A stretch of DNA of 64,000 nt from the NCBI GenBank assembly GCA_963699255.1, contig OY969425.1, positions 646,070 to 710,069 on the forward strand, read 5' to 3'. The notes under the pieces were generated by a model. That model saw nothing but the letters and a program-made list of their open reading frames with translations, was not told the origin of the DNA and did not search any database. The stretch comes from an uncultured bacterium (lineage in GTDB: Bacteria > Margulisbacteria > WOR-1 > CAVSGV01). The position numbers were made by a program, and so were the translations under genes. This document shows, piece after piece, positions 1-64,000 of this stretch (its first letter is position 1; the number at the start of each line of letters is the position of its first letter).

Positions 1-22
1 AATAGATCTTTAAGTTTCATGG

Positions 23-1090
23 TCATTCGGATAAGGAATCCGATATTTTCCCCTTTGTCAAAAGGCTCCTGAGTCCCTGGTAAAATGACACACCCTTATC
101 GAAGATAGTATAGCTCACAGGTTCAAATGGCAGGTCATACGCGCCTATCCAGGACCTGACGGCTCCGTTAAAACCTTTTTTAAATCTATATACCCCGAAA
201 AGCGGATGTTTTTCGTCAGGGCTTGAAGGGATACCCCAAAGGTCATACACTTTAATCCCGTTTTCTTTCGCCCATTTTATCAGATGCCAGTGAAGGGCGT
301 GGTTGGGCATGACGTTCCTGTAATCATTGATCGATGCTCCGTACATGTACCAGATACGATCCCCGAACCTGAAAGCAAAAAGCGAGGCTACGGGGATGTT
401 CTGATATTCGGCGATAAAAACATTCGCCAGGCCTCTGTCGATGAGGCATTCCTTCAGCTTAAGGTAATACGACTGCGGATGTATGAGGAAAACATCCCTC
501 TTGCTTGTTTCGCGGTATATCTTATAAAAAGACTCGATGCCCTTCCCGGTCGATTCCTCTCTTACTCTAACGCCTTTTTTCTCCGCAAGCCTGATGTTAT
601 ACCTGGTTTTTTCCTCAAAGCTCATCAGAAGTTCGTCGAGCCCCTTTGTGAGATCTATAAAATAGGTCGTCCGCGGCTGCACCTGTTTGTGCTTGCGGAT
701 AAAACCCCTTTTATTAAGGATATTGACCGCCGCGGCATCCTTCTCGTCTATCTCGGGATCTATCTTCAACGCGATGGCGTTCCTCAGCGCCGCCTCCACG
801 CACACGCTGTCAACGAGGGCGTTGATCAGTCCGGGATCGGAGAACGGGACTATGGGGCCCCTGGGAGCATAGAAAAAGTTCTTTTTAACTACGGGGAGTT
901 TCCTGGATAAAATGGACATTCCGGCTTTTATCTGGCCGCCGTCCTCCACCGCTACTATGAAATGGTCCCACCCGAGTTTTGACTTGAACTCCCCCCACTC
1001 GTAGGACTGGAGTATCTGGCTGTCTTTCTGGGAGGCAACAAAATCATCCCATGCCGTCCTGTCATTTGCTGTTAACACCCTGACCTGCAT
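23..1090 (-). CDS. FemAB-family peptidoglycan bridge-formation aminoacyltransferase (FemX-like)
   Basis: 355 aa ORF. The translation matches the FemAB/FemX fold family (conserved FYAPRGP..., KYR/FKKGF motifs). Confidence 0.65.
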   Translation of the reverse strand: MQVRVLTANDRTAWDDFVASQKDSQILQSYEWGEFKSKLGWDHFIVAVEDGGQIKAGMSILSRKLPVVKKNFFYAPRGPIVPFSDPGLINALVDSVCVEAALRNAIALKIDPEIDEKDAAAVNILNKRGFIRKHKQVQPRTTYFIDLTKGLDELLMSFEEKTRYNIRLAEKKGVRVREESTGKGIESFYKIYRETSKRDVFLIHPQSYYLKLKECLIDRGLANVFIAEYQNIPVASLFAFRFGDRIWYMYGASINDYRNVMPNHALHWHLIKWAKENGIKVYDLWGIPSSPDEKHPLFGVYRFKKGFNGAVRSWIGAYDLPFEPVSYTIFDKGVSFYQGLRSLLTKGKISDSLSE

Positions 1091-1117
1091 AATAAGGCGA
1101 TTTTATCATACCTAAAA

Positions 1118-1160
1118 AAGAGATGCGAGATGAGAGATGGGAGATGAGATAAAAGATGTG
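1118..1160. repeat. heptanucleotide array (GAGATGN)x4-5 in the femX/trpG intergenic region
   Basis: AGAGATG CGAGATG AGAGATG GGAGATG AGATAAA AGATGTG. The same ~30-nt element recurs at 53029 and 59883. Confidence 0.6.
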
Positions 1161-1167
1161 ATATAAT
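1159..1167 (+). promoter_or_regulatory. extended -10 element (TGaTATAAT) 8 nt upstream of the trpG ATG, which implies a leaderless or near-leaderless transcript
   Basis: TGATATAAT read directly in the sequence at 1159-1167. The ATG is at 1175 and no SD lies between them. Confidence 0.35.
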
Positions 1168-1174
1168 CAATAGC

Positions 1175-1738
1175 ATGATCTTGGTAATCGACAACTATGA
1201 TTCATTCACTTATAACCTGGTCCAATATCTGGGCGAGCTCGGGGCTGAACTTCAAACCTACAGGAACGACAAAATAACCATTGACGAGATAAAGAAGCTG
1301 AACCCCGAAAAGATCCTCATCTCTCCCGGCCCCGGCTATCCGAAAGACGCTGGAATAAGCATCCCTTTAGTAAAGGAGTTCGCGGGCAAGGTCCCGATCC
1401 TCGGGGTTTGCCTGGGGCATCAGGCCATCGGGGAAGCTTTCGGGGGGCATATTGTCCAGGCGAAACGCTTTATGCACGGAAAAACATCACAGATCCATCA
1501 CGACGGAAAAACGATATTCAAGGGGCTTCCGGATCCGTTCACCGCAACAAGATACCACTCTCTGCTGGTTGAAAAAGCAAGCCTGCCTGACTGCCTTGAG
1601 ATAAGCGCCTGGACGGACCAGGACGAGATAATGGGATTAAGGCACAAGGAATACAAGGTGGAGGGCATTCAATTCCATCCTGAATCGATACTGACCACTG
1701 AAGGGAAAAAGCTTCTTAAGAACTTCTTGTCCCTTTAG
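1175..1738 (+). CDS. trpG: anthranilate/aminodeoxychorismate synthase glutamine amidotransferase component II
   Basis: 187 aa; class I GATase with GVCLGHQ and catalytic H/E motifs. No trpE is adjacent, so it may act as pabA. Confidence 0.85.
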
Positions 1739-1982
1739 GTTTTTCCGGCTTGCTTTCCTTTTTGACTTCCGGCAGCTTGCCCGCAGGTTTTGTTTCGTGG
1801 AGTCCATCCTTCCTGTAATCGTTCACATAGAAGCCGGACCCCTTGAACACGATACCGGAAGAAGATATCAGGCGTTTAACATCCCTGCCGCATTTGGGGC
1901 ACTTTGAGAACGGTTTTTCCTTTATGCTTTGTTCGACTTCGAATATTCCGCAGTGAGCGCACTTATAATCGTAAAGAGGCAT
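1716..1982 (-). CDS. FmdB-family zinc-ribbon protein
   Basis: 88 aa; [12 protein letters not shown]...CPKCG double CxxC zinc ribbon. Confidence 0.7.
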
Positions 1983-2027
1983 AGGTCAGAATATCAGGAA
2001 ATCAGAAGATCAGGGAAGACGATCTGA

Positions 2028-3299
2028 TTACTTGATTATCTTCACACCTCCCAGGTAGCTTATGAGAACGTCAGGGACCTTGATGGAGCCGTCGGGCTCC
2101 TGATAGTTCTCGAGGATCGCCGCGAATGTGCGCCCCACAGCCAGTCCGGACCCGTTCAAAGTATGAACGTACTCCGGTTTTGATTTCGCGTCCCTCCTGA
2201 ACTTTATGTTGGCCCTCCTGGCCTGAAAATCCTCAAAGTTGGAACATGATGATATCTCCCTGTACCTGTTCTCCGAGGGGAACCAGACCTCGATGTCGTA
2301 TGTCTTGGCGGCGGAAAACCCCAGGTCGCCGGTGCACAGGACAACTACCCTGTACGGCAAACCGAGCTTCTGGAGTATCTTCTCCGCGTCAGCCGTAAGA
2401 CTCTCCAGTTCCTCATATGACTTTGACGGCTCGACGAATTTTACTATCTCAACTTTATTGAACTGGTGCTGGCGGATAAGCCCTTTGACGTCCTTTCCGT
2501 AGCTTCCGGCTTCGCGCCTGAAGCAGGGAGTATAAGCGACATATTTTATGGGCAGCTTGTCTCCCGGAAGTATCTCTTCCCTGTGGATATTCGTTACCGG
2601 GACTTCCGCTGTAGGCGCGAGATAAAGGTCGTCGCTGCACTTATACAGGTCGTCAGCGAATTTCGGGAGCTGTCCTGTTCCGACGGCGCACTCAGCCGAT
2701 ACCAGGAACGGCGGTATGACCTCTGTGTACCCGTTCTCGTTCGTCTGGACATCGCGCATGAAATTAACGAGACCCCATTCAAGTTTAGCGCCAAGCCCCC
2801 TGTAAACGGTGAACCTGGAGCCAGCGATCTTCGCGCCCTGGGCCGCGCTGATGATCCCGAGCTTCTCCCCTAACTCATCGTGAGGTTTGGGTTGAAAATT
2901 GAATTTCTTGATCTGCCCCCATTTTCTCATTTCGACATTTTGCGAAGAATCTTTGCCGACGGGAACGCTCTCGTGAGGTATGTTCGGGAAGCAGAGAGAG
3001 ATATCGTTCAGCTCGGAAGAAAGCTTCTTCAGCTGTTCTTCTTTCTTTGATATGTCCCTGTCGATCTCCTGTACCTGGGCCACCAGATAAGTGACGTCAT
3101 CTTTTTCCCTTTTAAGTCTGGCGACATCCGCGGATAATTTATTCTTCTGGCCCTTCATCTGTTCCACGTCAAAAGTAAGCTGTCTCCATTTCTGGTCGAT
3201 CGATATCAGCTTGTCGGCAAGAGAGGGATCCATGCCCCTGTTATCAAGGGCACATTTCACGGCACCGGGGTCATCGCGAAGCAGTTTCGGGTCTAACAT
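2028..3299 (-). CDS. serS: seryl-tRNA synthetase
   Basis: 423 aa; N-terminal coiled coil plus class II aaRS core. Typical SerS motifs are present. Confidence 0.95.
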   Translation of the reverse strand: MLDPKLLRDDPGAVKCALDNRGMDPSLADKLISIDQKWRQLTFDVEQMKGQKNKLSADVARLKREKDDVTYLVAQVQEIDRDISKKEEQLKKLSSELNDISLCFPNIPHESVPVGKDSSQNVEMRKWGQIKKFNFQPKPHDELGEKLGIISAAQGAKIAGSRFTVYRGLGAKLEWGLVNFMRDVQTNENGYTEVIPPFLVSAECAVGTGQLPKFADDLYKCSDDLYLAPTAEVPVTNIHREEILPGDKLPIKYVAYTPCFRREAGSYGKDVKGLIRQHQFNKVEIVKFVEPSKSYEELESLTADAEKILQKLGLPYRVVVLCTGDLGFSAAKTYDIEVWFPSENRYREISSCSNFEDFQARRANIKFRRDAKSKPEYVHTLNGSGLAVGRTFAAILENYQEPDGSIKVPDVLISYLGGVKIIK

Positions 3300-3376
3300 G
3301 GCGGAATTATACTCCCTTTCTCACTTTGATTTCATTGGATTTTGTGATCTCCACTAAATAACCTTTTTTAAGGAGT

Positions 3377-4675
3377 TCATCTCTTATTTCGTCGGATCTT
3401 TTGTAGTCCTTTTTTGACCTTGCCGACTTGATCTCCGATGCCAGATTCTTGGATCTCTTCCGGCAGTTCTTTTAGCTGGACATTTAGCCCAAGTACATCG
3501 ATAACCATCTCTTCGAAAAGTCCGGTAGCCTGGGCCCAGATATCAGGAGAAGCATTATCCCGGCCGTTCAGCTCGAATATAATGTCGCAGAGCTTGAAAA
3601 CTGAAGCCAGAGCTTCAGCTGTATTGAAATCATTGTCCATTGATCTGATGAAATCCGCTTTGACCGCTTTAAGTTCTTTATCGCTGACGTCTTCTTTTCC
3701 GCATGAAGCATGCTCGCGTACTATGAAGAGGGCGCTGATCAGTCTGTCAAGCCCGCCCTTCGCGTTCTCAAGGTCGGCATCAGAGAAATTGATCGGGCTT
3801 CTGTAGTGGGTCGACAAAAGATAGAACCTGATCAACATGGGATTGAATTTCGCGAAAATATCCCGAAGAGTGAAGAAATTGCCGAGCGACTTTGACATCT
3901 TCTCGGAATTTACGTTGACGAACCCGTTGTGTATCCAGTATCTGGCGAAAGGCTTGCCTGTGTAGCACTCCGCCTGGGCTATCTCGTTCTCGTGGTGCGG
4001 GAATACCAGGTCCAATCCTCCGCCATGAATATCAAGAGTATCAACGCCAGCTTCTTTAAGTGACATCACTGAACATTCGATATGCCAGCCTGGCCTTCCT
4101 TTTCCCCACGGCGAATCCCAGCTCGGCTCCCCCTCTTTCGCGGATTTCCATAGAGCAAAATCAAGAGGAGCTTTCTTTCTCTCATCCACAGCGACCCGCG
4201 CGCCCTCTTTCAGGTCATCAAGTTTTCTCTTCGAGAGCTTTCCGTAATCTTTGAACTTGGCCACTTCAAAGTAAACATCACCTTCAATAATATACGCGTA
4301 TCCTTTCTTCACCAGACCTTCGATAACCCTGATCATTTCCTTGATATGCTCTGTCGCTTTGGGGTAAAAGTCCGCTTTTTTGACGTTCAGCTTATCCATC
4401 ACCTCAAAGTAAGAAGCTATATATTTCTCCGTGATCTTCCTGCACAGTTCGCTCACGGCTAACGGCTTACCGCTGACGGCATCTATCCCGTCAGCCGATT
4501 GCCGTAAGCTGTTTGCTTTGTTGATTATCTTGTCATCGATATCGGTGATGTTCTGTATATATTTGACCTTATAGCCCGAATATTTAAGGTACCGGCGGAT
4601 AACATCAAACACCACATAAGCCCTTCCATGTCCAAGGTGCGTCTCGTCATAAGGGGTGATGCCGCAGACATACAT
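3377..4675 (-). CDS. cysS: cysteinyl-tRNA synthetase (the 5' end continues in another frame up to 4749; see finding)
   Basis: 432 aa; HIGH (HLGHGRAY) and KMSKS motifs. The true N-terminus [22 protein letters not shown] is encoded upstream in frame, and the ATG at 4749 overlaps the cysE stop (TAATG). Confidence 0.9.
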   Translation of the reverse strand: MYVCGITPYDETHLGHGRAYVVFDVIRRYLKYSGYKVKYIQNITDIDDKIINKANSLRQSADGIDAVSGKPLAVSELCRKITEKYIASYFEVMDKLNVKKADFYPKATEHIKEMIRVIEGLVKKGYAYIIEGDVYFEVAKFKDYGKLSKRKLDDLKEGARVAVDERKKAPLDFALWKSAKEGEPSWDSPWGKGRPGWHIECSVMSLKEAGVDTLDIHGGGLDLVFPHHENEIAQAECYTGKPFARYWIHNGFVNVNSEKMSKSLGNFFTLRDIFAKFNPMLIRFYLLSTHYRSPINFSDADLENAKGGLDRLISALFIVREHASCGKEDVSDKELKAVKADFIRSMDNDFNTAEALASVFKLCDIIFELNGRDNASPDIWAQATGLFEEMVIDVLGLNVQLKELPEEIQESGIGDQVGKVKKGLQKIRRNKR

Positions 4676-4748
4676 GCTGACATTTGGCGGGTTCAGAGGC
4701 TCAAATATCTGATCGTCCCTGGTTAAAGTGTTGTAAATTTTAGCGGCA

Positions 4749-5357
4749 TTATTTCTTCAGCATCGATTCGAGTCTTGCAATGCGCTGGTTCATATCATCC
4801 AAAGCTTTTCCGACCGGGTCAGGAAGCTCTCCGTGCGCCAGAGGCTCTATCTTCCTGCCCTCGAGCACTACGATCCTCGCCGGATTGCCGACAACGGTCG
4901 ATTTCGCGGGGACCGATTTCGTGACAACAGCTCCGGCCCCTATTCTAGCATTGTCCCCTATATGTATATTGCCAAGTATTATGGATTCAGCGCCAATAAC
5001 AACTCCGTTGCCGATAGTAGGATGACGTTTGCCTTTTTCCGCGCCGGTGCCACCCAGTGTGACACCCTGATAGATCGTCACATCGTCGCCGACAACAGCC
5101 GTTTCACCTATAACTACTCCAACACCATGATCGATAAAGCACCTTTTGCCGATCTTCGCGCCGGGATGGATCTCGATCAAAGTAGAAAGCCTGCTGACCT
5201 GGGAAATAAAACGGGGAATTACGGGTATCTTAAGGTTGTAAAGAAAATGAGCAACGTTGTGAAACCATAATGCCCATAATCCCTGGTACATCAATACTTC
5301 AAAAATATTGCCGGCTGCCGGGTCCCTTTCAAATACCGCTCTTATTCCATCGAACAT
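4749..5357 (-). CDS. cysE: serine O-acetyltransferase
   Basis: 202 aa; hexapeptide-repeat left-handed beta helix plus a SAT N-terminal domain. Confidence 0.9.
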
Positions 5358-5373
5358 AAATTAACTCCTTTAC

Positions 5374-5901
5374 TTACCTGTCGAAAAAGGGATTCTTTCC
5401 TGTTACGGAAAGAGGTATTCCCATCGCTATTTTAACATCATTTCCCAGAAGACCAAGCTCCACCGCCGCCTTTCCTATCGAGTTCATCAGGCGGTTATCC
5501 GTCCTGTGGTCCATCGCAACGCTCAATGCCGAACCCAATGCGATCCCAAGGTCGATCGTATTGAACGCGCAAACAGCTTCTTTCGGCTTTGATTCACAAT
5601 CCTTGTATCCGCAATGTCCGCACGCCTTGATGCCAAGGATGCCAAGTTTCGTGCCTATCAGGACAACATGGCTTACACCCTTTAGATTTCTCGAGTCCCT
5701 CCTGAACGATTCCGATCCGCCCTGTTTCTCCCTGATCTCAAGCATCTTTTTCGCGAGCTTGCCTACCGTTTCATCCTTTGCTATCGCGGTTACGATATTA
5801 TCAACGCCCTTTGTCTTTGGCGCCGTGCGCGCGGCAACGCACATGTCTTCGGCGATATGGTCCAAAGCTTTTTCCTTGAGATCAGGTTCTTTGATAAGCA
5901 A
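5374..5901 (-). CDS. DUF2148 ferredoxin-like protein
   Basis: 175 aa. A CGHCGYKDC cysteine cluster and the overall similarity are typical of the DUF2148 family. Confidence 0.55.
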   Translation of the reverse strand: MLIKEPDLKEKALDHIAEDMCVAARTAPKTKGVDNIVTAIAKDETVGKLAKKMLEIREKQGGSESFRRDSRNLKGVSHVVLIGTKLGILGIKACGHCGYKDCESKPKEAVCAFNTIDLGIALGSALSVAMDHRTDNRLMNSIGKAAVELGLLGNDVKIAMGIPLSVTGKNPFFDR

Positions 5902-6903
5902 TCAGATCGCCTCCGCCATTTTCCTCAAGAGTTCAAGTTGCTGGGACGTGCCAAGCGCCACCATCACGTCTCCGTGACCGATGACAGTAGTGGCCCCCGG
6001 TTGAAGATTGAATTTACCCGTTCCCTGCTTTATCGCAAGGATCGTTGACCCTGTTTTCTGCTTTATCTCGAGTTCGGACAGCGTCTTTCCGATGAGCTTT
6101 GAGCCGTCATCGATCCTGTATTCCTCAAGCTCCAGCTCCACATTCTCACTGCGCATCACCATATCAAGGAAATCTACCGCCACGGGACGCAGCGCCATGG
6201 AAGCCATCCGGTTCCCGGCGATAAAATAAGGAGAGATCACCCTGTTCGCACCAGCTCTTCTCATTTTCGCTTCCGTGACGATAGTTGACGACCTCGCGAC
6301 TATATACAGGTCCGGGTTCATTTCGCGGGCGGATAAAGTAACATACACGTTCGCCGTATCCGAGTCCGCACAGGCGATAAGCCCCTTTGCCTTCATTATG
6401 CTAGCTGACTCCAGGATCTCATCCGCCGCCATGTCGCCTATGATGCACGGGATATTCTTGTCACCCAGTTCGGATGCGGTCTCAGGTTTGCTGTCCACCA
6501 CGATGTAAGAAACCTTCTCGGCATCGAACTCTTTCGCGACCTGGTGCCCCACCCTGCCGTATCCGCAGATAATATAATGCCCCCTTAACTCCGAGATCTG
6601 TTTTTGCATGCTTCTCATCCTCCTGTATCCGACTATTTGGCCTTCAACCATCATTTCAACCAGCTGACCTACCGTATAACCCACCGTGCCGACGCCGAAA
6701 ATGATCAGGCCCATCGTTATCAGCCTGCCGGCATCGGAGAGCTCGTGCACTTCCCTGAAACCGACCGTCGCAAGCGTGATAGTGACCATATAAGCGGCAT
6801 CAAGGAATCTCCAGTGCTCTATGAGCGTATATCCTTCAAGAGCAAGGGTGATTATCACGACCAGCACGATTATCGGCGGTATTATCCTTCTTAATGGGTT
6901 CAT
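5902..6903 (-). CDS. potassium channel protein with RCK/TrkA-N and TrkA-C domains (MthK-like)
   Basis: 333 aa; two TM helices plus a TVGYG-like selectivity filter (TVGFRE), a GYGRVG Rossmann motif and a TrkA-C domain. Confidence 0.8.
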   Translation of the reverse strand: MNPLRRIIPPIIVLVVIITLALEGYTLIEHWRFLDAAYMVTITLATVGFREVHELSDAGRLITMGLIIFGVGTVGYTVGQLVEMMVEGQIVGYRRMRSMQKQISELRGHYIICGYGRVGHQVAKEFDAEKVSYIVVDSKPETASELGDKNIPCIIGDMAADEILESASIMKAKGLIACADSDTANVYVTLSAREMNPDLYIVARSSTIVTEAKMRRAGANRVISPYFIAGNRMASMALRPVAVDFLDMVMRSENVELELEEYRIDDGSKLIGKTLSELEIKQKTGSTILAIKQGTGKFNLQPGATTVIGHGDVMVALGTSQQLELLRKMAEAI

Positions 6904-6910
6904 GGCTGTT

Positions 6911-7573
6911 TTATTTTAACATATAAACGGTAAAATCTCCCGGGTGGTAATCTTTTCTTATTATATACCTTTCGCAGACGGCTTTTGTCCATTTTATTAT
7001 TTCTTCTTCGGTAAAATAAACATACTTCTCCGATTCTGTCTCCATGCCCGGAGGTATCACATATATGGATGACTGCGCCAGGAAGTTCACCGCAGTGCCG
7101 AAGTTGCAAAGATTGAACATCCTTGAGATCATCCGGTTGACCGAAGCTTTGTGCGAGGAAATGTCCGCCATCCTTATGTTGAAGGCCCCTGAACTCATGA
7201 CGAAATCGTATTTTTTGCTGAACTTATCGTTTATCAGATCGACGACCTGAAAGTCAACCCCGGGGAATTTCTTTTGAGCAAAATCGACCATCTTTTTTGA
7301 GATGTCGATGCCGGCATATCTGATCTTCAACTTTTTGATCAGGCCGTTCGATCCCAGGAACTCGTAGAAATGCCCTATCCCGCATCCCACATCCAGTATG
7401 GAAAAATCCACTTCCTTGCGGGAGAAGGGGATCATGTCAAGAAGAACGAAGAACCTTACAAGCTGGCTTTCCTTGCTTTTCCAGTCCAGGGACAGGTAAT
7501 GGTCCCCGTGTTGTTCAAGCAATCCCTCGAAATACTTGGCGATCTTTTCTTTCCCGGCGATAGATTCGCTCAC
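6911..7573 (-). CDS. class I SAM-dependent methyltransferase
   Basis: 220 aa; ILDVGCGIGHF motif I. Confidence 0.75.
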   Translation of the reverse strand: MSESIAGKEKIAKYFEGLLEQHGDHYLSLDWKSKESQLVRFFVLLDMIPFSRKEVDFSILDVGCGIGHFYEFLGSNGLIKKLKIRYAGIDISKKMVDFAQKKFPGVDFQVVDLINDKFSKKYDFVMSSGAFNIRMADISSHKASVNRMISRMFNLCNFGTAVNFLAQSSIYVIPPGMETESEKYVYFTEEEIIKWTKAVCERYIIRKDYHPGDFTVYMLK

Positions 7574-7592
7574 TTTGTTCGCTCACTATAAA

Positions 7593-8618
7593 TCAAATAA
7601 GTCCTTCTTCGATCATTTTTTCGGCTATCAAGACGGCGTTCGTCGCGGCCCCGCGCCTTAGATTATCGGACACTATCCAGAGGTCGAGCCCGTTCGGTAT
7701 GGTTATATCTTCCCTTATCCTTCCGACAAAAGTCTCATCTTTCCCCACGCAGTCGATCGGGGTCGGATAGATCCCTTTTTCAGGGTCATCCATGACCTTT
7801 ACGGTCGGGAAGCTCTCCAGTATCTCCCTGACCTTTTTTACCGATATCTTCCTCTCCGTCTCTATGTTCACCGCTTCGCTGTGGCCGATGACCACCGGCA
7901 CCCTAACCGTTGTCGCGGTGACCTGGATGCTCATGTCCCCCATAATCTTTTTTGTCTCGTTCACCATTTTGATCTCTTCCTTCGTGTATCCGCTGGAGGT
8001 GAACGAATCTATCTGGGGGATAACATTAAAAGCTATCTGTTTCGGCAGAACATTCACTTTCGCTTTCTTGCCCGCGAGGACGGCCTTTGTCTGGACAAAG
8101 AGCTCATCCACGGCCTCTTTACCCCAGCCGGAGGTCGACTGATAGGTTGAAACAACTATCCTTTTTATCTTAGCGATATCGTGTATAGGTTTAAGCACCA
8201 TCAGCATCTGCGCGGTGGAGCAGTTCGGATTCGCGATTATCCCTTTGTGCCATTTCAGGTCGTAGGCATTCACTTCCGGCACGACAAGCGGGACGCCGGG
8301 GTCCATCCTGAAGAAAGAGGTATTATCGATAACGACGGCGCCTCTTTTCACGGCCTCGGGGGCCAGTATCTGCGATATTTTCGCTCCGGCGGAGAACAGG
8401 CCGATGTCTATCCCCTCGAACGAGCCGGGTTTCGCCTCCTCAACGGTATATTTTTTCCCTCTGAAGGTCACTTTTGTGCCCGCAGTTCTTGTGGAAGCGA
8501 GAGGGAGGAACCTGTCAACGGGGAATTTCCTCTCCTCCAGGACCTGCATCATTACTTTCCCGACCATTCCGGTCGCTCCAAGGACCGCTACATTATATTT
8601 CTTTTTTGCCATGTTCAT
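7593..8618 (-). CDS. asd: aspartate-semialdehyde dehydrogenase
   Basis: 341 aa; VAVLGATGMVG N-terminus with catalytic Cys and His regions. Confidence 0.9.
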   Translation of the reverse strand: MNMAKKKYNVAVLGATGMVGKVMMQVLEERKFPVDRFLPLASTRTAGTKVTFRGKKYTVEEAKPGSFEGIDIGLFSAGAKISQILAPEAVKRGAVVIDNTSFFRMDPGVPLVVPEVNAYDLKWHKGIIANPNCSTAQMLMVLKPIHDIAKIKRIVVSTYQSTSGWGKEAVDELFVQTKAVLAGKKAKVNVLPKQIAFNVIPQIDSFTSSGYTKEEIKMVNETKKIMGDMSIQVTATTVRVPVVIGHSEAVNIETERKISVKKVREILESFPTVKVMDDPEKGIYPTPIDCVGKDETFVGRIREDITIPNGLDLWIVSDNLRRGAATNAVLIAEKMIEEGLI

Positions 8619-8763
8619 CTCTCCTTCTATTTTTGGAAGTTGTAATTATAGCGTATATGCGGGGATTTTTCAAAATGCTTTCAGGTAGCGCAGAAAACCG
8701 CGAGAATAAATCCAGAAGGAACGAAGAAACGGATTATTGGGGTAAAACTGATCCCGGTTTTAG

Positions 8764-10232
8764 TTATTTTACAGGCAGAATGATCGTGAAAGTGCTTCCC
8801 TCGCCGAGCTTGCTTTTTACCTGAATTGTGCCGTCATTCACCTCAACAAGCACCTTGCTCACCCGAAGGCCTAAACCATTTCCGATCTCATCATTTGTTC
8901 CATATGATCTAATATTATCAGGTTTCTCCTTCATATCGAATAGTTTGGCCACCTTTTCCGGCGACATCCCCATGCCTGTATCTTCCACCGATATTACGAC
9001 ATGCCCATCCACCCTATTCGCGAAGATTTTTACCTCTCCCCCGCTAGTGAATTTAATAGCGTTAGAAACGAAATTCCCCAATACCGCCCCGATAATCCCC
9101 GGGCCCCTGTAATAACGAGATTTCTTGGAACCAAATTCTTCAACTCCACTTTTTTCATGCCAGCGGGAATCTTCGCAATATCCAGCACGGAACCAACAGT
9201 ATCGAAAAGATTCAGCTTTGTAAGCATGCGTTCGATTGATGTCGCTTCTTTCAACGAATTCAACTGATCAAGCAATGGGAGGCTGCTCTTAGCGGAAAAC
9301 TCAATGGCTTCAAAGCAACTGCCAAGTGTATTATAATCTTCCTCAATATTTTTATCTTTCCAGTCCATATCAATTAATTGGCACATACCCATTATGCCAT
9401 TGAATGGGGTTTTCAGATCATGCACCATAAGGTTGAATAATCTTGCCTTTGTTTTAAGCTCCTCCCGCAGTTTTTTGTTTTCCAACACATATTTATACGG
9501 CCCCTCAAGGAGCTTGTCCGAGGTTTTCTTGAAATCGTCGATCATCTCTTCAATTTTACTTTTATATGTCGTTGAAGGATTGAACAGGTTCGCGAATTTC
9601 AACATTGTCCCCAATACTGACAACTTAAATATTTTCAACCTGGCTGTGCCAAGGTCCCTTGACCGCCAGTACCGAAACGCGGACGGGGTATTAATGTTCA
9701 TCTTTTCATTCGTCGGCATTGAACCAGGAATGGGTTGCCCGAATGCGTTTCCTTCTGTTTGCGATTTTCCCCATTCGGTCAAGTGGGCAACTATGTGTTC
9801 ATAGGTGCTCTTGGTCAGGCTTGAAATGATCCCCAACTGCTCGCGAACCTTATCAATATCTTCTTTTGTGAAATCAGTATACTTCTTTGCCAGGAGACTG
9901 CTAATAATATTGCCGGGAGCGGAAACCCCATTATCTGAGCCCAGTATAACATCGACAGGTTTTTTTAAGTTAACTAACATGCCGCCAAAGAATTCTTTCT
10001 GCTTATTAATCTCTTCCTTTAGCGTTTGATTTTCAGCTATTATGGACTGAAAGGGTGCCGTAAGAAGCTTTCCCTTCTTTTCATCCAGGCCATCGATCTT
10101 CTTTTGCAGTGTTTCCGAACGAAAGATCTTATTCACGGCCCTATAAGCGTTTTGCTTCAGTGAATTCCGAAGTATTTTCACGCCTAAATTGCGAGTTGTG
10201 TTTATATTTATCTTATTGATATCTGCTACCAT
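8764..10232 (-). pseudogene. sensor histidine kinase, frameshifted between the HisKA and HATPase_c domains in a CCCCGGGCCCC run (possibly an assembly error)
   Basis: ORF 9030..10232 carries the H-box (HDLKTPFNGI) and ORF 8764..9081 carries the N/G boxes (NFVSNAIKFT, GMGMS). They overlap in different frames around 9095-9110. Confidence 0.6.
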
Positions 10233-10388
10233 TTCCCTTTCCCCCTTGAGATAAGAGATATGAATGATCGACTCATTTTCGACCCTTCATTCCCTTCTAC
10301 AGTATTATCGACAAATTTGCCCTGAAATTTCACTGAATTTCATGAATGTTTTAGGGTAGGATACGGGCGCGGCGAACCCTGAAATGCC

Positions 10389-12158
10389 TTATTTGCTGCG
10401 GATCACACTGAGGATGAACCTGGGCAGGACCATCATCCTTCTCCATCTTCCCGGCTCCTGGATAAGCCTCCAAAACCACTCAATCCCGGCCTTGCGCATG
10501 AAAATCGGCGCTCTCCTGACGCGGCCGGCTATGACGTCAAAGCTTCCCCCAACGCACATAACAAGGGGAACGTCGAGCTCTTTTATGTGTTTTGCCGCCC
10601 ATTTTTCCTGTCTGGGGCTTCCCATCCCCACAAAAAGAATGTCCGGCTTTGCTTTTTTTATACTGTCCATGACAAGCTGTTCGTTCATCGAATATCCGTG
10701 GAAAGTACCTACCACATTGGCTTTTAGAGCCTGGGCTGCCTTCTCCGCTACGCCTTCCCTGCCTCCCAAAAGGAACAATCTATATCCCTTTCCTCTTGAT
10801 ACATCCGCCAGCTTCAGCATCATGTCTATCCCGGCGATCCTCTGCTTGAACCTTTTGCCGATGATCCTTCCCGCGATCATAAGGCCGATGCCGTCGGCGA
10901 TCGAAAGATAAGCGCCGTTGATTATGTTCGTTAATTCAACATCCCGCTGCGATGACATTATCATCTCGGGATTGGGGGTAACTATCAGGCCGGTGCTTTT
11001 TGATGTTATCAGGTCTTCCGCCTTTTTTACCGCTTCATCCATTGTCATGTTGTCGATCTCAACGCCGAGGACCCGCACCCTGTTATTTTTAAGGACTTCC
11101 ATTAAAAGGACAATGTTCTCCCCTGCGACGTTTGAAAGCCCTTCGACCCCGACCGTAACCGCGCTTGGTTCATCAATAAATGCGCTGACCGCACTTATAA
11201 GGTCGGCCTCTTTCAGGTCGTTGAAATCAAGCCACTTCCAGCCCGTTGATCTCTGGAAGCTTTCGACTTTCGGGTCGTAAGACAGGCCGAAACCCGGCGT
11301 TCCGGCCATAGAAGAAAATATCAGGCTGTGAAGCCTCATCCCGACCAGGGCGTCAAAGGATGAGATAACATCCAGCATCTCCGCGGGGGTGCATCGCCTC
11401 AGAAGGATGTGCGCCGGATATTTCATGAAGCCCATTACCCGATCGATGGCGTCCATATCGTCCGGATACTTGAATATCAAGAACACTATCTGAGAATCTT
11501 TTTCCTTTATCAGATGGTCGCATAGAGCGGCGACAGCTTTATATTTCGAGGCGGGATCCCTGACCTTTACAGGCGGGCGAAGAGCGACACCTATCAGGCG
11601 GGACCTGCATTTATTGATCCCCTCGATCTCAAGGAGTTTTTTCCCGTTCTCCTTGTCCGGGGAACCGAGAAGAAAAGACAGGTCCGCGGTCAGAACAAGC
11701 TTTTTGGGCTTCGCGCCTATGCTTATCAGCTCTTTAAGGGATATCTCATCACGGACAGAGACCAGGTCCACGTTCTTCAGGGCTCTCCTTAACAGCGACT
11801 TATTGCGGACGGGTCCTATCCCCTGCCCGAGCAGGATGGTTTTTTTCCTGAGATGCTTCGCCAGAAAGATCAAAAGCGAATAATAAAAAAGGCTCCTTGC
11901 GCTTGTCGAGTCCTGTAACAAGCCGCCCCCTCCAAGCACAAAGGCATCGCAGCTCGCCAGTTCTTTCAAGATATGGAAAAGAGAATATTTATGCACGGAA
12001 TCTATGTTATACGACCTTGATGTTCCAAGGGGGTCATCCGAAAGGGCCGTGATCTTCCCGTAGGGGAATTCCTTCCTCAGCCGCGATACCAGGGCCTGTA
12101 ATATCGCTTCATCACCGATGTTCCCGCTCCCAAAATAACCGGCAAGAAGCAGTTTCAT
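10389..12158 (-). CDS. csaB: fusion of polysaccharide pyruvyl transferase CsaB with WecB/TagA/CpsF-family glycosyltransferase
   Basis: The N-terminal 330 aa is pyruvyl-transferase-like (MKLLLAGYFGSGNIGDEAIL). The C-terminal 250 aa is a WecG/TagA ManNAc-transferase (GMGSPRQEKW, EWFWRL). The start was chosen at MKLLLAG (12158), adjacent to the upstream stop. Confidence 0.8.
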   Translation of the reverse strand: MKLLLAGYFGSGNIGDEAILQALVSRLRKEFPYGKITALSDDPLGTSRSYNIDSVHKYSLFHILKELASCDAFVLGGGGLLQDSTSARSLFYYSLLIFLAKHLRKKTILLGQGIGPVRNKSLLRRALKNVDLVSVRDEISLKELISIGAKPKKLVLTADLSFLLGSPDKENGKKLLEIEGINKCRSRLIGVALRPPVKVRDPASKYKAVAALCDHLIKEKDSQIVFLIFKYPDDMDAIDRVMGFMKYPAHILLRRCTPAEMLDVISSFDALVGMRLHSLIFSSMAGTPGFGLSYDPKVESFQRSTGWKWLDFNDLKEADLISAVSAFIDEPSAVTVGVEGLSNVAGENIVLLMEVLKNNRVRVLGVEIDNMTMDEAVKKAEDLITSKSTGLIVTPNPEMIMSSQRDVELTNIINGAYLSIADGIGLMIAGRIIGKRFKQRIAGIDMMLKLADVSRGKGYRLFLLGGREGVAEKAAQALKANVVGTFHGYSMNEQLVMDSIKKAKPDILFVGMGSPRQEKWAAKHIKELDVPLVMCVGGSFDVIAGRVRRAPIFMRKAGIEWFWRLIQEPGRWRRMMVLPRFILSVIRSK

Positions 12159-13888
12159 TTTATCAGCGCTTCGATCCTCGGTCGGGCCGCGTTCCACGCG
12201 AGGTAAAGAAAATAGGCGGCTATGCCCAGGGCAATGCCAAGTATCAGGCCGACGCAGGACCTGACCAGCGTCACCACGATCGGAGTGTGAATGTGGCAAA
12301 AAGAATTCACCATGGATACGGGAGCAAGGACCCCGGCGGAAAGCCACAACCACAGCCATTTGTTCCCGCCCTTTATGTAATAGACGGCGCCCAATATGAT
12401 CGCGGGATAACCGATAAGGAATTCCTTCGTCCTGGGCCTGATGAACAACAGGTTCTCAAGAAGCTCTCTGCCGTGTTTTTCAAGCCCGGTCACCGGAAGG
12501 CCGAAATTCCCGCTCCTTAATATGAACAGCACCCCGCAGGCGGCCGCGAGCAGGAACAGGACAGCGTGGATTATCTTTATATTGACGTTCAGGAGTTCTT
12601 TAAGCCTGGACACGGATGTTCTTAAGTCCAGGGTCTCTGCATTTTCCCTCCTCAAAAAGAAATATGCCGCGACGATCAACAAAGGAAGAACAAGGGCTAT
12701 TTTCACTCCCGTGAACGCGTCAATGCCGAGCATGTGCACGCTGTCCGACAAGAGAGCGGCGATGAACATCGCTCCCATAGCCGTGATCCCGGCTATGAAC
12801 ATAGTGATCGATACGGCTTTTGAAACCACACCCACGGCAAAAGGCTCCCTCTTGGAGGGGAAGAGCGATATCATAGCGTATGTCGGAAAAACAACGGCGG
12901 AGGCCAGAGCCAGAAGCTTTACCGGCAATACGCCGAACAAAGCCAATATCAGGATCGAAGCAAAAAAGTTCACGGGTATGAAGTAATGAACAAGCAATAT
13001 GGCCCCGCTCGCGATGCCGAACGCGATAAAGATCCGCTCCAGCCCGCTCAGCGATACTCTTTGAGGCACGGAGGCCTGGCCTATATCAAAACCGAGCGCC
13101 ATAAGTTCCTGTTTTAGTCCCTTTACAAAAGACAAGTTGGTCCCGATCAGATCTTTTCCGGCATCGGGATATTGGATCAGATGGACATAAAGTATCCTGA
13201 CAGCCCTCTCTTTCGCCGCCCGGACAAATCTGCTCGCGGCTTCGTCCTGAGACATTTTCTCAAGTTCATCCGGCGGGATGCTGTGGACCTTTACCAGGTC
13301 TCCCCCCATGTAAGAAGCAAGCGTGCTGTCCCCCGATTGCTTGCCGAACTCTATGATCCCGTATTTCAGCTTGCTCGCTTTCAACGCAGCGGCCGTTTCT
13401 TTTAAATAATTCGGGTATCCGAGGACTTCCTCTTCATCAAATATGACGGTGTCAAAAGCTGAAATGTCCTTTATCTTCTGGCTTATCACCGGACCGCTCA
13501 TGTTATAAACGTTCCTCAGCCTCGGAATGATCCTGAGGCCGGAGTCCCGGACGATATTGATCCTGTTCACCGAAATGCCCCTGCCCGGAAAATACAGGTT
13601 GACCTTATTCGGGTCCAGTCCGGCCGTAAGGTTCGGGTCCAGATCGGTCGGCACGTCTTCGGTCAGCGCGACAGCAGAAATCCCGGCATCCCTGAACCGG
13701 GCAAGCAAAGACCCCGCTGAAATTTCCTTAACGACCGAGAGCCTTTCTATATCGCTGAAGTCAGCCGCGATCTCGACGCGGTTGTTCGCCTTTTCAGCGC
13801 CGATCCTTTCGTAGATGACAAAAGCGGAAACGGCTATGGCCGCCAGAAGGGCTATCATTATCAGAAGAACAACGTTCCTGTCTTTCAT
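12155..13888 (-). CDS. DUF5693-family polytopic membrane protein (a CsaB-associated cell-envelope protein)
   Basis: 577 aa; N-terminal TM, a large extracytoplasmic domain, then 8 or more TM helices. The family is commonly encoded next to csaB. Confidence 0.55.
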   Translation of the reverse strand: MKDRNVVLLIMIALLAAIAVSAFVIYERIGAEKANNRVEIAADFSDIERLSVVKEISAGSLLARFRDAGISAVALTEDVPTDLDPNLTAGLDPNKVNLYFPGRGISVNRINIVRDSGLRIIPRLRNVYNMSGPVISQKIKDISAFDTVIFDEEEVLGYPNYLKETAAALKASKLKYGIIEFGKQSGDSTLASYMGGDLVKVHSIPPDELEKMSQDEAASRFVRAAKERAVRILYVHLIQYPDAGKDLIGTNLSFVKGLKQELMALGFDIGQASVPQRVSLSGLERIFIAFGIASGAILLVHYFIPVNFFASILILALFGVLPVKLLALASAVVFPTYAMISLFPSKREPFAVGVVSKAVSITMFIAGITAMGAMFIAALLSDSVHMLGIDAFTGVKIALVLPLLIVAAYFFLRRENAETLDLRTSVSRLKELLNVNIKIIHAVLFLLAAACGVLFILRSGNFGLPVTGLEKHGRELLENLLFIRPRTKEFLIGYPAIILGAVYYIKGGNKWLWLWLSAGVLAPVSMVNSFCHIHTPIVVTLVRSCVGLILGIALGIAAYFLYLAWNAARPRIEALIK

Positions 13889-13904
13889 TTTATTTCCTCC
13901 CCGT

Positions 13905-15017
13905 TCACCCCGACCGTAGCGTCGGGGACTTTAAAAATGCCTCTATGAACACATCTATATTTCCGTCTATCACCTTCTGGACATCGCTTACCTCCGCGCC
14001 GGTCCTGTGGTCCTTTACCATGGTATATGGGGCAAAAACATACGACCTTATCTGGTTCCCCCATCCGATCTCGCGCCTCTGCCCCCTCAGCTCTTCTATC
14101 TTTTCCTTCCTTTCCTCAAGGAGCATCTCATATAGTTTTGCCTTCATGATCTTCATCGCGGCTTCCCTGTTCGCGTGCTGGGAGCGGTCTGACTGGCTCT
14201 GCGTCACGATACCCGTCGGAACATGGGTTATCCTTATTGCCGAGCTTACCTTATTCACGTTCTGGCCGCCGGGACCGCTTGCCCTGAAGGTATCTACGCG
14301 CAGGTCCGCCGGGTTTATCTCAACCTTGATATCTTCAGTTATTTCAGGGATCACTTCAACGGAAGCGAAAGAAGTATGGCGCTTGCCGTCAGCGTTAAAC
14401 GGCGACATCCTCACGAGCCTGTGGATCCCTTTTTCCGCCTTAAGATATCCGTAGGCATACAGCCCCGACACGATAACGGTGGCGCCTTTTATGCCCGCCT
14501 CTTCGCCGTAAGAAATATCCGGCATCTCAACGCCGTATCCTTTTGATTCCGCCCACCTGCCGTACATCCTGAGCAGTATCTGCGCCCAGTCCTGCGCGTC
14601 GGTGCCGCCCGCCCCGGCGTTTATCGATACTATCGCGCTGTTCTTGTCATACTCTCCCGCCATAAGGGTCATGAGCTCAAGAGAAGATATGTCGCCTGTT
14701 AGCCCCGTCAGGTCCTGGGAGAGATCTTTTTCCGCCGATTCAAGTTTCTCCTCAACGGCCGTGTCTACAAGAACGGACAGGTCTTCCGCTTTTGTTCTCA
14801 GCTTTTTCCATGAAGCGACCTGATCTTCAAGGGACTTCAGCTCCCGCAGCAGCTTCTGCGCTTCCTGAGCGTCCTTCCAGAGGTCGGCACCTGATGTTTT
14901 CATATGAAGCTCTTTTATCTTTGCTTCCTTGTTCTCTATATCAAGAAGCTTTGAAAGCTCGCCGACTTTTTTTTGCGCGGAATCTATTTTACTTTTTAAT
15001 TCGTCCAACATTTGCAC
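13905..15017 (-). CDS. prfB: peptide chain release factor 2 (contiguous ORF, no programmed +1 frameshift)
   Basis: 370 aa; SPF tripeptide region and the GGQ motif (GPGGQNVNK). Confidence 0.9.
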   Translation of the reverse strand: MQMLDELKSKIDSAQKKVGELSKLLDIENKEAKIKELHMKTSGADLWKDAQEAQKLLRELKSLEDQVASWKKLRTKAEDLSVLVDTAVEEKLESAEKDLSQDLTGLTGDISSLELMTLMAGEYDKNSAIVSINAGAGGTDAQDWAQILLRMYGRWAESKGYGVEMPDISYGEEAGIKGATVIVSGLYAYGYLKAEKGIHRLVRMSPFNADGKRHTSFASVEVIPEITEDIKVEINPADLRVDTFRASGPGGQNVNKVSSAIRITHVPTGIVTQSQSDRSQHANREAAMKIMKAKLYEMLLEERKEKIEELRGQRREIGWGNQIRSYVFAPYTMVKDHRTGAEVSDVQKVIDGNIDVFIEAFLKSPTLRSG

Positions 15018-15118
15018 ATCCCGTTTCGCGGAGATAAACTCCGCTCTTCCAATCTACAAAGCAGAGCTTGCCCCGCAGAGATGCTCCGCATTCTTGCGGG
15101 GCTTGCCTCTGCGAAGCT

Positions 15119-17143
15119 TTACTTCAATACTATTATTTTCCCTTTCCCTATCGTTCGGCCCTCGGAAGCTATCCTGAAAAGATACACGCCATTCGCGACC
15201 GTTTCCCCGAAATCGTTTTTCCCGTCCCAGTAAACCCTGTTCGTTCCCTGGTTGCCTCCGTTCGTCCCGGATGAAAAGTATTTCCTGCAGATCAAGCTGC
15301 CTGATATATCAAAAAAGTAAATATAAGTTTCGGAATTCGCGTTAAGATCGTATTTGATCATTATCGATCCCTTGTTCGGATTGAACGGGTTCGGGCCGTA
15401 CTGGGCCCGCGCCATAAGCAAAGGCGAGTCGGAAGACCCGGCATGAAAGATGATCATTTTTGCTTTTGACGTGAGATCGTTCAAAGTAAGTCTTACGGTC
15501 AAGTCGCCGTCTAATCCGGTCGAATCCAGGACAGCCAAGGTCCCGTTAAGCACCGGGGTTGTGGAAGTCTCAAGTGTTGTCCATGTTGTCGGGCTGCTGC
15601 CTCGTCCGTATTCAACCACGTATTTGCTGAATGTTTCACCAGTCGCGCTTCCAAGTATATTGATAACCCCATAGGCGGTCCCTTTATTCGCTGGAGAAGA
15701 AATGTATCCGTAAAGCCCGCCTAGTGACGCAAAAGCATTTATGCGTCCTTTGCCAAGCTTCCCTTCGTAACCGGGATTATACGCGTCAATATTATCCGCA
15801 TAATCTTCAATCCTCTGGACCACCGCTTCAGCTGATATCCCGGGATACTTCGCGATAATAAGCGCCGCCAGCCCTGAAACAAAAGGCGTTGCCATGGAAG
15901 TACCTTCAAGCCATTCATCACTTACATCATCCCCGCCATACACGCTTAGTATCCAATGAACATATTCTGTATAACTGCCGTCGCCTCCCGGGGCAGACAC
16001 ATCAACAGATGAACCGTAATTGGAGTAACTTGCTTTGCGATCGTACGGATCAGTTGCCGCGACCGAGAGCACATGAGCATAAGCGGCAGGATAACTGGGG
16101 CTGGAAGTGTTTTCATTTCCCGCGGCGGCCACAAGAACGCAGTCCGCTGTTGCGGCATAGGTGATGCCTTCCAATATCGTACTGCTCGCATCCCCTCCAA
16201 AGCTCATGCTGATGACATCGGCTGATGCGCTTACCGCCCATATCAACCCATTAAAGATATCCACTTCATTCCCCGATCCGCCTGAATCAAATGACTTTAT
16301 CGGGATTATCCTGCAGTGCCAGTCAACTCCGGCAACGCCTTTACCGTTATCCGAATCTGCACCTATTATGCCTGAAACATGGGTCCCGTGATAACCTCGA
16401 AGGGCGGCATCGTCCATTGGATCGCTATTCCCATAAACGAAATTGTATCCTTCCAGGGAGTCCACTCTGTTAATCAGGTCCTCGTGATTGTAATTCACTC
16501 CCGTATCAATGACCGCCACCTTTACCGAGCTCTCCCCCGTGCACATATTCCAGCCGGAATTTCCCTCCTCAGTAGGGGTAAGCCATATCTTATAAAGCCC
16601 CCACTGATTTGGGTTGCTATCCGCGCTGCCCTCACCGGAGATATACCATGGATCGTTCGGGGTATATATGTGCATGATATAATTCGGTTCGGCGAATTCG
16701 ACCGAAGGATCATTTTTGTATTCCTCCACAACCGACTTCACGTCCGTATCCTTCGGGAATTCCAGAAGGAATATCCGCGACATGTCCGGCAGCTCAACAA
16801 CACGCCCGCTCCTGAGCTTTTTCAGTTTGCGCTCTTTTTTCGCGAACGATCTGATGTTGCTTATCTTATATCTGGCGTTAAGCGCTTTTATCGATCCTGG
16901 CATTATTTCAACTTTATCCAGCGAAAAAACACCGACGCCCTTTTTGTCCTTGACCGAAACCACATCCGGCTTGAATTTGACCATCATCTGCCCGGGCACG
17001 AATTCCTCCGCAAAACAGGGGAAACTGAAGAATAATAAACAAAGAAGAACTAGGAACCTGCGACTGAAAGTCGCGGTTCCATTATATTGATTGGAACCGA
17101 GGCTTTTAGCCTCAGGTTCCAATAGCATCGGATCCCTGGTCAT
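15119..17143 (-). CDS. secreted S8-family subtilisin-like serine peptidase with a T9SS/Por-type C-terminal sorting domain
   Basis: D/H/S catalytic triad motifs ([22 protein letters not shown]) and a signal peptide. The C-terminal ~80 aa (NPFNP...[21 protein letters not shown]) resembles the Por secretion tail. The start ATG at 17143 overlaps the secA stop (ATGA); an alternative start lies at 17194. Confidence 0.8.
17053..17120. repeat. two tandem REP-like GGAACC-stem palindromes (GGAACCTGCGACT-GAA-AGTCGCGGTTCC and GGAACCGAGGCT-TTT-AGCCTCAGGTTCC)
   Basis: Perfect or near-perfect 12-bp stems read from the sequence. The same unit recurs at 25444 and 50552. Confidence 0.5.
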
Positions 17144-19641
17144 AAATCTTTTCCGCAGCATTTTTTGTACTTCTTTCCGCTCCCGCATGGACACGGGTCG
17201 TTCCTTCCTATCTTATCGGTCTTCCTGACCGATGATGATCTGCTCACGCGCGTCGGCTCTCCGTAAGTGACATTGCGCTTCCTCTGGAGGAGCTCCTCCT
17301 CGCCTTCCCTCACCACCTGGGCCTTGTATATCACGCTGATGATCTCCTGCCTTGCGGCATCCATCATGTCCTGGAACATCTTGTAACCCTCTATCTTGTA
17401 TTCAATGAGAGGATCCCTCTGCCCCCAGGCGCGCAGTCCTATTCCCTCGCGCAGGACATCCATGTTGTGGAGATGCTCTATCCACTTCGCGTCGATCTCC
17501 TTAAGCATAACAAGCTTCTCTATCTCACGCATAGCATCACTGCCGACGAACTTCTCTTTTGCCTCATAAGCGTCCTTCAACATGCTTTCAAGGGCGCTCT
17601 TTATCCCGGCTCTGTCCTTATAGGCCGCAAGGCCGCTCATGTCCGCCGGCAGGAGTTCAGAAACGGCGGTCTTAAGCCCCTCGATGTCCGAAAGGGGATC
17701 TTTTTCCGGAACGAAAGCGTCCAGATAATTCTTGACCAGCTGATCGATCATCTCGAAGGCCTTTTGCTTCAGGTCCCTTCCCTCCAGGATCCTGCGCCGC
17801 AAAGCGTATATCGATTCCCTCTGCTTGTTCATGACGTCGTCATATTCAAGGACCTGTTTCCTTATGTTAAAGTGATATTGCTCCACTTTCTTCTGCGCGT
17901 TCTCTATCGCCCTAGTTATAAGCGGATGTTCTATCGGCGTATTCTCCTCCATACCCATTCTTTCCATTATCCCGGCGATCCTGTCGCTGCCGAAAAGCTT
18001 CATCAGGTCGTCCTCAAGCGCCACATAAAATCTGGACGAGCCCGGGTCGCCCTGACGGCCGCTTCGGCCTCTCAGCTGGTTGTCTATCCTGCGCGATTCG
18101 TGCCGCTCCGTCCCGATTATGTAAAGTCCCCCGGACTGGGCCACCCCTTCGCCAAGGACGATATCGGTGCCGCGGCCCGCCATGTTCGTTGCAATAGTGA
18201 CGGCGCCCTTCTGCCCGGCTTTCGCGACGATCTCCGCTTCCATTTCGTGATGCTTCGCGTTCAAAACGTTGTGGGGGATCCCCCGCCTTTTCAATATATC
18301 GCTTATATGTTCGGAATTCTCTATCGAGACGGTGCCGACAAGGACCGGCTGCCCGTTCTTATGGAGGCTTGCTATCTCGTCGGCGACGTTATTGAACTTT
18401 TCCTTCCTTGTCTTGTATATCACGTCATTCAGGTCTTTCCTTATCATGCGCTTGTAGGTGGGGACCTCCAGGACCTCCAGCTTGTATATTTTCCAGAACT
18501 CGCCCTCTTCGGTCTTCGCGGTCCCCGTCATACCGGCAAGCTTTTTGTACATCCTGAAATAATTCTGGAAAGTTATGGTTGCGAGCGTCTGGCTTTCTTC
18601 CTGGATGGTGACGTTCTCCTTGGCTTCTATCGCCTGATGAAGCCCGTCGCTGTAACGCCTGCCGATCATGAGGCGTCCGGTGAATTCATCCACTATGATC
18701 ACCTCGCCGTCCTTGACGACATAATCGATGTCGCCCCTGTAAAGGTGCCACGCCTTAAGGGATTGGAGTATCTGGTGGGCTATTTCCATGTTCGCTATGT
18801 CAAAGAGGCTTTCAACTCCGAGGAATTTTTCCGCTTTCTTTGTCCCTGCTTCTGTCAGGACGGCGTTCTTCGTCTTTTCGTCAACGGTGAAATCCGCGCC
18901 TTTTGAAAGTTTTTTCGCGATATCGTTCCCCTTATAATATCCCTCCAGGCTTTCCTCCACCATTCCCGATATGATAAGAGGCGTCCTTGCTTCGTCGATC
19001 AAAATGCTGTCCACTTCGTCAACGATCGCGTAATTAACGTCCCTCTGAACGCACTGTTCTATGGTGACGGCCATGTTATCCCTTAAATAATCAAAGCCGA
19101 ATTCGTTGTTGGTGCCGAAAGTAATGTCCGCGCCGTAAGCCGCTTTCCGCTCCGCATAGTCCATGTCGTGCTGGATAAGCCCGACCTCCAGGCCGAGGAA
19201 CTTGTATATAGGGCCCATCCACTCGCTGTCGCGTTTCGCGAGGTAATCATTGACCGTTACTATGTGCACGCCCTTTTCTTCGAGAGCGTTAAGATATACG
19301 GGCAGTGTCGCGACAAGGGTTTTTCCTTCGCCCGTCTTCATCTCGGAGATCTTGCCCTGATGGAGTACTATGCCGCCCACAAGCTGAACGTCGAAGTGGC
19401 GAAGTCCTGTTGTCCTGACGGATGCCTCCCGAACAGCGGCAAAAGCCTCCGGAAGGATACTGTCCAGTGACTCGCCTTTTTTGAGCCTCCCTTTGAACTC
19501 GGATGTCTTGGCCTTAAGCTGTTCGTCGCTCAGAGCCTTCATTTTCGCTTCGAGGCTGTTTATCTTAAGGACGAGCGGCTGGATCTTCTCCAGTTTTTTT
19601 TCATCTGTCTCGCTCAATAAATTTATAAGCCATTTGAACAT
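17140..19641 (-). CDS. secA: preprotein translocase ATPase SecA
   Basis: 833 aa; DEAD-like motor, preprotein cross-linking domain, and a C-terminal zinc-binding [14 protein letters not shown]. Confidence 0.95.
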
Positions 19642-19776
19642 TGTGTTTACTTCTACCTCATCCCCTGCCTGCCGGTAGGCAGGCTAGCCCTTCTCCAATC
19701 AATAGGAGAAGGGAAAGGATACTATACTATATCCTCACTTCTCCCTCTCATTCCAGGAGAGGGGTCAGGGGTGAGG

Positions 19777-19817
19777 AAATAAAAAGGGAGATAAGCGAAC
19801 AAGCCCGCTTATCCCCC
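19777..19817 (-). terminator. rho-independent terminator downstream of hpf
   Basis: On the minus strand: GGGGGATAAGCG-loop-CGCTTATCTCCC followed by TTTTTATTT, 16 nt after the hpf stop. Confidence 0.5.
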
Positions 19818-19832
19818 TTTTGGATCAGAGCG

Positions 19833-20411
19833 TCACTGAAGTTCTGGTTCTATCAATCCGTAATTGCCGGTGCTTCTCCTGTAAATGGTATTGACCTCGC
19901 CGGTCTTTGAATTTAGGAACATGTAGAAGTCATGCCCCAGAAGTTCCATTTCCTGTGAGGCCTCTTCCGGCGTGATCGGGGTCATTGCGAACCGTTTTAC
20001 CTTAACGACAACGGGACCGGGGGTTTCTTTGGGTTTTATCGTTTCCGCATTGATCCCCTCAGCCATCATCTCCCTGACATGTTCCTTGGTTTTTCCGCCC
20101 TTCCTGCGAATTTCTTTAACCAGTTTTTCCTTGTGTTTTTCTATCTGCCTCTCCAGCTTGTCAAAAACCTGGTCGATGGCGGCGTACATGTCGGACGCTC
20201 CGTCGGTCGCCCTTACGATCTTTCCCGCGGTCCATACCGTGACCTCCGCGACCTGGTTCCTTAATTGATCATCGTTCTTCCTGACATCCAGTGTCACTTC
20301 GGCCTTCTGGATATTACCGAAATATTCATCAAGCTTGCCCAATTTCTTTTCGGCATAATCCCTGAGCGGAGCCGTAACATCCATACCGTGCCCTTGAACT
20401 ATCACATGCAT
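19833..20411 (-). CDS. hpf: ribosome hibernation promoting factor (long HPF)
   Basis: 192 aa from MHVIVQGHGMDVT. The S30AE domain plus C-terminal dimerisation domain marks a long HPF. The upstream part of the ORF track is an overlap artefact with comF. Confidence 0.85.
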   Translation of the reverse strand: MHVIVQGHGMDVTAPLRDYAEKKLGKLDEYFGNIQKAEVTLDVRKNDDQLRNQVAEVTVWTAGKIVRATDGASDMYAAIDQVFDKLERQIEKHKEKLVKEIRRKGGKTKEHVREMMAEGINAETIKPKETPGPVVVKVKRFAMTPITPEEASQEMELLGHDFYMFLNSKTGEVNTIYRRSTGNYGLIEPELQ

Positions 20412-20460
20412 AAATAATCCTCCTGTCTGAATATCTGGATAAATTATATACTGTTTTCGA

Positions 20461-21204
20461 TCAATCCTCAACCGCTCTTGCCAAAGTGAGGGCATAAATG
20501 TTCTTCGCCCCCGCTGCTTTAAGCGCTTTCGAAGCTTCACGCACGGTAGCGCCGGTCGTATAGATATCATCGATCAACAGAACGTTCTTTCCCGTCAGCG
20601 CAGACGCCTGGAAAGCGCCCCTGACGTTCTGGAGCCTTTCCTTTCTTGAGAGTTCGAACTGGGGAGTGACATCCTTTATTTTTTTAAGGGAGCGGCTGTC
20701 GAGATATATTGAACATTGCCTGGAAATTTCCTCCGCAAGCATTTTTGACTGGTTATACCCTCTTTGTTTCTCCCTCTTTGCCGACAGCGGGATCGGGATC
20801 ATAAGATCGATCTCTTTCGCGGGAATGTCCCCGTATCGCAAATAAGAAACGAGGAGCTTGCCGAGAAATGAGGAGAGCGTCCTCTTTCCGTCAAATTTGA
20901 ATTTATGGATCGCCTCCTTCAGCACGCCGTCGTATAACGCGACCGATCTGGCCAGGGTAAAAGGGACGCCTCCCCTGCCGCAGTCCTCGCACAGATCCCC
21001 GGCAAAGTATTTATCCCTGGGCTTTCCGCAGAGCCCGCATATCGGCGGCTTAAGGTAAACGACTTTGTTCACGCAAACATCGCAGATGATCTTCCGGCTT
21101 TTGTTCTTGCATATTACGCAGCATGGCGGGAATATCAGGTCGATAAGATGGTCGAACGGGCTGGGCATGATGAAATTATAGCCGCTTGCTTGAAATTTTG
21201 CCAC
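20461..21204 (-). CDS. comFC: ComF-family competence protein (phosphoribosyltransferase domain with an N-terminal zinc finger)
   Basis: 247 aa; CxxC...CxxC N-terminus and a PRTase motif (VLLIDDIYTTGAT). The start may instead be the ATG at 21168. Confidence 0.8.
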   Translation of the reverse strand: MAKFQASGYNFIMPSPFDHLIDLIFPPCCVICKNKSRKIICDVCVNKVVYLKPPICGLCGKPRDKYFAGDLCEDCGRGGVPFTLARSVALYDGVLKEAIHKFKFDGKRTLSSFLGKLLVSYLRYGDIPAKEIDLMIPIPLSAKREKQRGYNQSKMLAEEISRQCSIYLDSRSLKKIKDVTPQFELSRKERLQNVRGAFQASALTGKNVLLIDDIYTTGATVREASKALKAAGAKNIYALTLARAVED

Positions 21205-21224
21205 TAGTATGATATATTTTAAAC

Positions 21225-21839
21225 ATGATCTGGGATGAAATCATTCTGCTTCTCGATCAGGGAGAAGGACAACAGGTGGAGTTCGACAAAACCATCCCAT
21301 CCACGGACGATATCGCAAGAGAATACGTCGCCTTTGCGAATTCCGACGGCGGCCACCTGATCCTGGGAATTGACGATAAGAACAAACACCTCATGGGAGT
21401 TGACCTGGCGGATGACTCCGTGGATAAGCTGATGAAGATAGGAAGCGAGAAATGCGTGCCCGCAATTACCCCTCACATTGAAACAATGGAAAAAAACGGG
21501 AAAAAAGTAATAGACATAATGATAAACGAAGGCGATGAGAAGCCGTACAGGACCGACGAGATCTGCTATATAAGGGACGGCAACATCTCGCGTCCGGCAA
21601 GGGAAAGAGAAGAAGAAGAGATAAAGAGCCCGTGGGCGGGGAAAGACCTGAACAAGCGGCAAAAAAGGGCGCTGCAGTTCATAACCGAACACGGATCCAT
21701 TACCAACAGGGAATACAGGGAAGCTTTCAACGTCTCTCATAAGACAGCTCACATTGAAATGACGCTTCTTTCGGAGAAAAAACTTGTGGAGGCTCAGGGA
21801 GCGGGTCGGAACACCCACTACGTCCTTCCGCCGCAGTAA
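21225..21839 (+). CDS. AlbA_2 (divergent AAA/Schlafen-like) DNA-binding domain protein with a C-terminal HTH; putative transcriptional regulator
   Basis: 204 aa. The N-terminal ~120 aa is AlbA_2-like (FANSDGGHLILGID). The C-terminus resembles a winged-helix domain. Confidence 0.55.
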   Translation: MIWDEIILLLDQGEGQQVEFDKTIPSTDDIAREYVAFANSDGGHLILGIDDKNKHLMGVDLADDSVDKLMKIGSEKCVPAITPHIETMEKNGKKVIDIMINEGDEKPYRTDEICYIRDGNISRPAREREEEEIKSPWAGKDLNKRQKRALQFITEHGSITNREYREAFNVSHKTAHIEMTLLSEKKLVEAQGAGRNTHYVLPPQ

Positions 21840-21922
21840 CCGCGTTTGAGAGAACTAAAAACTTGAAAACAAAATATACAAATGCTATGATAAACCTCGT
21901 TCCATTTGAAACTTAGATAGGA

Positions 21923-22681
21923 TTGAACAAATTGAGAAAACCCATAATCGCCGGCAACTGGAAGATGTACAAGACCATAGTGGAATCAGTCTCAACCGCC
22001 ATAGATCTGAAAGCACAGGTCTCCGGAATATCCGACAGGGAAATAGTGATCTGCCCCGTTTTTACCTCTCTCAAATTCGTCTGCGACGCCCTGGTGAATT
22101 CCAACATCAGTGTCGGCGCCCAAGACCTTTTCTGGGAGGACAAGGGAGCGTTCACCGGGGAAATTTCCGCGCCCCAGATAAAAGACACGGGATGCGCCTA
22201 TGTGATAATAGGCCATTCTGAAAGAAGGCAGTATTTCCACGAGACGAACGAAACCGTCGGCAAAAAGACCCTCTCCGCGCTTAAAGCCAGACTGATACCG
22301 ATCGTTTGCGTGGGTGAAACCCTTGCCGAAAGAGAATCCGGAAAAACTTTTTCGGTCATTGAAAAGCAGATCAGGGAAGGGCTCGGCTGCCTCTCGGCGG
22401 AACAGGCGAAAATGATAGTTGTCGCTTACGAGCCGGTCTGGGCCATAGGGACCGGCAAGGTCGCCACCCCCGCACAGGCTGAAGAGGTCCATATCTGCAT
22501 AAGGAAAACCGTCGCGAACATGTTCGGCCAGGACCTGGCGGACGGCATGAGGATACTTTACGGCGGGAGCGTAAAGCCGGAGAACATCGCGGTGCTCATG
22601 GAACAGAAAAATATCGACGGGGCGCTGGTCGGCGGCGCAAGCCTGGATGCAGCGTCTTTCGCGAAAATAATCAAATATTAA
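21923..22681 (+). CDS. tpiA: triose-phosphate isomerase
   Basis: 252 aa; AGNWKM, IGHSERR and VAYEPVWAIGTG motifs. Confidence 0.92.
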   Translation: MNKLRKPIIAGNWKMYKTIVESVSTAIDLKAQVSGISDREIVICPVFTSLKFVCDALVNSNISVGAQDLFWEDKGAFTGEISAPQIKDTGCAYVIIGHSERRQYFHETNETVGKKTLSALKARLIPIVCVGETLAERESGKTFSVIEKQIREGLGCLSAEQAKMIVVAYEPVWAIGTGKVATPAQAEEVHICIRKTVANMFGQDLADGMRILYGGSVKPENIAVLMEQKNIDGALVGGASLDAASFAKIIKY

Positions 22682-22699
22682 ACAGGAAGGAGCAAAAAA

Positions 22700-23665
22700 A
22701 TGACAGCATTTAAAGATCTTGGACTGGTGAACACAAGGGAGATGTTCAAGAAAGCCGTTGACGGTGAGTACGCGATCCCCGCCTACAATTTCAATAACAT
22801 GGAGCAGCTGCAGGCGATCATGATGGCCTGCGCCGAGACAAGCTCGCCGGTCATAATCCAGGTCTCTTCGGCGCGAGAAAGTACGCGAACGCCGACAATG
22901 CTGCGCTACATGGCGCAGGGCGCGGTGGAGATGACAAGGAAAGACCTTAAATCGAACATCCCCATATGCCTGCACCTTGACCACGGCGATACCTTTGAGC
23001 TCTGTGTCTCCTGCATAGAATACGGATTTTCATCAGTGATGATCGACGGAAGCCACCTTCCCTATGAGGAAAATGTCGCGCTGACAAAGAAGGTCGTGGA
23101 ATACGCGCACAAATATGATGTGACCGTGGAGGGAGAGCTCGGGGTGCTCGCCGGGATCGAAGACGCGGTGAAAGCCGAGAAACACACCTACACCCAGCCC
23201 GAAGAGGTCCAGGACTTTGTCAAGAAGACAGGGGTTGATTCTCTGGCTATATCAATAGGAACATCGCACGGCGCGTATAAGTTCAAGCCGGGCACAAAGC
23301 CGGAGATCAGGCTGGACATTCTTCACGTAATAGAAAAAAGGATCCCCGGTTTCCCGATAGTCCTTCACGGCTCTTCTTCCGTACCACAGGATTTGGTGAA
23401 GCAGATCAATTCGAACGGCGGGAAACTGAAAGACGCCATCGGCATACCCGAAACCCAGCTGAGGGAAGCGGCAAAGTCCGCCGTATGCAAGATAAACATC
23501 GATTCTGACGGCCGGCTGGCCATGACCGCGGCGATAAGAAAGGTCTTTGTCGAAAAACCGGAGGAGTTCGACCCCAGGAAATATCTAGGTCCGGCGAGGG
23601 ACGCGCTGAAAGAACTTTACAAGCACAAAAATATCAATGTCCTCGGTTCCGCGGGAAAAGCTTAG
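22700..23665 (+). CDS. fba: class II fructose-bisphosphate aldolase
   Basis: 321 aa; HLDHG and GELG metal-binding motifs. Confidence 0.9.
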   Translation: MTAFKDLGLVNTREMFKKAVDGEYAIPAYNFNNMEQLQAIMMACAETSSPVIIQVSSARESTRTPTMLRYMAQGAVEMTRKDLKSNIPICLHLDHGDTFELCVSCIEYGFSSVMIDGSHLPYEENVALTKKVVEYAHKYDVTVEGELGVLAGIEDAVKAEKHTYTQPEEVQDFVKKTGVDSLAISIGTSHGAYKFKPGTKPEIRLDILHVIEKRIPGFPIVLHGSSSVPQDLVKQINSNGGKLKDAIGIPETQLREAAKSAVCKINIDSDGRLAMTAAIRKVFVEKPEEFDPRKYLGPARDALKELYKHKNINVLGSAGKA

Positions 23666-23786
23666 GATACAAAAAACGAATGTCCTAAAGTCCGAATATC
23701 CGAACAATGAAAAATACAATATAAATTCCTTGTTAGGACTTTCGGATTTCTGACATTCGGAATTATTTTATAAGTAAGGGAAAGAC

Positions 23787-25433
23787 ATGACGCTGGAAAA
23801 CGACCTGAAAAAGATGGAAAAGAACAATTCTCTGTTCGAGGAGAATATCCGCAAGATAAGAGTTCCGGTCCTTAAAAAGTTCCAAAGCAAGGGCAAGCTG
23901 GTCCCTTTGTCATTTGAGCCGACAGGTAAGATATTGGAGACTAAATACAGCGCCGCTGTGTCTAAGGCGTTCCCTAAAGTTGTCGGTGCCGGCAAGAACA
24001 GATTGCTCTCCGGCTCTAAACCCAATAAGAAACCGGCTAAAGGCAAGCGTGTTGCCGTGTTGTTCTCCGGCGGTCCGGCAGCCGGCGGCCACAATGTGAT
24101 CGCCGGTTTGAAGGCCATACTGGGCAAGAACAATACATTGCTTGGAGTTAAAGCCGGGCCCAAGGGTTTATTGGCAGGTGAGCTTTTTGAGATCACCGAT
24201 GAAGCCGTGAAGCGTATCTTGAATACCGGCGGTTTTGATTTTTTGGGCTCGGACCGCACCAAGATCAAAACCGATGATCAATTCCGGCAGGTCAAGAATG
24301 TTTGCGGGAAGAACGAACTGGATGCGATAGTGATCATCGGCGGCGACGACTCCAACACCAATGCCGCTGTGCTGGCTGAGCATTTCTATGGCAAAGTCCA
24401 GGTGATCGGCATCCCCAAGACCGTTGACGGCGATCTGCAGGTCGGCGGGCTGCTGCCGATCTCGTTCGGTTTTGATACCGCGACCAAGATCTATGCTGAG
24501 ATGGTCGGCAATATTTTGCAGGACACTCGATCTTCCCTCAAGTACTGGCACTTTATTAAGCTGATGGGCCGTGCTGCTTCGCACGTGGCTCTTGAGGTCG
24601 CGCTGCAGACCCGTCCGCCGGTTTGCCTGATATCTGAGGAGATCGCGGAGAAGAGATCGTCCCTGGGCGAGATCATTGATTCTATCGCCCAGATCGTTGT
24701 TGCCAGGGCAAAGAAAAAGATCAATCACGGGGTTGTGCTCATCCCGGAAGGCATCGTTGAGTTCATTCCGGAAATGAACGTTTTGATCTCTGAGTTGAAT
24801 GATGCTTTGGCTCATTACGGCCAGACCAAAGCAGTGGACCATCTATCCGCGGCCAGTGCGCAGCTATTCAGATCCTTGCCTGCGTATATTCAGGAGATGT
24901 TGCTGGCTGAAAGGGATTCTCACGGCAATCTGCAAGTTTCTTTGATCCCAACCGAGCGATTGATCATCGATATGGTCGCTCGCCGCGTCAAAGAGATCGA
25001 TCCGGGTGTTAAGTTCAACACGCTGCATCACTTCTTTGGTTACGAAGGACGCTGCGGTGCGCCTTCTTTATTTGATGCCGCTTATACCTACAACCTTGGT
25101 TTGGTCGCTGGCTCTCTGATCCTGGACGGCAAAACCGGCTACCTGGCTGCCCTGACCGATCTATACAAAGGCGGTAAAGCTCTGGGTATACCTTTGACAG
25201 GTCTGCTCAATGTCGAGCATCGTCATGGCAAAGATGAAATGGTCATCGAAAAAGCTCTGGTCAGGACGGATTCTCCGGCTTTCAAATTCTTTGCTTCGCG
25301 GCGTGAGGATTGGGCTGATGATGACAGGTTCACTTCTCCTGGTCCGCGCCAACTATGGGGGCCAACGACCAAACAGCTCCCGATATCTGTTGCTTTAAAT
25401 CAAGGCTATAAAGGCCTGGAATTCACTCTGTAA
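23787..25433 (+). CDS. pfp: pyrophosphate-dependent phosphofructokinase (diphosphate--fructose-6-phosphate 1-phosphotransferase, long form)
   Basis: 548 aa; GGPAAGGHN, GGDDS and MGR motifs, and the long ~550 aa architecture of PPi-PFKs. Confidence 0.8.
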   Translation: MTLENDLKKMEKNNSLFEENIRKIRVPVLKKFQSKGKLVPLSFEPTGKILETKYSAAVSKAFPKVVGAGKNRLLSGSKPNKKPAKGKRVAVLFSGGPAAGGHNVIAGLKAILGKNNTLLGVKAGPKGLLAGELFEITDEAVKRILNTGGFDFLGSDRTKIKTDDQFRQVKNVCGKNELDAIVIIGGDDSNTNAAVLAEHFYGKVQVIGIPKTVDGDLQVGGLLPISFGFDTATKIYAEMVGNILQDTRSSLKYWHFIKLMGRAASHVALEVALQTRPPVCLISEEIAEKRSSLGEIIDSIAQIVVARAKKKINHGVVLIPEGIVEFIPEMNVLISELNDALAHYGQTKAVDHLSAASAQLFRSLPAYIQEMLLAERDSHGNLQVSLIPTERLIIDMVARRVKEIDPGVKFNTLHHFFGYEGRCGAPSLFDAAYTYNLGLVAGSLILDGKTGYLAALTDLYKGGKALGIPLTGLLNVEHRHGKDEMVIEKALVRTDSPAFKFFASRREDWADDDRFTSPGPRQLWGPTTKQLPISVALNQGYKGLEFTL

Positions 25434-25443
25434 AAAGATGCTT

Positions 25444-25470
25444 GGAACCTGCGACTGAAGTCGCGGTTCC
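25444..25470. repeat. REP-like GGAACC palindrome (GGAACCTGCGACT-GA-AGTCGCGGTTCC) 10 nt after the pfp stop
   Basis: Near-identical to the unit at 17053-17080. Confidence 0.5.
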
Positions 25471-25618
25471 ATTTCAGAGTTCAAGGTCTTTAAGTGTCTT
25501 TCGAAGTTCTTCTTTTTGAGCGGTCCTCTTCTTGAGCTTGTTCTTCCTGGATTGTATCACTTGAGTGGCGGTTTTTCTGGTGGAAGGCAGGCCCCACATC
25601 CTCATCTTCGGGACTTTC

Positions 25619-26104
25619 CTACTTCGCTGGCGCGGCATGGGATGCATCCCCGTTGAACTCGTACATCACCGCGGTTTCATTGCACTCATCGGGGAACTTG
25701 ATGCAGTGGATGCATTCTCCCCAGATCTTCTGGGGCAGACGCCTTTTCTGGACGGTCTTGAAGCCGAGTTTATTGAAAAATTCCTTTATCAGGGTCAGGG
25801 CGAAGACTTTTTTGATGCCCAGATCCTTCGCTTCTTTCAAAGCTTCCTCAACAAGCTTTTTCCCCCACCCCTGCCCGCGCACCGATTCATCCACCGCGAG
25901 CGCTTTCACTTCCGCGAGATCGTCCCAGACTATATTGAGGGCCACGCAGCCTTTTATCTTGCCGTCCACATCAACGACATAAAAGTCCCGTATGTTGTCA
26001 TACAGATTGTTCAGCGACCTTGGAAGCATCAGGTCTTTATCGGCATAATGGTTCACCAGGGAATGGATGTGCTTCACATCGCTGATCTTTGCTTTTCTTA
26101 TCAT
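25619..26104 (-). CDS. GNAT-family N-acetyltransferase
   Basis: 161 aa; acetyl-CoA binding motif (RGQGWGKKLV). Confidence 0.8.
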   Translation of the reverse strand: MIRKAKISDVKHIHSLVNHYADKDLMLPRSLNNLYDNIRDFYVVDVDGKIKGCVALNIVWDDLAEVKALAVDESVRGQGWGKKLVEEALKEAKDLGIKKVFALTLIKEFFNKLGFKTVQKRRLPQKIWGECIHCIKFPDECNETAVMYEFNGDASHAAPAK

Positions 26105-26223
26105 AACGGGGACAAAGTATATCAGGAAATCCGCGGTGATTCAAATGCTCCTTTTTGCCCCCATAAAAAAAGAGACCCTGGCTTGTGTCCAGAGTCTCCT
26201 TTAAATCTTTAAAGATCCAAAAA

Positions 26224-26445
26224 CTACTTTTTTGCAGGGACCACAGGCGTCGCCGCCTTTTTGACCTTCTTTACCTTTTTAACCTTTTTAACAACGGCCT
26301 TCTTGGTCATCGTCTTCTTGGCCTTCATTTCCATTGTTGGGGTCTTTGTCTCGCTGGATTTCTTTCCGCCGATGCCCCACAGAGCAAAGGACGAAACTGA
26401 AAGAACGAAAATAGCGCAGAAAAGCAATGCTAATAACTTTTTCAT
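26224..26445 (-). CDS. small secreted lysine-rich protein (signal peptide plus a KKVKKVKKVKK tail)
   Basis: 73 aa; hydrophobic N-terminus. The tail is encoded by 9-nt tandem repeats (AAAAAGGTN). Confidence 0.45.
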   Translation of the reverse strand: MKKLLALLFCAIFVLSVSSFALWGIGGKKSSETKTPTMEMKAKKTMTKKAVVKKVKKVKKVKKAATPVVPAKK

Positions 26446-26517
26446 TTATTCACCTCCCCCGATCAGGACTAACTATATTACCCGGAACGGACAATGTCAA
26501 GCCTGAGTTGATTTTTT

Positions 26518-26958
26518 TCAATCCGACCAGTTGATCAGCGGCAATATCCTTGACCTGCTTATATTTATCAATCCTATCTGAAGACCGGACAGCTCTCCGG
26601 CGACGTTCACAAGCCCAATCTGGAGCCCCGACATGCTGGCCGAATCATTGAACACGAGCGCGCACTGGAAGGGTCTTGTACGGCCTGTTATGTTAACCGC
26701 GCCGATCTGAACGGCATCCATCTCACCGGAAACCCTCTGGACAAGCCCGCAATCGAGCCCGTAAACGTTCATGATATCCCCGTAGATCAGGTTCAACCTT
26801 ACGCCCCTTACGGTGTTCAGCCCCGGCGGGACCGCGTAAGGATGAAAGAACGATACCTGAACGGGGGCGCTGTTCTCCACAAAATAAGCGGCCTCCTGCG
26901 CGCTAACAAAAGAGACCGAAATAAAAAGCAATATGAATGTCAGGAACATTTTTTTCAT
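26518..26958 (-). CDS. exported protein with GLQIGLVN repeat motifs
   Basis: 146 aa from MKKMFLTF with a signal peptide. Tandem SGLQIGL(V/I)N motifs lie near the C-terminus. The longer ORF-track extension was rejected. Confidence 0.5.
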   Translation of the reverse strand: MKKMFLTFILLFISVSFVSAQEAAYFVENSAPVQVSFFHPYAVPPGLNTVRGVRLNLIYGDIMNVYGLDCGLVQRVSGEMDAVQIGAVNITGRTRPFQCALVFNDSASMSGLQIGLVNVAGELSGLQIGLINISRSRILPLINWSD

Positions 26959-27041
26959 AAATTCGCCTATCCATGGCGCCCGGACATTATACCACAAAAC
27001 CCTGTCCTGGCTGAAATTCCCGCGCAGATCATACGATAAAT

Positions 27042-27752
27042 ATGCGGTTATACCAAGGAGCCTATATGGCCAGAATAGAAAGGATAAGAATAGCATACAG
27101 CGATCCCGCACTGCGGATCTCACTCGCGAACATAAAAAATGATCCCCTGAAAAAATCAAGGAACGAAGACCTGTCAAAGCACATCCTTAATATTGTCACT
27201 TTGGAAAATCTCAAGCACGGCAATATGGTGTTTAAATTTGACCGGTCGGGGTTCCCGACATACCTTCCTAAAAACAGCAACAATGCCGGTGTAGATCAGA
27301 TCCTGTTCTCGTCCCGGACCGAAGATGTCACCACAGACGCAAGCGCCTGCTCTTCGTACATGCTCTTCTGCGAGAACATGAGGCTGCTTGCGGCGGCGCA
27401 CGTGGCAGGGTTCCACTCTCAGAATCCGCTTTTTCACAGGGAAATGCTGTTATACGCTTATGCCAACCTGCGTAAAATGGCTCCGGAAGATCCTATCTCG
27501 GCCTATATATCGGGAATGTATTTTTTCGCACCATCTGAATTCCCGCATAGCCAGAAAGCCATGATAAACACGAACAGAACGAATCTCATGTCAGTGGTAG
27601 AGAATCTAATGAGCTGGGATGTGCGGATCAAGGTCATTGATATTGGAGGCCGTTATTGCAGACAGATATTTTCGCCAAAGACCGGGGGATACAAGCTCGA
27701 ATTAATGACTTTCGATGCCGCTGATGTCAGATCTTCTTCGCTGATAAAATAA
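27042..27752 (+). CDS. hypothetical protein
   Basis: 236 aa ORF with no recognisable motifs. It runs divergent from 26518..26958. Confidence 0.4.
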
Positions 27753-28326
27753 CTACGTCCTCTTCAGGAACATCTTCGAAAATTCCCACTGTATGGGTCG
27801 GGACGGCTTTTATAGCGTCCACAACATCCATGCCGTCCGTCACTTTCCCGAATACGCAGTAGCCGAAACCCTGCTGGGTGTTGTCCCTGTGGTCAAGGAA
27901 CGGGTTATCGACGACGTTTATGAAGAACTGCGCCGTGCCGCTGTCCACAACGTTCGTCCTGGCCATAGCCAGCGTGCCTTTCGTGTTAGAGAGGCCGTTG
28001 CCCGCCTCGTTCTTTATAGGGGTAAGCGTCAGCTTCTCAACCATTCCCTTTTGGAATCCGCCCCCCTGTATCATGAAGCCCGGAATGACCCTGTGGAATA
28101 TGGTCCCGTCATAGAATCCCGAATTGACGTAAGACAGGAAGTTCGCGACCGTCACCGGCGCTTTGTCCGGATACAGCTCGAGCGTAATATTGCCTTTTGA
28201 GGTCTCCATCATAACTTTCGGGTTGCTGTTCATTGTTTCTCCTTCCTTTGCCGGAGGCGTGCTCATAGCGAAGCACAGGCCTGATATCAAAACACACACT
28301 GCAATTGCCGCGAACATTTTTTTCAT
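27727..28326 (-). CDS. secreted cyclophilin-type peptidyl-prolyl cis-trans isomerase
   Basis: Signal peptide ([16 protein letters not shown]) and cyclophilin motifs ([13 protein letters not shown]). Confidence 0.85.
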
Positions 28327-28373
28327 TTGGTTCACCCTTTCCTTCTTCACTATTCTACTATAAAGGAACGGAC

Positions 28374-28525
28374 ATGGCAATAAAGGCGATTTAGGGCAAA
28401 ATAAGGCAACAGAAGACACAAGGCTTATGGCTCAGGGTAAAAGCAACTATTCTTTTGCCCTTAGCCATGTATCTTACGCCCTATCCCCTCCATCTCTTCA
28501 TTTGCCTTCAATCGCCTTCAATATC
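28374..28525. repeat. long imperfect palindrome (two ~70-nt inverted arms of degenerate 10-nt ARGGCGATWR units), 'empty' copy
   Basis: The arm ATGGCAATAAAGGCGATTTAGGGCAAAATAAGGC...ATGGCTCAGGGTAAAAG mirrors CTTTTGCCCTTAGCCAT...GCCTTCAATCGCCTTCAATATC around a centre at ~28448. Confidence 0.6.
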
Positions 28526-28629
28526 TTTTTATTTGTCTGCTTTCAAACTTTCAATCAGCTTGAACTATCCCCCTCCGGGCGTATAATTCCTTTTGCTTTG
28601 ATCCTTCCCCATTAAAAGGAGTGTGCGAC

Positions 28630-29691
28630 ATGAAAAACAGGCAGTTTATTCCGGTCATAGTAGCTCTCCTAATCCTCTGTTCAATGGCTTTCCTTTACGG
28701 CTGCGGATCTAATACTTCAAGCAACGGAGGTTCGGTCGGCAGCCCGTGGATATATGTCGGCGCATCAAATGACAACGCCATCTCAATAATCGACGGTTCG
28801 ACCAATACTCTCGCGGGAACGATAGAACTTTCGCCAAGAAAGCCGTATCATATTGCCGCTTCACCGGACGGGAAGCATCTTTATGTTTCCACGGACAGCC
28901 CAGAGGTCGTCGTGATAGATACGGCCACTAATAAGATATCCGGCCTTATCACCACTGACGCCGATACGCAGTCTTACGGCATGGCGGTTTCCGTGAACGC
29001 CGCGCTCCTTTATTTTTCGAGATTTAACGATAACAAGCTTGTAAAATCATATCTGAACAGCAATCCTGTAACCTCTGAAACCGTGGTCACCGCCGCTACG
29101 CCGTACGGGATGAGCCTGGCCCATAATGACGGAATAAGTATCGTGTGCGAACCATCGAACCTTGAATGTTTCGACAATTCTCTGTTTATGTCTGACGCCA
29201 GCGTAAGTAACTTGGGCTCCAATCTGTATACTGTGGCCGTGAATAACGGATTGGCATTTGTCCCGCGATACGCGACGGGTGACGTTGCGATAGTTGATGT
29301 GGCGGACATCGTTAATCCAACCGCCGAGGTAACTGTCAGCCTGATAACGCCAGAAAGCGCGGCTACTTCATTTTTTGGGATAGTCTCCATTCCTGGAAAG
29401 AACAAGCTTTATGTAAGCCAGTACAAGCCTGCCGGCACATTAAATATAATTGACGCATCTTCTACTCCGACATTTGAATCCAAGGTGATCACAGGGGGGG
29501 CGTTCACCATGTCAAATCCGACCTATATGACCGCGACCGCTGACGGCAAATATGTATATGTTTATGATACTTCCACGATACACCACTCTCAGATCTGTGT
29601 TGTTGATGCCGCCGCGGATCAGGTCGTGCAAACGATACCTGTAAATGTGGGCGATGATTTTGACAACAATCCGGTAATTATCTATAAGTAA
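28630..29691 (+). CDS. lipoprotein with YVTN-type beta-propeller repeats
   Basis: Signal peptide with a lipobox (LYGC). Repeated ...LYVS/YVYV... beta-propeller blades. ATG at 28630 with GGAG 8 nt upstream. Confidence 0.65.
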   Translation: MKNRQFIPVIVALLILCSMAFLYGCGSNTSSNGGSVGSPWIYVGASNDNAISIIDGSTNTLAGTIELSPRKPYHIAASPDGKHLYVSTDSPEVVVIDTATNKISGLITTDADTQSYGMAVSVNAALLYFSRFNDNKLVKSYLNSNPVTSETVVTAATPYGMSLAHNDGISIVCEPSNLECFDNSLFMSDASVSNLGSNLYTVAVNNGLAFVPRYATGDVAIVDVADIVNPTAEVTVSLITPESAATSFFGIVSIPGKNKLYVSQYKPAGTLNIIDASSTPTFESKVITGGAFTMSNPTYMTATADGKYVYVYDTSTIHHSQICVVDAAADQVVQTIPVNVGDDFDNNPVIIYK

Positions 29692-29710
29692 CTGAAGCGT
29701 TCGGTAAAAG

Positions 29711-29747
29711 CCCGGTTTTATTCTTTCCGAGTAAAGCCGGGTTTTTT
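29711..29747 (+). terminator. rho-independent terminator after the YVTN lipoprotein gene
   Basis: CCCGGTTTTA-loop-TAAAGCCGGG followed by TTTTTTG. Confidence 0.45.
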
Positions 29748-29761
29748 GTTGGTTTTCCGAT

Positions 29762-30262
29762 CTAGATCGGAAGCGATATTTTGGACACGCCTATTTTTGA
29801 GGCGTCATCGATCCTGTTAAGCACTTCATCCGCCTTGCCGGGATGGGCGTTCAAATAAACGGACAGCTGCAATATTCCGGTTTGATTGGAGATATCGATC
29901 GTCATGGACTTTTTTTCGGCGGACCTTTCAAGCGGCAGATGGATCCTGGAAGAGCCCTTGCTTGCCGCGGTCGCCATCAATTTCGCTATTTTGTCCCCGC
30001 TGTTGGGATGCGTGTTCATGAAGTCGCTTATTTTCAAGGCGTCCGAGCTGTTGAAAAAGTCCACCTGTTCGGAATTCGCGAGAGGCATATTGCTGCTGGC
30101 GGCTAACGGATTAATGGCCTGGATACCCGGTTCATCGGAGTCATTCCTCTTATCGTCAAAGCCCATATCAGCACATCCTTTCTTAACAGGGGATATTATA
30201 GGCCTTAATAAGACAGAAGGCAAAACATGAAGGCGGGACATGAAGGCGATCGAGGAAGACAA
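29762..30262 (-). CDS. hypothetical protein
   Basis: 166 aa ORF; no motif recognised. The start may be the internal ATG (MGFDD...). Confidence 0.35.
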   Translation of the reverse strand: MSSSIAFMSRLHVLPSVLLRPIISPVKKGCADMGFDDKRNDSDEPGIQAINPLAASSNMPLANSEQVDFFNSSDALKISDFMNTHPNSGDKIAKLMATAASKGSSRIHLPLERSAEKKSMTIDISNQTGILQLSVYLNAHPGKADEVLNRIDDASKIGVSKISLPI

Positions 30263-30418
30263 AAGGCATTGGAATTCGGGAAACTTGGGATACGGTTTAG
30301 AGATATAGGAAAACAGGAATGAGGAAAACAGGAGTTCTTTTCTTCCTCTTTCCCCTTTTTCCTCTTTCCCTAAACTCAGTCCCTATATTCCTTTATCCCC
30401 ATTTCTCTAATATACCCC

Positions 30419-30850
30419 CTACTTCAAGAATCCGATGTTCTTGACCGTTTTATCCGGTATTTCCATCAATTCGTTTATCGCGTCAAAAACCACCTTGAAC
30501 TTGCCGTCGTATTTCTTTTCCATTTCCTCGATCTTCCGCTTCAATTCCGCATGGCTGGAAAGTAATCGTCTTAACCTTGTGAATGTCCTCATGATCTGGA
30601 TATTGACCTGAACGGCTCTTTCGCTGTTGAGCACTGAAGACAGCATTGCCACTCCTTGTTCAGTAAAGGCATAAGGCGAGAAGCGCCTCTTGCTGTATTT
30701 TGCGGTCACAAATTGTGACCGCAAATATTCAGACTCTTGCTCTGTCAACTGGAACATAAAATCATCAGGAAATCTCCGAATGGCAATAAAGGCGATTGAG
30801 GGCGATAAAGGGCGATAGAAGGCACAGGGCTTATGGCTTAGGGCTGGCAC
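30419..30850 (-). pseudogene. ORF6N-domain (KilA-N-like) protein, 5'-truncated by insertion of the palindromic cassette
   Basis: [15 protein letters not shown]...[29 protein letters not shown] matches the C-terminal half of the ORF6N domain. Sequence upstream of RFPDDF is repeat-derived, and the N-terminal half of the domain is absent. Confidence 0.6.
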
Positions 30851-31289
30851 TTGCGTTTTAAGGAATAAATAAGGCGGTTGAATAAGTATAAAGTTTTGAT
30901 AGTTAGTCCTTCAAAATGATCAAAAACATCTTTTGATACGTACTTTTTCAAATATACATGCCGCGACCAATTTCCCAATTCCGCTAGAGATCTGCGGCTA
31001 AAGCCCAAAAATCTAATGTATTCCTTTATACTGCCCGAATAATATCCTTCTACAAAGTTTGCGCTGACTGATGTTACCGCCCGATCAATTTGGTCTCTTA
31101 AACTAAAACAATTCTTCGGCACCAGCGGCATTATTTCACGATAAAGATATGTTTCTATTTTTTCAATATTGCCCCATACGATCATTTTTTTGTGTCCCTG
31201 CATGCAATTGCCCCCTTCTTCCCGCCTTACGCCTTGAGCCTCAAGCCCTAACACTCCCCTATATCGCCTTCTTTTGCCCTAATTGCCAT
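30780..31289. mobile_element. intervening-sequence-like cassette: a palindrome-family arm (30780-30850), a four-helix-bundle gene, and an inverted arm (31205-31289)
   Basis: Both arms belong to the ARGGCGATWR-unit family seen at 28374-28525 and 31388-31548. They overlap the gene's stop codon and promoter region. Inferred from sequence structure only. Confidence 0.4.
30838..31203 (-). CDS. four-helix-bundle protein (23S rRNA intervening-sequence protein family, TIGR02436-like)
   Basis: [18 protein letters not shown]...[45 protein letters not shown] matches the family consensus (L.vWqka...RAavSIpsNIAEG...F..A.GSlaEl). Confidence 0.75.
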
Positions 31290-31387
31290 ACCTTAACCAG
31301 CAATTTTTATGCCAAGGGAAATAAACATAGAAAGATCGAATATGCAGCAGCTTTCGACAGATGGGTGTCGAGAAGGATGACATGAGA

Positions 31388-31548
31388 AAGGGCAATTAAG
31401 GCGATTGATGGCGATACAAGGTGGTGGAAGGCATATGGCTAAAGGCTCATGGCAAAAGGAAATTTGTTTCTTGCCTTTTGTCTTATATCGTAAGCCCTAT
31501 ATGCCCTCTTTTGCCTTCAATCGCCATAAATCGCCCTTTATTTCTGCG
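31388..31548. repeat. long imperfect palindrome of the same family, 'empty' copy
   Basis: AAGGGCAATTAAGGCGATTGATGGCGATACAAGG... mirrored by ...CCTTCAATCGCCATAAATCGCCCTTT around a centre at ~31465. Confidence 0.55.
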
Positions 31549-32020
31549 CATTTCTTAAATACAAGAAGACTAATATTACTATAAGTATTGGAAGCAATAA
31601 ATCGTTCAGGTATAGTATCGGCCCCGCGTTATAAACGGCGGTATTGCCGGATGTGATTATATCTCGGATATGGCCTGTCCCCGCCCCTATTCCGAAGATT
31701 CCGCCTATTATTGCGATTGCGAGCCAGTAAGTGCCGCGGAACCAGAAGCTAAGGAGCGCGGCGATGCCGATGGCTATGTTGGCGACGCCGACTTCGTACT
31801 GGAACGGGCTTCCGGGAGCCCAGCCGATGCCGCGGGCGATGGCGGGTCCATTGAAGATGTGCTCAAGTCCAGCCATTGTCTGGCCGATACCGACGGCAAT
31901 GATGAAGTAATCAAGAAGGATTATCTCGAGTATGTTTGATATATTGCGAGTCTTCCTCGTCAGCGCGATATGGATGAGAATAATAAGTATCGTGATTGTC
32001 AGCATTATTATTGGGAACAT
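31538..32020 (-). CDS. hypothetical polytopic membrane protein
   Basis: 160 aa with four or five hydrophobic helices. Confidence 0.5.
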   Translation of the reverse strand: MFPIIMLTITILIILIHIALTRKTRNISNILEIILLDYFIIAVGIGQTMAGLEHIFNGPAIARGIGWAPGSPFQYEVGVANIAIGIAALLSFWFRGTYWLAIAIIGGIFGIGAGTGHIRDIITSGNTAVYNAGPILYLNDLLLPILIVILVFLYLRNAQK

Positions 32021-32103
32021 GGGGGGATTATAGCAAAGAAAATAATAGTTTAATAATAAAAAGTGGTATTTTCAGAATAAGAACGTGGTAGAATATTTTA
32101 ATT

Positions 32104-33084
32104 GTGATTAAACAAAGAAATATTATAAACGAACTCACGAGAAGGCTATCAGAAGTAGAAACTTTTTCAAATCATCCAATCACTTCCAAAAAGACTGCCG
32201 AAGCATTCTTTTCAGGAATTGCTGATTATATGAATTTTATCTTAACAAACCATAAGTTGAAGGGCTATTGTCAGCAATTAGAGAAAAAGCAAAAGGGACT
32301 AACCGTTAGTAAGGAATTATCAAAAGAAGATGATTCGATGATAAAACAACTCAAGAAGTACTCCGATGATATTGAAGGAATAATTAAAGCGAATAATATA
32401 ACTAACCTTCCCTATGACAAAATTATACCTCCTGGATATAGTGGATCAATATCTGCAGATCAAGCTCTTTCCCTCACTTATTGGAGAGCAAATTCATATG
32501 TTACTCGTAAAACTCATGTTGCAGGAGATGGCTATTCTGGAATAAGAGAGTTGAGGTATTTGACTGATGAACTGATGCTAAAAATTGGAAAAACACCTGA
32601 ACTGGAAAAGATTTACAAAGATTGTCATAAATTAGTTGAAAATTATGATAATAAATTAAAAACAAAATCACGTCTTGAGGCCTTCTTAAGACATGATGCC
32701 TACAAATCACTTTTAGAAGTATGGGACTATTTCTATAATGGGGAAAATTGGAAGAGTAACCTAAATTTCATAATAATGTATGGCTCATGTTTAGATTCAA
32801 ATTCATCATCCGCGCTAAAGACTGAGGATGCTCAAAAGATTAATCGTGCAAAAGATGAATATTTATCATCATTACATAAAATGCACAATTACCTTTCGGA
32901 TAAATACGATGAAACAAATATAGTATTTGACATACTCTCTCCAGCGATAAAAAGCTTTGCAACAACACTTGTTGGCCTTATTCTTATTGGGGTATTACTT
33001 GCAGCTCTTAATCTATTAAATTTTAAGCTGCCCATCAAACTAATAAATGCCGCAATGAAATACATTGCATTAGTAAAACAATGA
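32104..33084 (+). CDS. hypothetical protein with a C-terminal TM anchor, in an AT-rich island
   Basis: 326 aa. The region 32030-33130 is about 30% GC against about 50% in the surroundings. A single TM helix lies at the C-terminus (TLVGLILIGVLLAALNLL). Confidence 0.5.
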   Translation: MIKQRNIINELTRRLSEVETFSNHPITSKKTAEAFFSGIADYMNFILTNHKLKGYCQQLEKKQKGLTVSKELSKEDDSMIKQLKKYSDDIEGIIKANNITNLPYDKIIPPGYSGSISADQALSLTYWRANSYVTRKTHVAGDGYSGIRELRYLTDELMLKIGKTPELEKIYKDCHKLVENYDNKLKTKSRLEAFLRHDAYKSLLEVWDYFYNGENWKSNLNFIIMYGSCLDSNSSSALKTEDAQKINRAKDEYLSSLHKMHNYLSDKYDETNIVFDILSPAIKSFATTLVGLILIGVLLAALNLLNFKLPIKLINAAMKYIALVKQ

Positions 33085-33134
33085 TCTTTATCGCCCAACG
33101 ATACTTCGCACATCAAATACTTATCTAATACTTC

Positions 33135-33482
33135 TTATTCTTCTTCTCTCTCTCTTAAATTTTCTTTTTTCGTCCATCCGGATATGTTCACCTGGACCAT
33201 ATTCCCCTCGCTGCCCACCCTCTTTATTTCAGCGCCTTTTTGGCGTAAATATATGTAAGCTCGCCGTGAAATATACGCTCCAAACCTCACCTTGATCCAC
33301 CCGCCCTTTTCATCGATATCCGTTATTTTTATGTACTGGGTCTTCTGCAGAGTATAGACCAACATTGCCTTTACCGAAGGCCCTTTCCTTATATTGGCAT
33401 GATCCCATCGAACAGCCCAGTCCGACGCGAAAACCGGCAGCGAAAGCACTATCAGGATCAGAACGATAAACGCTTTTTTCAT
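33135..33482 (-). CDS. exported SH3b-like domain protein
   Basis: 115 aa from MKKAFIVLILIVLSLPVFA, with a signal peptide. The longer ORF-track extension is a shadow of the pilin gene. Confidence 0.5.
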   Translation of the reverse strand: MKKAFIVLILIVLSLPVFASDWAVRWDHANIRKGPSVKAMLVYTLQKTQYIKITDIDEKGGWIKVRFGAYISRRAYIYLRQKGAEIKRVGSEGNMVQVNISGWTKKENLREREEE

Positions 33483-33608
33483 GAACAATATATACCACCG
33501 GCCGCCCGGCACATCAAGAGCAATATTTGGGTGTTGACATGCTTGCACCGTATAAGATACAATTTCCATAAAAGGTTCACATGTCCCAAAAGAAAGGCGG
33601 GATGAAAA

Positions 33609-34049
33609 ATGAAAAGCAGAGGATTTACCCTTATCGAGCTCCTTATAGTAATGGCGGTCATAGCGATCCTTATCGGCATAGCGCTGCCCAGCTTCAGGGG
33701 AATGCAGCAGGAAGCCAGGAAGACAAGGGCCCAGGGCGATGTAAGGACCATAAAGATGGCGGTGGAGGCATATTACATGGACCACCAGAACACCTATCCC
33801 GCCGAAGCAAATTACCAGGCGACCCTTCAGGCTTCCGTCCCGCAGATACTTACCAGCACCCTGTATGATCCTTTTGGCGCCACTTCCACGACGCAGTATC
33901 TGTATTCTCTGGACACTCACAACCCCGCCACGGCAAATTATTATATTATTTCTTCGGTCAGCCCATCTGGTGTTGCTACCGCTACCGTTAGCACGACCGG
34001 AACCATAACCGCATCGTCCGATGCGATCTACGCTTCGAACGGCCATTGA
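33609..34049 (+). CDS. type IV pilin / T2SS pseudopilin-like protein (prepilin-type N-terminal cleavage/methylation domain)
   Basis: MKSRG|FTLIELLIVMAVIAIL: a class III signal peptide with a G/F cleavage site and E5. Confidence 0.8.
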   Translation: MKSRGFTLIELLIVMAVIAILIGIALPSFRGMQQEARKTRAQGDVRTIKMAVEAYYMDHQNTYPAEANYQATLQASVPQILTSTLYDPFGATSTTQYLYSLDTHNPATANYYIISSVSPSGVATATVSTTGTITASSDAIYASNGH

Positions 34050-34230
34050 TATTAAATGATGCTGAGCTCTAGATCTTAACGCCGGGTTGTTTGGCTTTCT
34101 CGAGCTTCGAGCCCGGCTCCGTATCGCCCTAACTGCCGAGCCTTTAAATTGCAGCACTTTTTTGGCGTTTGAAACGCGAAAATATGATATAATTTTTAAA
34201 TAAGACCCTCAAGAAAGGCCGGATAAAAAA

Positions 34231-37351
<3,121 letters not shown>

Positions 37352-37361
37352 AGAAATAAAT

Positions 37362-37472
37362 CTCACAAATTACAATAAACAAATCACAAACAATAAACAA
37401 TCAACAAATTACAATGTTTGTCAGATTGTATATTGTAAATTGTTTGTAACTTGGGATTTGTTTATTGTGTAT
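37362..37472. repeat. A/C-rich heptamer-periodic tract (CAAWNAA units) followed by its G/T-rich inverted complement; a long imperfect hairpin between nrnA and truB
   Basis: ACAATAAACAAATCACAAACAATAAACAATCAACAAATTACAA, then TGTTTGTCAGATTGTATATTGTAAATTGTTTGTAAC.... Confidence 0.45.
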
Positions 37473-38416
37473 TATTTGATCACCCTGAACACTTCGGCCA
37501 GCGTTTTTTCTTTCGCGTCTTCAAGCTTTCCGTTGAGTATCGCCCCGGACGCCCTTATGTGCCCGCCGCCGCCCAGCTTCTTCGCTATGTCGGATACGTT
37601 CACCTTGAATTTGGAGCGGAAATTCACTTTTATCCCGTCACCTTCCTCGCGGAAAAGGACCGCCACCTCAACGCCTTTTATTGAGCGTATCTGATCCACA
37701 ATGCCCGTAAGGTCCTCGCTCTTCGCCCCGATCGAATCCATCAGCTTCCGGGGGAGGACCGTCCACGCGACCTTCCCGCTCTTTGTGGTCTCCAGCCTGT
37801 ACATCGCGGCCCCGAGCACTTTCACGGAAGATTTCGTCTTTGACTCATAGACCGCCATCGCGATCCTGCTTATGTCCGCACCCGCCCTCGCGAGGAACGC
37901 GGCGACGTCAAAGGTCCGGGCGGTCGTGTAGTCATAACGGAAATTCCCCGTGTCTGTCATTATTCCCGCGTAAAGGCACGCCGCGATATCCTTTGATATC
38001 CTGATGTTCATTTTCCTGAATAAATTGAATAATATCTCAGAAACGGAAGAAATATTCTCGATCAGATTTATATCGCCGAATTCCGTGTTGTCAGGATGGT
38101 GGTCTATATTGATGATCTTATGCGCCAGGGCCTTGAGGTTTATTTTCTTCCCCACCCTGTTCTCGCCGCCGCAGTCAACCGCAACGGCAAGATCGAATTT
38201 CCCCCTGCCTAAAGAATGCTTCACTCTGGCCGACTGCGGAAGGAACCTGTATATCTGGGGCACCTTGTCCCTGCAGTACATCGTGACCTTTTTGCCCGAT
38301 GCCTTCAGCGCGAGGTACATCGCCAGCATGGATCCCACGGCGTCGCCGTCCGGATCCGTGTGGGTAACGATCAGCGCGCTGCCGGCTTTTTGTATCGCCT
38401 TTATGACTTCTTGCAT
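37472..38416 (-). CDS. nrnA: bifunctional oligoribonuclease / pAp phosphatase NrnA (DHH-DHHA1)
   Basis: 314 aa; DHH motifs (HTDPDGDAVGS, DHH) and a GGGH DHHA1 motif. Confidence 0.85.
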   Translation of the reverse strand: MQEVIKAIQKAGSALIVTHTDPDGDAVGSMLAMYLALKASGKKVTMYCRDKVPQIYRFLPQSARVKHSLGRGKFDLAVAVDCGGENRVGKKINLKALAHKIINIDHHPDNTEFGDINLIENISSVSEILFNLFRKMNIRISKDIAACLYAGIMTDTGNFRYDYTTARTFDVAAFLARAGADISRIAMAVYESKTKSSVKVLGAAMYRLETTKSGKVAWTVLPRKLMDSIGAKSEDLTGIVDQIRSIKGVEVAVLFREEGDGIKVNFRSKFKVNVSDIAKKLGGGGHIRASGAILNGKLEDAKEKTLAEVFRVIK

Positions 38417-38763
38417 GGCTTCTTCTTTTCCTTGTGAAGCTTGTTTATGATCGCGAAGACCTTCGCTCCCCGCTCGATGGAGGTGTCCTGCTTGAACAAT
38501 ATCTCCGGAACATCGCGCAGCTGGAGCCTGCTGCCCAGCTCGCGGCGGACGAATTTTGTGGCGGAATACAGCGCGGACATCGTGTCGTTCTGTTCCTTCT
38601 GGGTGCCGTAAACACTGACGAATATCTTCGCGTTCTGGAGGTCGGGCCCGACGTCGACCGAGGTGACTGACGCGAATCCGATGCGCGGATCATTGAGTTT
38701 TCTGGAAATTATGTCGCTGACTTCCTGCTTGATAAGCTCCGCGACCCTGTCTGCTCTGGTCAT
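38401..38763 (-). CDS. rbfA: ribosome-binding factor A
   Basis: RbfA KH-like fold. The start ATG at 38763 overlaps the infB stop (TAATG). The longer ORF to 38799 is also possible. Confidence 0.8.
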   Translation of the reverse strand: MTRADRVAELIKQEVSDIISRKLNDPRIGFASVTSVDVGPDLQNAKIFVSVYGTQKEQNDTMSALYSATKFVRRELGSRLQLRDVPEILFKQDTSIERGAKVFAIINKLHKEKKKPCKKS

Positions 38764-40772
38764 TAGAGTTTCCTTGCGGATGTCCTTATTTCGAAACAAT
38801 CAACGGTATCGCCTTCGGCAAAGTCGGAATATCCGGAGATGGAGATGCCGCACTCATATCCAGCCTGGACTTCCTTAGCATCTTCCTTGAACCTCTTAAG
38901 CGATTCAAGCCGGCCTTCATAGATCTTCTTTCCCTCTCTCCAGATCCTTATGCTGGCGCCCCTCTGCATCTTTCCGTCCTTGACGGTGCATCCGGCGATG
39001 ACGCCCACCTTCGAATACTTGAAAAGCGCCTTCACCGTCGCGTGCCCGAGGACCACCTCTTCCTTTACCGGCTCAAGCAGGCCCGTCATCGCGGCCTTAA
39101 CGTCATCCGCGATCTGGTAAATTATGTTGTATATCCTCGCGTCCACGCCCTTGTCATCCGCGAGCAGCTTGGCGCCGCCCTCAAAAGGCACGTTGAAACC
39201 TATGATTATGCCCTTTGTCGTGAGCGCGAGCAGGACGTCGCTCTCGGAAATGCCTCCCGCGCCGCTGTGGATTATATTCACCCTTACGTCCGCGGTTGTC
39301 AGGTTCTGGAGAAGCGTCTTTATCGCTTCAACGGAGCCCTGCACATCGGCCTTAAGGATGATGTTCAGGTCCTTTCTTACACCTTCCTTCACCGCGCGGG
39401 AAAAATCCTCAAGTGTAAGCACTTTCCCCCGCATCTGCTTGAATTGTTCGATCTCGAGGCGTTTTTTCTCGGAAAGTTTTCTCGCCGTCTGGTCATCGCG
39501 GACCACCCTGAACAGCTCGCCAGGCACGGGCACGGTTTCCGCACCGAGGACTTCCACGGGCTGGGACGGAAGCGCTTTTTTTATGTTCTTGCCTTTGTCA
39601 TCGATCAACGCCCTCACTTTTCCGGAAACTCCCCCGACATAAAAAGTGTCCCCTATCTTAAGGGTGCCGTTGCCGATAAGGACGGTTGCGACAGGGCCTC
39701 TTCCTTTGTCGAGCTTTGCCTCTATGACTATACCGGACGCGGACCTTGAAGGGTTGGCTTTCAGCTCCAGTATATCGGCTGTAAGGAGTATCATGTCGAG
39801 CAGTTCATCGATCCCGGTCCCCTGCTTCGCGGATATCGGGACAACGACCGTTTTACCTCCCCACTCTTCCGGAGTAAGGTCGTATTCCGTCAGCTGTTTC
39901 TTTACGCGCTCGATGTTGGCTTCCGGCTTGTCTATTTTGTTGATGGCGATGATGATCGGCACTCCCGCGGCTTTCGCGTGGTTTATGGCTTCCACGGTCT
40001 GGGGCATGATCCCGTCATCTGCGGCAACTACAAGCACAGCTATGTCGGTCACCTTCGCTCCCCTGGACCTCAGCGCCGTGAAAGCTTCGTGGCCCGGAGT
40101 ATCAAGGAACGAGACCTTTCTGCCCTTCACTTCCACCTGGTACGCTCCTATGTGCTGCGTGATCCCTCCCGCCTCGGTTGCCATCACGTTCGTCTTCCTT
40201 ATCGCGTCAAGGAGCTTTGTTTTTCCATGGTCGACGTGGCCCATTACGACAACGATGGGAGGCCTGGGCACGAGATGCGCCGCTTCTTCCTTCTGGACCG
40301 CGGCGGCGGGGCCCGCCTCTTTTTCCTCTGACAGGACGTCGATATTGAATACTTTCGCGACCGCCCTGGCCACGTTCACATCCACCCTCTGGTTTATCGT
40401 CGCCAGTATCCCCAGCCTCATGAGTTCCTTGATCACGTCGCTCGCCTTTGATTCAAGTTTTTCCGAAAGTTCCTTCACGTTGATGTCGCCGATTATCGAT
40501 ATCGTCTTTTTCGGGGGCGCTTTTACTTCAACGGGAGGCTCCGCTTTCGCGGGTTCAGGCGCTTTTACAACGGGGATATCCACGGCCTTCTTTTCCTCTT
40601 TTTTACCTTTGGACAGCAGGTCTTCAGCCGACTTGGCATCTTCTTCGCTTATGACGCTAGCCGTGGTCTTTGCCGCGACCCCAAGTTCCTTCAGGCTCTT
40701 TAAAAGATCCTTCGGGTCGAGCTTAAGGTCTTCCGCAAGCTTTGATACTTTTATTCCTTTTTTTGTCGCCAA
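38763..40772 (-). CDS. infB: translation initiation factor IF-2
   Basis: 669 aa; GTPase G-domain (GHVDHGKT, DTPGH, NKID) plus C-terminal domains. Confidence 0.95.
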   Translation of the reverse strand: MATKKGIKVSKLAEDLKLDPKDLLKSLKELGVAAKTTASVISEEDAKSAEDLLSKGKKEEKKAVDIPVVKAPEPAKAEPPVEVKAPPKKTISIIGDINVKELSEKLESKASDVIKELMRLGILATINQRVDVNVARAVAKVFNIDVLSEEKEAGPAAAVQKEEAAHLVPRPPIVVVMGHVDHGKTKLLDAIRKTNVMATEAGGITQHIGAYQVEVKGRKVSFLDTPGHEAFTALRSRGAKVTDIAVLVVAADDGIMPQTVEAINHAKAAGVPIIIAINKIDKPEANIERVKKQLTEYDLTPEEWGGKTVVVPISAKQGTGIDELLDMILLTADILELKANPSRSASGIVIEAKLDKGRGPVATVLIGNGTLKIGDTFYVGGVSGKVRALIDDKGKNIKKALPSQPVEVLGAETVPVPGELFRVVRDDQTARKLSEKKRLEIEQFKQMRGKVLTLEDFSRAVKEGVRKDLNIILKADVQGSVEAIKTLLQNLTTADVRVNIIHSGAGGISESDVLLALTTKGIIIGFNVPFEGGAKLLADDKGVDARIYNIIYQIADDVKAAMTGLLEPVKEEVVLGHATVKALFKYSKVGVIAGCTVKDGKMQRGASIRIWREGKKIYEGRLESLKRFKEDAKEVQAGYECGISISGYSDFAEGDTVDCFEIRTSARKL

Positions 40773-40778
40773 TTATTC

Positions 40779-42068
40779 TTACCCCTCTTTTTCAACGTCC
40801 TCATCGCCAACGGCATCTTCTTTTGCTTCTTCCGCTTTTTTCTCTTCCGGGGCCTCTTCCGCTTTTTCCTCTTTTACCTCTTCCGTAACTTCCTCTTTTT
40901 TGACTTCTTTAGTTTTTTTGACCTTTTTCTCTTCTTTTGCCTCTATTACATCTTCCACTTTTTCCCCTTCATTAACTTCTTTAACCTCTAGCTCTTTTAG
41001 CTCCTCTTTTGCTTTCTTCTCCTCTTTCGCCTTCTTCTGCCCTTCCTCTGATAATATGTCTATTTTCCATCCGGTCAGTTTTGCGGCAAGCCTGACGTTC
41101 TGGCCCTCTTTCCCTATGGCGAGGGAAAGCTGGCTTTCCGGAAGGATAACGTGCGCTATATTTTCCGCCGTATTGAGGTCTATTTTCGTCACCTTGGCCG
41201 GAGAAATAGCATTTGTGATGAAAGTTTTAATGTCCTCGCTCCACTCGATAACGTCTATTCTCTCGTTGCCCACTTCCCTGACGATATTCTGTATCCTTGC
41301 CCCCATATGGCCTATGCAGGTCCCGACGGCCCCCACATTCTTGTCTTTTGACATCACGGCGACCTTCGCTCTCCTGCCGGGTTCCCTCACTATCCCTTTG
41401 ATCTCGATCGTCCCCTGCAGAACTTCCGGGATCTCCAGCTCGAAGAGCTTCTTAAGGAAATTCGGGTGCGCCCTGGAAATGGATATGACGGGACCCCTGG
41501 GCGTTTTTTTTGTCTCAAGCACCAGCACCTTTATCCTGTCCTTGGGCCTGTAGTTCTCCCCGGGTATGCTCTCCGAAAAAGGAAGGAGCGTTTCAACTTT
41601 GCCGAGATTGATCAGGTAGCCGTTCGCTTCTTTCCTCTGCACGATCCCTCCAAGGAGCTCGCCCTGTTTCTTTACATACTCCTCGTATGCGCCCTCTTTT
41701 TCAGCTTCCCTTATCCTCTGGATGATCACCTGTTTTGCGGTCTGCGCGGCGAGGCGGCCGAAACCCGAAGGCGTGACGTCTATTTTTACCTCATCCCCCA
41801 CCTTCGCGTCTTTTTTTATTTTCACCGCTTCTTTTTTGGATATCTCAAGGAGGCTGTCCTTGACCTTCATCACGACGGTCTTCCTTGCGAGTATCATGAA
41901 CGTCCCGTCCTCCTCCATGGAGGATTCCAGGTTTTCCGCGTGCTCGAGCTTCTTCTTGGACGCGGAAAGCAGAGCGGCGGACACCGCGTCTATAAGGACC
42001 TTTTTGTCCACGTTGCGCTCTTTCTGGATCTCTTCAAGCGCCCTGTTGAACCCTTCTATTTTGATCAT
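40779..42068 (-). CDS. nusA: transcription termination/antitermination factor NusA with a Lys/Glu-rich C-terminal tail
   Basis: S1 and two KH domains. Start at MIKIEGF (ATG at 42068) with GGAGGA upstream. About 90 aa of KE-rich low-complexity tail. Confidence 0.9.
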   Translation of the reverse strand: MIKIEGFNRALEEIQKERNVDKKVLIDAVSAALLSASKKKLEHAENLESSMEEDGTFMILARKTVVMKVKDSLLEISKKEAVKIKKDAKVGDEVKIDVTPSGFGRLAAQTAKQVIIQRIREAEKEGAYEEYVKKQGELLGGIVQRKEANGYLINLGKVETLLPFSESIPGENYRPKDRIKVLVLETKKTPRGPVISISRAHPNFLKKLFELEIPEVLQGTIEIKGIVREPGRRAKVAVMSKDKNVGAVGTCIGHMGARIQNIVREVGNERIDVIEWSEDIKTFITNAISPAKVTKIDLNTAENIAHVILPESQLSLAIGKEGQNVRLAAKLTGWKIDILSEEGQKKAKEEKKAKEELKELEVKEVNEGEKVEDVIEAKEEKKVKKTKEVKKEEVTEEVKEEKAEEAPEEKKAEEAKEDAVGDEDVEKEG

Positions 42069-42283
42069 ATTTTCCTCCAATATTACTTTAAATAAAAAAG
42101 AGTGGCGTTCTTCCACTCTCTGCTGCAGTACCTATTTCTTCTTAGCCGTGTAAATATAGCACGATCGAGCCTGTCTGGCAAGGTCAATTGAGATGAAATT
42201 TTCACCCGTTTTTGACGATATAAGCGCACAAGGCGAGGAGATCTTAAAGCCCAAGATCAATGGGGTCAAAGGGGGAATAAAAC

Positions 42284-43321
42284 ATGGGCATGGAAATAAG
42301 AAGAGTTCAGCGTTTTTTCAATAAGATAACCGCTGGCATGAATGCCGGAGTCCATAACGCTCGAGCCGACGCTTATTATAAACAAGGAAAATTGGATAAT
42401 GCGATATTTGAGCGCAAAAAAGCCATAGAGTTCAAACCGAATCGTGTAGAGTTTCACGCCAACTTAGCTTCTCTTTATGAAGAATGTGGAAAATCATATG
42501 AAGCAATAGTTGAATACAATAAAACCTTGGGGGTTGACCCGAATTTTCCGAACGCTAACTACCAGTTAGGCCGTCTTTGTTGCCAGAAAGGAAGATTAAC
42601 TGAGGCGATCCCGGCTCTCGAAAAAGACATTAAGAGCAATCCGGATCACGCGGAAGCTTACGCCTGTTTAGGTATCGTTTATGAACAACAGGGGCCATTA
42701 TACATGGCAATATTTAATTACGAAAAAACCCTGGAGATCGACCCGAATTTTCCGAACATTAACTACCAGTTAGGCCGTCTTTGTTGCCATGAGGGAAGAT
42801 TAACTGAGGCAATCCCGGCTCTCGAAAAAGACATAGAGAGCAATCCGGATCACGCGGAAGCTTACACCTGTTTAGGTCTCGTTTATGGACAATTGGGGGA
42901 ATTTGACGATGCAATATCAAAGCTCAAAAAAGCGATAGAGCTTAAGCCGGATCTTGCAAGACCCCACTTTAATTTAGGTTGTATATATTATCAAAAGGGG
43001 GAATTGTATAAGGCCGAGCTTGAATTTACAATAGCCATCCAAATTGACCCTGATTATTATGAGCCTCCTCTCCAAGTCTCAGGTGCCGGACATTTTGATT
43101 ATGCATACCGTATAAATAATTACCACACGCATCTAACGGAAGATATCATTGCTTCTAAATTTGGAACGGAAAACGCCATGACGATCGAGCCGAGTCATGT
43201 AAATAAACATCGCAATCCGCGAAATGTTTCTGCCGAAGTGTCACTTATTTTAAAAAGAAGAGCGGGTTTAACGGCAAACGGCTCACAGATCGTTCATCGA
43301 TCCAGTGCGGTAACCGCCTAG
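42284..43321 (+). CDS. tetratricopeptide repeat protein
   Basis: Multiple 34-aa TPR units (AEAYACLGIVYEQQG, NYQLGRLCC... repeated). Confidence 0.7.
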   Translation: MGMEIRRVQRFFNKITAGMNAGVHNARADAYYKQGKLDNAIFERKKAIEFKPNRVEFHANLASLYEECGKSYEAIVEYNKTLGVDPNFPNANYQLGRLCCQKGRLTEAIPALEKDIKSNPDHAEAYACLGIVYEQQGPLYMAIFNYEKTLEIDPNFPNINYQLGRLCCHEGRLTEAIPALEKDIESNPDHAEAYTCLGLVYGQLGEFDDAISKLKKAIELKPDLARPHFNLGCIYYQKGELYKAELEFTIAIQIDPDYYEPPLQVSGAGHFDYAYRINNYHTHLTEDIIASKFGTENAMTIEPSHVNKHRNPRNVSAEVSLILKRRAGLTANGSQIVHRSSAVTA

Positions 43322-44092
43322 GTCGATGGTCACGAATTTGTAGCCCAGATCCCTGAACTTCCTGTCTATCCTGTCCGCTATCCCGTCCTCGACAAGCGAC
43401 GGCAGATCGCTCTTGTCCACTTCTATCCTGGCAAGATTCCCGTGATGGCGGACCCTTACCTGCGTCAAACCCAGGCTTCTCAGGAATTTCTCGCCTCTAT
43501 CGATCCTTTTCAATATCTCCTTCGTTATCCTTGTTCCGCAAGGTATCCTAGACGCCAGGCATGCAAGCTGGGGTTTGTTCCAGGTGGGGAGTTTGAGTTC
43601 CTTTGAAAGTTTCCTGATGTCCTCTTTGGTGAAACCGGCTTCCCTCAACGGGCTTCTTATTCCATGTTTTTTTGACGCGTTCTCTCCCGGCCTGAAATCG
43701 GACAGATCGCTCACGTTAGAGCCGTCAGCGATGTATTTTATGCCTTCTTTCTTGGCGACCGCGCGGAGTTGCGAAAAAAGCTCATCCTTGCAGTAGTAGC
43801 AGCGCTCGGGCGGGTTTGAAAGGAACCTTTCATCATTGAATTCTTTTGTGCGGATAAGCTTATGTCTAATCCCGAGATTCCTGGCGAATTTTACGGCTGC
43901 CCTGCCCTCGACTTGCGGATACGTTTCAGACCCGGCGATGACGGCCAGCACCCTGCCGCCCAGAACATCATGAGCCACCTTCAGGAGGAGGCTTGAGTCA
44001 ACGCCGCCGGAAAATGCAACAAGGAGACTCCCGTATTTCCCGAGAATCTCCTTGAGCTTATCGTATTTCGATCGAATTACCGAGAAGGACAC
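43283..44092 (-). CDS. larE: PP-loop ATP pyrophosphatase, LarE-like sacrificial sulfur transferase family
   Basis: SGGVDSS PP-loop; matches TIGR00268-like architecture. No larA/B/C in the window. Confidence 0.7.
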   Translation of the reverse strand: MSFSVIRSKYDKLKEILGKYGSLLVAFSGGVDSSLLLKVAHDVLGGRVLAVIAGSETYPQVEGRAAVKFARNLGIRHKLIRTKEFNDERFLSNPPERCYYCKDELFSQLRAVAKKEGIKYIADGSNVSDLSDFRPGENASKKHGIRSPLREAGFTKEDIRKLSKELKLPTWNKPQLACLASRIPCGTRITKEILKRIDRGEKFLRSLGLTQVRVRHHGNLARIEVDKSDLPSLVEDGIADRIDRKFRDLGYKFVTIDLGGYRTGSMNDL

Positions 44093-44613
44093 TATTTGCC
44101 CTTTTTCTTCGCTTTTACTGTCTGAGCAGGAGCTTTTATTACCGCTGCGTTGCGTTGATTTTGCATCTGCTGCATTCGGTTCATCGCCCTTGTCTTACGG
44201 TCAGCGTTGATCTGCTGCATCTTCGTTTTCTGATCCGCCGTTAATACGTTACTCGCATCCTTTGCCGCAGAAAGCCTGTTCAGTATTATCTGAGGCCTGA
44301 CATTTTCAAGGTCGCGGACCTTTGATGCGACCTGATCATAATCAGGATTATCCGCCCTCACAAGATCCCTTATTGACTTTGTCAGGTCGTCCCTTTGCTT
44401 AATAAGATCGGCATTTTGCTTTTTCAGATTGTCCCTGATGCTGTTCAATTTTACGACCTGATCGTTCGTCAGGCCGAGCTGGTCCTTTACCGAGACATAT
44501 CTGGCAGTGTTATCGGTAGCTATAGCCACCGAATCGTCAACCATGTCCTGAGCGAACGAGGCAAACCCCAATAGCAACAACATGCAAACAGATAAAACCA
44601 TGTATCTTTTCAT
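44092..44613 (-). CDS. periplasmic Spy/CpxP/ZraP-family LTXXQ-motif protein
   Basis: Signal peptide plus LTNDQ (LTXXQ) motifs and a helical K/Q-rich sequence. Confidence 0.55.
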   Translation of the reverse strand: MKRYMVLSVCMLLLLGFASFAQDMVDDSVAIATDNTARYVSVKDQLGLTNDQVVKLNSIRDNLKKQNADLIKQRDDLTKSIRDLVRADNPDYDQVASKVRDLENVRPQIILNRLSAAKDASNVLTADQKTKMQQINADRKTRAMNRMQQMQNQRNAAVIKAPAQTVKAKKKGK

Positions 44614-44771
44614 TTTTTCACCTCCTCGTTCTTTATATATTTTTCGGGATTCCTGTCAAATTCCTTCTTGCATGTGGCCGAGCAGAAAAAATAATTCCTG
44701 CCCTTGTAAAAGGTCTTCTGCGTCACTTTTTTCTCGTCCACATCCATTCCGCAAACGGGATCTTTGGCCAT
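44610..44771 (-). CDS. YHS/TRASH-domain small protein (unannotated in the ORF track, 53 aa)
   Basis: Translation MAKDPVCGMDVDEKKVTQKTFYKGRNYFFCSATCKKEFDRNPEKY. The stop overlaps the downstream ATG (ATGA). Confidence 0.65.
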   Translation of the reverse strand: MAKDPVCGMDVDEKKVTQKTFYKGRNYFFCSATCKKEFDRNPEKYIKNEEVKK

Positions 44772-44783
44772 AAATAAAACCTC

Positions 44784-45107
44784 TTATTTGCTTTTTTTTA
44801 TCATGCCCTTATGCATCATTCCCTTCTCTTTCATCATATCCTGCATCATTGAAGGGTTCTTTTCCATTTTCTCCATCATCATTTCGCATTTCGCGCATTT
44901 CTCTCCCATCATGCCCCTGCCCATCATTCCATAATGTCCTCTTCCCGTTGCCCCTAATACAAGGACCATTACGGCAATAAGCGCGACAAGAACGGCTATT
45001 ATCTGGCCCGCGAGCTTCATGTTCCCGGATTCTTTATTTGCGAGGGCAAGCACTATGTATGCAAAAGCGAGGATGAATATCACTAATGTGATCATTCCAT
45101 ATATCAT
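44784..45107 (-). CDS. methionine-rich small membrane protein, putative Cu(I)-binding
   Basis: Two TM helices, then MxxM/MMxxM motifs (GMMGRGMMGEKCAKCEMMMEKMEKNPSMMQDMMKEKGMMHKGM). Confidence 0.5.
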   Translation of the reverse strand: MIYGMITLVIFILAFAYIVLALANKESGNMKLAGQIIAVLVALIAVMVLVLGATGRGHYGMMGRGMMGEKCAKCEMMMEKMEKNPSMMQDMMKEKGMMHKGMIKKSK

Positions 45108-45109
45108 TC

Positions 45110-47335
45110 TTATTCACCTCCCCTTACAGAAAACTTATACCTTCTCATTAAAAGCGCATTGGCAACGACCGAAACAGAGCTGAATGCCATTGCGGTGCCA
45201 GCAATTATAGGATTAAGCAGGAATCCTGTAAAGGGGTAAAGTAATCCGGCCGCGACGGGGATGCCTACGATGTTATAAATGAACGCCCAGAACAATCCCT
45301 GCTTTATCTTTCTCATGGTGTAACCGGAGAGGTCTATGGCCATCGCCACGTCCCTTAGATCCCCTTTTATCAGGACTATATCGGCCGATTCTATCGCCAC
45401 GTCGGTCCCGGAACCTATTGCTATACCCACATCGGACTGCGCGAGCGCGGGAGCGTCATTTATCCCGTCGCCCACCATTGCGACGATGTTCCCTTCGCTC
45501 TGAAGTTTTTTTATCCGGTCTGATTTATCGGCGGGAAGGACATCGGAGATGATCCCGTCCGCGCCGACCAGCCTGCCGATCGCCTGCGCCGTCCTGGAAT
45601 TATCGCCCGTGATCATCATCACCTTCTTGCCTGTCCTGTGAAGCATTTCAACTGCCGGTATCGAGCTTTCCTTCAAGGTATCGGCGACCGCGATAAGTCC
45701 GGCGGCTTTCCCGTTCACGGAGACGATCATCGTCGTCTTGCCCTGGTCTTCGAGTTCCTCCAGCTTTAAAGAAATAGAGGAGATATCGATATTCCTCTCC
45801 GACATCAGCTTCCTGTTGCCGAGAAGCACCCGTTCACCCCGTAAACTGATCTCAACGCCCTTCCCGGAGATCGAATTGAACGATTCAGGGTCGGGAACAT
45901 CTATATTGAGAGATCTTGCCCTGCTCATGATCGCTTCCGCAAGCGGATGCTGGCTGCGCTTCTCGGCGGCCGCGGCATACATTATGATATCCCTGCCCCC
46001 GGGCGCTGTTATTTCATCAGTTACTTCCGGCCTGCCGTTGGTAAGCGTACCGGTCTTGTCAAAAACCACGGTATTCAATTTCTGCGCGATCTGAAGCGCC
46101 TTCGCGTTCTTTATGAGTATCCCCATCTGGGCCCCCATGCCCGCTCCCACCATGACCGTGATCGGCGTCGCAAGTCCCAGAGCGCACGGACATGAAATAA
46201 CAAGAACCGTTATGAGGATGGAAAGCGCAAAGATAAAACTCTGTCCCAGAAGCATCCACACGACAAGCGAGGCCAGCGCAAGAGCTACGACGGACGGGAC
46301 AAAATAAGCCGCTATCGTGTCGGCGAGGTCCTGGATCGGCGCCTTGCTTGTCTGCGCTTCCTCAACTATCTTTATTATCTGGGCGAGAAGCGTTTCTGAC
46401 CCGACCTTGGTGGCTTTGAAGGCGAACGAACCCGTCTTATTCATCGTAGCGCCGATGACCTTGTCGCCGGCCTTTTTCTCGACGGGTATGCTCTCTCCCG
46501 TCACCATGGATTCGTCCACGCTTGAATTGCCGCCGGTCACCGTTCCGTCAACGGGTATTTTCTGCCCGGGCTTCACCACGACCGTGTCCCCCGGCACGAC
46601 ATCTTCAATGGGGATCTCGGCTTCTCCGGAGCCCCTCATGACAAGGGCCGTCTTTGGCCTGAGCCCGATGAGCTTTCTTATCGCGTCAGACGTCCTTCCC
46701 TTCGCGATGGCTTCGAACAATTTGCCGAGCAGGATAAAGGTGATAAGGAACGCGGAGGTTTCATAATAAAGATCGCGGCCCAGCACCGGATGCCCCGACC
46801 ATATAAAAACGGAAACGATCACGCTGTAAACATACGCCGCCCCCACGCCGAGAGCGACGAGAGTGTCCATGTTGGAGACGCGCATTTTAATGAGGGTGAA
46901 CAAGCCTCTCGAGAAGAATATCCCTCCCGCAAACATGACGGGCGTCGCGAGCAGGAACTGTATCAGCGCCATGTTATCCTCAAGGAACTTCGGCAGGGTG
47001 AACATGAAAGAGAACATATATATCAGAAGAGGTATGCTGAAGATGAGGGAGACGATGAACCTGTTCCTGAGGTTCTTTATGACCGCTTCCCGTGCCTGCC
47101 TTCCCGCATCGCCGGAAATTCCTTTTTCCTCGACGGGAGTATAGCCTTCTTCCCGGATGTCCGCCTTGATCCTGTCAATGGTCACCCTGTCAGGATCATA
47201 GGTGATCTTCGCTTTTTCATTGACCTGAAGGTCGCGGGATATTATGCCGGGCAGTCTGTCCAGGACTCCGCCTACAATGCCGACGCAGTGGGCATTATCC
47301 ATGCCGATGACCTTAAGTTCTACCGAGACGCTCAT
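45110..47335 (-). CDS. copA: copper-translocating P1B-type ATPase
   Basis: CPC transmembrane motif, [13 protein letters not shown]. The N-terminal HMA domain has a degenerate metal site (GMDNAHC instead of GMxCxxC). Confidence 0.9.
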
Positions 47336-48297
47336 ATGGAAAGTTTTTCAGCTAGCTCCAGTACGGACCTGTCTATGGTCTTTTTCACTCTCACCGCTCT
47401 GGCAAAATCGGTCGCCACTATCTTCCCGTTCTGCATCCCGACAAGCTTGTTCCTGCTGCCTTTGAGGAGCAGCTCGACGGCCGCAGATCCGAGCTTGCAG
47501 GCAAGCGCCCTTGATTCTGCGGACGGGGACCCGCCTCTTTGAATGTGCCCGAGCACCGTTACCCGGACGTCCACTTTAAGTTTCTTTAAAATGTACTCCC
47601 CGAGAACATGCCCCCTGCACACGCCCTCCGCGGTCACGATAATGCTGCTGTGCTTTCCCCTGTCCATGCCTTCCCTCAGCCTTTTGCAGACCCTGTCAAA
47701 ATCGCATTTTACTTCCGGCACCAGTATTATCTCCGCTCCCGCTCCAAGCCCCACTTCAAGAGCGATGAAGCCGTTGTCCCGGCCCATCACCTCGATGATG
47801 AATATCCTCTCGTGGGACGCCGCGGTGTCGCGGATCTTGTCTATCGCGTCAAGGGCCGTATTGACCGCCGTATCGAACCCTATCGTCGAATCAGTGCACG
47901 GAATGTCATTGTCAATGGACGCGGGAACCGCCATCGAAACGATGCCAAATTCTTTTTGAAGGTCGTACGCGCCGCCCAGAGAGCCGTTGCCGCCTATGAT
48001 TATCAAAGCGTCTACATTGTGGTCCTTAAGCTGCCTTGCCGCGATCCTCCTGAAGGATTTCTTCTTGAATTCCGGGCATCGGACGGTATGAAGTATGGTT
48101 CCTCCCCTGTTCAATATACCTGAAACGGATTTAAGGTCCATAGAGTGGATATCGCCGCCGATAAGCCCCGCATATCCGCGATCTATGCCCATAACACGGA
48201 GCCCGTGAAAGATCGCCGTTCTTACGACAGCCCTTATAGCAGTGTTCATTCCGGGGGCATCTCCTCCCGGGGTAACGACGCCGATTGTTTTTATCAT
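47332..48297 (-). CDS. pfkA: ATP-dependent 6-phosphofructokinase
   Basis: 321 aa; GGDGS, MGR and the GDAPGMN N-terminal motif. Confidence 0.9.
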
Positions 48298-49733
48298 ACA
48301 GACACCTTCCCTTCGGTAACTATCTTGATCGAATGATAGATTATATCAAGCATTCCGCTTAAATCCACGTTCGAAATGCAGAACGGAGGCATAATAACGA
48401 TAATGTCCGAGAGAGGCCGTATTATCAGACCGCGCTTCCTCGCTTCCATTATCACATTGATGCCGATCTTTTCGGACACTCGGTATTCTTTCTTAGTTCT
48501 CTTATCCTTTACAAGCTCTATTCCCGCAAGGAAGCCGCACTGGCGCACGTCTCCTACATGATTAAGCTTGCGGAATCCCCTGAGCTTTTCGGCCAGCAAT
48601 CTTATCTTTGGCTGCAACTTTTGCAGCGTTCTCTCTTTACTGAAAACATCTATCGACGCTATTGCCGCGGCGCACCCGAGGGGATTCCCGGTGTAGGTGT
48701 GTCCGTGATAAAAAGTCCTGTGGCTCTCCTGCGTGCCAAGGAAAGCCTTGAATATTTTTTCCGTTGTCAGGGTCGCGGCAACAGGAAGATACCCACCGGT
48801 CAGGCCCTTAGCGACGATCATTAGATCGGGCTTCACGCCTTCGTGCTCACAGGCGAACATTTTGCCGGTCCTTCCAAATCCCATCGCAACTTCATCGACT
48901 ATCATCAGAATATTGTATTTCGTGCAAAGTTTTCTTATCCCCTTAAGATACCCTTTCGGATACACAAGAATTCCCGCCGCCGCCTGGACAAGCGGCTCCA
49001 CTATCATCGCGGCGATCTCCTTGTGATGAGCTTTCATTATCGTTTCAACCGCTTTCAAACACTTCATCTCGCACTTCGCATCCCTGCCCGCCGAAGCCTT
49101 GGCGTAGGCGGGTCGCATCTCACATCTGTAGCAATACGGTGTCGGCGCCTTGAACGATCTGAAAAGCAGCGGTTTATACATCTTATGGAACAGGTCGATC
49201 CCCCCGACCGAAACGGACCCGATGGTGTCCCCATGATATGCGTTAACCAGAGTTAAGAACTTTGTCTTGAATTTGGGATTTTGAAATTGTTTAGGATTTC
49301 GGATTTCGGATTTCGGATTTTTTCTCTGCTGCCAATATTGGAACGCCATCTTTAACGCTATCTCGACGCCTTCCGATCCCGAATCAGAATAAAAAACCCT
49401 GGTCAACCCTTTCGGCGCAAGTTCGATGATCTTTTCGGCAAGCAAGGTTGCCGGAACATTCGATAATCCGAGCATCGTCGAATGCGCGATCTTGTCGATC
49501 TGTTTTTTTACCGCCCTGTCGATGGCCGGATGCCTGTGGCCGTGAACATTCACCCAGAGGGAAGAAACGCCGTCGATGTACCATTTGCCGTCAATGTCCT
49601 TGATCCACGCGCCCCGGCCTTCCTCAATGATAAGCGGCTCTTCTTTCATCCAATCCCGCATCTGAGTGAAAGGATGCCAGATATACTTATGATCAATATC
49701 TTTCAATATATTTTGTTTCATGGTTGTCTCCAA
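48294..49733 (-). CDS. bioA: adenosylmethionine-8-amino-7-oxononanoate aminotransferase (carries a ~20 aa in-frame insertion encoded by (TCCGAAA)x4)
   Basis: Class III aminotransferase; PLP-lysine region DEVAMGFGRTGKMFA. The insertion KNPKSEIRNPKQFQNPKFKTK has no counterpart in typical BioA. Confidence 0.9.
   Translation of the reverse strand: METTMKQNILKDIDHKYIWHPFTQMRDWMKEEPLIIEEGRGAWIKDIDGKWYIDGVSSLWVNVHGHRHPAIDRAVKKQIDKIAHSTMLGLSNVPATLLAEKIIELAPKGLTRVFYSDSGSEGVEIALKMAFQYWQQRKNPKSEIRNPKQFQNPKFKTKFLTLVNAYHGDTIGSVSVGGIDLFHKMYKPLLFRSFKAPTPYCYRCEMRPAYAKASAGRDAKCEMKCLKAVETIMKAHHKEIAAMIVEPLVQAAAGILVYPKGYLKGIRKLCTKYNILMIVDEVAMGFGRTGKMFACEHEGVKPDLMIVAKGLTGGYLPVAATLTTEKIFKAFLGTQESHRTFYHGHTYTGNPLGCAAAIASIDVFSKERTLQKLQPKIRLLAEKLRGFRKLNHVGDVRQCGFLAGIELVKDKRTKKEYRVSEKIGINVIMEARKRGLIIRPLSDIIVIMPPFCISNVDLSGMLDIIYHSIKIVTEGKVSV
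49293..49324. repeat. heptanucleotide array (TCCGAAA)x4 (coding strand) inside bioA
   Basis: Plus strand AGGATTTCGGATTTCGGATTTCGGATTTT. Confidence 0.6.
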
Positions 49734-49796
49734 AACGGAAAGCGTTATGCGGTAGCGTCCTCATTCCCCACACGCCACCCCTGAACACAAGACGCT

Positions 49797-50456
49797 TTAC
49801 ATCAATTTCTCCAATATCTTCTGCGCCCTGATCTGCTTCAAAAGCTCCTTGAAAGAGCTTTTCGCGCGGATCATGCCTATCACCGGTACGCCGGAAAGCT
49901 CCTCGATGACCTGTTTATTGGTCTTCTGGGAAGGCTCCCTGCCGTTAAAGCCGTTCATGATGATGCCGGCGATCCTGATCTTCCTTTTCCTCAGCGCATC
50001 AATCGTCATCAAAGTATGATTAATGGTGCCAAGCCCTGCCCTGGTTATTATGATCGCCGGAATACCCAGGTCTTTTATCATATCCGCGATATAATAGTCC
50101 CTTTTAACAGGCGCAAGCGCCCCGCCGAGGCCTTCCACAAAGACCAGTCCCCGGCCGTTCTTGAGTTTTTGGACGTTCTTTTTGATCCTGTTCATATCGA
50201 TGCTGATCTTTTCGGCCTTCATCGCCGCGTAAGGGGATAAAGGCTGCCTGAATTTCACCGGATTGATCGAATCGATGGTGTCCTTGAGGTCCAATTTTGC
50301 TCTGTAAAATCGCGCGTCCTCGATCCCTCCGCAGGATATCGGCTTGCTTATGCCGATCATAAAGCCGTTTGACTGCGCGACATATCCCAGCCCCGCTGTT
50401 ATGAACGTTTTGCCGACCTCGGTGTCTGTACCCGTAATGAAATACGCTTTAGACAA
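49797..50456 (-). CDS. bioD: dethiobiotin synthetase
   Basis: 219 aa; P-loop GTDTEVGKT. Confidence 0.9.
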   Translation of the reverse strand: MSKAYFITGTDTEVGKTFITAGLGYVAQSNGFMIGISKPISCGGIEDARFYRAKLDLKDTIDSINPVKFRQPLSPYAAMKAEKISIDMNRIKKNVQKLKNGRGLVFVEGLGGALAPVKRDYYIADMIKDLGIPAIIITRAGLGTINHTLMTIDALRKRKIRIAGIIMNGFNGREPSQKTNKQVIEELSGVPVIGMIRAKSSFKELLKQIRAQKILEKLM

Positions 50457-50551
50457 AATATTCCCTCGTCTCGGAGCCTGAGGCTGAACGCCTCGGCTCC
50501 ATGTTATTATGATAGGTCCAACTAGATCTAGTTACGCCCATATGACAAATT

Positions 50552-50598
50552 GGAACCGCGACTTTCCTTACCGCCTCTGGCGGTAGTCGCAGATTCCT
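50552..50598. repeat. REP-like GGAACC palindrome with a nested inner hairpin, immediately after the bioF stop
   Basis: GGAACCGCGACT..TACCGCCTCTGGCGGTA..AGTCGCAGATTCC. Confidence 0.45.
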
Positions 50599-51755
50599 AG
50601 CCAAGAAATTCACCTTTCATTTCATCAAGCAGGTCCGCAAGCTTATTGATATCTTCTTTTGTGTGTTTGGCCGTTACGCTCAATCTGAGGCGCGAAGTCC
50701 CCTCAGGCACGGTCGGCGGCCTGATAGCGGAAAGGAGTATCCCTTTATCATACAGGAACTCCGATGCTTTCATGGCTTTCTTGGCATCCCCGACGAATAT
50801 CGGTATTATCTGGGTGGTGGATCCCATGGTATTCAGTGCCATCCGGGCCAGCCTTTTCTTAAGGTACGCGATGTTGTTCCATATGGCCCTGCGGAAAGAG
50901 TCGTCCTTCCTTATTATTTCCAGCGCGGCTATGGATGCCGCGGTAACGGCAGGCGGCAGCGCGGTGGTATATATGAAAGACCTGGCCTTGTTCTTAAGAT
51001 ATTCGATAAGTTTGCTCGTCCCGGATACGAATCCGCCCAGCGACCCGACCGCCTTGCTCAGCGTCCCCATTATGATCATGTCCCTTTTTGCCGCGGGATA
51101 CTTCATCTCAAGAGGCAGGATGCCCGTCGAATGAGCGGTATCAATCATCAGCATGGCGTTATACTTTTTCGAAAGGGCGGCAAGCTCATACAGCGGCGCC
51201 ACGTCGCCGTCCATGCTGAACACATGGTCGGTCACGATAAGTATCCTCCGGAAGTTATTCGCCTTAGCCAGTATCTTCTCAAGCCGGTACATGTCCCTGT
51301 GGGGATATACCAGCAGTTTCGCCCCCGAAAGCCTGGCGCCGTCTATGATGCTCGCGTGGTCGAGGCGGTCTATGATGACGGCATCGTCTTTCCCGACAAG
51401 CGCCTGTATGGTCCCCATGTTAGCCATGTAACCGCTGGGAAATACTATGGATGCTTCCGTGTTCTCGTACGCCGAGTATCTCGTATTCCAGTTCTTCATG
51501 TATGGCGTAGTTGCCGGAGACAAGCCGCGATGCTCCCGCGCCGACGCCGTGCGTCTTAAGGACTTCTATCGCCTTTTCGATCACTTTCGGATGGCTGGAA
51601 AGGCCAAGGTAGTCGTTCGAGCAGAAATTTATCAGCTGCTTCCCCTTAATGACGACCTTTGAATCAAGCCCTTCTTCTATGGCTTTCAGCGTCCTGTATA
51701 GATCGTTCTTTTTTATTTCATTAAGCTCCTCGTTGATGAAATCCATCCTTGCCAT
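50597..51755 (-). CDS. bioF: 8-amino-7-oxononanoate synthase, interrupted by a single-base frameshift near 51470
   Basis: The N-terminal ORF 51420..51755 (…SGNYAIHEELEYEIL) and the C-terminal ORF 50597..51523 (…AYENTEASIVFPSGYMAN…PLP lysine GTLSKAVG) lie in adjacent frames. Together they form a complete BioF. Confidence 0.8.
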
Positions 51756-51756
51756 G

Positions 51757-52734
51757 TCAGTTCGCCACCTCCAATCCCATATCTTTGATCATCTGCAGGT
51801 CAACCTCCGGGGAATTCCCGGACGTCGTTAGATAATTCCCAAGTAAAGTCATATTGGCTCCAGCTAAATACATCAAGGGCTGGAGTCCGCCGAGCGAAAG
51901 CTCACGTCCCCCAAAAATACCGATGTCCTTGCCGGGCATCACGAACCTGAATGTGGCGACCAGTCTCAAAACTTCGAGGGGCGGCATCACCTTTAACTTT
52001 TCAGCTCTTGTGCCCCTGACAGGGTTTAAGATATTGATAGGTACGGATTCCGGGTCCAGATCTTTCAGCTGGAAGGCCAGCTCGACCCTCTGCTCTAGCG
52101 ACTCGCCGAGGCCGAAAATGCCGCCACAGCAGATGCGCAACCCCGTGCTTTTCGCCGCTCTGACGGTGGCGACGCGTTCCTCGAATTTGTGCGTGGTGCA
52201 GACCTTGCCGAAGAAGCTCTTCGCGGCTTCAAGGTTGTGATGGAACTTCCTGAGTCCCGCGGCCTTCAACCTTTTGAGCTGCTCTCCTGTAAGTATCCCG
52301 ATGGATGCACAGTGGTCCATATTAAGCTTCTTGTCGATCTTTGAGACCGCCCGGCATATCTCATCTATCTCCTTTTCGGACTTGATGCCCCTACCCGCCG
52401 TGACTATGCCGAAACACGTTGCACCGTTCTTTTTGCTTGCCTGCGCGCTCTTGTACATCTCGCCGGATGATATCAGCGGATAAACATCGATGGCGGTTTT
52501 GTGATGTGCTGATTGCGAGCAGAACATGCAGTTCTCGGAACATTTGCCTGATTTGGCGTTTACGATCGAGCACAGTTTGACCTTGTTCCCCTTGAAGTGC
52601 CGACGGATCTCATTCGCGGCAAAAATAAGCTGAAAAGTCTCGCTTTCCGGACGCTTGATAAGATAGAGGGCTTCCTCGAAGGATATCGGGGAGCCTTTTA
52701 TCGCTTTTTCCTGCAGACGGGCAATTTTTGACAT
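51757..52734 (-). CDS. bioB: biotin synthase (radical SAM)
   Basis: CSENCMFC radical-SAM cluster motif and YNHNLE-like region. Confidence 0.9.
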   Translation of the reverse strand: MSKIARLQEKAIKGSPISFEEALYLIKRPESETFQLIFAANEIRRHFKGNKVKLCSIVNAKSGKCSENCMFCSQSAHHKTAIDVYPLISSGEMYKSAQASKKNGATCFGIVTAGRGIKSEKEIDEICRAVSKIDKKLNMDHCASIGILTGEQLKRLKAAGLRKFHHNLEAAKSFFGKVCTTHKFEERVATVRAAKSTGLRICCGGIFGLGESLEQRVELAFQLKDLDPESVPINILNPVRGTRAEKLKVMPPLEVLRLVATFRFVMPGKDIGIFGGRELSLGGLQPLMYLAGANMTLLGNYLTTSGNSPEVDLQMIKDMGLEVAN

Positions 52735-52764
52735 AACCAGAGGATTATATCATAATAGAAAGAT

Positions 52765-53580
52765 ATGAAAAAACACCTGGTGATGCTCCACGGCTTCGGC
52801 TGTGACTCAAGGGTATTCTCATCGATCGGAACGAAACTGTCAAAAGACCATGACGTCCTTATGGTGGACCTGCCCGGCCACGGCCAGACCAAGGAAAAGT
52901 TCGGCGATTTTTCTTTCTCCGCTTACACGATACTTCACGCGCTCGACCAATATCTGGGCGAGCCTTACTCTCTTCTCGGCTGGTCGATGGGAGGACAGAT
53001 CGCGCTAGAAATGTACAAGCAAACAAAGAAGAGATGGGAGATGAGAGATGCGAGATGCGAAAAGCAAGAGTCTAAATGCAAATGCGGGCACGATCACGAA
53101 CATGAACATGCGCACAGCGATATCACATCGCTCATCCTCGTTTCATCCACGCCAAAGTTCGTGGCTTCAGACGATTTCCCATTCGGAATGAACAAGGCCG
53201 TTTTCAGCAAGTTCAGAAAGGGTCTAAAAGATCACCCTGAAAAGACAATGAACGATTTTTACAACCTTGTATTCTCTGACAACGAGGATGCGTCCTTGTT
53301 TCTATCCAGCATCCAAACCCAAACCCCATCCCAACAGACCCTTCTAGAATGCTTGAAAAGTTTCGAGCGCTTCGACGGAAGGAACATTCTTCCCGCGGTG
53401 AACGTCCCCACCCTGATAATGGCCGGCGACGGCGATGAGGTGATCGACCCGAAGGCGTCGCTTTATCTGTCGCAGGAAATAAAGAGCAGCTCATTGAAGA
53501 TGTTCAGGGGCGCCGGACACGCGCCGCATCTTACAAGAGAAAAGGAAATGATCGATGAGATCTCAAAGTTCCTTGGATAA
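52765..53580 (+). CDS. bioH: alpha/beta hydrolase, BioH-like pimeloyl-ACP methyl ester esterase, with a His/Cys-rich insertion
   Basis: GWSMGG nucleophile elbow. Divergent from bioB and adjacent to bioC. An insertion ~KKRWEMRDARCEKQESKCKCGHDHEHEHAH is partly encoded by (GAGATGN)x4. Confidence 0.6.
   Translation: MKKHLVMLHGFGCDSRVFSSIGTKLSKDHDVLMVDLPGHGQTKEKFGDFSFSAYTILHALDQYLGEPYSLLGWSMGGQIALEMYKQTKKRWEMRDARCEKQESKCKCGHDHEHEHAHSDITSLILVSSTPKFVASDDFPFGMNKAVFSKFRKGLKDHPEKTMNDFYNLVFSDNEDASLFLSSIQTQTPSQQTLLECLKSFERFDGRNILPAVNVPTLIMAGDGDEVIDPKASLYLSQEIKSSSLKMFRGAGHAPHLTREKEMIDEISKFLG
53029..53064. repeat. heptanucleotide array (GAGATGN)x4 inside the bioH-like CDS (in frame)
   Basis: AGAGATG GGAGATG AGAGATG CGAGATG. 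Confidence 0.6.
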
Positions 53581-54359
53581 GAACAAGATAGCCCGGTCCT
53601 TTTCAAGATCGGCCGAGACTTACGACCTGTTTTCCCGGCTGCAAAAAGACCTTGCGAACGATCTGGTAAAGTCCGTAGCATCCATCAATATCTCCCCGAA
53701 GAACATACTTGATATCGGCACGGGAACAGGTAATGTTGCATTCCTGCTGCATGAAAGATACAGGGACGCCATTATCACCGGCTGCGACATAGCTCCTGGA
53801 ATGATAAAGAAAGCCGCCAACAACAACCCTTATGAGAACGTGGCTTTCGAGGTGGCTGACGCCGAGAACCTGCCTTTTACGGATAAGAAGTTCGATCTTG
53901 TAGTATCCAGCACGACATTTCAATGGGTCGAGGACCTTTCCAGGGCGTTCTCGGAGGCGAAAAGAGTTCTCATCCCCGGCGGGTACTTCGCATTCGTTAC
54001 TTTCGGGCCAAAAACCCTGTCGGAACTTAAACGGAATTACAAGATCGCCTTCGGTGAAGATGCGGATCATCTGCACAAGTTCAATAACATGCGCGAGATA
54101 CAGGCGATGCTGAAAACGGCCGGTTTTGAGGCTTTAAAATTGAACTCCGACACGCTGAGGGAATTCTACCCTGATTTCAGGACGTTCTTCAGGTCGCTGA
54201 AGGGGCTCGGAGCGCTGAACGCCTCGCCGGACCTGCCGAAAGGTCTAAGGTCACCGGACAAAGATGAACGCGCTGATCAAGTATTACGAGACCAACAGCA
54301 GGATAGGGAACCGGGTTTATGCGACGTTCGAGGTCATCAGAGTGCTCTGCAGGGCGTGA
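53555..54359 (+). CDS. bioC: malonyl-ACP O-methyltransferase, with a C-terminal frameshift near 54250
   Basis: ILDIGTGTGN motif I. The conserved C-terminus (MNALIKYYETNSRIGNRVYATFEVIRVLCRA) is in the +1 frame and ends at 54359. The ORF-track frame reads through to 54370. Confidence 0.8.
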
Positions 54360-54373
54360 TCAGAACTTGACCT

Positions 54374-54781
54374 CTATCGCCCTGGGCGGGCACGGAAGAA
54401 CGCACAGTTCGCACGCGATGCATTTTTCCGGATCGAACTCCACCTCATCGTTTTCCTGTCGTTTATATAAAGCGCTCCCACAGGGCACTGAGCGACGCAC
54501 GCCCCGCACTGAGTGCATTTGTCCCAGTTGACCACGATGTCTTTTTCCAGCGGCTGGACATTCACCCCTTGTTTCTTCAGGTAATCGAGGCCTTTTTTGA
54601 TCTCGGCTTCCTCTCCCGTCAGCTCCAGCACCATCAGCCCCTCGTCATCCGGCATTATGTTCGCCCGCAGTATATTGAAAGAGAGCCCGTAATCCTTGAT
54701 GAGCCTGTAAACTATCGGCTGGTCTATCTTTTCTTTTGGGAACTTGAGCACTATCCTTTTTGATGTTGTCATAATTATCAT
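54374..54781 (-). CDS. NIL-domain / 4Fe-4S ferredoxin protein (homolog of the methanogen homocysteine-biosynthesis partner protein)
   Basis: MetN-C-like NIL domain, then CTQCGACVAQCP ferredoxin motif. Always paired with COG1900. Confidence 0.75.
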   Translation of the reverse strand: MIIMTTSKRIVLKFPKEKIDQPIVYRLIKDYGLSFNILRANIMPDDEGLMVLELTGEEAEIKKGLDYLKKQGVNVQPLEKDIVVNWDKCTQCGACVAQCPVGALYINDRKTMRWSSIRKNASRANCAFFRARPGR

Positions 54782-54816
54782 CTCCTTAATTGGTCATTGA
54801 GTCATTGTTAATTGTG

Positions 54817-56034
54817 TCATTGTTTAACAGGCCGCTCGTTCAGCGGTTTGAACTTTACTCCATCCTCGACGCCTGGGAGTTTTGCGACAGGCTCCGTTAA
54901 AGTAAAATCGCCCTTCTTGATCCAGCTTTTCAATGTCTCGGCTATCTTAAGTGCCTTCGAATAGCTTGAAATCCCGGAAGTAGGCACTTTCTTTCCTTTT
55001 ATTTCGATCTCCCCCGACTTAAGCTGCTCGTAATTAACTTCGCCCACGACTTCCGGCTTGCCGTTCGGATACGCGTCGCTGTAATCAACTATCGCCGCAT
55101 AAATATCTTTGTCCTTTATCGCCGCATATTTCAATGTCTCCTCGCTCAATATCGGGATGGGTATGCCGATTCCAACGTTCAGCGTTGTCCCGTATCCGAC
55201 GAATGAAACTCCCTTAAGCCATTCGGGAGTCATCTGCTTCAGATCGCCGATAACGGCGAGAGTTCCGGCGGGCCTTTTCGGCACTCCGTTCTCAAGCCTC
55301 GGGGCGCCCGGATTGTGCTGCGTACCCTGCCACGCGACATATCCGACCCCTCCGCCGAGGAATATCTTTGTGCCGATCCCGACCGTTTTGTAAAAAGGAT
55401 CGTTCAGCAGAGGCGAAAGCTGTCCCGCGCTGCAGTAGTTCGCGTTACCGATGTTCGGTTTAAGGATGCCGAGATAAGTGTATATCGTTTTATCCGAAAG
55501 ATTTACCGCGACATTATAGTTCTGGTAAGCGTTGCGGAAGTTGAACAGGACCGCTTCATTGACATCCTTCAGGTTCAGCAGTGTCTTAAGCTCTCTCTTC
55601 GGATAGCAGTCGGTGCCGTAAGCCGAAGCTTCAAGCACCACATCCTTGCCCGCGACAAGCTCTTCGATGACGTGTCCTCCTCCGTACTTGAACTCGCCGG
55701 GATGGACGCTGTTCCTGGGGTCGTCATCCGGCATTGCCGTAGCGCCGAGATAGAAATCGACCGCCGCAAAACCGGTATAGACCGGCACTCCATTCAGCGT
55801 CGCCCTGCCTCCGCCCAGCTTTATTTTCGGGCGGGTGTGTCCGACGTTCATATAAGCACCGGACGAACACATCGGGCCGAACGTCGCCGTCGTTACGACG
55901 TCCACTTCCTTCGCGGCCTTCTCGATCCCTTTTTTCTCGATAAGATCAAGCAGTTCCTCCTTTGTAACGATCACCGCCTGGCCTTTTTTTATCTTCTCAT
56001 TTATTTCCTGCAACGTTTTTGCCATTTTTACCAA
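54817..56034 (-). CDS. COG1900/DUF39 homocysteine biosynthesis protein (aspartate-semialdehyde sulfurtransferase-like)
   Basis: 405 aa DUF39 architecture with conserved Cys residues. Adjacent to the NIL-ferredoxin gene and cysK. Confidence 0.75.
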   Translation of the reverse strand: MVKMAKTLQEINEKIKKGQAVIVTKEELLDLIEKKGIEKAAKEVDVVTTATFGPMCSSGAYMNVGHTRPKIKLGGGRATLNGVPVYTGFAAVDFYLGATAMPDDDPRNSVHPGEFKYGGGHVIEELVAGKDVVLEASAYGTDCYPKRELKTLLNLKDVNEAVLFNFRNAYQNYNVAVNLSDKTIYTYLGILKPNIGNANYCSAGQLSPLLNDPFYKTVGIGTKIFLGGGVGYVAWQGTQHNPGAPRLENGVPKRPAGTLAVIGDLKQMTPEWLKGVSFVGYGTTLNVGIGIPIPILSEETLKYAAIKDKDIYAAIVDYSDAYPNGKPEVVGEVNYEQLKSGEIEIKGKKVPTSGISSYSKALKIAETLKSWIKKGDFTLTEPVAKLPGVEDGVKFKPLNERPVKQ

Positions 56035-56045
56035 CTCCTTTTCTA

Positions 56046-56996
56046 TTAACTGAACAACTCGGTTGAGAGATATCGCTCCCCGGTATCCGGAAGCACAACA
56101 ACTATCATCTTGCCCTTGTTCTCATTTCTTTTCGCGACCTGGAGCGCGGCCCAGACCGCCGCTCCACTGGAGATACCCGCCAGAATCCCTTCCTTCTTTG
56201 CAAGCTCCCTGGCCGTTGCAAAGGCGTCATCCGCGGAAACAGTGACTATTTCATCGATTATCTTTCGGTTCAAAACCTCCGGAACAAAGCCGGCGCCTAT
56301 TCCCTGTATCCTGTTCGGTCCGGGCTTGCCCCCGGAAAGCACCGGCGATTCCTTGGGCTCGACTGCGATGATCTTTATGTTCTTTTTCTTCTTTTTAAGC
56401 ACTTCCCCTACCCCTGTGATCGTTCCGCCCGTCCCGACCCCGGCGATGAAGATATCCACTTTTCCTCCCGTATCCTTCCATATCTCAAGCGCCGTTGTTT
56501 TCCTGTGTATTTCGGGATTTGCCGGATTCTTGAACTGCTGCAGCAGCAGATATTTTCTGTCAGACTCAACGACTTCTTCTGCCTTTTCGATCGCTCCCCT
56601 CATGCCCTTTGACCCCTCGGTCAGGATCAATTCAGCCCCGAACGCTTTGAACAGATTTCTTCTTTCGATGCTCATCGTCTCAGGCATCGTGAGTACCAAG
56701 CTGTATCCCCTCGCCGCCGCGACGAACGCGAGAGCAATCCCCGTGTTTCCGGAGGTCGGCTCGATCAATATAGTGTCCTTTTTGATCTTGCCGGCCTTTT
56801 CCGCCGCGTCTATCATAGCCACGCCGATCCTGTCCTTCACCGAACTTGCGGGATTAAATGATTCGAGCTTCGCGATAACGGCAGCGGGAAGCCCCTCTGC
56901 CATCCTGTTCAACCTTACAAGCGGAGTGTTCCCCACCAACTGCGTAATGTCTTTTGCTATTTTTCCCATATATCCATCCCTCCTCCAGGCCGCCAC
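56046..56996 (-). CDS. cysK: cysteine synthase (O-acetylserine sulfhydrylase)
   Basis: PLP-lysine motif SVKDRIG and a GTGGT glycine loop. Confidence 0.85.
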
Positions 56997-57434
56997 CTAA
57001 ATATAATACTCCGAGAACTTGTTTTCATTTTTCTTTTGCCTGTCCCTTAAGTCGGCAAAAGTCAGAGAATCAATTTTTGCGGCTATGTATTTCCCTATAT
57101 CGCAGAAAACATCCCTTAAGACGCATCTGGACGAATAGCTGCATGTCTCCTTGTGGTTGACGCACGCTATCGGCTCGACCGGACCCTCAATATATCTTAT
57201 CACCTGTCCCATCGTGATATCTTTCGGGCCCCTTGATAAGACATAGCCGCCTTTTTGGCCCCGAAAGCTCTTAACGAACCCGCCTTTTTTCAGTTGGAGC
57301 AGGATCTGCTCCAGGAACTTCACCGGGATATCCTGCCTCCTGGCAATCTCATCCGAAGATTGAAGCTTGCCCTGGTTGATGCTCAGGTCGAGTATTACTT
57401 TCAGCGCGTAATCACCTTTAAATGTTATCTTCAT
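56997..57434 (-). CDS. Rrf2-family transcriptional regulator (CymR/IscR-like)
   Basis: N-terminal wHTH (DYALKVILDL...SSDEIARRQDIPVKFLEQILLQLKKGGFV). Confidence 0.85.
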   Translation of the reverse strand: MKITFKGDYALKVILDLSINQGKLQSSDEIARRQDIPVKFLEQILLQLKKGGFVKSFRGQKGGYVLSRGPKDITMGQVIRYIEGPVEPIACVNHKETCSYSSRCVLRDVFCDIGKYIAAKIDSLTFADLRDRQKKNENKFSEYYI

Positions 57435-57488
57435 AATTAATCCCTACTAACTTGATGGGAATTATATACTATTATCGGAGGTTGTCAA
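57434..57488 (-). promoter_or_regulatory. sigma70-type promoter (TTGACA-N16-TATAAT) overlapped by an inverted repeat ATATAATTCCC-N12-GGGATTAATTAT; candidate Rrf2 autoregulatory operator
   Basis: On the minus strand, -35 TTGACA lies at 57488-57483 and -10 TATAAT at 57466-57461. The IR spans 57468-57434 and reaches the start codon. Confidence 0.5.
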
Positions 57489-57504
57489 GCGAAATTTCAG
57501 TTCT

Positions 57505-58380
57505 TTACTGGATCGCCATCCCGAGGAATTGTCTCACGAGCAGCCCGATCACAAAGCTTAATGCAGCGACGCCCATACTGATGGACGCCATCTCAAGGAA
57601 CCTGGTCATGAATGATATCTCTTTTACGACCGAATAATAGAAGGCGAACAAAAATATCATTATTATCGCGCCAAGCAATGTCAGCCCCAGGCAAGTCAGA
57701 TAATTCGACACCAGGAGATACGGAAGAATAAGCACAATAACCACGCAAACATATGTCAGCGTGGTATAGAAAGATGCCTTGAACGGGTCCCTCGCCTCTC
57801 CCTCTGTCTTTGTCGACAGATATTCGGAGGCCCCCATGGATAGAGAGGCCGCGATCCCCGTGATCAAACCCGCGACGCCTACTAACTTCGCGTTCTGTAA
57901 AGCAAATGTAAGCCCCGCCAGAGTACCGGTCAGCTCTACAAGCGCGTCGTTAAGGCCGAGTACGATGGAGCCGATGTATTTCAACTTTTCTTCATCGATC
58001 ATTGCGACAAGCTCATGTTCGTGTCTGGTCTCATCGTCGCGGATATTAAGGGCTTCGGGTATCACATTTGAAATCTTTTCATACGCCTTCTGGGCGCCCT
58101 TTTCTCCGTTTTCCATAAGCTTTATCCCGAACGTGATCCCGAAGATGCATGAAACGATCAAGTAGAACCAGTATTTGATCCGGTCCATCTTAACATCGAT
58201 CCCGGAGTGTCCTTTCCATATATTATAATGACGAAGCTCATCATCGGAGATCCTGCGCAGGACATCATCGTTCCGTTTATCCTTGCTTAGCTGTGCAAGC
58301 TTTCTGTAAAAAAGATGCTCTGTGATCTCGTTTTTCTGGAAACCAAGAACGATCCCTCTGGTCCTTGCATCAAGCGCCAT
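57505..58380 (-). CDS. VIT1/CCC1-family iron/manganese transporter with an N-terminal ferritin-like (rubrerythrin-type) domain
   Basis: ExxH ferritin-like motifs N-terminally, then a VIT1 membrane domain (GLNDALVELTGTLAGL). Confidence 0.8.
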   Translation of the reverse strand: MALDARTRGIVLGFQKNEITEHLFYRKLAQLSKDKRNDDVLRRISDDELRHYNIWKGHSGIDVKMDRIKYWFYLIVSCIFGITFGIKLMENGEKGAQKAYEKISNVIPEALNIRDDETRHEHELVAMIDEEKLKYIGSIVLGLNDALVELTGTLAGLTFALQNAKLVGVAGLITGIAASLSMGASEYLSTKTEGEARDPFKASFYTTLTYVCVVIVLILPYLLVSNYLTCLGLTLLGAIIMIFLFAFYYSVVKEISFMTRFLEMASISMGVAALSFVIGLLVRQFLGMAIQ

Positions 58381-59013
58381 CTACAGCTCCCCTTTTTTGA
58401 TGGCGAACTCGATCGTGTCGACAAGCCTGTGGGTCTTCATGTCAACAGTGTTTATAAGGACTTCGGACAGATATTGCCTTGATGGGCCGCTGCCCGACAG
58501 CTTTATAAGCGGCCTGTCTTTTGCCCCGACGTGTATGCCTTTTGAGCTTACAAAGATGGGTATTTTCATCTCAAACGCGTACTTCCTGCCGTAGCTGGAA
58601 ATGGACCAGTACCTGTCCGTCTTGCTCCCGTATATTTTTGACAGAGCTAGCGGATAAGAGATCTTTATCTGACCGGGCTTTGAGGGGTCCGTAGCTATCC
58701 TTACCCTGTTCAGCAGGCTCTGCGCGGACCTGAAGGACACCCTGACGCTTGTCTTCTTCGCTCCCCAGCCTCTGTCAGCCTTTAAACCCGTGACGCTCCG
58801 TCCGTCTATATATATGTAAAGGTATTTCCTGCCCAGGCATAACTTGACGCTCTGCATGTCAAATCCCGACCTGTCTTTTTCAAGGAAGCGCGGAGGGCAC
58901 CTGTAGAAGGTTTTGATCTTCGCCCAATCCCAGAATTTGCCGTCGATTTTTATGCACCACGCGGAAACGGCAAGCAAAACAAAGGTTATGATAAAGATCA
59001 GCGGCTTTTTCAT
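58381..59013 (-). CDS. exported hypothetical protein
   Basis: 210 aa with a signal peptide (MKKPLIFIITFVLLAVSAWC). No known motif. Confidence 0.45.
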   Translation of the reverse strand: MKKPLIFIITFVLLAVSAWCIKIDGKFWDWAKIKTFYRCPPRFLEKDRSGFDMQSVKLCLGRKYLYIYIDGRSVTGLKADRGWGAKKTSVRVSFRSAQSLLNRVRIATDPSKPGQIKISYPLALSKIYGSKTDRYWSISSYGRKYAFEMKIPIFVSSKGIHVGAKDRPLIKLSGSGPSRQYLSEVLINTVDMKTHRLVDTIEFAIKKGEL

Positions 59014-59076
59014 TTGTGTTCATTTTATACCATTCAAAGTTGAGCGTCCACGCCAATTGCAGTATAATCACCCCGG

Positions 59077-59904
59077 ATGCTTAAATCCCAAGATGGCGTT
59101 ATTTTTTACCGGGAATGGAACTGCCCTTCTCCCAAGACGGTCGTCATACTTGTCCACGGGCTTGGCGGGTACTCGGGAAGATTCTTCGAGTTCGGCCCTT
59201 ACCTGGCAAAGCACGGCATGCAGGTCTATGCAATAGAGCTTAAAGGCTTCGGCGAATCCCCTTCCGTAAAAGGCCACATCGATAACTTCCAGACCTATAC
59301 GAACGAACTGAAGTCCCTCGTTGTAACGGCGAAAAAACTGCATGCGGAAAAAAAGATATTCATGTTCGGCGAATCGATGGGCGGGCTCATCACGCTTGAT
59401 TTCTTGATCCATCACCAGAACATGATCGACGGGGCGATCCTGATGTCCCCCGCCGTAAAAGACAAGCTGCCGATGCCCTTTGCGAAAAAACTGGAGATCT
59501 TCAGATCCGCGATGTTCGATCCGATGGCGTTCTTCCCTGCCGGCTTCTCGGCGGAGTTGTTCACGCGCGACAAAGTGATGGCAAAAAGGATAAACAACGA
59601 CCCTCTCGAGGTGAGGCAGTTCACGGCAAAGTTCTTTTTCTCGATATTGAAAGCGATGATATTCGTGAGCATGAAGCCCCGCGCGATCAATCTTCCCGTC
59701 CTCATGCTGCTTGCGGGGCATGACTCGATGATCTCTGCTGAAACCGCGGAGAGGTATTTCAAGAAAATGCCATCGAAGGACAAAGAACTGAAATGGTATC
59801 CGGAAATGTTCCACGCGCTTTATGTTGATAAGGATAGAGAGCCTGTTTTCAAGGATATTGTTGATTGGATAAATAAAAGAGCAGAGATGGGAGATGTGAG
59901 ATGA
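59077..59904 (+). CDS. alpha/beta hydrolase, lysophospholipase/monoacylglycerol-lipase-like
   Basis: [10 protein letters not shown] and GESMGG nucleophile elbow. The stop overlaps the glpK start (ATGA) inside a (GAGATGN) array. Confidence 0.75.
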
Positions 59905-59913
59905 GAGGTGTGA
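59883..59913. repeat. heptanucleotide array (GAGATGN)x3-4 spanning the hydrolase stop and glpK start
   Basis: AGAGATG GGAGATG TGAGATG AGAGGTG. Confidence 0.6.
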
Positions 59914-61400
59914 AGAAATACATATTAGCTATAGATCAAGGCACCACCGGCTCAACGATCATCATCTTCGACAAAAAAGGCGGAATAGCATCGAGAGCTT
60001 ACCGAGAATTCCCTCAGATATTCCCAAAGCCAGGCTGGGTGGAGCATGACCCTGTCAAGATATGGCAGTCGGTAAAGCTGACGATAACCGACGCGCTAAA
60101 GGCCGGAAAGATCAAGGGAAGCGAGATCGCCGCGATCGGTATCACAAATCAGAGAGAAACCACGATCATATGGGACAGGAAGACAGGCAGGTCGATCTAC
60201 AACGCTATCGTATGGCAATGCAGAAGGACAGCGCAGATATGCGACGCCCTGAAAAAGAAGGGTCTTGAGCCCTACGTCCAGAAAGCGACCGGGCTGAAGA
60301 TAGATGCGTATTTCTCGGGAACAAAGATAAAGTGGATACTAGATAACGTCAGAGGAGCTAGAAGAGCTAGAGGAGGAAGATGTGGGGGATTGGCTTTTGG
60401 GACTGTTGATACATGGATAATATGGAATCTGACTGATGGCAAAAGTCACGTTACCGACTATTCAAATGCTTCAAGGACGATGATTTACAACATTCGAAAG
60501 CTTGATTGGGATGAAAAGCTCCTCAAAATACTTCGCATTCCGCGTTCTCTTCTTCCCAAGGTCGTCCCCTCTTCCGGAATTGCCGGGCGCACAAAAGGCC
60601 TAGGGGTCCTGCCGGACGGTATACCGATCGCAGGAATAGCCGGCGATCAGCAGGCTGCTTTATTCGGGCAGGGCTGCCACGAGCCCGGGGACATCAAGAA
60701 CACTTACGGAACCGGCTGTTTCATGCTTGTTAACACCGGAACAAAGGCCGTTAATTCAAAGACCGGCCTTTTGACAACGATCGCATGGGGAATTGATAAG
60801 AAAGTCTTTTACGCTCTTGAAGGCTCCGTTTTCATTGCTGGCGCCGCGATCCAATGGATCCGCGACGGACTGGGTCTGATCAAGAAAGCTGCAGAGACCG
60901 AAGCTATCGCAGAGTCGGTCCCTGACACAGGCGGCGTGTATTTTGTCCCTGCTTTCGTCGGCCTTGGCGCGCCTTACTGGAACATGTACGCGCGCGGCAC
61001 TATCACCGGAATAACCAGGGGCACGACCAGGGCTCATCTGGTCCGCGCGACGCTTGAGTCCCTTGCCTATCAGACAAAGGATGTACTCCTCTGCATGCAG
61101 ACGGATTCGCATCTCAAGATAAGATCGATGAAAGTGGACGGTAAAGCCGCGGAGAACGGTTTCCTGATGCAGTTCCAGGCGGATATCCTGCCGGCAAAAG
61201 TGATCCGGCCAAAGATCATCGACACCACCGCGCTCGGGGCGGCGTATCTCGCAGGTCTGGGAGTTGGTTTCTGGAAAAATCGGAACGAACTAAAGAAACT
61301 CTGGAAGATCGATAAAATATTCAGTCCTAAAATGGAGAGGACTCAAAGGAATAAGTTATATCAGGGTTGGGAAAAAGCCATATCTCAAGCTCAACGTTGA
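59901..61400 (+). CDS. glpK: glycerol kinase
   Basis: 499 aa; [11 protein letters not shown]-terminus and FGGY kinase motifs. Confidence 0.95.
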
Positions 61401-61419
61401 GAGCTTAGATGTTTAATTT

Positions 61420-61452
61420 CTAATCTCCAATCTCTATTCTCTAATCTCTACA
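61420..61452. repeat. heptanucleotide array (GAGATTR)x5 on the minus strand, spanning the DUF167 stop codon
   Basis: Minus strand: GAGATTA GAGAATA GAGATTG GAGATTA GAAATTA. Confidence 0.55.
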
Positions 61453-61667
61453 ACCTTCTCCCTTGAAGTAAGGCCTCTTATGATCGATATTCCGCTTTTT
61501 TTAACGCCGAAATGCTCAGCAAGAAGATCGATAAGCGCGGCATTTGCCTTTCCTTCCACGGCCCTTGCCGTCAGATAGACCTTAAGGCGGCCGGGCTCCT
61601 CCACCAATCTGTCCCGTTTTGCGTTAGGAATGACCTTTATATTCAATTTTGCCATTGCAGAAAGCAT
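61434..61667 (-). CDS. DUF167 (YggU) family protein
   Basis: 77 aa; KVIPNAKRDR...LKVYLTA...GKANAALIDLLAEHFGV matches DUF167. Confidence 0.7.
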   Translation of the reverse strand: MLSAMAKLNIKVIPNAKRDRLVEEPGRLKVYLTARAVEGKANAALIDLLAEHFGVKKSGISIIRGLTSREKVVEIRE

Positions 61668-61777
61668 TTTATCACAGAAAAGCCTCCCGCTGCTCCTCCA
61701 AATAATACCTTTTCAGAAGTGAAATTTACCAATGGATGTTTCGATAATAAAGCGGCAGTGACCCGGCTGATGGGCAT

Positions 61778-62884
61778 TTGGAGGCATGTAAAATGGGATC
61801 CGTTATTATTGGAAAAACACCAGGCTACTTAAGGGTTCGGACCGTATTTAAAGTACCGAACGGCAATGACAGCGGGGCAAATACAGCAGAGATAACCAGT
61901 GACCTATCCACAATACACTTCACAAACGATCAACCGGACAGGGTGTCTTTTTGGGAATATCTTGAAAAGTGCAGGCCGTCCCTCCAGCTGAAAGGACTTT
62001 TTTCCAGAAAGGATCCCACCGAAAGGAAAATAAAAAGGCTGCTTCATTTGCTGGGGAATAAAAATGAGGATGTTCAAAACAAGGCGGCGTGTGACTTAGG
62101 GGACCTTATTGAATCCGATATTCCCGCGGGGTTCAAGTCAAAGATTGTCAATTCCCTTATTAAAGCATTGAAAGATAATAATTGGCACAACCGGGATGGC
62201 GCGGCACTTGGACTGGAATATCTGACAACCTGTGATATCTCTTCGGAGTTAAAGGAAAAGATGGTAAACCCTCTTATTGAAGCGCTGGGGGATGAAAACG
62301 AAAGTGTCCGAAGTCACATAGCAACCGCCCTGAAAAATCTTGTTACCCACAACATCCCTCCTGAGACATCCGATATTTCCTCGGCGACAACTGATATATC
62401 CCTCGGGTCAAAAAAAACGATAATTGATCGCTTTATTAAAGCGCTGAAAAATGATAATTGGCTTATCCGGGATCTCGCGACAGATGCTTTTGGATATCTT
62501 GCCCGATACGATATTAATGTGGGATTAAAGGAAAAGATGGTCGCCCCTCTTATTGAAGCCCTGAATGATTCGGATTGGCATATCAAAAATGGCGCGGCAT
62601 ACGCCTTAGAAAATCTCTCCAGGTCCAATATATCCAAAGATTATAAGGAAAGCATGATCGATCCTCTAATTAAAACACTGAGGGATAAAAGCAACGCCGA
62701 TATCGTTCGAACCCACGCGGTATATGCCTTTGAAAATCTTGTCAGATCCGATATTTCACGAGAATCAAAGATGAAGATGGTCTATCCTCTCTTTGAAGCA
62801 TCCACGGACAGGAACAAAGATATTCAAGACAGCGCGAAACGCGCCTTAAATTATCTTGCTGAGTCCAGTATTTATGTGATTTAA
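61778..62884 (+). CDS. HEAT-repeat protein
   Basis: Repeated ~31-aa units (NWH.RDGAA.AL..L, NWLIRDLATDAFGYL, DWHIKNGAAYALENL). Confidence 0.7.
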   Translation: MEACKMGSVIIGKTPGYLRVRTVFKVPNGNDSGANTAEITSDLSTIHFTNDQPDRVSFWEYLEKCRPSLQLKGLFSRKDPTERKIKRLLHLLGNKNEDVQNKAACDLGDLIESDIPAGFKSKIVNSLIKALKDNNWHNRDGAALGLEYLTTCDISSELKEKMVNPLIEALGDENESVRSHIATALKNLVTHNIPPETSDISSATTDISLGSKKTIIDRFIKALKNDNWLIRDLATDAFGYLARYDINVGLKEKMVAPLIEALNDSDWHIKNGAAYALENLSRSNISKDYKESMIDPLIKTLRDKSNADIVRTHAVYAFENLVRSDISRESKMKMVYPLFEASTDRNKDIQDSAKRALNYLAESSIYVI

Positions 62885-62950
62885 AAGCCAATATCAGAAA
62901 CAGCGACCGTCCGCTTGAGACCGACAGCAGTAGTGTTATAATTCCTGAAA

Positions 62951-64000
62951 ATGACCCAATATAATATAGCCATAATCGGCGGCGGAATAGTCGGCAACGC
63001 AATAGCAAGAGAACTTTCCCGATATGAATTAAAGACCATCCTCATTGAAAAAGAGATCGAAGTTTCCTTCGGCACTTCAAAAGCCAATTCAGGGATAATC
63101 CACTCTGCGCTGCACGATGACATGAGGACGCTTAAGGGCAGATTGTGCCTTCAGGGGAATGCTCTCTGGGGAAAACTTTCGAAAGAACTGAGGATACCTT
63201 TCGAGAGAGTGGGAGAGATCCTTGTCGCGCGGTCAAGGGACGACATCCCTGTGCTGATAAAAATGCTGGAGAACGCGAAAGCAAACGGGATCCCGGCCGA
63301 AATGGTGGAAGGAAAGCGGCTCCATGAGCTTGAGCCGAACCTTTCCGTTGACATTAACACGGGGCTGCTCGCGCCGTCGGCGGGGGTGATACCGCCGTAC
63401 GAAATGACATATGCCCTGTATGAGAACGCGATGCAGAACGGCGTGGAATATCTTCTCGGATCAAAAGTCACGAACATAGCAAAGGAAGGGGCGGGTTATG
63501 TCATCTCCGTCGGCGGCCAGGAAATAAAATCGGATCACGTAATAAACGCGGCGGGAGTCTACGCCGACGAAGTGGCGAGATTTGTCGGCGCGAACAATTT
63601 CAGGATAAGGCCAAGAAAAGGCGAAGAGTACATCCTTGATAAGAGGCTCGACAACATCAATAACCACATAATATTCCCGACCCCCACGCCCACGTCAAAA
63701 GGGATACTGATAATAAAGACTATAGAAGGCTCCACCATGATCGGCCCCACCGCGGAAGACACAGATGACAGGGAAGACACATCCACGACTCCGGCGGGCT
63801 TGATGAAGATCCTTGATTTTGTCCGGACAATGATCAACGACATCCCGAAAAAGGACATAATCGCGTCATTCGCGGGGATACGCCCCGTTTCCGACACGAA
63901 CGACTTCGTAATAGAGGAATCCTCTAAATCCCCGCGCTTCATAAACGCGGCGGGGATACAATCCCCGGGATTGACGGCGGCGCCGGCGATAGCGCTGATG
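62951..64000 (+). CDS. FAD-dependent glycerol-3-phosphate dehydrogenase-family oxidoreductase (3' partial; runs off the window)
   Basis: IAIIGGGIVGNAIARELS Rossmann dinucleotide motif. DAO-family; lies downstream of glpK. Confidence 0.7.
   Translation, partial: MTQYNIAIIGGGIVGNAIARELSRYELKTILIEKEIEVSFGTSKANSGIIHSALHDDMRTLKGRLCLQGNALWGKLSKELRIPFERVGEILVARSRDDIPVLIKMLENAKANGIPAEMVEGKRLHELEPNLSVDINTGLLAPSAGVIPPYEMTYALYENAMQNGVEYLLGSKVTNIAKEGAGYVISVGGQEIKSDHVINAAGVYADEVARFVGANNFRIRPRKGEEYILDKRLDNINNHIIFPTPTPTSKGILIIKTIEGSTMIGPTAEDTDDREDTSTTPAGLMKILDFVRTMINDIPKKDIIASFAGIRPVSDTNDFVIEESSKSPRFINAAGIQSPGLTAAPAIALM

Follow-up and report, generated by a model that had tools for sequence, protein, structure and literature searches.

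The tandem 7-nt arrays of the window (the stretch of 64,000 nt analysed here) are probably heptanucleotide SSRs of the known LSSR/STRR type, grown from seeds by slippage or template switching and then filtered by selection; we put the probability of this reading at about 0.6. They are best read as stable insertions, not as on/off switches, and look like a lineage-specific case of a known bacterial phenomenon, in a lineage rich in heptamer repeats, rather than a new genetic system. An earlier sequence-only reading had suggested a small insertion-prone repeat, and this holds in substance, with lineage-specific in-frame insertions or expansions (BioA and BioH loops), occurrence at gene junctions and varying unit number.

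Period-7 arrays number 15 in the window against about 1 in shuffled sequences, 7 nt being the most over-represented tandem period there (TRF and our own scan). With up to 2 mismatches, GAGATGNGAGATGNGAGATG matched 7 times in the window where 0.01 matches were expected, and 0 of 100 shuffles gave 7. Period 7 is also the commonest tandem period across 155-170 kb of clade DNA, with 30 arrays per 155 kb (19.4 per 100 kb), whereas period 9 leads in the unrelated control loci (379 kb; the other 79 loci from the TrpG metagenome scan, in which L129 was the single clade member recovered), where period-7 arrays occur at 8.45 per 100 kb; the excess of the clade is modest (about 2.3-fold at the TRF threshold used) and comes from a small sample, with 64 kb of the window genome. 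Inside ORFs lie 22 of the 30 clade arrays. The GAGATGN unit recurs at three loci in the window (with degenerate units in bioA besides), at four loci in L124 and at two in L129, and genes that hold such arrays across the clade include bioH, bioA, glpK and murE. The GAGAT core was found at no fewer than (at least) 11 independent clade loci, with 11 on the sense strand against one weak antisense case, and about 3 of 14 GAGAT-type arrays abut a start codon, those of glpK (window) and DUF167 (L128) among them. Single GAGATG hexamers outside arrays showed no notable excess in the window (total including arrays, 52 against about 31 expected). Because L124 and L125 are 100% identical and represent the same strain, this pair was uninformative for the comparison of lengths.

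A scan of 185,579 species genomes for (GAGATGN)x3 gave arrays in many phyla among the matches listed, of which 119 of 129 were homogeneous in N, that is, ordinary single-unit SSRs; these arrays of other phyla say nothing about a shared element. The tRNA scan of the whole window found nothing.

The three GAGATGN arrays claimed by the sequence-only reading (intergenic near trpG, inside BioH, and over the hydrolase stop and the glpK ATG) are all present, as is the (GAGATTR)x5 array said to span the DUF167 stop, and the gene calls TrpG, BioH, BioA, hydrolase/GlpK and DUF167 all check out (Table 1).

Table 1. Period-7 arrays and related features of the window (copy numbers of the trpG, BioH, hydrolase/glpK, DUF167 and bioA arrays are from TRF and our own scan)
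Feature	Position	Strand	Location or remark
(GAGATGN)x4.4	1119-1149	+	Spacer between the divergent femAB-like gene and trpG
(GAGATCN)x3.4	34912-34935	-	LigA linker before the BRCT domain; encodes MRSEIRDRS
(CGGATAC)x2.7, perfect short array	35461-35479	-	LigA, just before the CPVCG zinc-finger motif
(GGGATCN)x5	36357-36392	-	LigA loop, about 6 residues upstream of the CEL motif
A/C-rich tract and (ATTGTAA)x2.7	37365-37443		Spacer upstream of truB
(GAAATGC)x2.1, minimal array of a related unit	44880-44894	-	107-residue ORF (CAKCEM)
BioA site B, degenerate GAGATG units	49062-49128	-	Between the CYRC and CEMKC cysteines
BioA site A insertion (+42 nt, +14 residues)	49264-49323	-	(TCCGAAA)x4.4 at 49290-49320, with decayed units
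(GAGATGN)x4.3	53030-53060	+	In frame inside the BioH ORF (52765-53580)
(GAGATGN)x3.6	59883-59910	+	Junction of the alpha/beta hydrolase (59077-59904) and glpK (ATG at 59901)
(GAGATTR)x5.3	61414-61450	-	End of the DUF167-family ORF (61434-61667, minus strand)

The array upstream of trpG (reading GAGATGC GAGATGA GAGATGG GAGATG at 1120-1146) is flanked by the femAB-like gene (23-1090, minus strand) and trpG (1175-1738, plus strand); it ends 26 nt from the trpG ATG and adjoins a conserved extended -10-like TGATATAAT (1159-1167). The position of this conserved TGATATAAT, 7 nt before the ATG, suggests a leaderless trpG mRNA that would not contain the array. An RNA fold of the trpG leader (1100-1200) was no better than those of shuffles (z = +0.87). 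In L129 an orthologous array occupies the same place between conserved flanks, with 6.3 units against 4.4 in the window, so that copy number does differ between relatives, as had been proposed for checking; half of the L129 units are decayed (GAGGCG, GATATG, GAGACG). An independent Logan assembly (L001) agrees with the trpG array base for base and orthologous loci of other metagenomes carry arrays at matching sites, which disposes of the concern that the repeats could be artefacts of assembly.

The BioH array, with its (GAGATGN)x3-4 units at 53031-53060, encodes KRWEMRDARCE and lies within a lineage-specific Cys/His-rich loop of about 31 residues after the GWSMGGQIALEM helix, where it adjoins KCKCGHDHEHEH. 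The L124 ortholog has GAGATGCGAGATGGGAGACGCGAAATG at the array site; some members of the clade, like distant BioH proteins, lack the site.

At the junction of the hydrolase gene and glpK, the array, with its (GAGATGN)x3-4 units at 59884-59910, supplies the last hydrolase residues (AEMGDVR) and the TGA stop together with the glpK ATG and first three codons (ATGA overlap). The same junction reads AAGCATTTATGAAAAA in L124, which has no array, and holds a one-unit seed only in L128 (AATAAGAGATGAATGATGCGAAG / AATAAGAGATGAATG). The GAGATTR array, 14 nt after the glpK stop, begins in the last DUF167 codons (...VVEIRE*), gives the TAG stop on the minus strand and runs on downstream; the assignment to DUF167 was made by synteny with the PF02594 genes of L124 and L128, and the DUF167 C-terminus of L128 is the un-expanded native GTGGAGATCGAAGG. 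Pairing of the glpK 5' array with (UAAUCUC)5 past the glpK stop was also considered, with a predicted energy of -30.9 kcal/mol against -25.3 +/- 3.7 for shuffles; 40 of 500 shuffles equalled it, and the duplex was set aside as generic purine/pyrimidine pairing.

BioA carries two insertions relative to the Bacillus subtilis protein (3DOD). Both are coil in the AlphaFold model, where pLDDT stays under 50 for the greater part of site B and falls as low as about 50 in site A. The site A unit TCCGAAA (equivalent to GAAATCC) is arrayed on the bioA sense strand and encodes NPKSEIRNPK, the insertion reading RKNPKSEIRNPKQFQNPKFK. The (TCCGAAA)x4 in-frame insertion noticed earlier is therefore real, but its length is 14 residues and not about 20, both against 3DOD and against L209, the closest relative. 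The BLAST alignment of L209 with the window breaks exactly at this site, where the window is longer by 42 nt and L209 has the native AGCGGAATGCCGAAAAAG, which contains GCCGAAA (seed, GGAATGCCGAAAAAG). In the alignment of 47 BioA sequences (41 clade members and 6 more distant ones), the length at site A was 8 residues in 16 sequences, 15 in 10 and 22 in 7, that is, it changes in steps of 21 nt (three heptamers), with 0, 3 or 6 units added; the four Nitrospirota outgroup sequences have 10 residues, and Nitrospirota MAGs, at 61-64% identity, supply the nearest named relatives for BioA. The same array length is kept across orthologs about 74-90% identical to the window protein. Units have been replaced in parallel: different species have different heptamers in the same loop (GAAATCC, GAGATGN, AGTTAAG, GGGTAAG and others), and L127 and L128, with about 85% DNA identity, have GGGTAAG-type and AGTTAAG-type units, respectively, at equal length and phase. 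Two of the seven positions distinguish GAAATCC, the unit of the window, from GAGATGC, that of L124; AGTTAAG units occur both in bioA of L126 and L128 and in glpK of L127.

Site B consists of the units CAGATGT GAGATGC GA ... GGGATGC GAAGTGC GAGATGA, and nested in it is a 27-nt GC-rich hairpin (49086-49112; CCCGCC-15 nt-GGCGGG), of which the window holds no more further copies than expected by chance. This nested element recalls the small dispersed repeats of Nostoc that Elhai reportedly treated in 2008. Orthologs have EMRDERCEMRC, EMRCEMRGKKNEMRC and similar sequences at site B, and the conserved CAGATGTGAGATG (Y-R-C-E-M) is its seed. The proposal that the repeat-encoded segments are lineage-specific insertions was borne out by the ortholog alignments, for BioA against 3DOD and L209 and for BioH against distant proteins.

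The arrays have the form of a heptanucleotide long SSR, with a 7-nt unit repeated head to tail in at least three copies; the even decay or identity of units that is expected of a long SSR was not seen in the window. GAGATG is perfect in all 11 units of the three window arrays, and the 7th base accounts for 9 of 9 mismatches between adjacent units (in two of the arrays, permutation p<0.001 and p=0.003). The 14-mer AGAGATGGGAGATG is common to all three, and the 28-mers of the trpG and bioH arrays differ solely by a C/G swap; the N bases do not keep their order from locus to locus. Within an array, the AUG of each unit stands 7 nt after the GAG of the preceding unit, a Shine-Dalgarno-like spacing as read from the sequence. 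Defined ends, inverted repeats and target-site duplications are absent from the arrays, which places them outside the MITE, REP and small-dispersed-repeat classes. GAGATGN has no run of three Gs except where N happens to be G and is followed by G, and thus lacks the four or more tracts of at least three Gs that define a G-quadruplex.

Array-free relatives hold a near-match at the array site, which points to growth in place, and a local seed was present at every site examined (hydrolase/glpK and DUF167 in L128, BioA site A in L209, and BioA site B). A native near-match to the heptamer would act as the seed, such as AAGAGATGA at the stop/start overlap, GAGATC in Glu-Ile codons, AGATGY-GAGATG in the BioA Arg-Cys-Glu-Met motif, or GCCGAAA in Pro-Lys codons. 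The seed would then expand via slipped-strand mispairing or short-range template switching (during replication or repair), and turnover of units within an array (concerted evolution) would make the dominant unit at a site differ from one related species to another. Most arrays would be purged by selection, and those left would lie in spacers, at gene junctions (where GAGATGA supplies both ATG and TGA) and within genes; survival within a gene would need a length that is a multiple of 21 nt (three heptamers, seven residues), a flexible surface loop, and the orientation that encodes a hydrophilic peptide (E-M-R-D-A-R-C or K-S-E-I-R-N-P). We infer slippage or template switching as the molecular mechanism; the arrays themselves are presumably near-neutral, and the orientation bias is probably due to selection. 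The free 7th base beside a perfect GAGATG counts against simple slippage, which should yield identical units. One 7-nt unit breaks the frame, so the first step inside an essential gene must add 21 nt at once, and this is not easily given by plain slippage from a single seed. Copying from one locus to another, or selection acting on the repeat sequence as such, might instead account for the recurrent GAGAT core, the sense bias and the shared AGAGATGGGAGATG.

Among the long SSRs of many bacteria, heptamers form the most abundant class, and polymerase slippage was proposed to generate them (Mrazek, Guo & Shah 2007, as cited in PMC4679880 and PMC4692102). As far as the citing papers describe that survey, its long SSRs resemble the present arrays in being over-represented tandem 7-nt units that are scattered over the genome, differ in length between relatives and have slippage as their proposed cause. 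According to the same descriptions, units with a length that is a multiple of 3 are the likeliest in coding regions, whereas most of the arrays here lie in ORFs, in frame; unlike long SSRs, they are also short (3-6 units) and vary at one position of the unit. The GGGNATC and GGGGAYT heptamers of Xanthomonas and Nostoc prefer about four units, have a degenerate position, overlap stops and cluster 50 bp or less from ORF ends (Rehm et al. 2015, PMC4692102), and 32% of the Nostoc heptamer repeats are intragenic (PMC4692102). They resemble our arrays in several ways: both are dispersed, with one degenerate position, about four units, clustering at ORF ends, overlap of stops on the sense strand and variation in length and sequence between close relatives. 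However, GAGATGN is without G-tracts and without G-quadruplex potential and occurs in a different lineage, and the repeats here are purine-rich on the sense strand in genes, whereas GGGNATC/GGGGAYT are under-represented on the coding strand.

TAACTGA repeats, found in marine Beggiatoaceae, cyanobacteria and a few Bacteroidetes, occur in 2-6 copies at many loci, and their function is unknown (MacGregor 2015, PMC4679880). They too consist of one heptamer at many loci, frequently close upstream of starts or over the stop of the upstream gene, with rare in-frame copies at protein peripheries. In its forward direction, TAACTGA gives stops in all frames and is kept out of ORFs, whereas GAGATGN is open unless N makes TGA and is common in ORFs; the difference in unit and the small share of GAGAT-type arrays at a start codon (about 3/14) separate our arrays from the TAACTGA type. 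Among the STRR heptamers of cyanobacteria are those of Calothrix PCC 7601 (as cited in PMC4692102), and in Nostoc the heptamers at recF/recO extend over start codons (bioRxiv 10.1101/2022.06.06.494920). As in our lineage, several families are present per genome, near promoters or over starts, with a suspected regulatory role; our host is not a cyanobacterium and its arrays are mostly intragenic (22/30 in ORFs), so that they are not STRRs in the strict sense (intergenic, in heterocystous cyanobacteria). The GAG-containing repeats beside trpG also call to mind the TRAP system. TRAP of Bacillus binds about 9-11 (G/U)AG triplets with spacers of 2-3 nt, whereas the array here has 4 GAGs with 4-nt spacers and also occurs in bio, glp and mur genes; TRAP-like regulation of trpG was ruled out by this spacing, by the copy number and by the non-trp hosts.

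Among the alternatives to seed-grown SSRs, the arrays might be pre-formed blocks of at least 21 nt written into new sites, by ectopic template switching, by gene conversion primed by GAGAT-like microhomology or by a dedicated enzyme, the family then being a very small non-autonomous mobile repeat. This would supply the jumps of at least 21 nt needed inside essential genes and would suit the shared 14-mer and the near-identity of the trpG and bioH 28-mers, the presence of AGTTAAG in both bioA and glpK, the GlpK loop at residues 150-163 that seems to have been overwritten without much change of length in L124 and L127, and the second, hairpin-type element nested in arrays (BioA site B of the window; TLRLRSGQG or PARNARACDAGG in orthologs). 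We nevertheless regard it as unlikely: the arrays have no termini, inverted repeats or target-site duplications, the N-base order differs between loci, each site examined has its own seed, and the 30 window ORFs scanned against Pfam and NCBIfam, which belong to ordinary housekeeping families or to no family, gave no match to transposase, reverse transcriptase or recombinase families. Quite unlikely, too, is that the arrays are functional binding sites, as the sequence-only reading had also suggested, with an oligomeric protein that reads GAGAUG (RNA) or GAGATG (DNA) every 7 nt and controls trpG, glpK and other genes at the level of translation or transcription, on the model of TRAP on GAG/UAG triplets or of the regulator hypothesised for TAACTGA repeats; the in-gene copies would be by-products or extra control points. 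The hexamers of the window, perfect beside a free spacer base (in contrast to the N-homogeneous generic arrays), the sense-strand bias, retention of the trpG upstream array at the same position in L129, the start codons abutted or overlapped (glpK in the window, DUF167 in L128), the Shine-Dalgarno-like spacing and the comparable proposals made for TAACTGA and Nostoc heptamers would all be in keeping with such a protein. However, half of the L129 units are decayed, unrelated heptamers occupy the same BioA loop in other species, most arrays lie deep inside ORFs, a leaderless trpG mRNA, if made from TGATATAAT, would exclude the array, the trpG leader shows no RNA structure, the Rfam scan of the whole window gave no match, and the spacing and copy number of TRAP do not fit. 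An active GAGATG-centred process, either a binder of the hexamer every 7 nt or a repair or template-switching writer of GAGATG+N blocks of at least 21 nt, in sense orientation and in transcribed DNA, would jointly explain the perfect hexamers with their free 7th base, the shared 14-mer and the near-exclusive sense orientation, and the in-frame copies in BioA, BioH and GlpK would be its footprints instead of passive products of slippage; we consider this distinctly improbable.

Selection at the protein level would make the peptide R-C-E-M-R-D-A, with a Cys every seven residues, useful in itself, for example by extending metal-binding Cys/His loops of BioA and BioH, as the position of BioA site B between the conserved CYRC and CxMxC cysteines and of the BioH array beside KCKCGHDHEHEH might suggest. 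This is very improbable, and largely refuted by the intergenic and out-of-phase copies: the same DNA array is found in non-coding DNA, across stops and in all three frames, and the same loops hold unrelated heptamer peptides. We give the least credence of all to phase-variable contingency loci, in which gain or loss of a single unit would switch genes through a frameshift or altered promoter spacing. Seven is indeed not divisible by 3, the array of one promoter or 5' region differs in length between species, and a heptanucleotide case is known at HMW1A of Haemophilus influenzae (PMC8262952), which likewise has a short tandem unit with a copy number that slippage can change. The hosts here, however, are biosynthetic or housekeeping genes and not surface, restriction-modification or virulence genes, in-gene lengths change in 21-nt steps with the frame always kept and all ORFs intact, the arrays are short (3-6 units) and interrupted, their lengths are stable across divergent orthologs and species, and the Logan assembly was identical at the trpG array. 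The earlier idea of slipped-strand contingency tracts accordingly gained no support; no frameshifted allele was seen among the sequences compared.

If the arrays are ordinary heptanucleotide SSRs, they offer a clean natural illustration of how 7-nt repeats enter essential enzymes, in which only 21-nt (7-residue) steps, hydrophilic orientations and flexible loops survive, and sister species differ in the repeat of a loop. Odd low-complexity loops of conserved proteins in uncultured genomes could then be annotated as translated heptamer arrays, with further uses in the reading of alignment indels and in strain typing. The preference for about four units known from G-quadruplex heptamers is also seen here with a non-quadruplex unit, which may bear on its explanation. 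If a hexamer-specific binder or writer does exist, a poorly known phylum would hold a new global system of regulation or mutation.

Two smaller points concern features of Table 1. The CEL motif near the (GGGATCN)x5 array of LigA presumably lies beside the adenylation motif, as in E. coli LigA. The A/C tract upstream of truB, for which a 7-nt periodicity had been claimed, is periodic (37365-37415) but weakly so, and its best period is 14, with 65% matches.

Direct reading and Tandem Repeats Finder both recovered the arrays at the coordinates, and with the sequence, described in the sequence-only reading; period-7 arrays of other units were also found in LigA, in a 107-residue ORF and in the truB spacer (table below). 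A pattern search of the window with GAGATGNGAGATGNGAGATG (up to 2 mismatches) returned 7 overlapping matches over three loci versus 0.01 expected, and the 14-mer AGAGATGGGAGATG was common to all three GAGATGN arrays (hexamer GAGATG and a free seventh base). When all periods were scanned without bias, 15 period-7 arrays were found versus about 1 in shuffled sequences, a count that tops even that of period 9, the period favoured by coding sequence. An assembly artefact, which the earlier reading had considered, is disfavoured by the identical trpG array in a Logan assembly made independently from a sequencing run. The feature exists and is not random, and it is mostly explained if the arrays are heptanucleotide simple-sequence repeats (SSRs) grown from local seeds, homogenised by turnover and filtered by selection (probability about 0.6).

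The earlier gene assignments were confirmed with NCBIfam, except that of the DUF167 gene, which was borne out by synteny: the PF02594 (DUF167) genes of two relatives (L124 and L128) occupy the place of the 77-residue ORF of the window, and the ORF was named accordingly.

Period-7 arrays of the window and their host genes
Feature	Position	Strand	Copies	Basis or remark
GAGATGN array, upstream of trpG	1119-1149		4.4	Tandem Repeats Finder, period 7
GAGATGN array, BioH	53031-53060		4.3	Tandem Repeats Finder, period 7
GAGATGN array, hydrolase/glpK	59883-59907		3.6	Tandem Repeats Finder, period 7
TAATCTC (= GAGATTA) array, DUF167 gene	61414-61450	minus	5.3	Tandem Repeats Finder, period 7
TTTCGGA (= TCCGAAA) array, BioA	49290-49320	minus	4.4	Tandem Repeats Finder, period 7
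GGGATCN array	36357-36392		5	LigA loop
GAGATCN array	34912-34935		3.4	LigA linker
CGGATAC array	35461-35479		2.7	immediately before LigA zinc finger
GAAATGC array	44880-44894		2	107-residue ORF
Period-7 array, other unit				spacer upstream of truB
TrpG	1175-1738			NCBIfam
BioA	48294-49733	minus		NCBIfam
BioH-type esterase	52765-53580			NCBIfam, two-piece match omitting residues ~91-115
BioC	53555-54370			NCBIfam
Alpha/beta hydrolase	59077-59904			NCBIfam
GlpK	59901-61400			NCBIfam
DUF167 gene, 77 residues, ending ...VVEIRE*	61434-61667	minus		synteny only

The in-frame translation of the array is KRWEMRDARCE in BioH and NPKSEIRNPK in BioA, and the ATGA overlap of hydrolase and GlpK translates as ...AEMGDVR* followed by MRGVKK. 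Searches with BioH and BioA gave a clade of about 50 uncultured-bacterial proteins (60-86% BLASTP identity to the window); the nearest named BioA matches beyond it were Nitrospirota MAGs (61-64%). Syntenic contigs of these relatives (L122, L124/L125, L126, L127, L128, L209) were compared, together with one trpG locus (L129). GAGATGN arrays were found in L124 in BioH, at both repeat-bearing loops of BioA (sites A and B) and in a GlpK loop. In L129, a 6.3-unit array lies upstream of trpG, positioned as in the window with conserved flanks (TTTTATCATA...AAAAAA on one side, TGATATAAT on the other), and another runs across the stop of a murE-like gene (AAGAAGAGATGA...); in L128, (AGAGATN)3 adjoins an ATG of the DUF167 gene. 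The clade DNA (155 kb) held 30 period-7 arrays (22 inside ORFs, 3 across ORF ends, 5 intergenic), or 19.4 per 100 kb, against 8.45 per 100 kb in unrelated control loci (379 kb). The loop at GlpK residues 150-163 (gene 59901-61400) is array-like in relatives (GAGATGN at L124 18513-18542, AGTTAAG at L127 1133-1163) with a length change of 2-4 residues, and looks as if the native loop had been overwritten, not simply extended.

The length steps were clearest at BioA site A, the loop after FQYWQQ. Among 47 aligned sequences (41 from the clade, 6 more distant), 16 had an 8-residue loop, 10 a 15-residue loop and 7 a 22-residue loop, and the four Nitrospirota outgroup sequences had 10 residues; each 7-residue step corresponds to 21 nt, the shortest length divisible by both 7 and 3. 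The loop has 22 residues in the window but 8 in the closest relative of the window, L209 (about 87-90% DNA identity), and the BLAST alignment of the two breaks exactly at the site-A insertion. The units in this loop were GAAATCC (= TCCGAAA; KSEIRNP) in the window and L122, GAGATGN (RRDARREMGDV) in the L124 group, AGTTAAG (KLRVKS) in L126 and L128, GGGTAAG (GQGVRDK) in L127, and, with the unit inferred from the peptide, AAATGAC (KMTNDKCQ) and AGTGCGG (SAECGVRSA) in other orthologs. Between L127 and L128 (about 85% DNA identity), the site-A arrays are equal in length and phase and every unit differs in parallel (GGGTAAG versus AGTTAAG), which is the signature of units being replaced within an array that both inherited, as opposed to separate insertions.

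The proposal that the repeat-encoded segments are insertions held for both enzymes: sites A and B are insertions of +14 and +9 residues relative to B. subtilis BioA (3DOD), with site A varying within the clade, and the BioH site is a loop missing in distant BioH proteins and in some clade members. Both BioA sites were coil in an AlphaFold model of moderate overall quality (mean pLDDT 69), where pLDDT was below 50 for the greater part of site B and fell as low as about 50 in site A. At site B, flanked by the conserved cysteines of CYRC and CEMKC, degenerate GAGATG units are split by a 27-nt GC-rich hairpin (49086-49112, minus strand; CCCGCC-TACGCCAAGGCTTCG-GCGGGC, in-frame PAYAKASAG). Orthologs have other GC-rich in-frame inserts at this position (TLRLRSGQG, PARNARACDAGG, PARIATRSVAGG, PAIPRGASAR), and BioH orthologs carry RLRPEDYGGQAKE near residue 53; these inserts resemble very small insertion elements of a second type. 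The four cysteines around site B (C-Y-R-C ... C-x-M/L-x-C; 49046-49135, minus strand; BioA residues ~200-229) are conserved in the clade and Nitrospirota relatives, with hypervariable site B between the pairs, and may form a metal-binding site; only the last pair is present in 3DOD, where YVYR stands in place of CYRC. In BioH (53061-53125, residues ~100-121), a Cys/His-rich stretch, KCKCGHDHEHEHAH, adjoins the heptamer array; it is made of 6-nt repeats (AAATGC x2, GAACAT x2), is variable in length in the clade and is missing in distant BioH proteins.

Array-free relatives have a one-unit near-match (seed) at the array site: AATAAGAGATGAATG at the hydrolase/glpK junction of L128 (versus AAGCATTTATGAAAAA in L124), GTGGAGATCGAAGG at the DUF167 C-terminus of L128, and GGAATGCCGAAAAAG at BioA site A of L209; at site B, the conserved Tyr-Arg-Cys-Glu-Met codons, CAGATGTGAGATG, are the seed. 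At 11 independent loci the GAGAT-type arrays are in sense orientation; one weak case is antisense (L128 2676-2706, 75% matches). Of 22 intragenic arrays, 18 had a purine-rich sense strand (above 0.55), and translation in the sense direction gives charged peptides.

From the observed quantisation, variety of units in one loop, seeds, loop positions and orientation, we infer that a local near-match would expand by slipped-strand mispairing or short-range template switching and that continued unit turnover would homogenise the array. Selection would then retain arrays that keep the frame (multiples of 21 nt), sit in a flexible loop or a spacer and read in the hydrophilic orientation, and would admit no new stop codons except at gene ends where a TGA or TAG does no harm or is of use; GAGATGA at gene junctions would handily provide the ATGA stop/start overlap. 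Arrays so retained would be nearly neutral. The 21-nt quantisation and unit turnover in loops of essential enzymes make a neat evolutionary observation.

This account fits least well in three respects, which keep alive both copy-paste between arrays, which we consider unlikely, and selection on the hexamer as a putative binding site, which seems slightly less probable still. All nine adjacent-unit mismatches in the window arrays fall on the seventh base and all 11 hexamers are perfect, and N was homogeneous in 119 of 129 GAGATGN arrays of other phyla among the matches listed. Furthermore, a single 7-nt gain would frameshift an essential gene, so the first step must add at least 21 nt at once. 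Third, the 14-mer is common to all three window arrays. Hexamer decay does occur in relatives (GAGACG, GAGGCG, GATATG), with N still leading in L129 (5 of 12 mismatches). The slipped-strand contingency loci suggested earlier are unlikely, since the hosts are housekeeping genes, the frames are preserved and array lengths hold steady from ortholog to ortholog. Intergenic copies, copies spanning stop codons and copies in all three reading frames contradict selection on the protein for a Cys-containing heptad. For an RNA element, there was no Rfam match and no fold, and 5'/3' pairing in glpK was not significant.

An extended -10-like TGATATAAT is conserved 7 nt before the trpG ATG in the window (1159-1177) and L129 (2979-2997), and no Shine-Dalgarno sequence precedes this ATG. 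The trpG mRNA may therefore be leaderless, in which case the array would lie in DNA upstream of the promoter; if transcription began instead from a weaker promoter-like site (1080-1109), the array would be in a 5' leader. The spacing and copy number of the repeats, and the genes that host them, do not fit TRAP-like control of trpG.

Nothing observed calls for a new mechanism, and heptamer arrays are an established phenomenon. As PMC4679880 and PMC4692102 summarise Mrazek 2007, heptamers are the most abundant long-SSR class in many bacterial genomes, with polymerase slippage as the proposed cause; the Calothrix STRRs are a heptamer family cited in PMC4692102. The GGGNATC and GGGGAYT repeats of Xanthomonas and Nostoc prefer four units, lie <50 bp from ORF ends and overlap stop codons, with 32% intragenic in Nostoc (PMC4692102); Nostoc heptamers also overlap start codons (bioRxiv 10.1101/2022.06.06.494920), and TAACTGA is a heptamer family of Beggiatoaceae (PMC4679880). 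The arrays studied here share the defining features of such families but differ in unit, in lineage, in being mostly in-frame intragenic copies on the coding strand, and in position-7 heterogeneity; we therefore place them within the known heptamer-repeat kind. A degenerate unit position is known in other heptamer families, such as GGGNATC (PMC4692102). Our literature search found no description of heptamer arrays in this lineage. Heptamer SSRs are widespread, as illustrated by homogeneous (GAGATGN)n arrays in many phyla (L002-L121); among the matches listed, Bacteroidota, Gemmatimonadota and Verrucomicrobiota MAGs were frequent, and arrays reached 29 units (Sorangium sp. So ce375, L039).

The scanned window proteins were ordinary housekeeping proteins (including SerRS, CysRS, Asd, release factor, SecA, PFK, LigA, TruB, bio genes and HcyBio) or had no family match; a P-type ATPase was assigned by synteny with relatives, and no transposase or reverse transcriptase family was matched among them. 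The PFK-family protein (23787-25433, 548 residues) has a Pfam PFK match of 354 residues for 273 profile positions, which suggests sizeable insertions. A ~64-nt element without an Rfam match occurs in three copies (28374-28437, 30780-30843, 31389-31452; 72-84% identical), each preceding a minus-strand ORF or lying at its 5' end (the ORFs are consecutive), with an internal ~10-nt periodicity (ATCGCCYTN) and a AGCCNTAAGCC motif. A TPR-repeat protein gene (42284-43321) holds a 204-nt tandem duplication (42503-42892; 1.9 copies, 89% identity). A ~500-nt direct duplication (33605-34122 and 34227-34769, about 85% identity) has copy one within a 340-residue ORF (33135-34157, minus strand; no Pfam match), and copy two extends into the ligA 3' end (BRCT region).

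Follow-up and report, generated by a model that had tools for sequence, protein, structure and literature searches.

Three long imperfect palindromes lie close together in the window, the 64,000-nt (64-kb) stretch of an uncultivated bacterium's chromosome analysed here. They raise the question of what kind of element they are, and whether their arms act as DNA, as RNA or as protein-binding sites. The initial annotation had described two 'empty' copies and a third split around a gene for a four-helix-bundle protein. Folding and profile searches confirmed all three where they had been placed, as two gene-less hairpins (hairpins 1 and 3) and one gene-bearing split copy, hereafter the cassette (Table 1).

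Table 1. Features of the palindrome cluster, with positions in the window.
Feature	Positions	Strand	Remarks
Sigma-70-like predicted promoter, PPIase gene	28352-28380	-	-35 TTGCCA, -10 TAGAAT; 10/12 matches (promoter scan)
Gene-less hairpin 1	28374-28528	.	Arms 28374-28445 and 28455-28528, tight central loop
Solo purine-rich arm	30198-30270	+	GAAGGCAAAACAT-type units, period 13, no adjacent partner
Hairpin of another unit type (AGGAAAAC / CCTTTTTCC)	30287-30383	.	Just downstream of the ORF6N remnant
Truncated ORF6N gene	30419-30757	-	N-terminus lacks ~33 codons; adjoins cassette 3' arm
Cassette 3' arm	30780-30846	-	Pyrimidine-rich in the gene's sense; outer end ...ATTGCCAT
Four-helix-bundle protein gene, 121 aa	30838-31203	-	Loop of the cassette hairpin
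Cassette 5' arm	31222-31289	-	Purine-rich in the gene's sense; starts ATGGCAATTAGGGC
Sigma-54-type -24/-12 motif TGGCATAAAAATTGC	31300-31314	-	Ends 10 nt before cassette 5' arm
Gene-less hairpin 3	31386-31548	.	Fold z -5.3; arm HMM E 2e-17 and 3e-13

Hairpin 1, which separates the divergently oriented PPIase and lipoprotein genes, folded (28365-28535) at -49 kcal/mol as compared with -34.1 +/- 3.8 for 200 shuffled sequences (z -3.9), none of which folded equally well. Hairpin 3 (31378-31555) folded at -66.1 against -45.2 +/- 4.0, a value reached by 0/200 shuffles; it is bounded by the DUF6790 stop codon at one end, and ~75 nt separate its other end from the -24/-12 motif downstream. The cassette arms paired around the four-helix-bundle ORF in a fold of 30770-31300, but this 531-nt fold as a whole, dominated by the ORF, did not outperform shuffled sequences (z -1.2). 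A six-arm HMM run on the 64 kb recovered the six arms at E 1e-11 to 1e-17 (1e-15 and 1.5e-14 for hairpin 1), the sole extra match being a weak one at 30240-30299. The latter falls at the solo arm, which was absent from the initial annotation and was found by a purine/GGC window scan (Tandem Repeats Finder period 13, 2.5 copies). The copies in the window are all confined to 3.2 kb and are 72-83% identical to one another. The hairpin at 30287-30383 (Tandem Repeats Finder periods 8 and 9) paired in a fold of 30200-30415, but with a z of only -0.6, and its membership of the family is uncertain.

The arms are arrays of RRGGC units, starting ATGGCAAT; on either strand, it is the 5' arm that is purine-rich. 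The six window arms contain 38 GGC triplets, as compared with 5.9 +/- 2.1 in shuffles, and 20 GGC pairs at 10, 20 or 30 nt, as compared with 0.2 +/- 0.4. Successive GGCs are spaced by 10 nt (11 times), 9 nt (five times) or 7 nt (11 times), each arm having three to five outer units of 9-10 nt and two to four inner units of 7 nt (GGCTTAT/GGCTCAG). In the cassette 3' arm, for example, Tandem Repeats Finder detected 4.1 copies of GGCGATAAAG with period 10 (30782-30822) and 2.9 copies of AGGGCTT with period 7 (30826-30845); hairpin 1 has a period-10 array at 28496-28522. The arms had been described as runs of 5-7 decamers phased at one helical turn, which is correct for their outer part but not for the inner 7-nt units. 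Similarly, the inverted arms are ~70 nt long as proposed, but complementarity is slightly lower than the proposed 70-75%: arm-to-arm identity was 63-71% over the whole arm and 71-83% in the best local stretches. The same spacing was found over 68 loci, both arms showing maxima at 10 and 9 nt, followed by 7 nt. Unit types differ greatly (GGCCCGTGAA, GGCAATTGAG, GGCGGAGAG), yet the 9-10-nt spacing is kept. Every GGC anchor was invariant in eight of eight aligned sequences, while flanking positions were degenerate; the invariant GGC/GCC triplets are register-setting clamps, between which positions vary and often mismatch.

The four-helix-bundle protein matched PF05635 (E 3.2e-16) and TIGR02436 (E 1.5e-16) and has 185 homologues at E <= 1e-5, the nearest 93% identical. 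Its PDB relatives are 2GSC and 2RLD, with five chains listed for each. The cassette 5' arm is followed by a Shine-Dalgarno-like stretch (GAAGGGGG) and the ATG, and the 3' arm overlaps the final codons and stop of the gene. The other genes near the elements are those for the PPIase, a beta-propeller lipoprotein, ORF6N and DUF6790; no transposase, integrase, RAYT/Y1_Tnp or reverse transcriptase was detected among the seven ORFs scanned (27.7-33.1 kb). The ORF6N remnant matched Pfam ORF6N at profile positions 36-86 of 86 only, and PADLOC PDC-S05 over positions 57-168 of 177.

The motif TGGCATAAAAATTGC fits the sigma-54 consensus (TGGCAC-N5-TTGCW), with GG at -24, GC at -12 and canonical spacing, and there are only three motifs of this type in the whole window. 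TGGC-N7-TTGC was present upstream in 29/65 distinct cassette loci, the background frequency being 0.015 per 250 nt. The leader is mostly 72-103 nt long, and in 15/27 leaders the first GGC comes 13-17 nt after TTGC. No Sigma54 domain was found in ten large window ORFs. The gene-less copies lack this motif, and transcription across hairpin 1, which sits in a divergent promoter region, is not obvious. The outer end of hairpin 1 is itself the -35 hexamer of the predicted PPIase promoter, and a promoter scan gave TTGCCT-17-TATAAT on the minus strand at the outer end of the solo arm, for the downstream ORF. A terminator scan picked up none of the hairpins.

The proposed link between palindrome and gene is real and general. 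About 56 distinct homologous metagenomic genes are enclosed by a purine-rich 5' arm (65-96% purine) and a complementary 3' arm; 56 distinct loci scored at least 30 for upstream/downstream inverted arms, as compared with ~18 +/- 2 after shuffling, and at many of them the arm ends 0-10 nt from the start or stop codon. The median score of an element's own 5' and 3' arms was 39, against 21 for cross-element pairs, showing that arms co-vary within each element. In an alignment of eight hairpins, 85.8% of cells paired, as compared with 80.7% when shuffled and 28-49% in slid controls, and there were compensatory changes at 15 pairs as compared with 9.4 when shuffled (0/500 shuffles in both cases); the RNAalifold covariation term was slightly unfavourable (+1.95). 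Arm identity was 0.55 in register, 0.40 when shifted by one unit and 0.28 at baseline, so that unit periodicity accounts for part of the arm-to-arm similarity. Over the 56 loci, arm mismatches comprised 197 wobble pairs in the sense (G.U + U.G) and 198 of the antisense-equivalent type (A.C + C.A). Mismatches are thus strand-symmetric and carry no RNA-specific signal. Selection for a stem in the sense RNA alone should enrich G.U, and the 197:198 ratio therefore counts against RNA-specific selection. Gene-less hairpins were matched to the cassette arms of their own locus at rank 1 of 65 in 16/16 cases, at least six of which do not overlap a cassette flank. Gene-less hairpins are stem-only relatives of the gene-bearing cassettes.

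ORF-bearing intervening sequences (IVSs) of 23S rRNA, which interrupt helix 25 or helix 45, are known from Leptospira, Coxiella burnetii, Xanthomonas and Brucella. Other bacteria carry ORF-less, stem-only versions, and these sporadically distributed elements are regarded as selfish. Our cassettes share with them a PF05635 ORF of ~120 aa that is looped out from a long stem of inverted repeats, short purine-rich tandem repeats just upstream of the ORF, stem-only forms and a sporadic distribution. In the Coxiella IVS, the S23p ORF lies in an inverted-repeat stem-loop that is cut by RNase III, and the ORF is immediately preceded by three purine-rich heptamer repeats (GACAGAT; PMC4990558). Unlike the IVS, the cassette lies outside rRNA, which Rfam at the gathering score detected neither in the window nor in 40 homologous cassette loci, and it has its own putative sigma-54-type promoter, whereas the IVS rides on the rRNA transcript. 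The arms of 9-10-nt and 7-nt RRGGC units and the clustering of gene-less copies beside the cassette also set it apart. The palindromes are thus very probably the arms of hairpin cassettes that enclose a PF05635/TIGR02436 'S23p' gene, as a free-standing counterpart of the IVS. The Rfam search suggested in the initial annotation gave no match at the gathering score, consistent with its view of an undescribed family, and under relaxed settings the 30287-30383 hairpin alone drew matches, all of them spurious and of miRNA type (E ~0.07 or weaker). The family does have a precedent, however, its architecture being that of the 23S rRNA IVS outside rRNA.

The initial annotation could not match the repeat to REP, BIME, CRISPR or known MITE consensus sequences; arm build, gene type and the target-site duplication test show that it is none of REP, BIME, CRISPR or a classical MITE. 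The cassette resembles REP/REPIN-RAYT systems in having one gene between inverted hairpin-forming repeats and, in the same genome, gene-less palindromes that best match the repeats flanking the local gene. It differs in that the gene encodes a four-helix bundle and not a Y1 (IS200/IS605-like) transposase, that REPs are 20-40-nt GC-rich sequences with GTAG or CGTC tags, and that copy number looks low, with three in 64 kb. REP/BIME or REPIN-RAYT elements were ruled out by the ~70-nt tandem-unit arms, the PF05635 gene and the lack of a neighbouring Y1_Tnp. Correia/NEMIS, ERIC and RUP elements, bacterial MITEs that give RNase III-cleaved hairpins, are likewise intergenic imperfect palindromes of 100-160 nt, which can be cotranscribed and whose ends can create promoters. 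They have defined TIRs and target-site duplications (for instance TA for Correia), many near-identical copies and no internal unit periodicity, and none is known to be paired with a four-helix-bundle gene. The window holds three copies and one solo arm, with 72-83% identity among copies. The target-site duplications that the initial annotation suggested looking for were not enriched where the arms end (over 36 loci, the longest direct repeat averaged 4.36, as compared with 4.53 for displaced controls) and were not found at the three window copies; on this ground a classical MITE was rejected. Eukaryotic foldback (FB) transposons also have long inverted arms of degenerate short tandem units, and only some of their copies carry a coding segment in the middle, but their arms are of kilobase scale and their mobility is documented, whereas the cassette has neither a transposase among neighbouring ORFs nor target-site duplications. 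Plasmid iterons, ParR/parC, omega heptads and MetJ met-boxes, arrays bound by small proteins, likewise have runs of 7-11-bp units at intervals of about one helical turn, which in some cases form inverted blocks on both sides of a promoter. Unlike these phased operator arrays, the cassette is accompanied by neither a rep or par gene nor an origin, and its arms are complementary in register and co-vary, with unit sequences that vary widely between lineages. Iterons in the strict sense (~17-22-bp direct repeats at an origin, bound by Rep) were rejected, the units here being 7-10 nt in inverted arrays, as was CRISPR (24-48-nt repeats with unique spacers), given contiguous 7-13-nt units in inverted blocks. 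A diversity-generating retroelement was rejected for lack of an RT domain in the seven ORFs scanned, and an integron cassette with attC because the palindrome encloses the gene instead of adjoining it, and no neighbouring ORF encodes an integrase.

Comparison with related genomes, also suggested in the initial annotation, bears on whether the element is mobile. At the orthologous site in one relative (L115; LigA 79% identical), the cassette and hairpin 3 are missing and the ORF6N orthologue is intact (167 aa), preceded by a motif orthologous to that at 31300-31314. L115 keeps the PPIase-proximal arm of hairpin 1 at the orthologous position, together with a TTGCCA-17-TAAAAT arrangement before the PPIase gene in which the kept arm supplies the -35 box. 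In two syntenic relatives, the cassette occupies different intergenic sites and orientations, with a solo 3' arm left at the other site, and in L001/L035 a 22-bp direct repeat lies on both sides of it. These differences are expected of a mobile or indel-prone palindrome acting at the DNA level (foldback-, MITE- or REPIN-like), whose arms would be terminal inverted arrays, either recognized as DNA or folded as ssDNA, the cassette being the 'autonomous' form and the gene-less hairpins non-autonomous derivatives. Complementarity would then come from quasi-palindrome template switching or from regeneration at each move, and not from RNA function. The clustering of the window copies, the match of gene-less hairpins to the local cassette and the symmetry of mismatches are consistent with this explanation. 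Nevertheless, we consider it rather unlikely: target-site duplications are not enriched, the divergence of the window copies indicates no recent burst, neighbouring ORFs include no transposase, integrase or RAYT, and one arm has stayed unmoved since the L115 split. In addition, the conserved promoter is not part of the palindrome but nonetheless accompanies it at unrelated sites.

That the arms are phased, 'iteron-like' arrays, with a protein bound to RRGGC units of dsDNA or wrapping the purine strand as RNA or ssDNA, is unlikely, though it accounts well for GGC anchors that are invariant between degenerate flanks, for a spacing kept across very different unit types, for arrays placed between promoter and start codon, and for hairpins that match local cassette arms, as cognate specificity would predict. 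The pentameric four-helix-bundle protein would be the obvious candidate binder, with autoregulation or cassette marking as the outcome; its PDB relatives have five chains each, and Avd of diversity-generating retroelements, from a related four-helix-bundle family (PF05635), is pentameric and binds nucleic acid. Against this, a leader has anywhere between 0 and 13 GGC units and the counts do not peak sharply at 5, inner units 7 nt apart do not make a helical turn, and binding arrays alone do not require in-register complementarity and compensatory changes. Generic intergenic structural repeats (REP-like terminators, insulators or mRNA stabilizers), lying beside the four-helix-bundle gene by chance, would explain why hairpin 3 starts at a stop codon, why another locus (L063) has hairpins both between convergent genes and in the promoter region of a divergent pair, and why arm ends supply -35 boxes. 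This is very improbable, however, since the remaining ~60 kb of the window has no copies, arms flank ~56 independent four-helix-bundle genes, gene-less copies match the local cassette and the terminator scan was negative. Chance similarity of purine-rich, low-complexity sequence can be dismissed. The arms are indeed repetitive and 65-96% purine, and a strict pattern scan of reference genomes gave mostly GGCAAAAA-type low-complexity matches, but the GGC counts and phasing, the hairpin z-scores and the HMM matches down to 2e-17 refute it, as does recurrence of the architecture in dozens of independent loci; the initial annotation's reading of a true repeat stands.

Both functional ideas of the initial annotation, protein-binding arrays and an RNA stem, are possible. 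Arm co-variation, and the start of the arm at the predicted transcript start, favour a stem, while the invariant GGC anchors and strand-symmetric mismatches keep a DNA- or protein-level reading alive as a possibility. The best reading overall, with about an even chance of being right, is an IVS-like free-standing hairpin cassette with gene-less derivatives, most likely working as a transcript stem; for the RNA-stem mechanism itself our confidence falls slightly short of even. Transcription from the sigma-54-type promoter would begin at one of the first bases of the 5' arm, and the transcript ends would pair in a long imperfect stem, closing at the start and stop codons and burying the Shine-Dalgarno region. 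A homopurine arm would be unable to fold on itself, and long-range 5'-3' pairing would therefore be favoured. The stem could be a substrate for the double-strand RNase, RNase III, as in rRNA IVSs, or an end-protecting panhandle that controls gene expression. Gene-less copies would be derivatives that retain the stem alone and persist in intergenic DNA, where, in two cases, neighbouring genes may have recruited the TTGCC(A/T) ends of arms as their -35 boxes.

We conclude that the cassette is a widespread, previously undescribed form of a known kind of element, here in the chromosome of an uncultivated bacterium. More speculatively, and quite improbably on present evidence, the four-helix-bundle pentamer may bind sequence-specifically to the phased RRGGC units in its own arms and in nearby gene-less hairpins, and would then form with them a self-contained, co-evolving 'binder plus sites' module. 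Such a module may be an analogue of RAYT-REPIN with an unrelated protein, and may be switched on via a sigma-54 promoter common to other small cassette genes (ORF6N, PDDEXK_3). To our knowledge, the function of the S23p protein has been unknown since the early 1990s; if true, pentamer binding would be the first function for this protein of the rRNA IVS.

Both palindromes that the initial annotation had called 'empty' were found as long imperfect hairpins, and none of 200 shuffles folded as well as either. The third copy, said to be split around the four-helix-bundle gene, also held, its two arms pairing over a distance of 375 nt. An HMM of the arms, run against the 64-kb window, returned only these copies and one weak match, the source of which is a solo arm. 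The six window arms contained 38 GGC triplets as compared with 5.9 ± 2.1 in shuffles, and 20 GGC pairs lay 10, 20 or 30 nt apart as compared with 0.2. Successive triplets were spaced by 10 nt (11 instances), 9 nt (five) or 7 nt (11); the arm therefore has two zones, with outer units of 9–10 nt (e.g. GGCGATTGA, GGCAAAATAA) and inner units of 7 nt (GGCTTAT, GGCTCAG). Tandem Repeats Finder gave matching periods. The degenerate decamer runs first described thus correspond to the outer zone but not to the inner one, and arm complementarity was 63–71% for the whole arm, a little under the ∼70–75% first given, and 71–83% for the best stretches. Inversion of the repeat means that either strand reads as a purine-rich 5′ arm followed by a pyrimidine-rich 3′ arm. 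Arms of different copies in the window are 72–83% identical, above the identity of the two arms within one copy; the copies therefore descend from a palindrome that was already imperfect.

Features of the window and of comparison loci. L numbers denote loci from metagenomes or other genomes; L007 and L115 are orthologous to the window locus.
Feature	Position	Strand	Remarks
Sigma-70-like promoter match, −35 hexamer TTGCCA (arm end)	28352-28380	minus	faces PPIase gene
Gene-less hairpin 1	28374-28528		long, imperfect; fold z −3.9 versus dinucleotide shuffles
Variable cassette site	30170-31550; L115 4793-6140; L007		between DUF6790 gene and 135-aa ORF
Sigma-70-like promoter match, −35 hexamer TTGCCT (arm end)	30195-30223	minus	faces 135-aa ORF
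Solo arm	30198-30270		13-nt units
Hairpin of like design	30287-30383		other unit types, AGGAAAAC / CCTTTTTCC
Truncated ORF6N	30419-30757	minus	first ∼33 codons absent
Split copy, paired arms	30780-30846; 31222-31289
Four-helix-bundle gene	30838-31203	minus	121 aa; PF05635 / TIGR02436
Sigma-54-type motif TGGCATAAAAATTGC	31300-31314	minus	TTGGCA-N6-ATTGCTG site; the 64 kb hold only three motifs of this type
Gene-less hairpin 3	31386-31548		long, imperfect; fold z −5.3 versus dinucleotide shuffles
Other TTGGCA-N6-ATTGCTG sites	L041 ∼3558; L115 ∼4955-4975; L034 ∼2215
Other TTGGCA-N6-ATTGCTG site	L001 ∼670-690	minus
Hairpin of like design	L041 ∼4090-4290		GAAGCCGGAAAT units; 3′ of an ORF6N gene
Hairpin between stop codon and 3′ arm	L004 10361-10560; L063 5341-5486; L074; L075; L076; L077; L106		complete, purine then pyrimidine
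GGCAAAAA or GGCAAATAA palindromes	L013 ∼785-900, L017, L033		Acidobacteria bacterium PMV_8.33
GGCAAAAA or GGCAAATAA palindrome	L028		Blastocatellia
GGCAAAAA or GGCAAATAA palindrome	L018 1465-1655		Muribaculaceae

The PF05635 four-helix-bundle (S23p) family was first recognized in the ORF carried by intervening sequences (IVSs) of 23S rRNA, the best-known habitat of this very large family. We know of no function assigned to it, nor of any explanation for the IVS habitat in three decades. The profile of the window protein matches PDB 2GSC and 2RLD, with five chains listed for each. In the window cassette, comprising the gene and its two flanking arms, the 5′ arm stops 18 nt upstream of the ATG, before a Shine–Dalgarno-like GAAGGGGG, while the 3′ arm overlaps the final codons of the gene. 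Among the matches listed there were at least 185 homologues at E ≤ 1e-5, the named organisms including Candidatus Margulisiibacteriota and a WOR-3 bacterium; the window LigA shares 57–66% identity with its Margulisiibacteriota and Saganbacteria counterparts. A tblastn search of plasmids with the protein gave no matches at E ≤ 1e-6, and PADLOC and PHROGs gave none to it.

We retrieved the DNA around the homologues and compared the 220-nt flanks on the two sides of each gene. An inverted repeat scoring ≥ 30 surrounded the gene in 56 distinct loci (shuffles scored ∼18 ± 2), with a 5′ arm purine content of 65–96%. Arm sequence was very divergent between lineages, with unit types including GGCCCGTGAA, GGCAATTGAG, GGCTTAAG and GGCGGAGAG; each type forms an RRGGC array, and in both arms GGC spacing peaked at 10 and 9 nt, then at 7 nt. 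rRNA was absent from the window and from 40 of 40 short cassette loci tested; the cassettes are free-standing and are not IVSs in the strict sense. A composition scan of the cassette-bearing loci and the window revealed 16 gene-less hairpins, most of them within ∼3 kb of a cassette. Each ranked 1/65 against the arms of its own-locus cassette, and at least six do not overlap a cassette flank. The gene-less hairpins belong to the cassettes. There is good support for identifying the palindromes as arms that belong to an IVS-like hairpin cassette, free-standing and enclosing a four-helix-bundle gene, and to its gene-less derivatives.

Some cassette loci carry an additional complete hairpin ahead of the 3′ arm. 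There, two purine arms could compete for a single pyrimidine arm, and the extra hairpin could represent either a nested insertion or an alternative pairing. Downstream of the 3′ arm, ATGCAAGTTTTCC, which is the promoter-proximal AAAATTGC region in inverted form, was present in nine of 70 loci (L038, L043, L047, L053, L058, L059, L070, L076 and L004) as compared with ∼1.5 expected, and also at site B of L001. Of the sigma-70-like promoter matches in the region, the two best are those whose −35 hexamers are formed by outer ends of window arms.

Among known systems, the ORF-bearing 23S rRNA IVS comes closest. In Coxiella, the S23p ORF lies within a stem-loop of inverted repeats, purine-rich heptamer repeats are found immediately upstream of it, and the IVS is excised by RNase III (PMC4990558). 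The cassettes resemble such IVSs in gene family, stem and tandem purine units, but they lie outside rRNA, have their own predicted promoter and adjoin gene-less copies. REPIN–RAYT pairs and eukaryotic foldback elements are alike in layout but carry a different protein. The elements do not qualify as REP, MITE, CRISPR, iterons, DGR or integron cassettes, in line with the initial annotation, which had recognized no REP, CRISPR or MITE sequence. No Rfam family matched, and a full-text literature search yielded no description of free-standing cassettes of this kind; to that extent the family is undescribed, as had been proposed, although its design is that of the ORF-bearing IVS. A scan of reference genomes with the pattern GGCAAWWARGGCRAWWDRDGGCRAWW gave 25 matches, mostly GGCAAAAA low complexity and not including the source genome, and no four-helix-bundle gene was found near any of them. 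Palindromes of GGCAAAAA or GGCAAATAA units occur in unrelated genomes (Acidobacteria, Blastocatellia, Muribaculaceae), and one Acidobacteria MAG holds three copies that are nearly identical; their 8-kb loci contained no four-helix-bundle gene of the window subfamily.

Presence and absence were compared at orthologous loci, as the initial annotation had suggested. L115 (LigA 79% identical) has the gene order of the window, from DUF6790 and ORF6N on to PPIase, acetyltransferase and PFK, and a sigma-54-type motif directly precedes an intact 167-aa ORF6N. The cassette and hairpin 3 are both absent from this site, and hairpin 1 is represented by its PPIase-proximal arm only, the outer 17 nt being identical to the window. 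The TTGCCA end of hairpin 1, the −35 box of a putative sigma-70-like PPIase promoter, is conserved in L115. In the window, as in L007 (protein 93% identical), the sigma-54-type motif and ORF6N are separated by the cassette. Two further relatives, L001 and L004, carry the cassette at different intergenic sites and in different orientations, and a solo 3′ arm occupies the alternate site. These differences indicate that the elements are gained and lost. In L001 and L035 the four-helix-bundle gene is flanked, at −300 and +69, by a 22-bp direct repeat (TAAAATACGCGTCTCATGATCT), which duplicates the acyltransferase gene start and encloses the cassette, its predicted promoter and ∼170 nt upstream; no other locus had a flanking repeat of this type. 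A clean insertion was rejected, as the L007/L115 comparison reveals an insertion accompanied by loss of the 5′ end of ORF6N. Repair of ORF6N by excision was also rejected, as removing the cassette at any boundary leaves ORF6N non-intact. The variable site holds two intact ORF6N genes in L115, the cassette and an ORF6N having its own 5′ arm in L007, and the cassette, truncated ORF6N, an unrelated hairpin and the solo arm in the window. What remains of the truncated ORF6N matches PDC-S05, a candidate defence family in PADLOC (E 1e-31), as well as an anti-repressor family in PHROGs.

The arms of an element co-evolve. Scored against its own 3′ arm, the 5′ arm gave a median of 39, as compared with 21 against the 3′ arms of other elements, and in distant relatives it is closer to its own 3′ arm than to the nearest relative's 5′ arm. 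When eight related hairpins were aligned, 85.8% of cells were paired as compared with 80.7% when partners were shuffled, and compensatory change was seen in 15 pairs as compared with 9.4 (0/500 shuffles in both cases); sliding the partner by 1–3 columns lowered pairing to 28–49%. GGC/GCC anchors were invariant, with variable positions between them. Unit periodicity accounts for part of the arm similarity, identity between arms being 0.55 in register, 0.40 at a one-unit shift and 0.28 at baseline.

A conserved sigma-54-type motif, TGGC-N7-TTGC, was present in the upstream sequence of 29 of 65 distinct cassettes, against a background of 0.015 per 250 nt. It ends 5–15 nt ahead of the 5′ arm, and in 15 of 27 leaders TTGC is 13–17 nt from the first GGC; the predicted transcript start would therefore coincide with the opening bases of the arm, with the transcript ends pairing. 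The motif does not change with the unit type of the arm, and it is therefore independent of the repeat and no fragment of it. The GGC units were rejected as repeated sigma-54 −24 boxes, their spacing being off by one and the motif constant despite changing units. TTGGCA-N6-ATTGCTG precedes three kinds of small gene, namely four-helix-bundle, ORF6N and one PDDEXK_3 (GxxExxY-type); the PDDEXK_3 leader has other short units (TCGCGAATT / TCGCTAATT) and a short complementary 3′ stretch. The common motif suggests that small multi-copy cassette genes may be under a common regulon.

As the likeliest mechanism, though something short of probable, we propose that the transcript acts with its ends paired into a long imperfect stem, which would enclose the ORF together with its ribosome-binding site. 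An RNA-only model has its main weakness in the symmetry of arm mismatches in the 56 loci, 197 being sense-strand wobble pairs and 198 the antisense equivalents; thus, there is no sign of pairing selected specifically in the sense RNA. The conserved sigma-54-type motif argues the opposite way and points towards RNA. A mobile palindrome acting at the DNA level, maintained for example by quasi-palindrome template switching, would give the observed symmetry and fits the gain and loss of elements between orthologous loci. However, no transposase was found near the cassette, and target-site duplications, which the initial annotation had proposed seeking at copy boundaries, were neither enriched nor consistent at arm ends; we regard this explanation as unlikely. 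That the arms are phased protein-binding arrays seems to us slightly less likely again, and unit numbers had no sharp mode at five, the value that would match a pentamer. Neither the DNA-level palindrome nor the binding arrays need exclude the other readings. DNA curvature by phased A-tracts was discarded as an account of the whole family, since A-tracts are missing from many unit types, GGCCCGTGAA and GGCGGAGAG among them.

The gene-in-a-hairpin design of the 23S rRNA IVS exists outside rRNA, in uncultivated bacteria. With a conserved, putative sigma-54-type promoter, phased invariant GGC clamps and gene-less hairpins that match the cassette of their own locus, several hypotheses become testable, namely RNase III processing of an RNA panhandle, binding of the protein to its cognate arms and element turnover. 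For annotation, such intergenic palindromes may be confused with MITEs or sRNAs, and adjoining genes gain predicted promoters from their ends.

Follow-up and report, generated by a model that had tools for sequence, protein, structure and literature searches.

A possible free-standing counterpart of ORF-bearing rRNA intervening sequences in an uncultured WOR-1 bacterium

In a stretch of 64,000 nucleotides of DNA from an uncultured bacterium of the WOR-1 lineage (hereafter, the window), a small four-helix-bundle (4HB) gene is enclosed by two mutually complementary arms. On balance, this cassette is probably a free-standing, relocatable and self-contained transcription unit of the same kind as the ORF-bearing intervening sequence in helix 45 of 23S rRNA. 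Such ORF-bearing elements in 23S rRNA have been on record since 1993. The original prediction of an intervening-sequence-like unit outside any rRNA gene is borne out by the S23p/4HB gene lying within pairing arms and by an Rfam search of the window and of 20 related genome loci, which gave no rRNA match. No earlier description of a free-standing cassette was found in the literature.

The origin of the ORF-bearing intervening sequences and the role of the S23p protein constitute a long-standing question (PMC4990558). This locus and its roughly 100 relatives show that the design of an ORF enclosed by a long stem exists independently of rRNA, and that it comes with a recognisable promoter, arms of 10-nt periodicity and a position that changes between related genomes. 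It becomes testable whether the intervening sequences are a free-living cassette inserted into rRNA helices. Further, the arms and promoter together offer a sequence signature for finding such cassettes. The features of the locus, in window coordinates, are as follows.

31389-31545, no strand: hairpin without a gene, from the repeat family of the arms, lying between the stop codon of DUF6790 and the cassette promoter region
31339-31371, minus strand: conserved upstream region, a palindrome TCGACA-N6-TGTCGA (31354-31371) overlapping the box GTCGAAAGCTGCTGCATATT (31339-31358)
31299-31314, minus strand: sigma-54-type -24/-12 element TGGCATAAAAATTGCT (TGGCA-N6-TTGCT), just upstream of the 5' arm
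31205-31290, minus strand: 5' arm, purine-rich on the gene sense strand, made of ~10-nt rARGGCnnnn units
30838-31203, minus strand: 4HB gene, 121 aa, PF05635/TIGR02436, S23p/Avd fold (by HMM and AlphaFold model)
30780-30846, minus strand: 3' arm, complementary to the 5' arm, its outer end abutting ORF6N codon 48
30419-30781, minus strand: ORF6N remnant, residues 48-167 of intact 167-aa homologues, with the 5' leader and codons 1-47 deleted
30200-30415, no strand: degenerate related palindrome with a GCC-periodic, solo-arm-like stretch, just past the ORF6N stop, absent from the syntenic locus L004
28374-28530, no strand: another hairpin of that family without a gene, intergenic between the divergent cyclophilin and beta-propeller genes

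The encoded protein and the arms that enclose its gene

The TIGR02436-like 4HB gene predicted on the minus strand at 30838-31203 is confirmed by a profile search, in which the 121-aa protein scored above the curated cut-offs of both models (PF05635, 60.5 bits against 33.8; TIGR02436, 61.1 bits against 24). Its AlphaFold model, a monomer with a pLDDT of 95.4, consists of four long helices (residues 8-27, 33-54, 59-85 and 91-119). The best fold matches in the PDB were XCC0516 (2GSC, TM 0.89), Avd (4DWL, TM 0.79) and BT_0352 (2RLD, TM 0.76), and 2GSC was also matched by phmmer against PDB sequences (E = 1e-5). The family is marked by the conserved motif GxxRxxxSxxxNxxE (PMC3936711). The window protein retains RxxxSxxxNxxE with the leading G replaced by Q, and Q38, R41, S45 and E52 never vary among 37 close homologues, while N49 hardly does. 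Comparison with the gene of the related locus L005, which encodes a 93%-identical protein, gave 37 synonymous and 8 non-synonymous codon differences, from which the protein is judged to be under purifying selection. ORFs of 138 and 143 aa called across the arms in the window are artefacts.

The S23p domain is still termed functionally uncharacterised (PMC11270868), and the sole characterised member of the family is Avd, which forms a positively charged pentamer and binds to stem-loops of RNA (bioRxiv 10.1101/2023.10.23.563531). The fold of the window protein matches both Avd and the ribonucleoprotein of a diversity-generating retroelement (DGR; 8UB7), and PF05635 is the commonest accessory family of DGR loci (PMC10053308); the gene might thus be an Avd accessory gene of a DGR that lost its reverse transcriptase and template repeat. 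This origin is, however, very improbable. No reverse transcriptase domain was found among the 27 window ORFs scanned, there are no long direct repeats near the 4HB gene, and the cassette, flanked by ORF6N and DUF6790 genes, sits in a wider housekeeping neighbourhood (SecA, CysRS, SerRS, PFK). Further, the closest structures are free-standing S23p proteins (TM 0.89 for 2GSC against 0.79 for Avd), the solitary layout lacking a reverse transcriptase recurs in about 100 loci, and a search of viral contigs returned no close relative. A tblastn search of plasmids likewise gave no match.

As had been proposed, the gene is bracketed by inverted arms of one repeat family (30780-30846 and 31205-31290), which overlap its stop codon and its upstream region. 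The 3' arm takes in the stop codon (30838-30840), and the 5' arm the ribosome-binding site GAAGGGGG (31211-31218). The 5' arm starts about 9 nt past the -12 promoter element, and its inner end is given as about 18 nt before the ATG, with the coordinate boundary at 31205. Each arm measures about 65-85 nt within a cassette of 510 nt, and the arms are 73-79% complementary (79% over the terminal 33 nt). The duplex that they form in the window has about 74% Watson-Crick positions and a longest perfect helix of about 11 bp, an imperfection that leaves efficient cleavage by RNase III not assured. In the minimum-free-energy fold, the arms pair on both strands. Tested against shuffles, the arms-only construct gave z = -4.7 for the sense and -7.8 for the antisense strand, and both gene-less hairpins (28374-28530 and 31389-31545) gave z between -5.4 and -9.6; the full-length sense fold energy was not significant (z = -1.2).

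Such arms also occur well beyond this locus. Flanking inverted repeats (z > 4) were detected at 53 of 73 loci carrying 4HB genes 44-72% identical to the window protein, compared with one of the 70 control ORFs taken from the neighbourhood (median z, 6.6 and 0.24, respectively). In 486 kb of related loci, almost all other long-loop hairpins also enclose a 4HB paralogue. The whole layout recurs around homologues in Margulisiibacteriota/WOR-1/Saganbacteria, and the arms are also present in WOR-3, candidate-phyla-radiation (CPR) and Chloroflexi genomes. Going by these comparisons, the arms are a hallmark of the 4HB gene family itself. The suggestion that the 4HB gene is cargo of a palindromic element family is therefore right about the shared repeat family but understates the link, the arms being specific to 4HB genes. 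A chance juxtaposition of generic intergenic palindromes with an ordinary small gene is next to inconceivable: although unrelated long hairpins with periodic arms do occur elsewhere in the window (37364-37478, 4455-4512 and 17053-17120), the difference between 4HB loci and controls effectively refutes it. Moreover, the arms pair mutually, their boundaries are precise with respect to the stop codon and the ribosome-binding site, and L005 harbours the same cassette with the same arms.

The internal make-up of the arms allows another interpretation. The commonest GGC-to-GGC spacing of the rARGGCnnnn units is 10 nt (42%), and conservation of the A that precedes GGC by two bases reaches 89%. The arms could thus chiefly be a phased protein-binding array whose ARGGC units lie on one helical face, of DNA or RNA, and are bound by an oligomer; the most economical binder would be the 4HB pentamer, in the service of autoregulation or packaging, and the complementarity of the arms would be secondary. 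In keeping with this, non-cognate arms score above shuffles (median Smith-Waterman score of 23 versus ~17), and motif content is therefore shared among arms. The precedent of Avd as a positively charged, RNA-binding pentamer and the charge of the window protein (20 K/R versus 11 D/E residues) point the same way. However, pairing is clearly stronger between cognate than between non-cognate arms (median 41.5 against 23), with 23 of the 34 cognate pairs exceeding the non-cognate 95th percentile, and it runs in register over up to 76 nt, which argues that pairing itself is maintained and not motif content alone. Further, binding by the 4HB protein is putative, and the unit sequence outside ARGGC varies widely between cassettes. 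A role of the arms that is primarily that of a binding array is, in our estimate, improbable.

Substitutions in the stem give a mixed picture. On the sense strand of 51 arm pairs, G·U-type mismatches (283) and A·C-type mismatches (294) show no strand asymmetry; the sense RNA is therefore not singled out as the selected form, and pairing at the DNA level would look alike. Of the stem pairs compared between the window and L005, 34 are the same in both, 4 persist despite a change on one side and 7 have been lost; compensatory double changes were sought and none found, and overall stability is maintained only via a shifted register. The consensus derived from the six closest cassettes has 45 predicted pairs, of which 43 are long-range and make up the stem; 10 of the stem pairs show compensatory changes. 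The notion that a purine-rich upstream arm marks the orientation of the gene was rejected, as a palindrome with a purine-rich left arm reads so on both strands.

Promoter and ends of the unit

The sigma-54 consensus, with GG at -24 and GC at -12, is TGGCACG-N4-TTGCW. When the pattern TGG-N8-TTGC[AT] was scored directly upstream of the 5' arm, a sigma-54-type element with the same spacing as in the window was found at 39 of 87 related 4HB loci, compared with 1.35% of random 230-nt segments, and it mostly lies ~100-120 nt before the 4HB ATG. The original prediction had not mentioned the promoter at 31299-31314. We know of no description of sigma-54 control of this gene family. The element was not detected at 48 of the 87 loci, including most of the arm-positive WOR-3, CPR and Chloroflexi loci. 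Neither RpoN nor an enhancer-binding protein was found among the large ORFs of the window, and a search for RpoN-box or GAFTGA motifs in 550 kb of the window and related loci gave none. It should also be noted that L004 and L002 have the element too, conserved ahead of their intact ORF6N genes; its ownership is ambiguous, and the window promoter could belong to ORF6N and not to the cassette.

Upstream of the promoter, the region at 31339-31371 contains columns that do not vary in an alignment of the window with L005, L004 and L002, and boxes resembling GTCGAAAGCTGCTGCATATT occur upstream of several unrelated cassettes. The region is possibly a candidate activator or operator site. At the opposite end, 24 of 47 cassettes have a T-run after the 3' arm (background, 16.6%). 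A motif of the form ATGCAAGTTT-N13/14-CGATAWAT, which occurs after many 3' arms, was considered as the right end of the element and rejected, as it recurs before other genes in the same loci; since it fronts other genes and fits a sigma-28-type promoter, it was assigned to the neighbouring genes.

Empty sites, gene-less hairpins and relocation

The ORF6N gene in the window is to be read as a 5'-truncated remnant. Its Pfam match covers only positions 36-86 of the 86-position profile, and in a tblastn search residues 48-167 of intact 167-aa homologues aligned to 30781-30422, the alignment therefore beginning exactly at the arm boundary. A truncation abutting the left arm had been predicted and was found, but the loss amounts to 47 of 167 residues and hence to less than the N-terminal half. 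The related claim that an insertion split ORF6N did not hold. In the syntenic metagenome locus L004, ORF6N is intact and the cassette absent, and in L005 the cassette comes after the promoter seen in the window and before a complete ORF6N. As for the 99 nt that flank the cassette on its other side (31290-31388), they correspond to the non-coding promoter/operator region found ahead of the intact ORF6N of L004 and L002. This segment had been entertained as the missing ORF6N N-terminus ('VILLDTHLSK...'); tblastn was unsupportive, and the candidate was dropped. The stretch from the 3' end of the cassette to ORF6N codon 47 is deleted, not displaced, and the loss is ~165 nt relative to L004 and L002 and ~218 nt relative to L005. 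In the scenario that we propose, the cassette sits directly downstream of a promoter that drives ORF6N in relatives, and a later deletion from its 3' end would have taken the ORF6N leader and the first 47 codons.

The mobility that the original prediction considered possible is supported by occupied alleles in the window and L005 and empty alleles in L004 and L002. Similarly, in the syntenic loci L007 and L011, the cassettes are found at different intergenic sites, on opposite sides of an acyltransferase gene, and in opposite orientation, and L007 has a solo 3' arm at the insertion site used in L011. Taken together, these comparisons indicate that the cassette relocates. Around the L007 insert, a 22-bp direct repeat is spaced 735 bp apart; a 22-bp repeat was also seen for L016, and a possible 7-bp direct repeat (AGTTTAA) borders the L005 copy. 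A search for flanking direct repeats over 68 loci gave no general signal beyond controls, with L007 and L016 as the only cases. The window flank relevant to a target-site duplication is deleted.

Empty copies of the cassette palindrome had been noticed nearby, and the similarity of their left arms to that of the cassette supports this assignment: 84% identity over 64 nt for 28374-28530 (blastn E = 1e-8 within the window) and 72% for 31389-31545, which is absent from L004. These two adjoining hairpins may be derivatives that have lost the gene or precursors without one. The degenerate palindrome at 30200-30415 also folds (z = -3.0 and -3.6) and is tentatively placed in the same repeat family. 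Hairpins were also sought by an ungapped anti-diagonal scan, which overlooks gapped ones such as 28374-28530; self-blast and a strict GGC-array regular expression were too insensitive for hairpins and arrays. No Rfam match was obtained at the gathering threshold in the whole window, and at E <= 1 the 28.2-31.7 kb region gave only spurious plant-miRNA matches on the 30.3-kb hairpin. Exact look-ups with the 121-aa protein, DUF6790 and the ORF6N fragment returned no entry, and the one sequence identical to the window that turned up was a 3-kb Logan contig.

These observations invite comparison with a DNA-level, MITE-like element, in which the arms would be terminal and subterminal inverted repeats of motif arrays. 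A transposase or recombinase from another locus would recognise them at the DNA level, whether as a duplex, as a cruciform or as a hairpin of one strand, with the 4HB gene as a passenger and the gene-less hairpins as the common non-autonomous form. Three clear copies and a degenerate one (~30200-30415), with and without the gene, lie within 3.3 kb, all being absent from L004, and inverted motif arrays at both ends are a feature of many transposon ends. The G·U/A·C symmetry is as predicted for DNA-level pairing, and the relocation and inversion in L007/L011 with the 22-bp direct repeat, as well as the possible AGTTTAA repeat of L005, would suit such an element. However, the arms accompany 4HB genes over a range of 44-93% protein identity and in several phyla, and the long-loop hairpins nearly always hold a 4HB gene, which is not what a generic vehicle with a passenger would show. 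A consistent target-site duplication is missing, and no transposase was found among the 27 ORFs scanned (7 near the cassette and 20 larger window ORFs). The clear copies in the 64 kb number only three, and the arm pattern GGCAATWAAGGCGATTKAKGGC had 0 matches in GTDB representative genomes. Further, the promoter exactly at the base of the arm and the T-run after the 3' arm suggest a transcribed structure. Thus, we hold a MITE-like element to be unlikely and retain the transcribed, intervening-sequence-like unit as the preferred reading.

Proposed mode of action and comparison with known systems

In the preferred reading of a self-contained transcription unit, a sigma-54-type promoter is followed by the purine-rich rARGGCnnnn leader, the 121-aa 4HB gene and the complementary 3' trailer. 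The base of the 5' arm would be the point where transcription starts, so that the ends of the mRNA would form a long, imperfect duplex of ~65-80 bp enclosing the ORF. This duplex could have one or more of three roles: as the target of a double-strand-specific RNase such as RNase III, like the stem of the rRNA intervening sequences; as a structure for stabilisation and termination; or as a site to which the encoded, putatively RNA-binding pentamer attaches. The unit would move as one block. RNase III processing, the function of the protein and the mechanism of mobility are thus what we infer for the cassette. A broader proposal, which we advance as rather unlikely, is that TIGR02436/S23p genes generally supply the coding part of a widespread and hitherto undescribed class of selfish minigenes (promoter, ARGGC-periodic arm, 4HB gene and complementary arm), whose RNA/DNA-binding pentamer would recognise its own phased duplex and aid maintenance or relocation. 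If this were true, the rRNA intervening sequences and the 4HB genes within cas and other operons would be landing sites, and the Avd of DGRs would be a domesticated member.

Of the known systems, sigma-54 promoters are matched by the window element TGGCA-N6-TTGCT, which fits the -24/-12 consensus with canonical spacing, as do those of 38 other loci. Unlike typical enhancer sites of such promoters, the candidate upstream site is only ~25-60 nt from the -24 element. The protein shares with Avd a basic four-helix-bundle fold (TM 0.79 to 4DWL). In the DGR RNA, the segments on either side of the template pair with each other and a stem-loop is bound by Avd, which loosely recalls a 4HB gene with pairing flanks. 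However, the cassette gene is solitary, with no reverse transcriptase, template or variable repeat nearby, and the sequence identity to Avd is ~17%. Like MITEs and REP/BIME elements, the cassette is short, non-autonomous, palindromic and intergenic, occurs in several copies, varies in presence between related genomes and has gene-less copies (28374-28530 and 31389-31545). In contrast to them, the loaded cassette holds a conserved gene that encodes neither a transposase nor a RAYT (REP-associated tyrosine transposase), its arms match imperfectly and have an internal periodicity, it lacks a consistent target-site duplication, and its few copies in 64 kb are clustered.

The closest relatives are the 23S rRNA intervening sequences with S23p ORFs, in which inverted-repeat borders form a stem that is cleaved by RNase III, and for which the idea of a mobile element is old and untested (PMC4990558). 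Unlike these, the cassette lies outside an rRNA gene and therefore fragments no rRNA, and with an apparent sigma-54-type promoter of its own it would not rely on rRNA transcription. RNase III excision is a property of the rRNA intervening sequences and is presumed for the cassette. The arms of the cassette are longer (~65-85 nt against 28 bp in Coxiella), much less perfect (~75% complementary) and built of 10-nt ARGGC units. Nevertheless, the intervening sequences of Leptospira, Coxiella burnetii, Xanthomonas and Brucella resemble the cassette in encoding a PF05635/TIGR02436 protein of ~120 aa, in placing the ORF within complementary termini that form an enclosing stem and in total size (~430-760 nt; 510 nt for the cassette), and both have a patchy distribution, which for the intervening sequences suggests horizontal movement (PMC4990558).

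A four-helix-bundle gene and its arms

Profile HMM searches returned 60.5 bits for PF05635 and 61.1 bits for TIGR02436 with the 121-aa ORF, confirming the predicted TIGR02436-like four-helix-bundle (4HB) gene; by membership tests, it is a bona fide S23p/TIGR02436 gene. The AlphaFold model (pLDDT 95.4) is a four-helix bundle that superposes on the free-standing S23p proteins XCC0516 (2GSC, TM 0.89) and BT_0352 (2RLD), and also on Avd (4DWL, TM 0.79), the accessory protein of diversity-generating retroelements (DGRs). The 4HB protein is under purifying selection: the window gene and that of the fetched locus L005 differ by 37 synonymous vs 8 non-synonymous codons.

Features of the cassette region
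28374-28530, gene-less hairpin of the cassette-arm family; left arm 84% identical to the cassette left arm (E = 1e-8 within the window)
~30200-30415, degenerate relative of the arm family; fourth, tentative copy
30419-30850, minus strand, 143-aa ORF reading through an arm
30780-30846, minus strand, 3' arm
30838-31203, minus strand, 121-aa 4HB ORF, bracketed by the arms
30838-31254, minus strand, 138-aa ORF from GTG reading through an arm
31205-31290, minus strand, 5' arm
31299-31314, minus strand, putative sigma-54-type promoter element TGGCATAAAAATTGCT, directly upstream of the 5' arm
31354-31371, palindrome TCGACA-N6-TGTCGA with a conserved box, upstream of the promoter element
31389-31545, gene-less hairpin of the cassette-arm family; left arm 72% identical to the cassette left arm

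The arms pair on either strand in the minimum-free-energy fold (arms-only construct, z = -4.7 sense and -7.8 antisense); the 3' arm holds the 4HB stop codon and the 5' arm the ribosome-binding site. The predicted paired, inverted arms overlapping the stop codon were thus recovered, as were the nearby empty palindromes, given their left-arm identities and their folds (z between -5.4 and -9.6). Beyond these two hairpins, the cassette and the degenerate relative, the 64 kb contained no further copy. The 138-aa and 143-aa ORFs are the longest in the cassette region, and public gene calls (locus L001) use the 138-aa form; both extensions are most likely artefacts of read-through of the repeat.

Enclosure as a family trait

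The comparison set comprised 80 metagenome and 28 GTDB genome loci encoding 44-72%-identical 4HB proteins; its nearest named genomes are Margulisiibacteriota, WOR-1 and Saganbacteria, and others are WOR-3, CPR, Chloroflexi and KSB1. Inverted-repeat flanks (z > 4) enclose the gene at 53 of 73 4HB loci (median 6.6) vs 1 of 70 neighbouring control ORFs (median 0.24). The search of related genomes that had been suggested yielded more copies with the same layout, which is a property of the 4HB gene family and not of the window locus. Arms of one cassette pair better with each other than with those of other cassettes (median score 41.5 vs 23), and 23 of 34 cognate pairs exceed the 95th percentile of non-cognate pairs. 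The six closest cassettes share a consensus stem with 43 long-range pairs (45 predicted in all), ten with double changes. The arms are arrays of the unit rARGGCnnnn. Successive GGC triplets most often lie 10 nt apart (42%), and an A at the second base ahead of GGC is 89% conserved. In the fetched loci, 4HB paralogues are also enclosed by other long-loop hairpins.

The cassette lies among chromosomal housekeeping genes (SecA, CysRS, SerRS, PFK, P-type ATPase). The window holds no Rfam families or tRNAs, the surrounding genes scanned include no reverse transcriptase or transposase, and none of 20 related 4HB genome loci tested is in an rRNA gene. A location outside any rRNA gene is hence borne out. 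The original prediction viewed the gene as cargo of a palindrome family rather than an rRNA-specific feature; the second part stands, but the arms belong to the 4HB family.

Hairpins of other sequence also occur in the window. At 37364-37478, a long imperfect hairpin (44-nt arms, 80% complementary, 9-nt loop; z ~ -6 on both strands) has arms of ~10-nt ACAAA/ACAAT units, the periodic design of the GGC family in a different sequence. Short-loop hairpins with internally repeated arms, unrelated in sequence to that family, lie at 4455-4512 (ACGGCT units) and 17053-17120 (GGAACC...GCGAC units).

Putative promoter, predicted transcript ends and the duplex

RpoN promoters have the consensus TGGCACG-N4-TTGCW, with GG at -24 and GC at -12. 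The sequence TGG-N8-TTGC[AT] occurs within 230 nt upstream of the ATG at 39 of 87 loci (~34 of ~82 once duplicates and two coding-region matches are removed), against 1.35% of random 230-nt segments. It nearly always reads TGGCA-N6-TTGCT immediately before the arm, matching RpoN architecture and spacing, and is putatively of sigma-54 type. Transcription is predicted to start at the first bases of the 5' arm, so the arms would form the 5' and 3' mRNA ends. A T-run follows the 3' arm in 24 of 47 cassettes (background 16.6%). In the window, the promoter could belong either to the ORF6N gene or to the cassette, because the same promoter directly precedes ORF6N in loci L004 and L002; in locus L007 it lies inside the inserted segment.

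In ~11 of 51 cassettes, the 3' arm leads directly into a conserved two-part motif, ATGCAAGTTT-N13/14-CGATAWATAWAGTG, which resembles a sigma-28/FliA promoter. The motif is also present ahead of several small genes nearby, and gene clusters with it are frequent cassette sites.

Occurrences of the bipartite motif
Locus L011: 4584, 5158, 6080, 6620
Locus L019: 2122, 2882, 3606
Further loci: L028, L034, L039, L040, L051, L057, L098, L101, L104

Promoter position, exact ORF enclosure and the T-run favour a duplex that acts in the transcript, where its role, if like that in intervening sequences, would be in processing by RNase III; alternatively, a closed 'panhandle' could stabilise or terminate the mRNA. 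Mismatches lend RNA-specific selection no support, G·U-type (283) and A·C-type (294) being equally frequent, and no compensatory pairs separate the window from L005, where the periodic units let the arms pair in a shifted register and so keep stability (-71.9 vs -69.8 kcal/mol). For this reason, the arms may instead act as DNA, as inverted-repeat ends or a cruciform, or the encoded protein may bind the phased ARGGC array. The one relative characterised so far, Avd, binds RNA stem-loops as a basic pentamer (bioRxiv 10.1101/2023.10.23.563531).

Deletion, proposed relocation and known elements

The ORF6N frame that abuts the 3' arm covers just positions 36-86 of the Pfam profile and aligns with residues 48-167 of intact 167-aa homologues; an N-terminal part is indeed missing, though residues 1-47 are less than the half proposed. 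The claim that an insertion split ORF6N did not hold. L004, a locus from a 105-kb JGI contig, shares synteny with the window (DNA ligase ... DUF6790 - ORF6N - ... - cyclophilin), and it has intact ORF6N and neither cassette nor hairpins; L002 is likewise empty, its intact ORF6N 87% identical. L005 is occupied: its cassette, encoding a 93%-identical 4HB protein, lies between the same upstream region and intact ORF6N. Both occupied and empty alleles, sought by the original prediction, thus exist. In a four-way alignment, the cassette starts just past TTGCTGG, the 99 nt on its far side (31290-31388) are non-coding upstream region without ORF6N codons, and everything from the cassette 3' end through ORF6N codon 47 is absent from the window. 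Based on this alignment and these alleles, the cassette first lay upstream of ORF6N, and a deletion starting at the hairpin end followed. Long inverted repeats stimulate deletions at their own borders, and we infer such an event here.

L004 carries two tandem ORF6N paralogues (5004-6025; 167 and 168 aa, C-terminal halves near-identical), the window one truncated copy. Between cassette and intact ORF6N, L005 has an extra half arm (624-700, GGCAATGATGGCAAGTGAGGGCGATTGGGGGCAGG...GGGAAGGAG) that makes up the leader and ribosome-binding site of ORF6N. In the window, ORF6N is followed by a GCC-periodic stretch (~30205-30275) that could be the lost partner of such a half arm, in which case ORF6N itself may formerly have been enclosed by a hairpin. 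These lineages commonly carry intergenic hairpins of several families. A small pyrimidine-first one is inserted in the L002 ORF6N promoter (705-752, CCCCCTCACTTTCTCCCCC...GGGGGAGAGGAAGAGGGGG), where it separates the upstream box from the -24 element, and another pyrimidine-first palindrome lies in the giant-protein/acyltransferase spacer of L011 (~2975-3075). A perfect palindrome, GTCACAA(A/T)TTGTGAC, is part of the ORF6N coding sequence (encoding RSQFVTA). In L002 it is also found in the non-coding stretch preceding ORF6N, and in L041 it precedes the sigma-54-type promoter that belongs to an unrelated 4HB cassette; it is a candidate for a shared regulatory site.

Sites of GTCACAA(A/T)TTGTGAC
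Window: 30705-30719
L002: 592-606, 1003-1017
L004: 5207-5221
L041: 2343-2357

L007 (reverse-complemented) and L011 share the order giant protein - acyltransferase - 61/62-aa gene - 99/100-aa gene, and their cassettes are 74% identical. The L007 cassette sits antisense between giant protein and acyltransferase, that of L011 sense between acyltransferase and 62-aa gene, and L007 retains a solo 3' arm at the site used in L011. The 735-bp L007 insert, promoter region included, is flanked by a 22-bp direct repeat duplicating the acyltransferase gene start (five of five assemblies of the locus). To judge from sequence, these positions and orientations are evidence for relocation. The proposed mobility gains from the differing sites and the occupied and empty alleles, but no general target-site duplication emerged across cassette loci. 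Elsewhere, 23S_rRNA_IVP genes are interspersed in cas operons (PMC3936711), and the proposal that intervening sequences are mobile, made in 1993, was never demonstrated (PMC4990558).

Overall, the initial observation is confirmed and its interpretation in part supported. The searchable literature yielded no description of this arm/promoter architecture for free-standing 4HB genes, a silence that by itself proves nothing. Experiments can now approach where ORF-bearing intervening sequences come from and what a very widespread, uncharacterised protein family does. Lying outside rRNA, the cassette is strictly speaking no intervening sequence, and it is no DGR, since the surrounding genes scanned include no reverse transcriptase. 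It is not filed as a miniature inverted-repeat transposable element since it carries a conserved gene and the duplication and copy-number results (three to four copies in 64 kb) are indecisive. By analogy, it seems to work like an intervening sequence minus the rRNA.

Follow-up and report, generated by a model that had tools for sequence, protein, structure and literature searches.

An operon probably autoregulated by an Rrf2-family repressor and predicted to direct sulfide into cysteine and homocysteine in an uncultured bacterium

The window analysed here, a 64-kb stretch of DNA, carries on its minus strand four co-directional genes in the order rrf2, cysK, hcyBio (COG1900, Pfam HcyBio) and a gene for a NIL/ferredoxin protein, with successive gaps of 27, 20 and 44 nt (Table 1). 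The genes probably form one operon that takes sulfide into both cysteine and homocysteine and is repressed by its own Rrf2 product, the break in the ferredoxin gene being an error of the assembly. Profile matches and the tight same-strand packing bear out the operon proposed in a first-pass annotation, and its description of a textbook TTGACA-N16-TATAAT promoter holds at 12/12 positions. From this sigma-70-type promoter a single transcript would run through all four genes. CysK would make cysteine from O-acetylserine and sulfide, and the HcyBio and NIL/2x[4Fe-4S] ferredoxin proteins would act as an L-aspartate-semialdehyde sulfurtransferase (abbreviated L-ASST), adding sulfide reductively to aspartate semialdehyde to give homocysteine. 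With these two activities, the operon would serve as a unit for the direct incorporation of sulfide into the two sulfur amino acids. The region 58398-55239 recurs at 100% identity in the Logan assembly of run ERR10755942, which was made independently.

Table 1. Coordinates of the operon features, as positions in the window.
Feature	Position	Strand	Remarks
-35 hexamer TTGACA	57483..57488	-	
-10 hexamer TATAAT	57461..57466	-	
Predicted Rrf2 operator	57438..57464	-	27-bp dyad TAATTCCCA-tcaagttag-TAGGGATTA, over the -10 box and likely transcription start
rrf2	56997..57434	-	145-aa Rrf2-family regulator; C91, C98, C104, Asp8, C-terminal Y-Y-I
cysK, O-acetylserine sulfhydrylase A	56046..56969	-	TIGR01139
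hcyBio (COG1900a/DUF39), predicted catalytic subunit of L-aspartate-semialdehyde sulfurtransferase	54817..56025	-	PF01837; 402 aa
NIL + 2x[4Fe-4S] ferredoxin subunit (MA1822-like), broken by 1-nt deletion	54360..54772	-	
Frameshift site	54443..54445	-	AGG-TG, against AGG-GTG in relatives (a single G missing; GGG -> GG)

The first gene encodes a member of the Rrf2 family (PF02082, 125 bits, E 3.5e-36; TIGR00738, 121 bits, cut-off 73) that scores below the curated equivalog cut-offs for CymR (NF047409, 96 bits against 195) and IscR (TIGR02010, 93 against 207), and below that for NsrR (57 against 182). Of the proteins with a solved structure, IscR of Thermincola (4CIC, 86 bits) comes closest to it, and its best identity among the 80 best rrf2 loci is 75% (unclassified MAGs), Margulisbacteria relatives standing at 58-67%. 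The three cysteines, spaced C-x6-C-x5-C, recur as C-x(5-9)-C-x5-C in 120/120 homologues, and KGDYA in 116/120. All 120 also end in [YFW]-x-[IV]-COOH, here as SEYYI, although the linker before this tail varies in length and sequence; the AF2 model (mean pLDDT 85) predicts the tail to be disordered, with residues 142-145 below 50. Among 143 full-length representatives of the nearest 50%-identity clusters, anchored on the wing motif, 77 have both the Cys triad and the tail. Another 48 have the cysteines and no tail, which shows that this fold can do without it.

The regulator had been called CymR-like, a description that fits the end of the protein better than the rest of it. CymR of Bacillus subtilis and Staphylococcus aureus is an Rrf2-family repressor of cysteine metabolism functionally tied to cysK, and its tail, GYMFYI, shares the aromatic-x-Ile pattern. 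In CymR this motif plugs the active site of CysK, as reported for the S. aureus protein (bioRxiv 10.1101/2024.09.19.614015). Apart from the low CymR score, what does not fit is the set of three invariant cysteines and Asp8: CymR has no Fe-S cluster and no Cys triad (PMC9338935), and at the columns of C91, C98 and C104 the B. subtilis protein (2Y75) carries no Cys; it lacks Asp8 too. Unlike in the CymR system, moreover, cysK here shares an operon with the regulator, and that operon is predicted to be autoregulated. The cysteines recall IscR (E. coli, Thermincola potens) and NsrR, which carry three in the loop after the wing, and the cluster ligand Asp8 of NsrR (PMC9338935, PMC9218516) is matched by the acidic residue at position 8. 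IscR and NsrR also have a palindromic operator and an autoregulated first gene, as predicted here; their neighbours, however, are isc/suf or NO-detoxification genes, where this regulator has sulfur amino-acid genes, and IscR-type proteins of E. coli are without the Y-x-I tail.

The three invariant cysteines and Asp8 most likely hold an Fe-S cluster, and the free C-terminal tail most likely docks in the CysK active site in the fashion of CymR. Build-up of O-acetylserine, loss of the cluster, or both, would then release repression. It is possible, and we suggest it tentatively from the conserved residues, that the whole clade is a large uncharacterised subfamily of two-input sensors, gating sulfide assimilation through an Fe-S cluster (for sulfide, iron or redox) and a CysK-docked tail (for O-acetylserine). 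Alternatively, the protein may be a plain IscR-type sensor of Fe-S homeostasis that does not dock on CysK and couples the supply of cysteine and homocysteine to Fe-S demand, the Y-x-I motif having another role or being functionless inheritance. We regard this as doubtful. It draws on the Thermincola structure and the invariant cysteines, on the representatives that have cysteines and no tail, and on a NifS-type desulfurase (cluster c14) in some Omnitrophota operons, but it sits poorly with the IscR equivalog score and with a tail that stays invariant behind a variable linker. Nor does the gene neighbourhood favour it, since no isc/suf operon is headed by this Rrf2 and Isc/Suf scaffold genes are not its usual neighbours; cysK, hcyBio, metY/X/W and sulfate-assimilation genes are, with a NifS-type gene in only a few loci. 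The literature searched, with subscription journals outside its range, held nothing on a link of Rrf2 to the L-ASST pathway or on a hybrid of cysteines and tail.

The last gene encodes a NIL domain (71 bits) and both Fer4 motifs, but a 1-nt deletion splits them over two frames, the NIL domain and the first Fer4 motif sharing one. The first-pass annotation had taken the gene for a single ORF and missed the frameshift: the first frame ends at 54374, past the first CxxCxxCxxxCP, and the second motif, CIACELCVLPCP, is found in the ORF 54360-54518. Relatives carry AGGGTGGAG where the window reads AGGTGGAG, and their intact proteins are 137-140 aa long and 91-93% identical. From the second motif in the other frame and the sequence of the relatives, the true end of the gene is 54360 and not 54374.

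Most likely the break is an indel error of the assembly, and the organism itself probably has an unbroken gene. Aligned as DNA with a syntenic locus, the 28 codons after the shift show 6 differences, every one of them synonymous (0 non-synonymous), and the stop codon is preserved. Similar one-base shifts occur in at least four other genes of the window (the essential cysS, a histidine kinase, bioF and bioC), which together with the purely synonymous differences makes an assembly error the likeliest cause. In addition, one of the independent contigs breaks off just 3 nt away from the indel in bioF, suggesting that the reads disagree there. A real frameshift, cutting the ferredoxin after its first cluster and breaking or impairing the aspartate-semialdehyde route, so that methionine would be imported or made by another route, appears improbable in the face of this evidence. 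The deletion does stand in the window sequence as given, and independent Logan contigs are 100% identical to the window wherever they overlap it, which argues against a generally sloppy assembly. Furthermore, the sole database copy of this strain's ferredoxin product is the truncated form of 135 aa, and two repaired versions are absent from a collection of 15 billion proteins; the lack of an intact copy there means that the frameshift could be real. The two Logan contigs L003 and L004 stop before the frameshift site, and exact look-ups of HcyBio, the truncated ferredoxin and a bioH-like protein returned no contig. Programmed frameshifting offers a real lesion no way out: it would need a -1 slip at G-ATG-AGG-T, where there is neither a slippery heptamer nor a homopolymer for transcriptional slippage. 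As the assembly most likely carries frameshift errors, its apparent pseudogenes should not be read as biology.

Control of the operon by Rrf2 is suggested by a predicted operator at the promoter. An inverted repeat overlapping the promoter and reaching the rrf2 start codon had been described earlier; a dyad does overlap the -10 box and is conserved in relatives, but it occupies the interval given in Table 1, is imperfect (7/9 arm positions complementary) and was not found by a gapless repeat finder. The consensus pattern (up to 3 mismatches) occurs once in the window, where chance would give 0.29 matches, so that the site is weak on the window sequence alone and becomes convincing only through its conservation in other genomes. 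There the dyad TAATCCCTA-N9-TAGGGATTA lies over the -10 box ahead of rrf2 orthologues from Margulisbacteria, Omnitrophota and other groups. Across a comparison set of the 80 best rrf2 loci, CTA-N9-TAG stands upstream of rrf2 in 47, versus 3.9 +/- 1.8 in shuffles. With the operator weight matrix (29 bits; median of the training sites, 36), the window operator is the sole strong site in the 64 kb, at 18-22 bits with the next best at 7.5. Sites of at least 14 bits occur within 200 nt upstream of rrf2 in 57/80 loci and only 9 times elsewhere in ~800 kb. A clear site is missing from 23/80 loci, and in one sub-clade of Omnitrophota the spacer of a variant dyad is 18 nt long. The window holds no further site, including upstream of cysE and asd. 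The operator consensus of CymR differs from the operator predicted here.

The position of the dyad is tied to the promoter. The -10 hexamer reads TATAAT or TATACT in orthologous loci, and in 42/53 sites the hexamer with which the operator begins has TTGACA (up to 1 mismatch allowed) 16-18 nt upstream, while anything from 0 to 118 nt separates the operator from the start codon. A place fixed relative to -35 and -10 and variable relative to the start codon points to an element of DNA, not RNA. Control by SAM, S-box or T-box elements was considered and rejected, with no Rfam match in the whole window at gathering thresholds and just 26 nt between the -10 box and the start codon.

With a conserved operator on the -10 box, Rrf2 is very probably the repressor of its own operon: a dimer would bind the 27-bp dyad over the -10 box and transcription start and repress the operon that it heads. 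The earlier proposal that Rrf2 co-regulates cysK with the COG1900 and ferredoxin genes is supported to that extent. Instead, the dyad might extend the promoter, be a feature of the initially transcribed stretch or serve a different factor as its site, while Rrf2 acts elsewhere. Its left arm does overlap the -10 hexamer, so that part of the conservation of the arm is conservation of the promoter, and the window copy is imperfect. This reading is nonetheless quite improbable, because the symmetry, with its fixed 9-nt spacer, reaches 20 nt past the -10 box, and the arms co-vary between phyla with symmetry kept (CCCTA/TAGGG, CTCTA/TAGAG, GTCTAC/GTAGA). The site also accompanies rrf2 irrespective of the genes downstream, and its 27 bp fall within the 23 to 39 bp of the Rrf2 operator fragments in solved complexes (PMC9338935).

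Among the structural genes, cysK is placed to start at ATG 56969, with GGAGGAGGG just ahead, and its product scores 485 bits with TIGR01139 (cut-off 351), compared with 328 against 394 for CysM. The assignment of the two distal genes as an L-ASST pair, as the first-pass annotation had it, is supported by several lines of sequence evidence. The HcyBio protein matches PF01837 over profile positions 1-349 of 349, scoring 503 bits where 26 is the cut-off; it has no CBS domain, no Fer4 domain was found in it by profile search and hence no ferredoxin insert of COG1900d type, and no solved structure was found for it. Its exact 402-aa product shares a 90% cluster with proteins that JGI names L-ASST. 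Three cysteines, C53 (in GPMCSSG), C140 and C198, are invariant in 22/22 orthologues. C53 and C140 are conserved counterparts, matched by position only, of Cys54 and Cys131 of MA1821 of Methanosarcina acetivorans, a COG1900a protein that likewise has an N-terminal and a second conserved Cys and in which Cys54 is essential (PMC12068725). The separate small NIL + 2x[4Fe-4S] protein, intact if the shift is an assembly error, also supports the assignment, MA1822 and DvMF_0262 being partners of the same kind (PMC5764234). Its NIL domain probably serves methionine feedback at the level of the enzyme. Aspartate semialdehyde would be supplied by Asd, whose gene, noted before in the window, is confirmed at 7593-8618 (492 bits against a cut-off of 223).

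The L-ASST pathway is not new in bacteria. The earlier statement that its characterisation comes mainly from methanogens is out of date: genetic work showed the route in Desulfovibrio alaskensis in 2014 (PMC4045070) and in D. vulgaris Miyazaki in 2018 (PMC5764234). The Desulfovibrio DUF39 proteins (Dde_3007, DvMF_1464, DVU2938) are, as here, catalytic proteins without a CBS domain. In D. vulgaris, however, the genes lie apart from one another and the route needs a COG2122 protein as well (PMC5764234), whereas here the pair is adjacent and in an operon with cysK and the regulator.

Independent support for the function of the pair comes from a natural swap at one operon slot. The sequence extends 3 kb or more beyond an rrf2 orthologue at 63 loci, and 53 of these have genes of sulfur assimilation, cysteine or homocysteine downstream. 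cysK follows in 41, hcyBio in 21 and metY-metX-metW in another 21, no locus having both. In sister genomes (WOR-1, Saganbacteria, many Omnitrophota), MetY-MetX-MetW takes the same slot after rrf2-cysK. It gives the same product, homocysteine from sulfide, by unrelated proteins and chemistry, namely a PLP enzyme and an acetyltransferase working via O-acetylhomoserine, for which homoserine is needed. As first remarked for metY-type genes, the window has none: no homologue of MetX, MetY or MetW was found in its 64 kb. The genome is of 1.77 Mb, and a canonical methionine route may lie elsewhere in it. That the pair acts on another aldehyde, for example like the COG1900d protein MMP16/ComF for coenzyme M, is highly unlikely: COG1900 subfamilies do differ in substrate and L-ASST partly replaces MMP16 (PMC12068725), but the MMP16 model TIGR03287, whose cut-off is 364 bits, gives only a partial match of 119, and the absent ferredoxin insert, the separate partner protein, the invariant Cys54 equivalent and the mutual exclusion with metY-metX-metW all speak against it.

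The enzymes of the operon are thus already known, and their names have been given by automatic annotation. What is added here is a testable regulatory model for uncultivated phyla, with a defined 27-bp predicted operator and a clade of regulators that can be recognised by two candidate sensing features. If the regulator does sense both inputs, it would connect IscR with CymR, the two paradigms of the Rrf2 family that are known best, and the CymR of Bacillus (tail only) and the IscR of E. coli (cluster only) would be reduced versions of it. Such gating would extend over Margulisbacteria, Omnitrophota and other anaerobes, and would explain how strict anaerobes, without the help of riboswitches, match the uptake of sulfide to demand.

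Four co-directional genes, separated by gaps of 27, 20 and 44 nt, occupy the minus strand from 57488 to 54360: a regulator gene of the Rrf2 family, cysK, hcyBio and a gene for a NIL-domain ferredoxin. ORF calls and profile matches agree with the first-pass annotation on this gene order, and a promoter scan agrees on the TTGACA-16 nt-TATAAT promoter, the sole 12/12 match in the region. The family of HcyBio, PF01837, is the former DUF39/COG1900, and its current name is 'HcyBio, homocysteine biosynthesis enzyme, sulfur-incorporation'. At every position of 58398-55239 the window agrees with an independent assembly that Logan made from run ERR10755942; the sequence from the promoter through rrf2 and cysK into the 5' part of hcyBio is therefore solid.

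Features of the window that bear on the rrf2-cysK-hcyBio-ferredoxin operon
Feature	Position	Strand	Description
cysE	4749-5357		profile-confirmed
asd	7593-8618		profile-confirmed
Arg-rich ORFs	10389-12359, 21992-22984, 33135-34157		long, of odd composition
ORF-poor stretches	12986-13905, 19641-20461
LarE homologue	43283-44092		336 bits; 10 kb from the operon
Biotin cluster	48294-54360	both	bioA, bioD, bioF, bioB minus; bioH-like esterase, bioC plus
NIL/ferredoxin gene	start 54772	-	NIL domain, then ferredoxin motifs
Insert	54788-54819		32 nt, with CAATGAC present twice
hcyBio	54817-56025	-	PF01837, 503 bits across whole length
cysK	56046-56969	-	TIGR01139, 485 bits (cut-off 351)
rrf2	56997-57434	-	145 aa, PF02082, E 3.5e-36
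Predicted operator	57438-57464	-	27-bp dyad overlapping the -10 box
Promoter	57488-57461	-	TTGACA-16 nt-TATAAT
VIT1/CCC1-type iron transporter gene	57505-58380	-	directly upstream of the rrf2 promoter

The surroundings of the operon have features of their own. One of the compared loci (L007) also has a homologue of the VIT1/CCC1-type gene, some 1 kb before rrf2; this may reflect a link to iron or coincidence. The insert that separates the hcyBio stop from the ribosome-binding site of the ferredoxin gene is absent from L001, a syntenic locus with 86% nucleotide identity. The biotin cluster converges on the operon; in L001 the stop codons of bioC and the ferredoxin gene abut, and there is thus no room for a terminator.

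On profile and residue evidence, the HcyBio and NIL/ferredoxin proteins are a predicted L-aspartate-semialdehyde sulfurtransferase. Profile searches recognized both proteins, and HcyBio falls in one 90% cluster with proteins that JGI names 'L-aspartate semialdehyde sulfurtransferase'. Like the Desulfovibrio enzyme, it is without a CBS domain, and it differs from the coenzyme-M subtype, scoring 119 bits against MMP16, far under the cut-off of 364. In the Methanosarcina enzyme, MA1821/MA1822, Cys54 is essential and Cys131 is conserved (PMC12068725). The three cysteines of the window protein, C53, C140 and C198, are invariant in 22/22 orthologues, with C53 (GPMCSSG) at the place of MA1821 Cys54 by position. 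The sulfurtransferase is already known in bacteria, and the first-pass view that the pathway has been characterized mainly in methanogens overlooks the genetics done in Desulfovibrio. Homocysteine synthesis needs DUF39 in Desulfovibrio alaskensis (PMC4045070); in D. vulgaris Miyazaki, DUF39, NIL/ferredoxin and COG2122 are all required and homoserine is no intermediate, and the aspartate-semialdehyde route is predicted in Dehalococcoides (PMC5764234). The asd gene noted at first reading is indeed present, and the reported lack of metA/metB/metY-type genes holds within the 64-kb window for MetX, MetY and MetW homologues. In seven Omnitrophota loci (L035, L037, L043, L049, L054-L056) further genes of the operon follow the ferredoxin gene and code for a LarE-like PP-loop sulfur transferase, a NifS-type desulfurase and BirA; the LarE homologue of the window lies outside the operon.

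The ferredoxin gene is not intact as assembled. The first-pass annotation ended it at 54374 and missed a frameshift: this ORF stops after the first CxxCxxCxxxCP motif with an unrelated tail, and an overlapping ORF at 54360-54518 encodes the second motif, CIACELCVLPCP, together with the conserved C-terminus ...PRAIEVKF. In intact relatives (137-140 aa, 91-93% identity) the sequence is ...DRKTM-R/K-VEFDPEKC. L001 has AGGGTGGAG where the window has AGGTGGAG, and one G is therefore missing at 54443-54445. The site is not a slippery one, which makes a programmed frameshift unlikely. An assembly error is the most likely cause to judge from several features of the sequence. Over the 28 codons past the shift there are six nucleotide differences from L001, every one of them synonymous, and the stop codon is retained. 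A 5.6-kb comparison with L001 reveals one-base indels in bioC (~54255) and bioF (~51477). Elsewhere, cysS, an essential gene, lacks the codons for its first 23 residues owing to an A5-to-A4 change (start ~4690-4710), and a histidine kinase gene (~9030-9081) is split into two overlapping ORFs by a single-base frameshift. A de Bruijn contig stops where reads disagree, and L004, an independent Logan contig of run ERR10755942 identical to window 53505-51480, breaks off 3 nt short of the bioF indel, as though reads branch there. At least five single-base frameshifts in 64 kb (ferredoxin, cysS, kinase, bioF, bioC) thus point to assembly indel errors. No contig spanning the ferredoxin site was found, and the repaired protein had no match in the protein collection. 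The Arg-rich ORFs are possibly wrong-strand readings or more frameshifted genes; Rfam gave no match in these three or in the two ORF-poor stretches.

The role of the regulator is suggested by the company it keeps. We compared 80 loci centred on Rrf2 orthologues of 45-75% identity, from Margulisbacteria, Omnitrophota and a few Desulfobulbaceae, Elusimicrobia and Spirochaetes MAGs, clustering the same-strand genes after rrf2 and naming the clusters by Pfam. In 63 loci the sequence extends 3 kb or more downstream; 53 of these have a sulfur-assimilation, cysteine or homocysteine gene behind rrf2, and 41 have cysK. A PAPS reductase gene, usually with a PiT permease and ThiF/JAB, is found in 8/63. 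hcyBio is present in 21/63, and a MetY-type sulfhydrylase, usually with MetX and MetW, in another 21/63; the two never occur together (0/63). Two unrelated homocysteine routes thus swap in one slot behind the same regulator and cysK. From the genomic side, this independently supports the function assigned to the COG1900 pair as well as a role for the regulator in sulfur amino-acid metabolism.

The inverted repeat first noticed at the rrf2 promoter was not reported by a gapless repeat finder, and its arms, TAATTCCCA-N9-TAGGGATTA, pair at 7/9 positions. It stands instead as a conserved element: upstream-region alignment identifies the window dyad as a degenerate copy of TAATCCCTA-N9-TAGGGATTA of Margulisbacteria-type loci, which is perfect in two of them (L005, L006). 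The arms differ among lineages (TATACTCTA-N9-TAGAGATTA in Omnitrophota, AGTCTAC-N9-GTAGAGT in Desulfobulbaceae) and the symmetry is retained. CTA-N9-TAG occurs in 47/80 upstream regions versus 3.9 +/- 1.8 (maximum 10) in dinucleotide shuffles. With a weight matrix built from the sites (29 bits), the 64-kb window contains one strong site, at the rrf2 promoter (18-22 bits; next best 7.5). Of the 80 loci, 57 have a site in the 200 nt preceding rrf2, and only nine others occur elsewhere in about 800 kb. The operator always starts within the -10 hexamer, with TTGACA 16-18 nt further upstream in 42/53 sites, and its distance to the start codon varies from 0 to 118 nt. Such spacing is expected of a DNA operator at which RNA polymerase is blocked, not of an RNA element, and is consistent with autorepression by Rrf2 through the predicted operator. 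An Rfam search of the whole window found no riboswitch. An Omnitrophota sub-clade (L019, L031, L033, L044, L052, L053, L059, L068, L076, L078, L084) carries a variant, TAATCACTA-(18 nt)-TAGAG, where other loci have a 9-nt spacer, and L041 has four tandem copies of GGTTGAACCTACGA between operator and rrf2 start codon (5900-6000).

The regulator combines features of two known Rrf2 proteins. It scores under the curated cut-offs for CymR (96 vs 195), IscR (93 vs 207) and NsrR (57 vs 182); among solved structures, Thermincola IscR (4CIC) is the closest relative, followed by B. subtilis CymR (2Y75). A C-x(5-9)-C-x5-C triad follows the wing in 120/120 retrieved homologues, and KGDYA with Asp8 is found in 116/120; in the window protein the triad consists of C91, C98 and C104. 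Such triads hold an Fe-S cluster in IscR and NsrR, and NsrR uses Asp8 as its fourth ligand (PMC9338935, PMC9218516); B. subtilis CymR is a cluster-free protein (PMC9338935) and, unlike the window protein, has no cysteine at the triad columns. Beyond a linker of variable length, every one of the 120 homologues, and likewise of the Rrf2 proteins at the 80 loci, ends in [YFW]-x-[IV]-COOH, Ile being last in 119/120; the window protein ends in SEYYI. In S. aureus the CymR tail ...GYMFYI inserts into the active site of CysK (affinity 25 nM), where the carboxylate of its terminal Ile replaces the substrate (bioRxiv 10.1101/2024.09.19.614015). The description 'CymR-like' is thus apt for the aromatic-x-Ile tail, but not for the profile score or the triad. 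By eye, the window CysK keeps the S. aureus peptide contacts (TSGNTG loop, Met and Ile of GMRGAI, QQF). In an AlphaFold model of the regulator (mean pLDDT 85), the core is confident, the Cys loop is poorly defined and the final four residues are disordered. The C-terminal Ile of CysE normally docks this enzyme into CysK. The window CysE ends ...SMLKK, without it; a classical cysteine synthase complex therefore seems unlikely in this organism, and the Rrf2 regulator may be the sole docking partner of CysK. The combination of triad and tail is not rare, as an exhaustive search through 1.84 billion cluster representatives shows: among the 143 nearest full-length representatives, 77 have both, 48 the triad only, 13 the tail only and 5 neither. 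Neither a description of this combination nor an Rrf2 link to the aspartate-semialdehyde route was found in the literature searched, most subscription journals lying outside its scope.

We propose that, when sulfur is sufficient, an Rrf2 dimer, probably cluster-loaded and possibly clamped by CysK, would sit on the dyad over the -10 box and shut the strong promoter. When sulfide or cysteine runs short, O-acetylserine would build up and oust the tail from CysK, and/or the cluster would be lost. The repressor would then depart, and CysK and the sulfurtransferase, both predicted to use sulfide directly, would be made together; through the NIL domain, methionine may in addition feed back on the enzyme itself (PMC12068725). 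Comparative genomics suggests a variant on the CymR/IscR theme, of value mainly because operator and protein are precisely defined and open to clear experiments.
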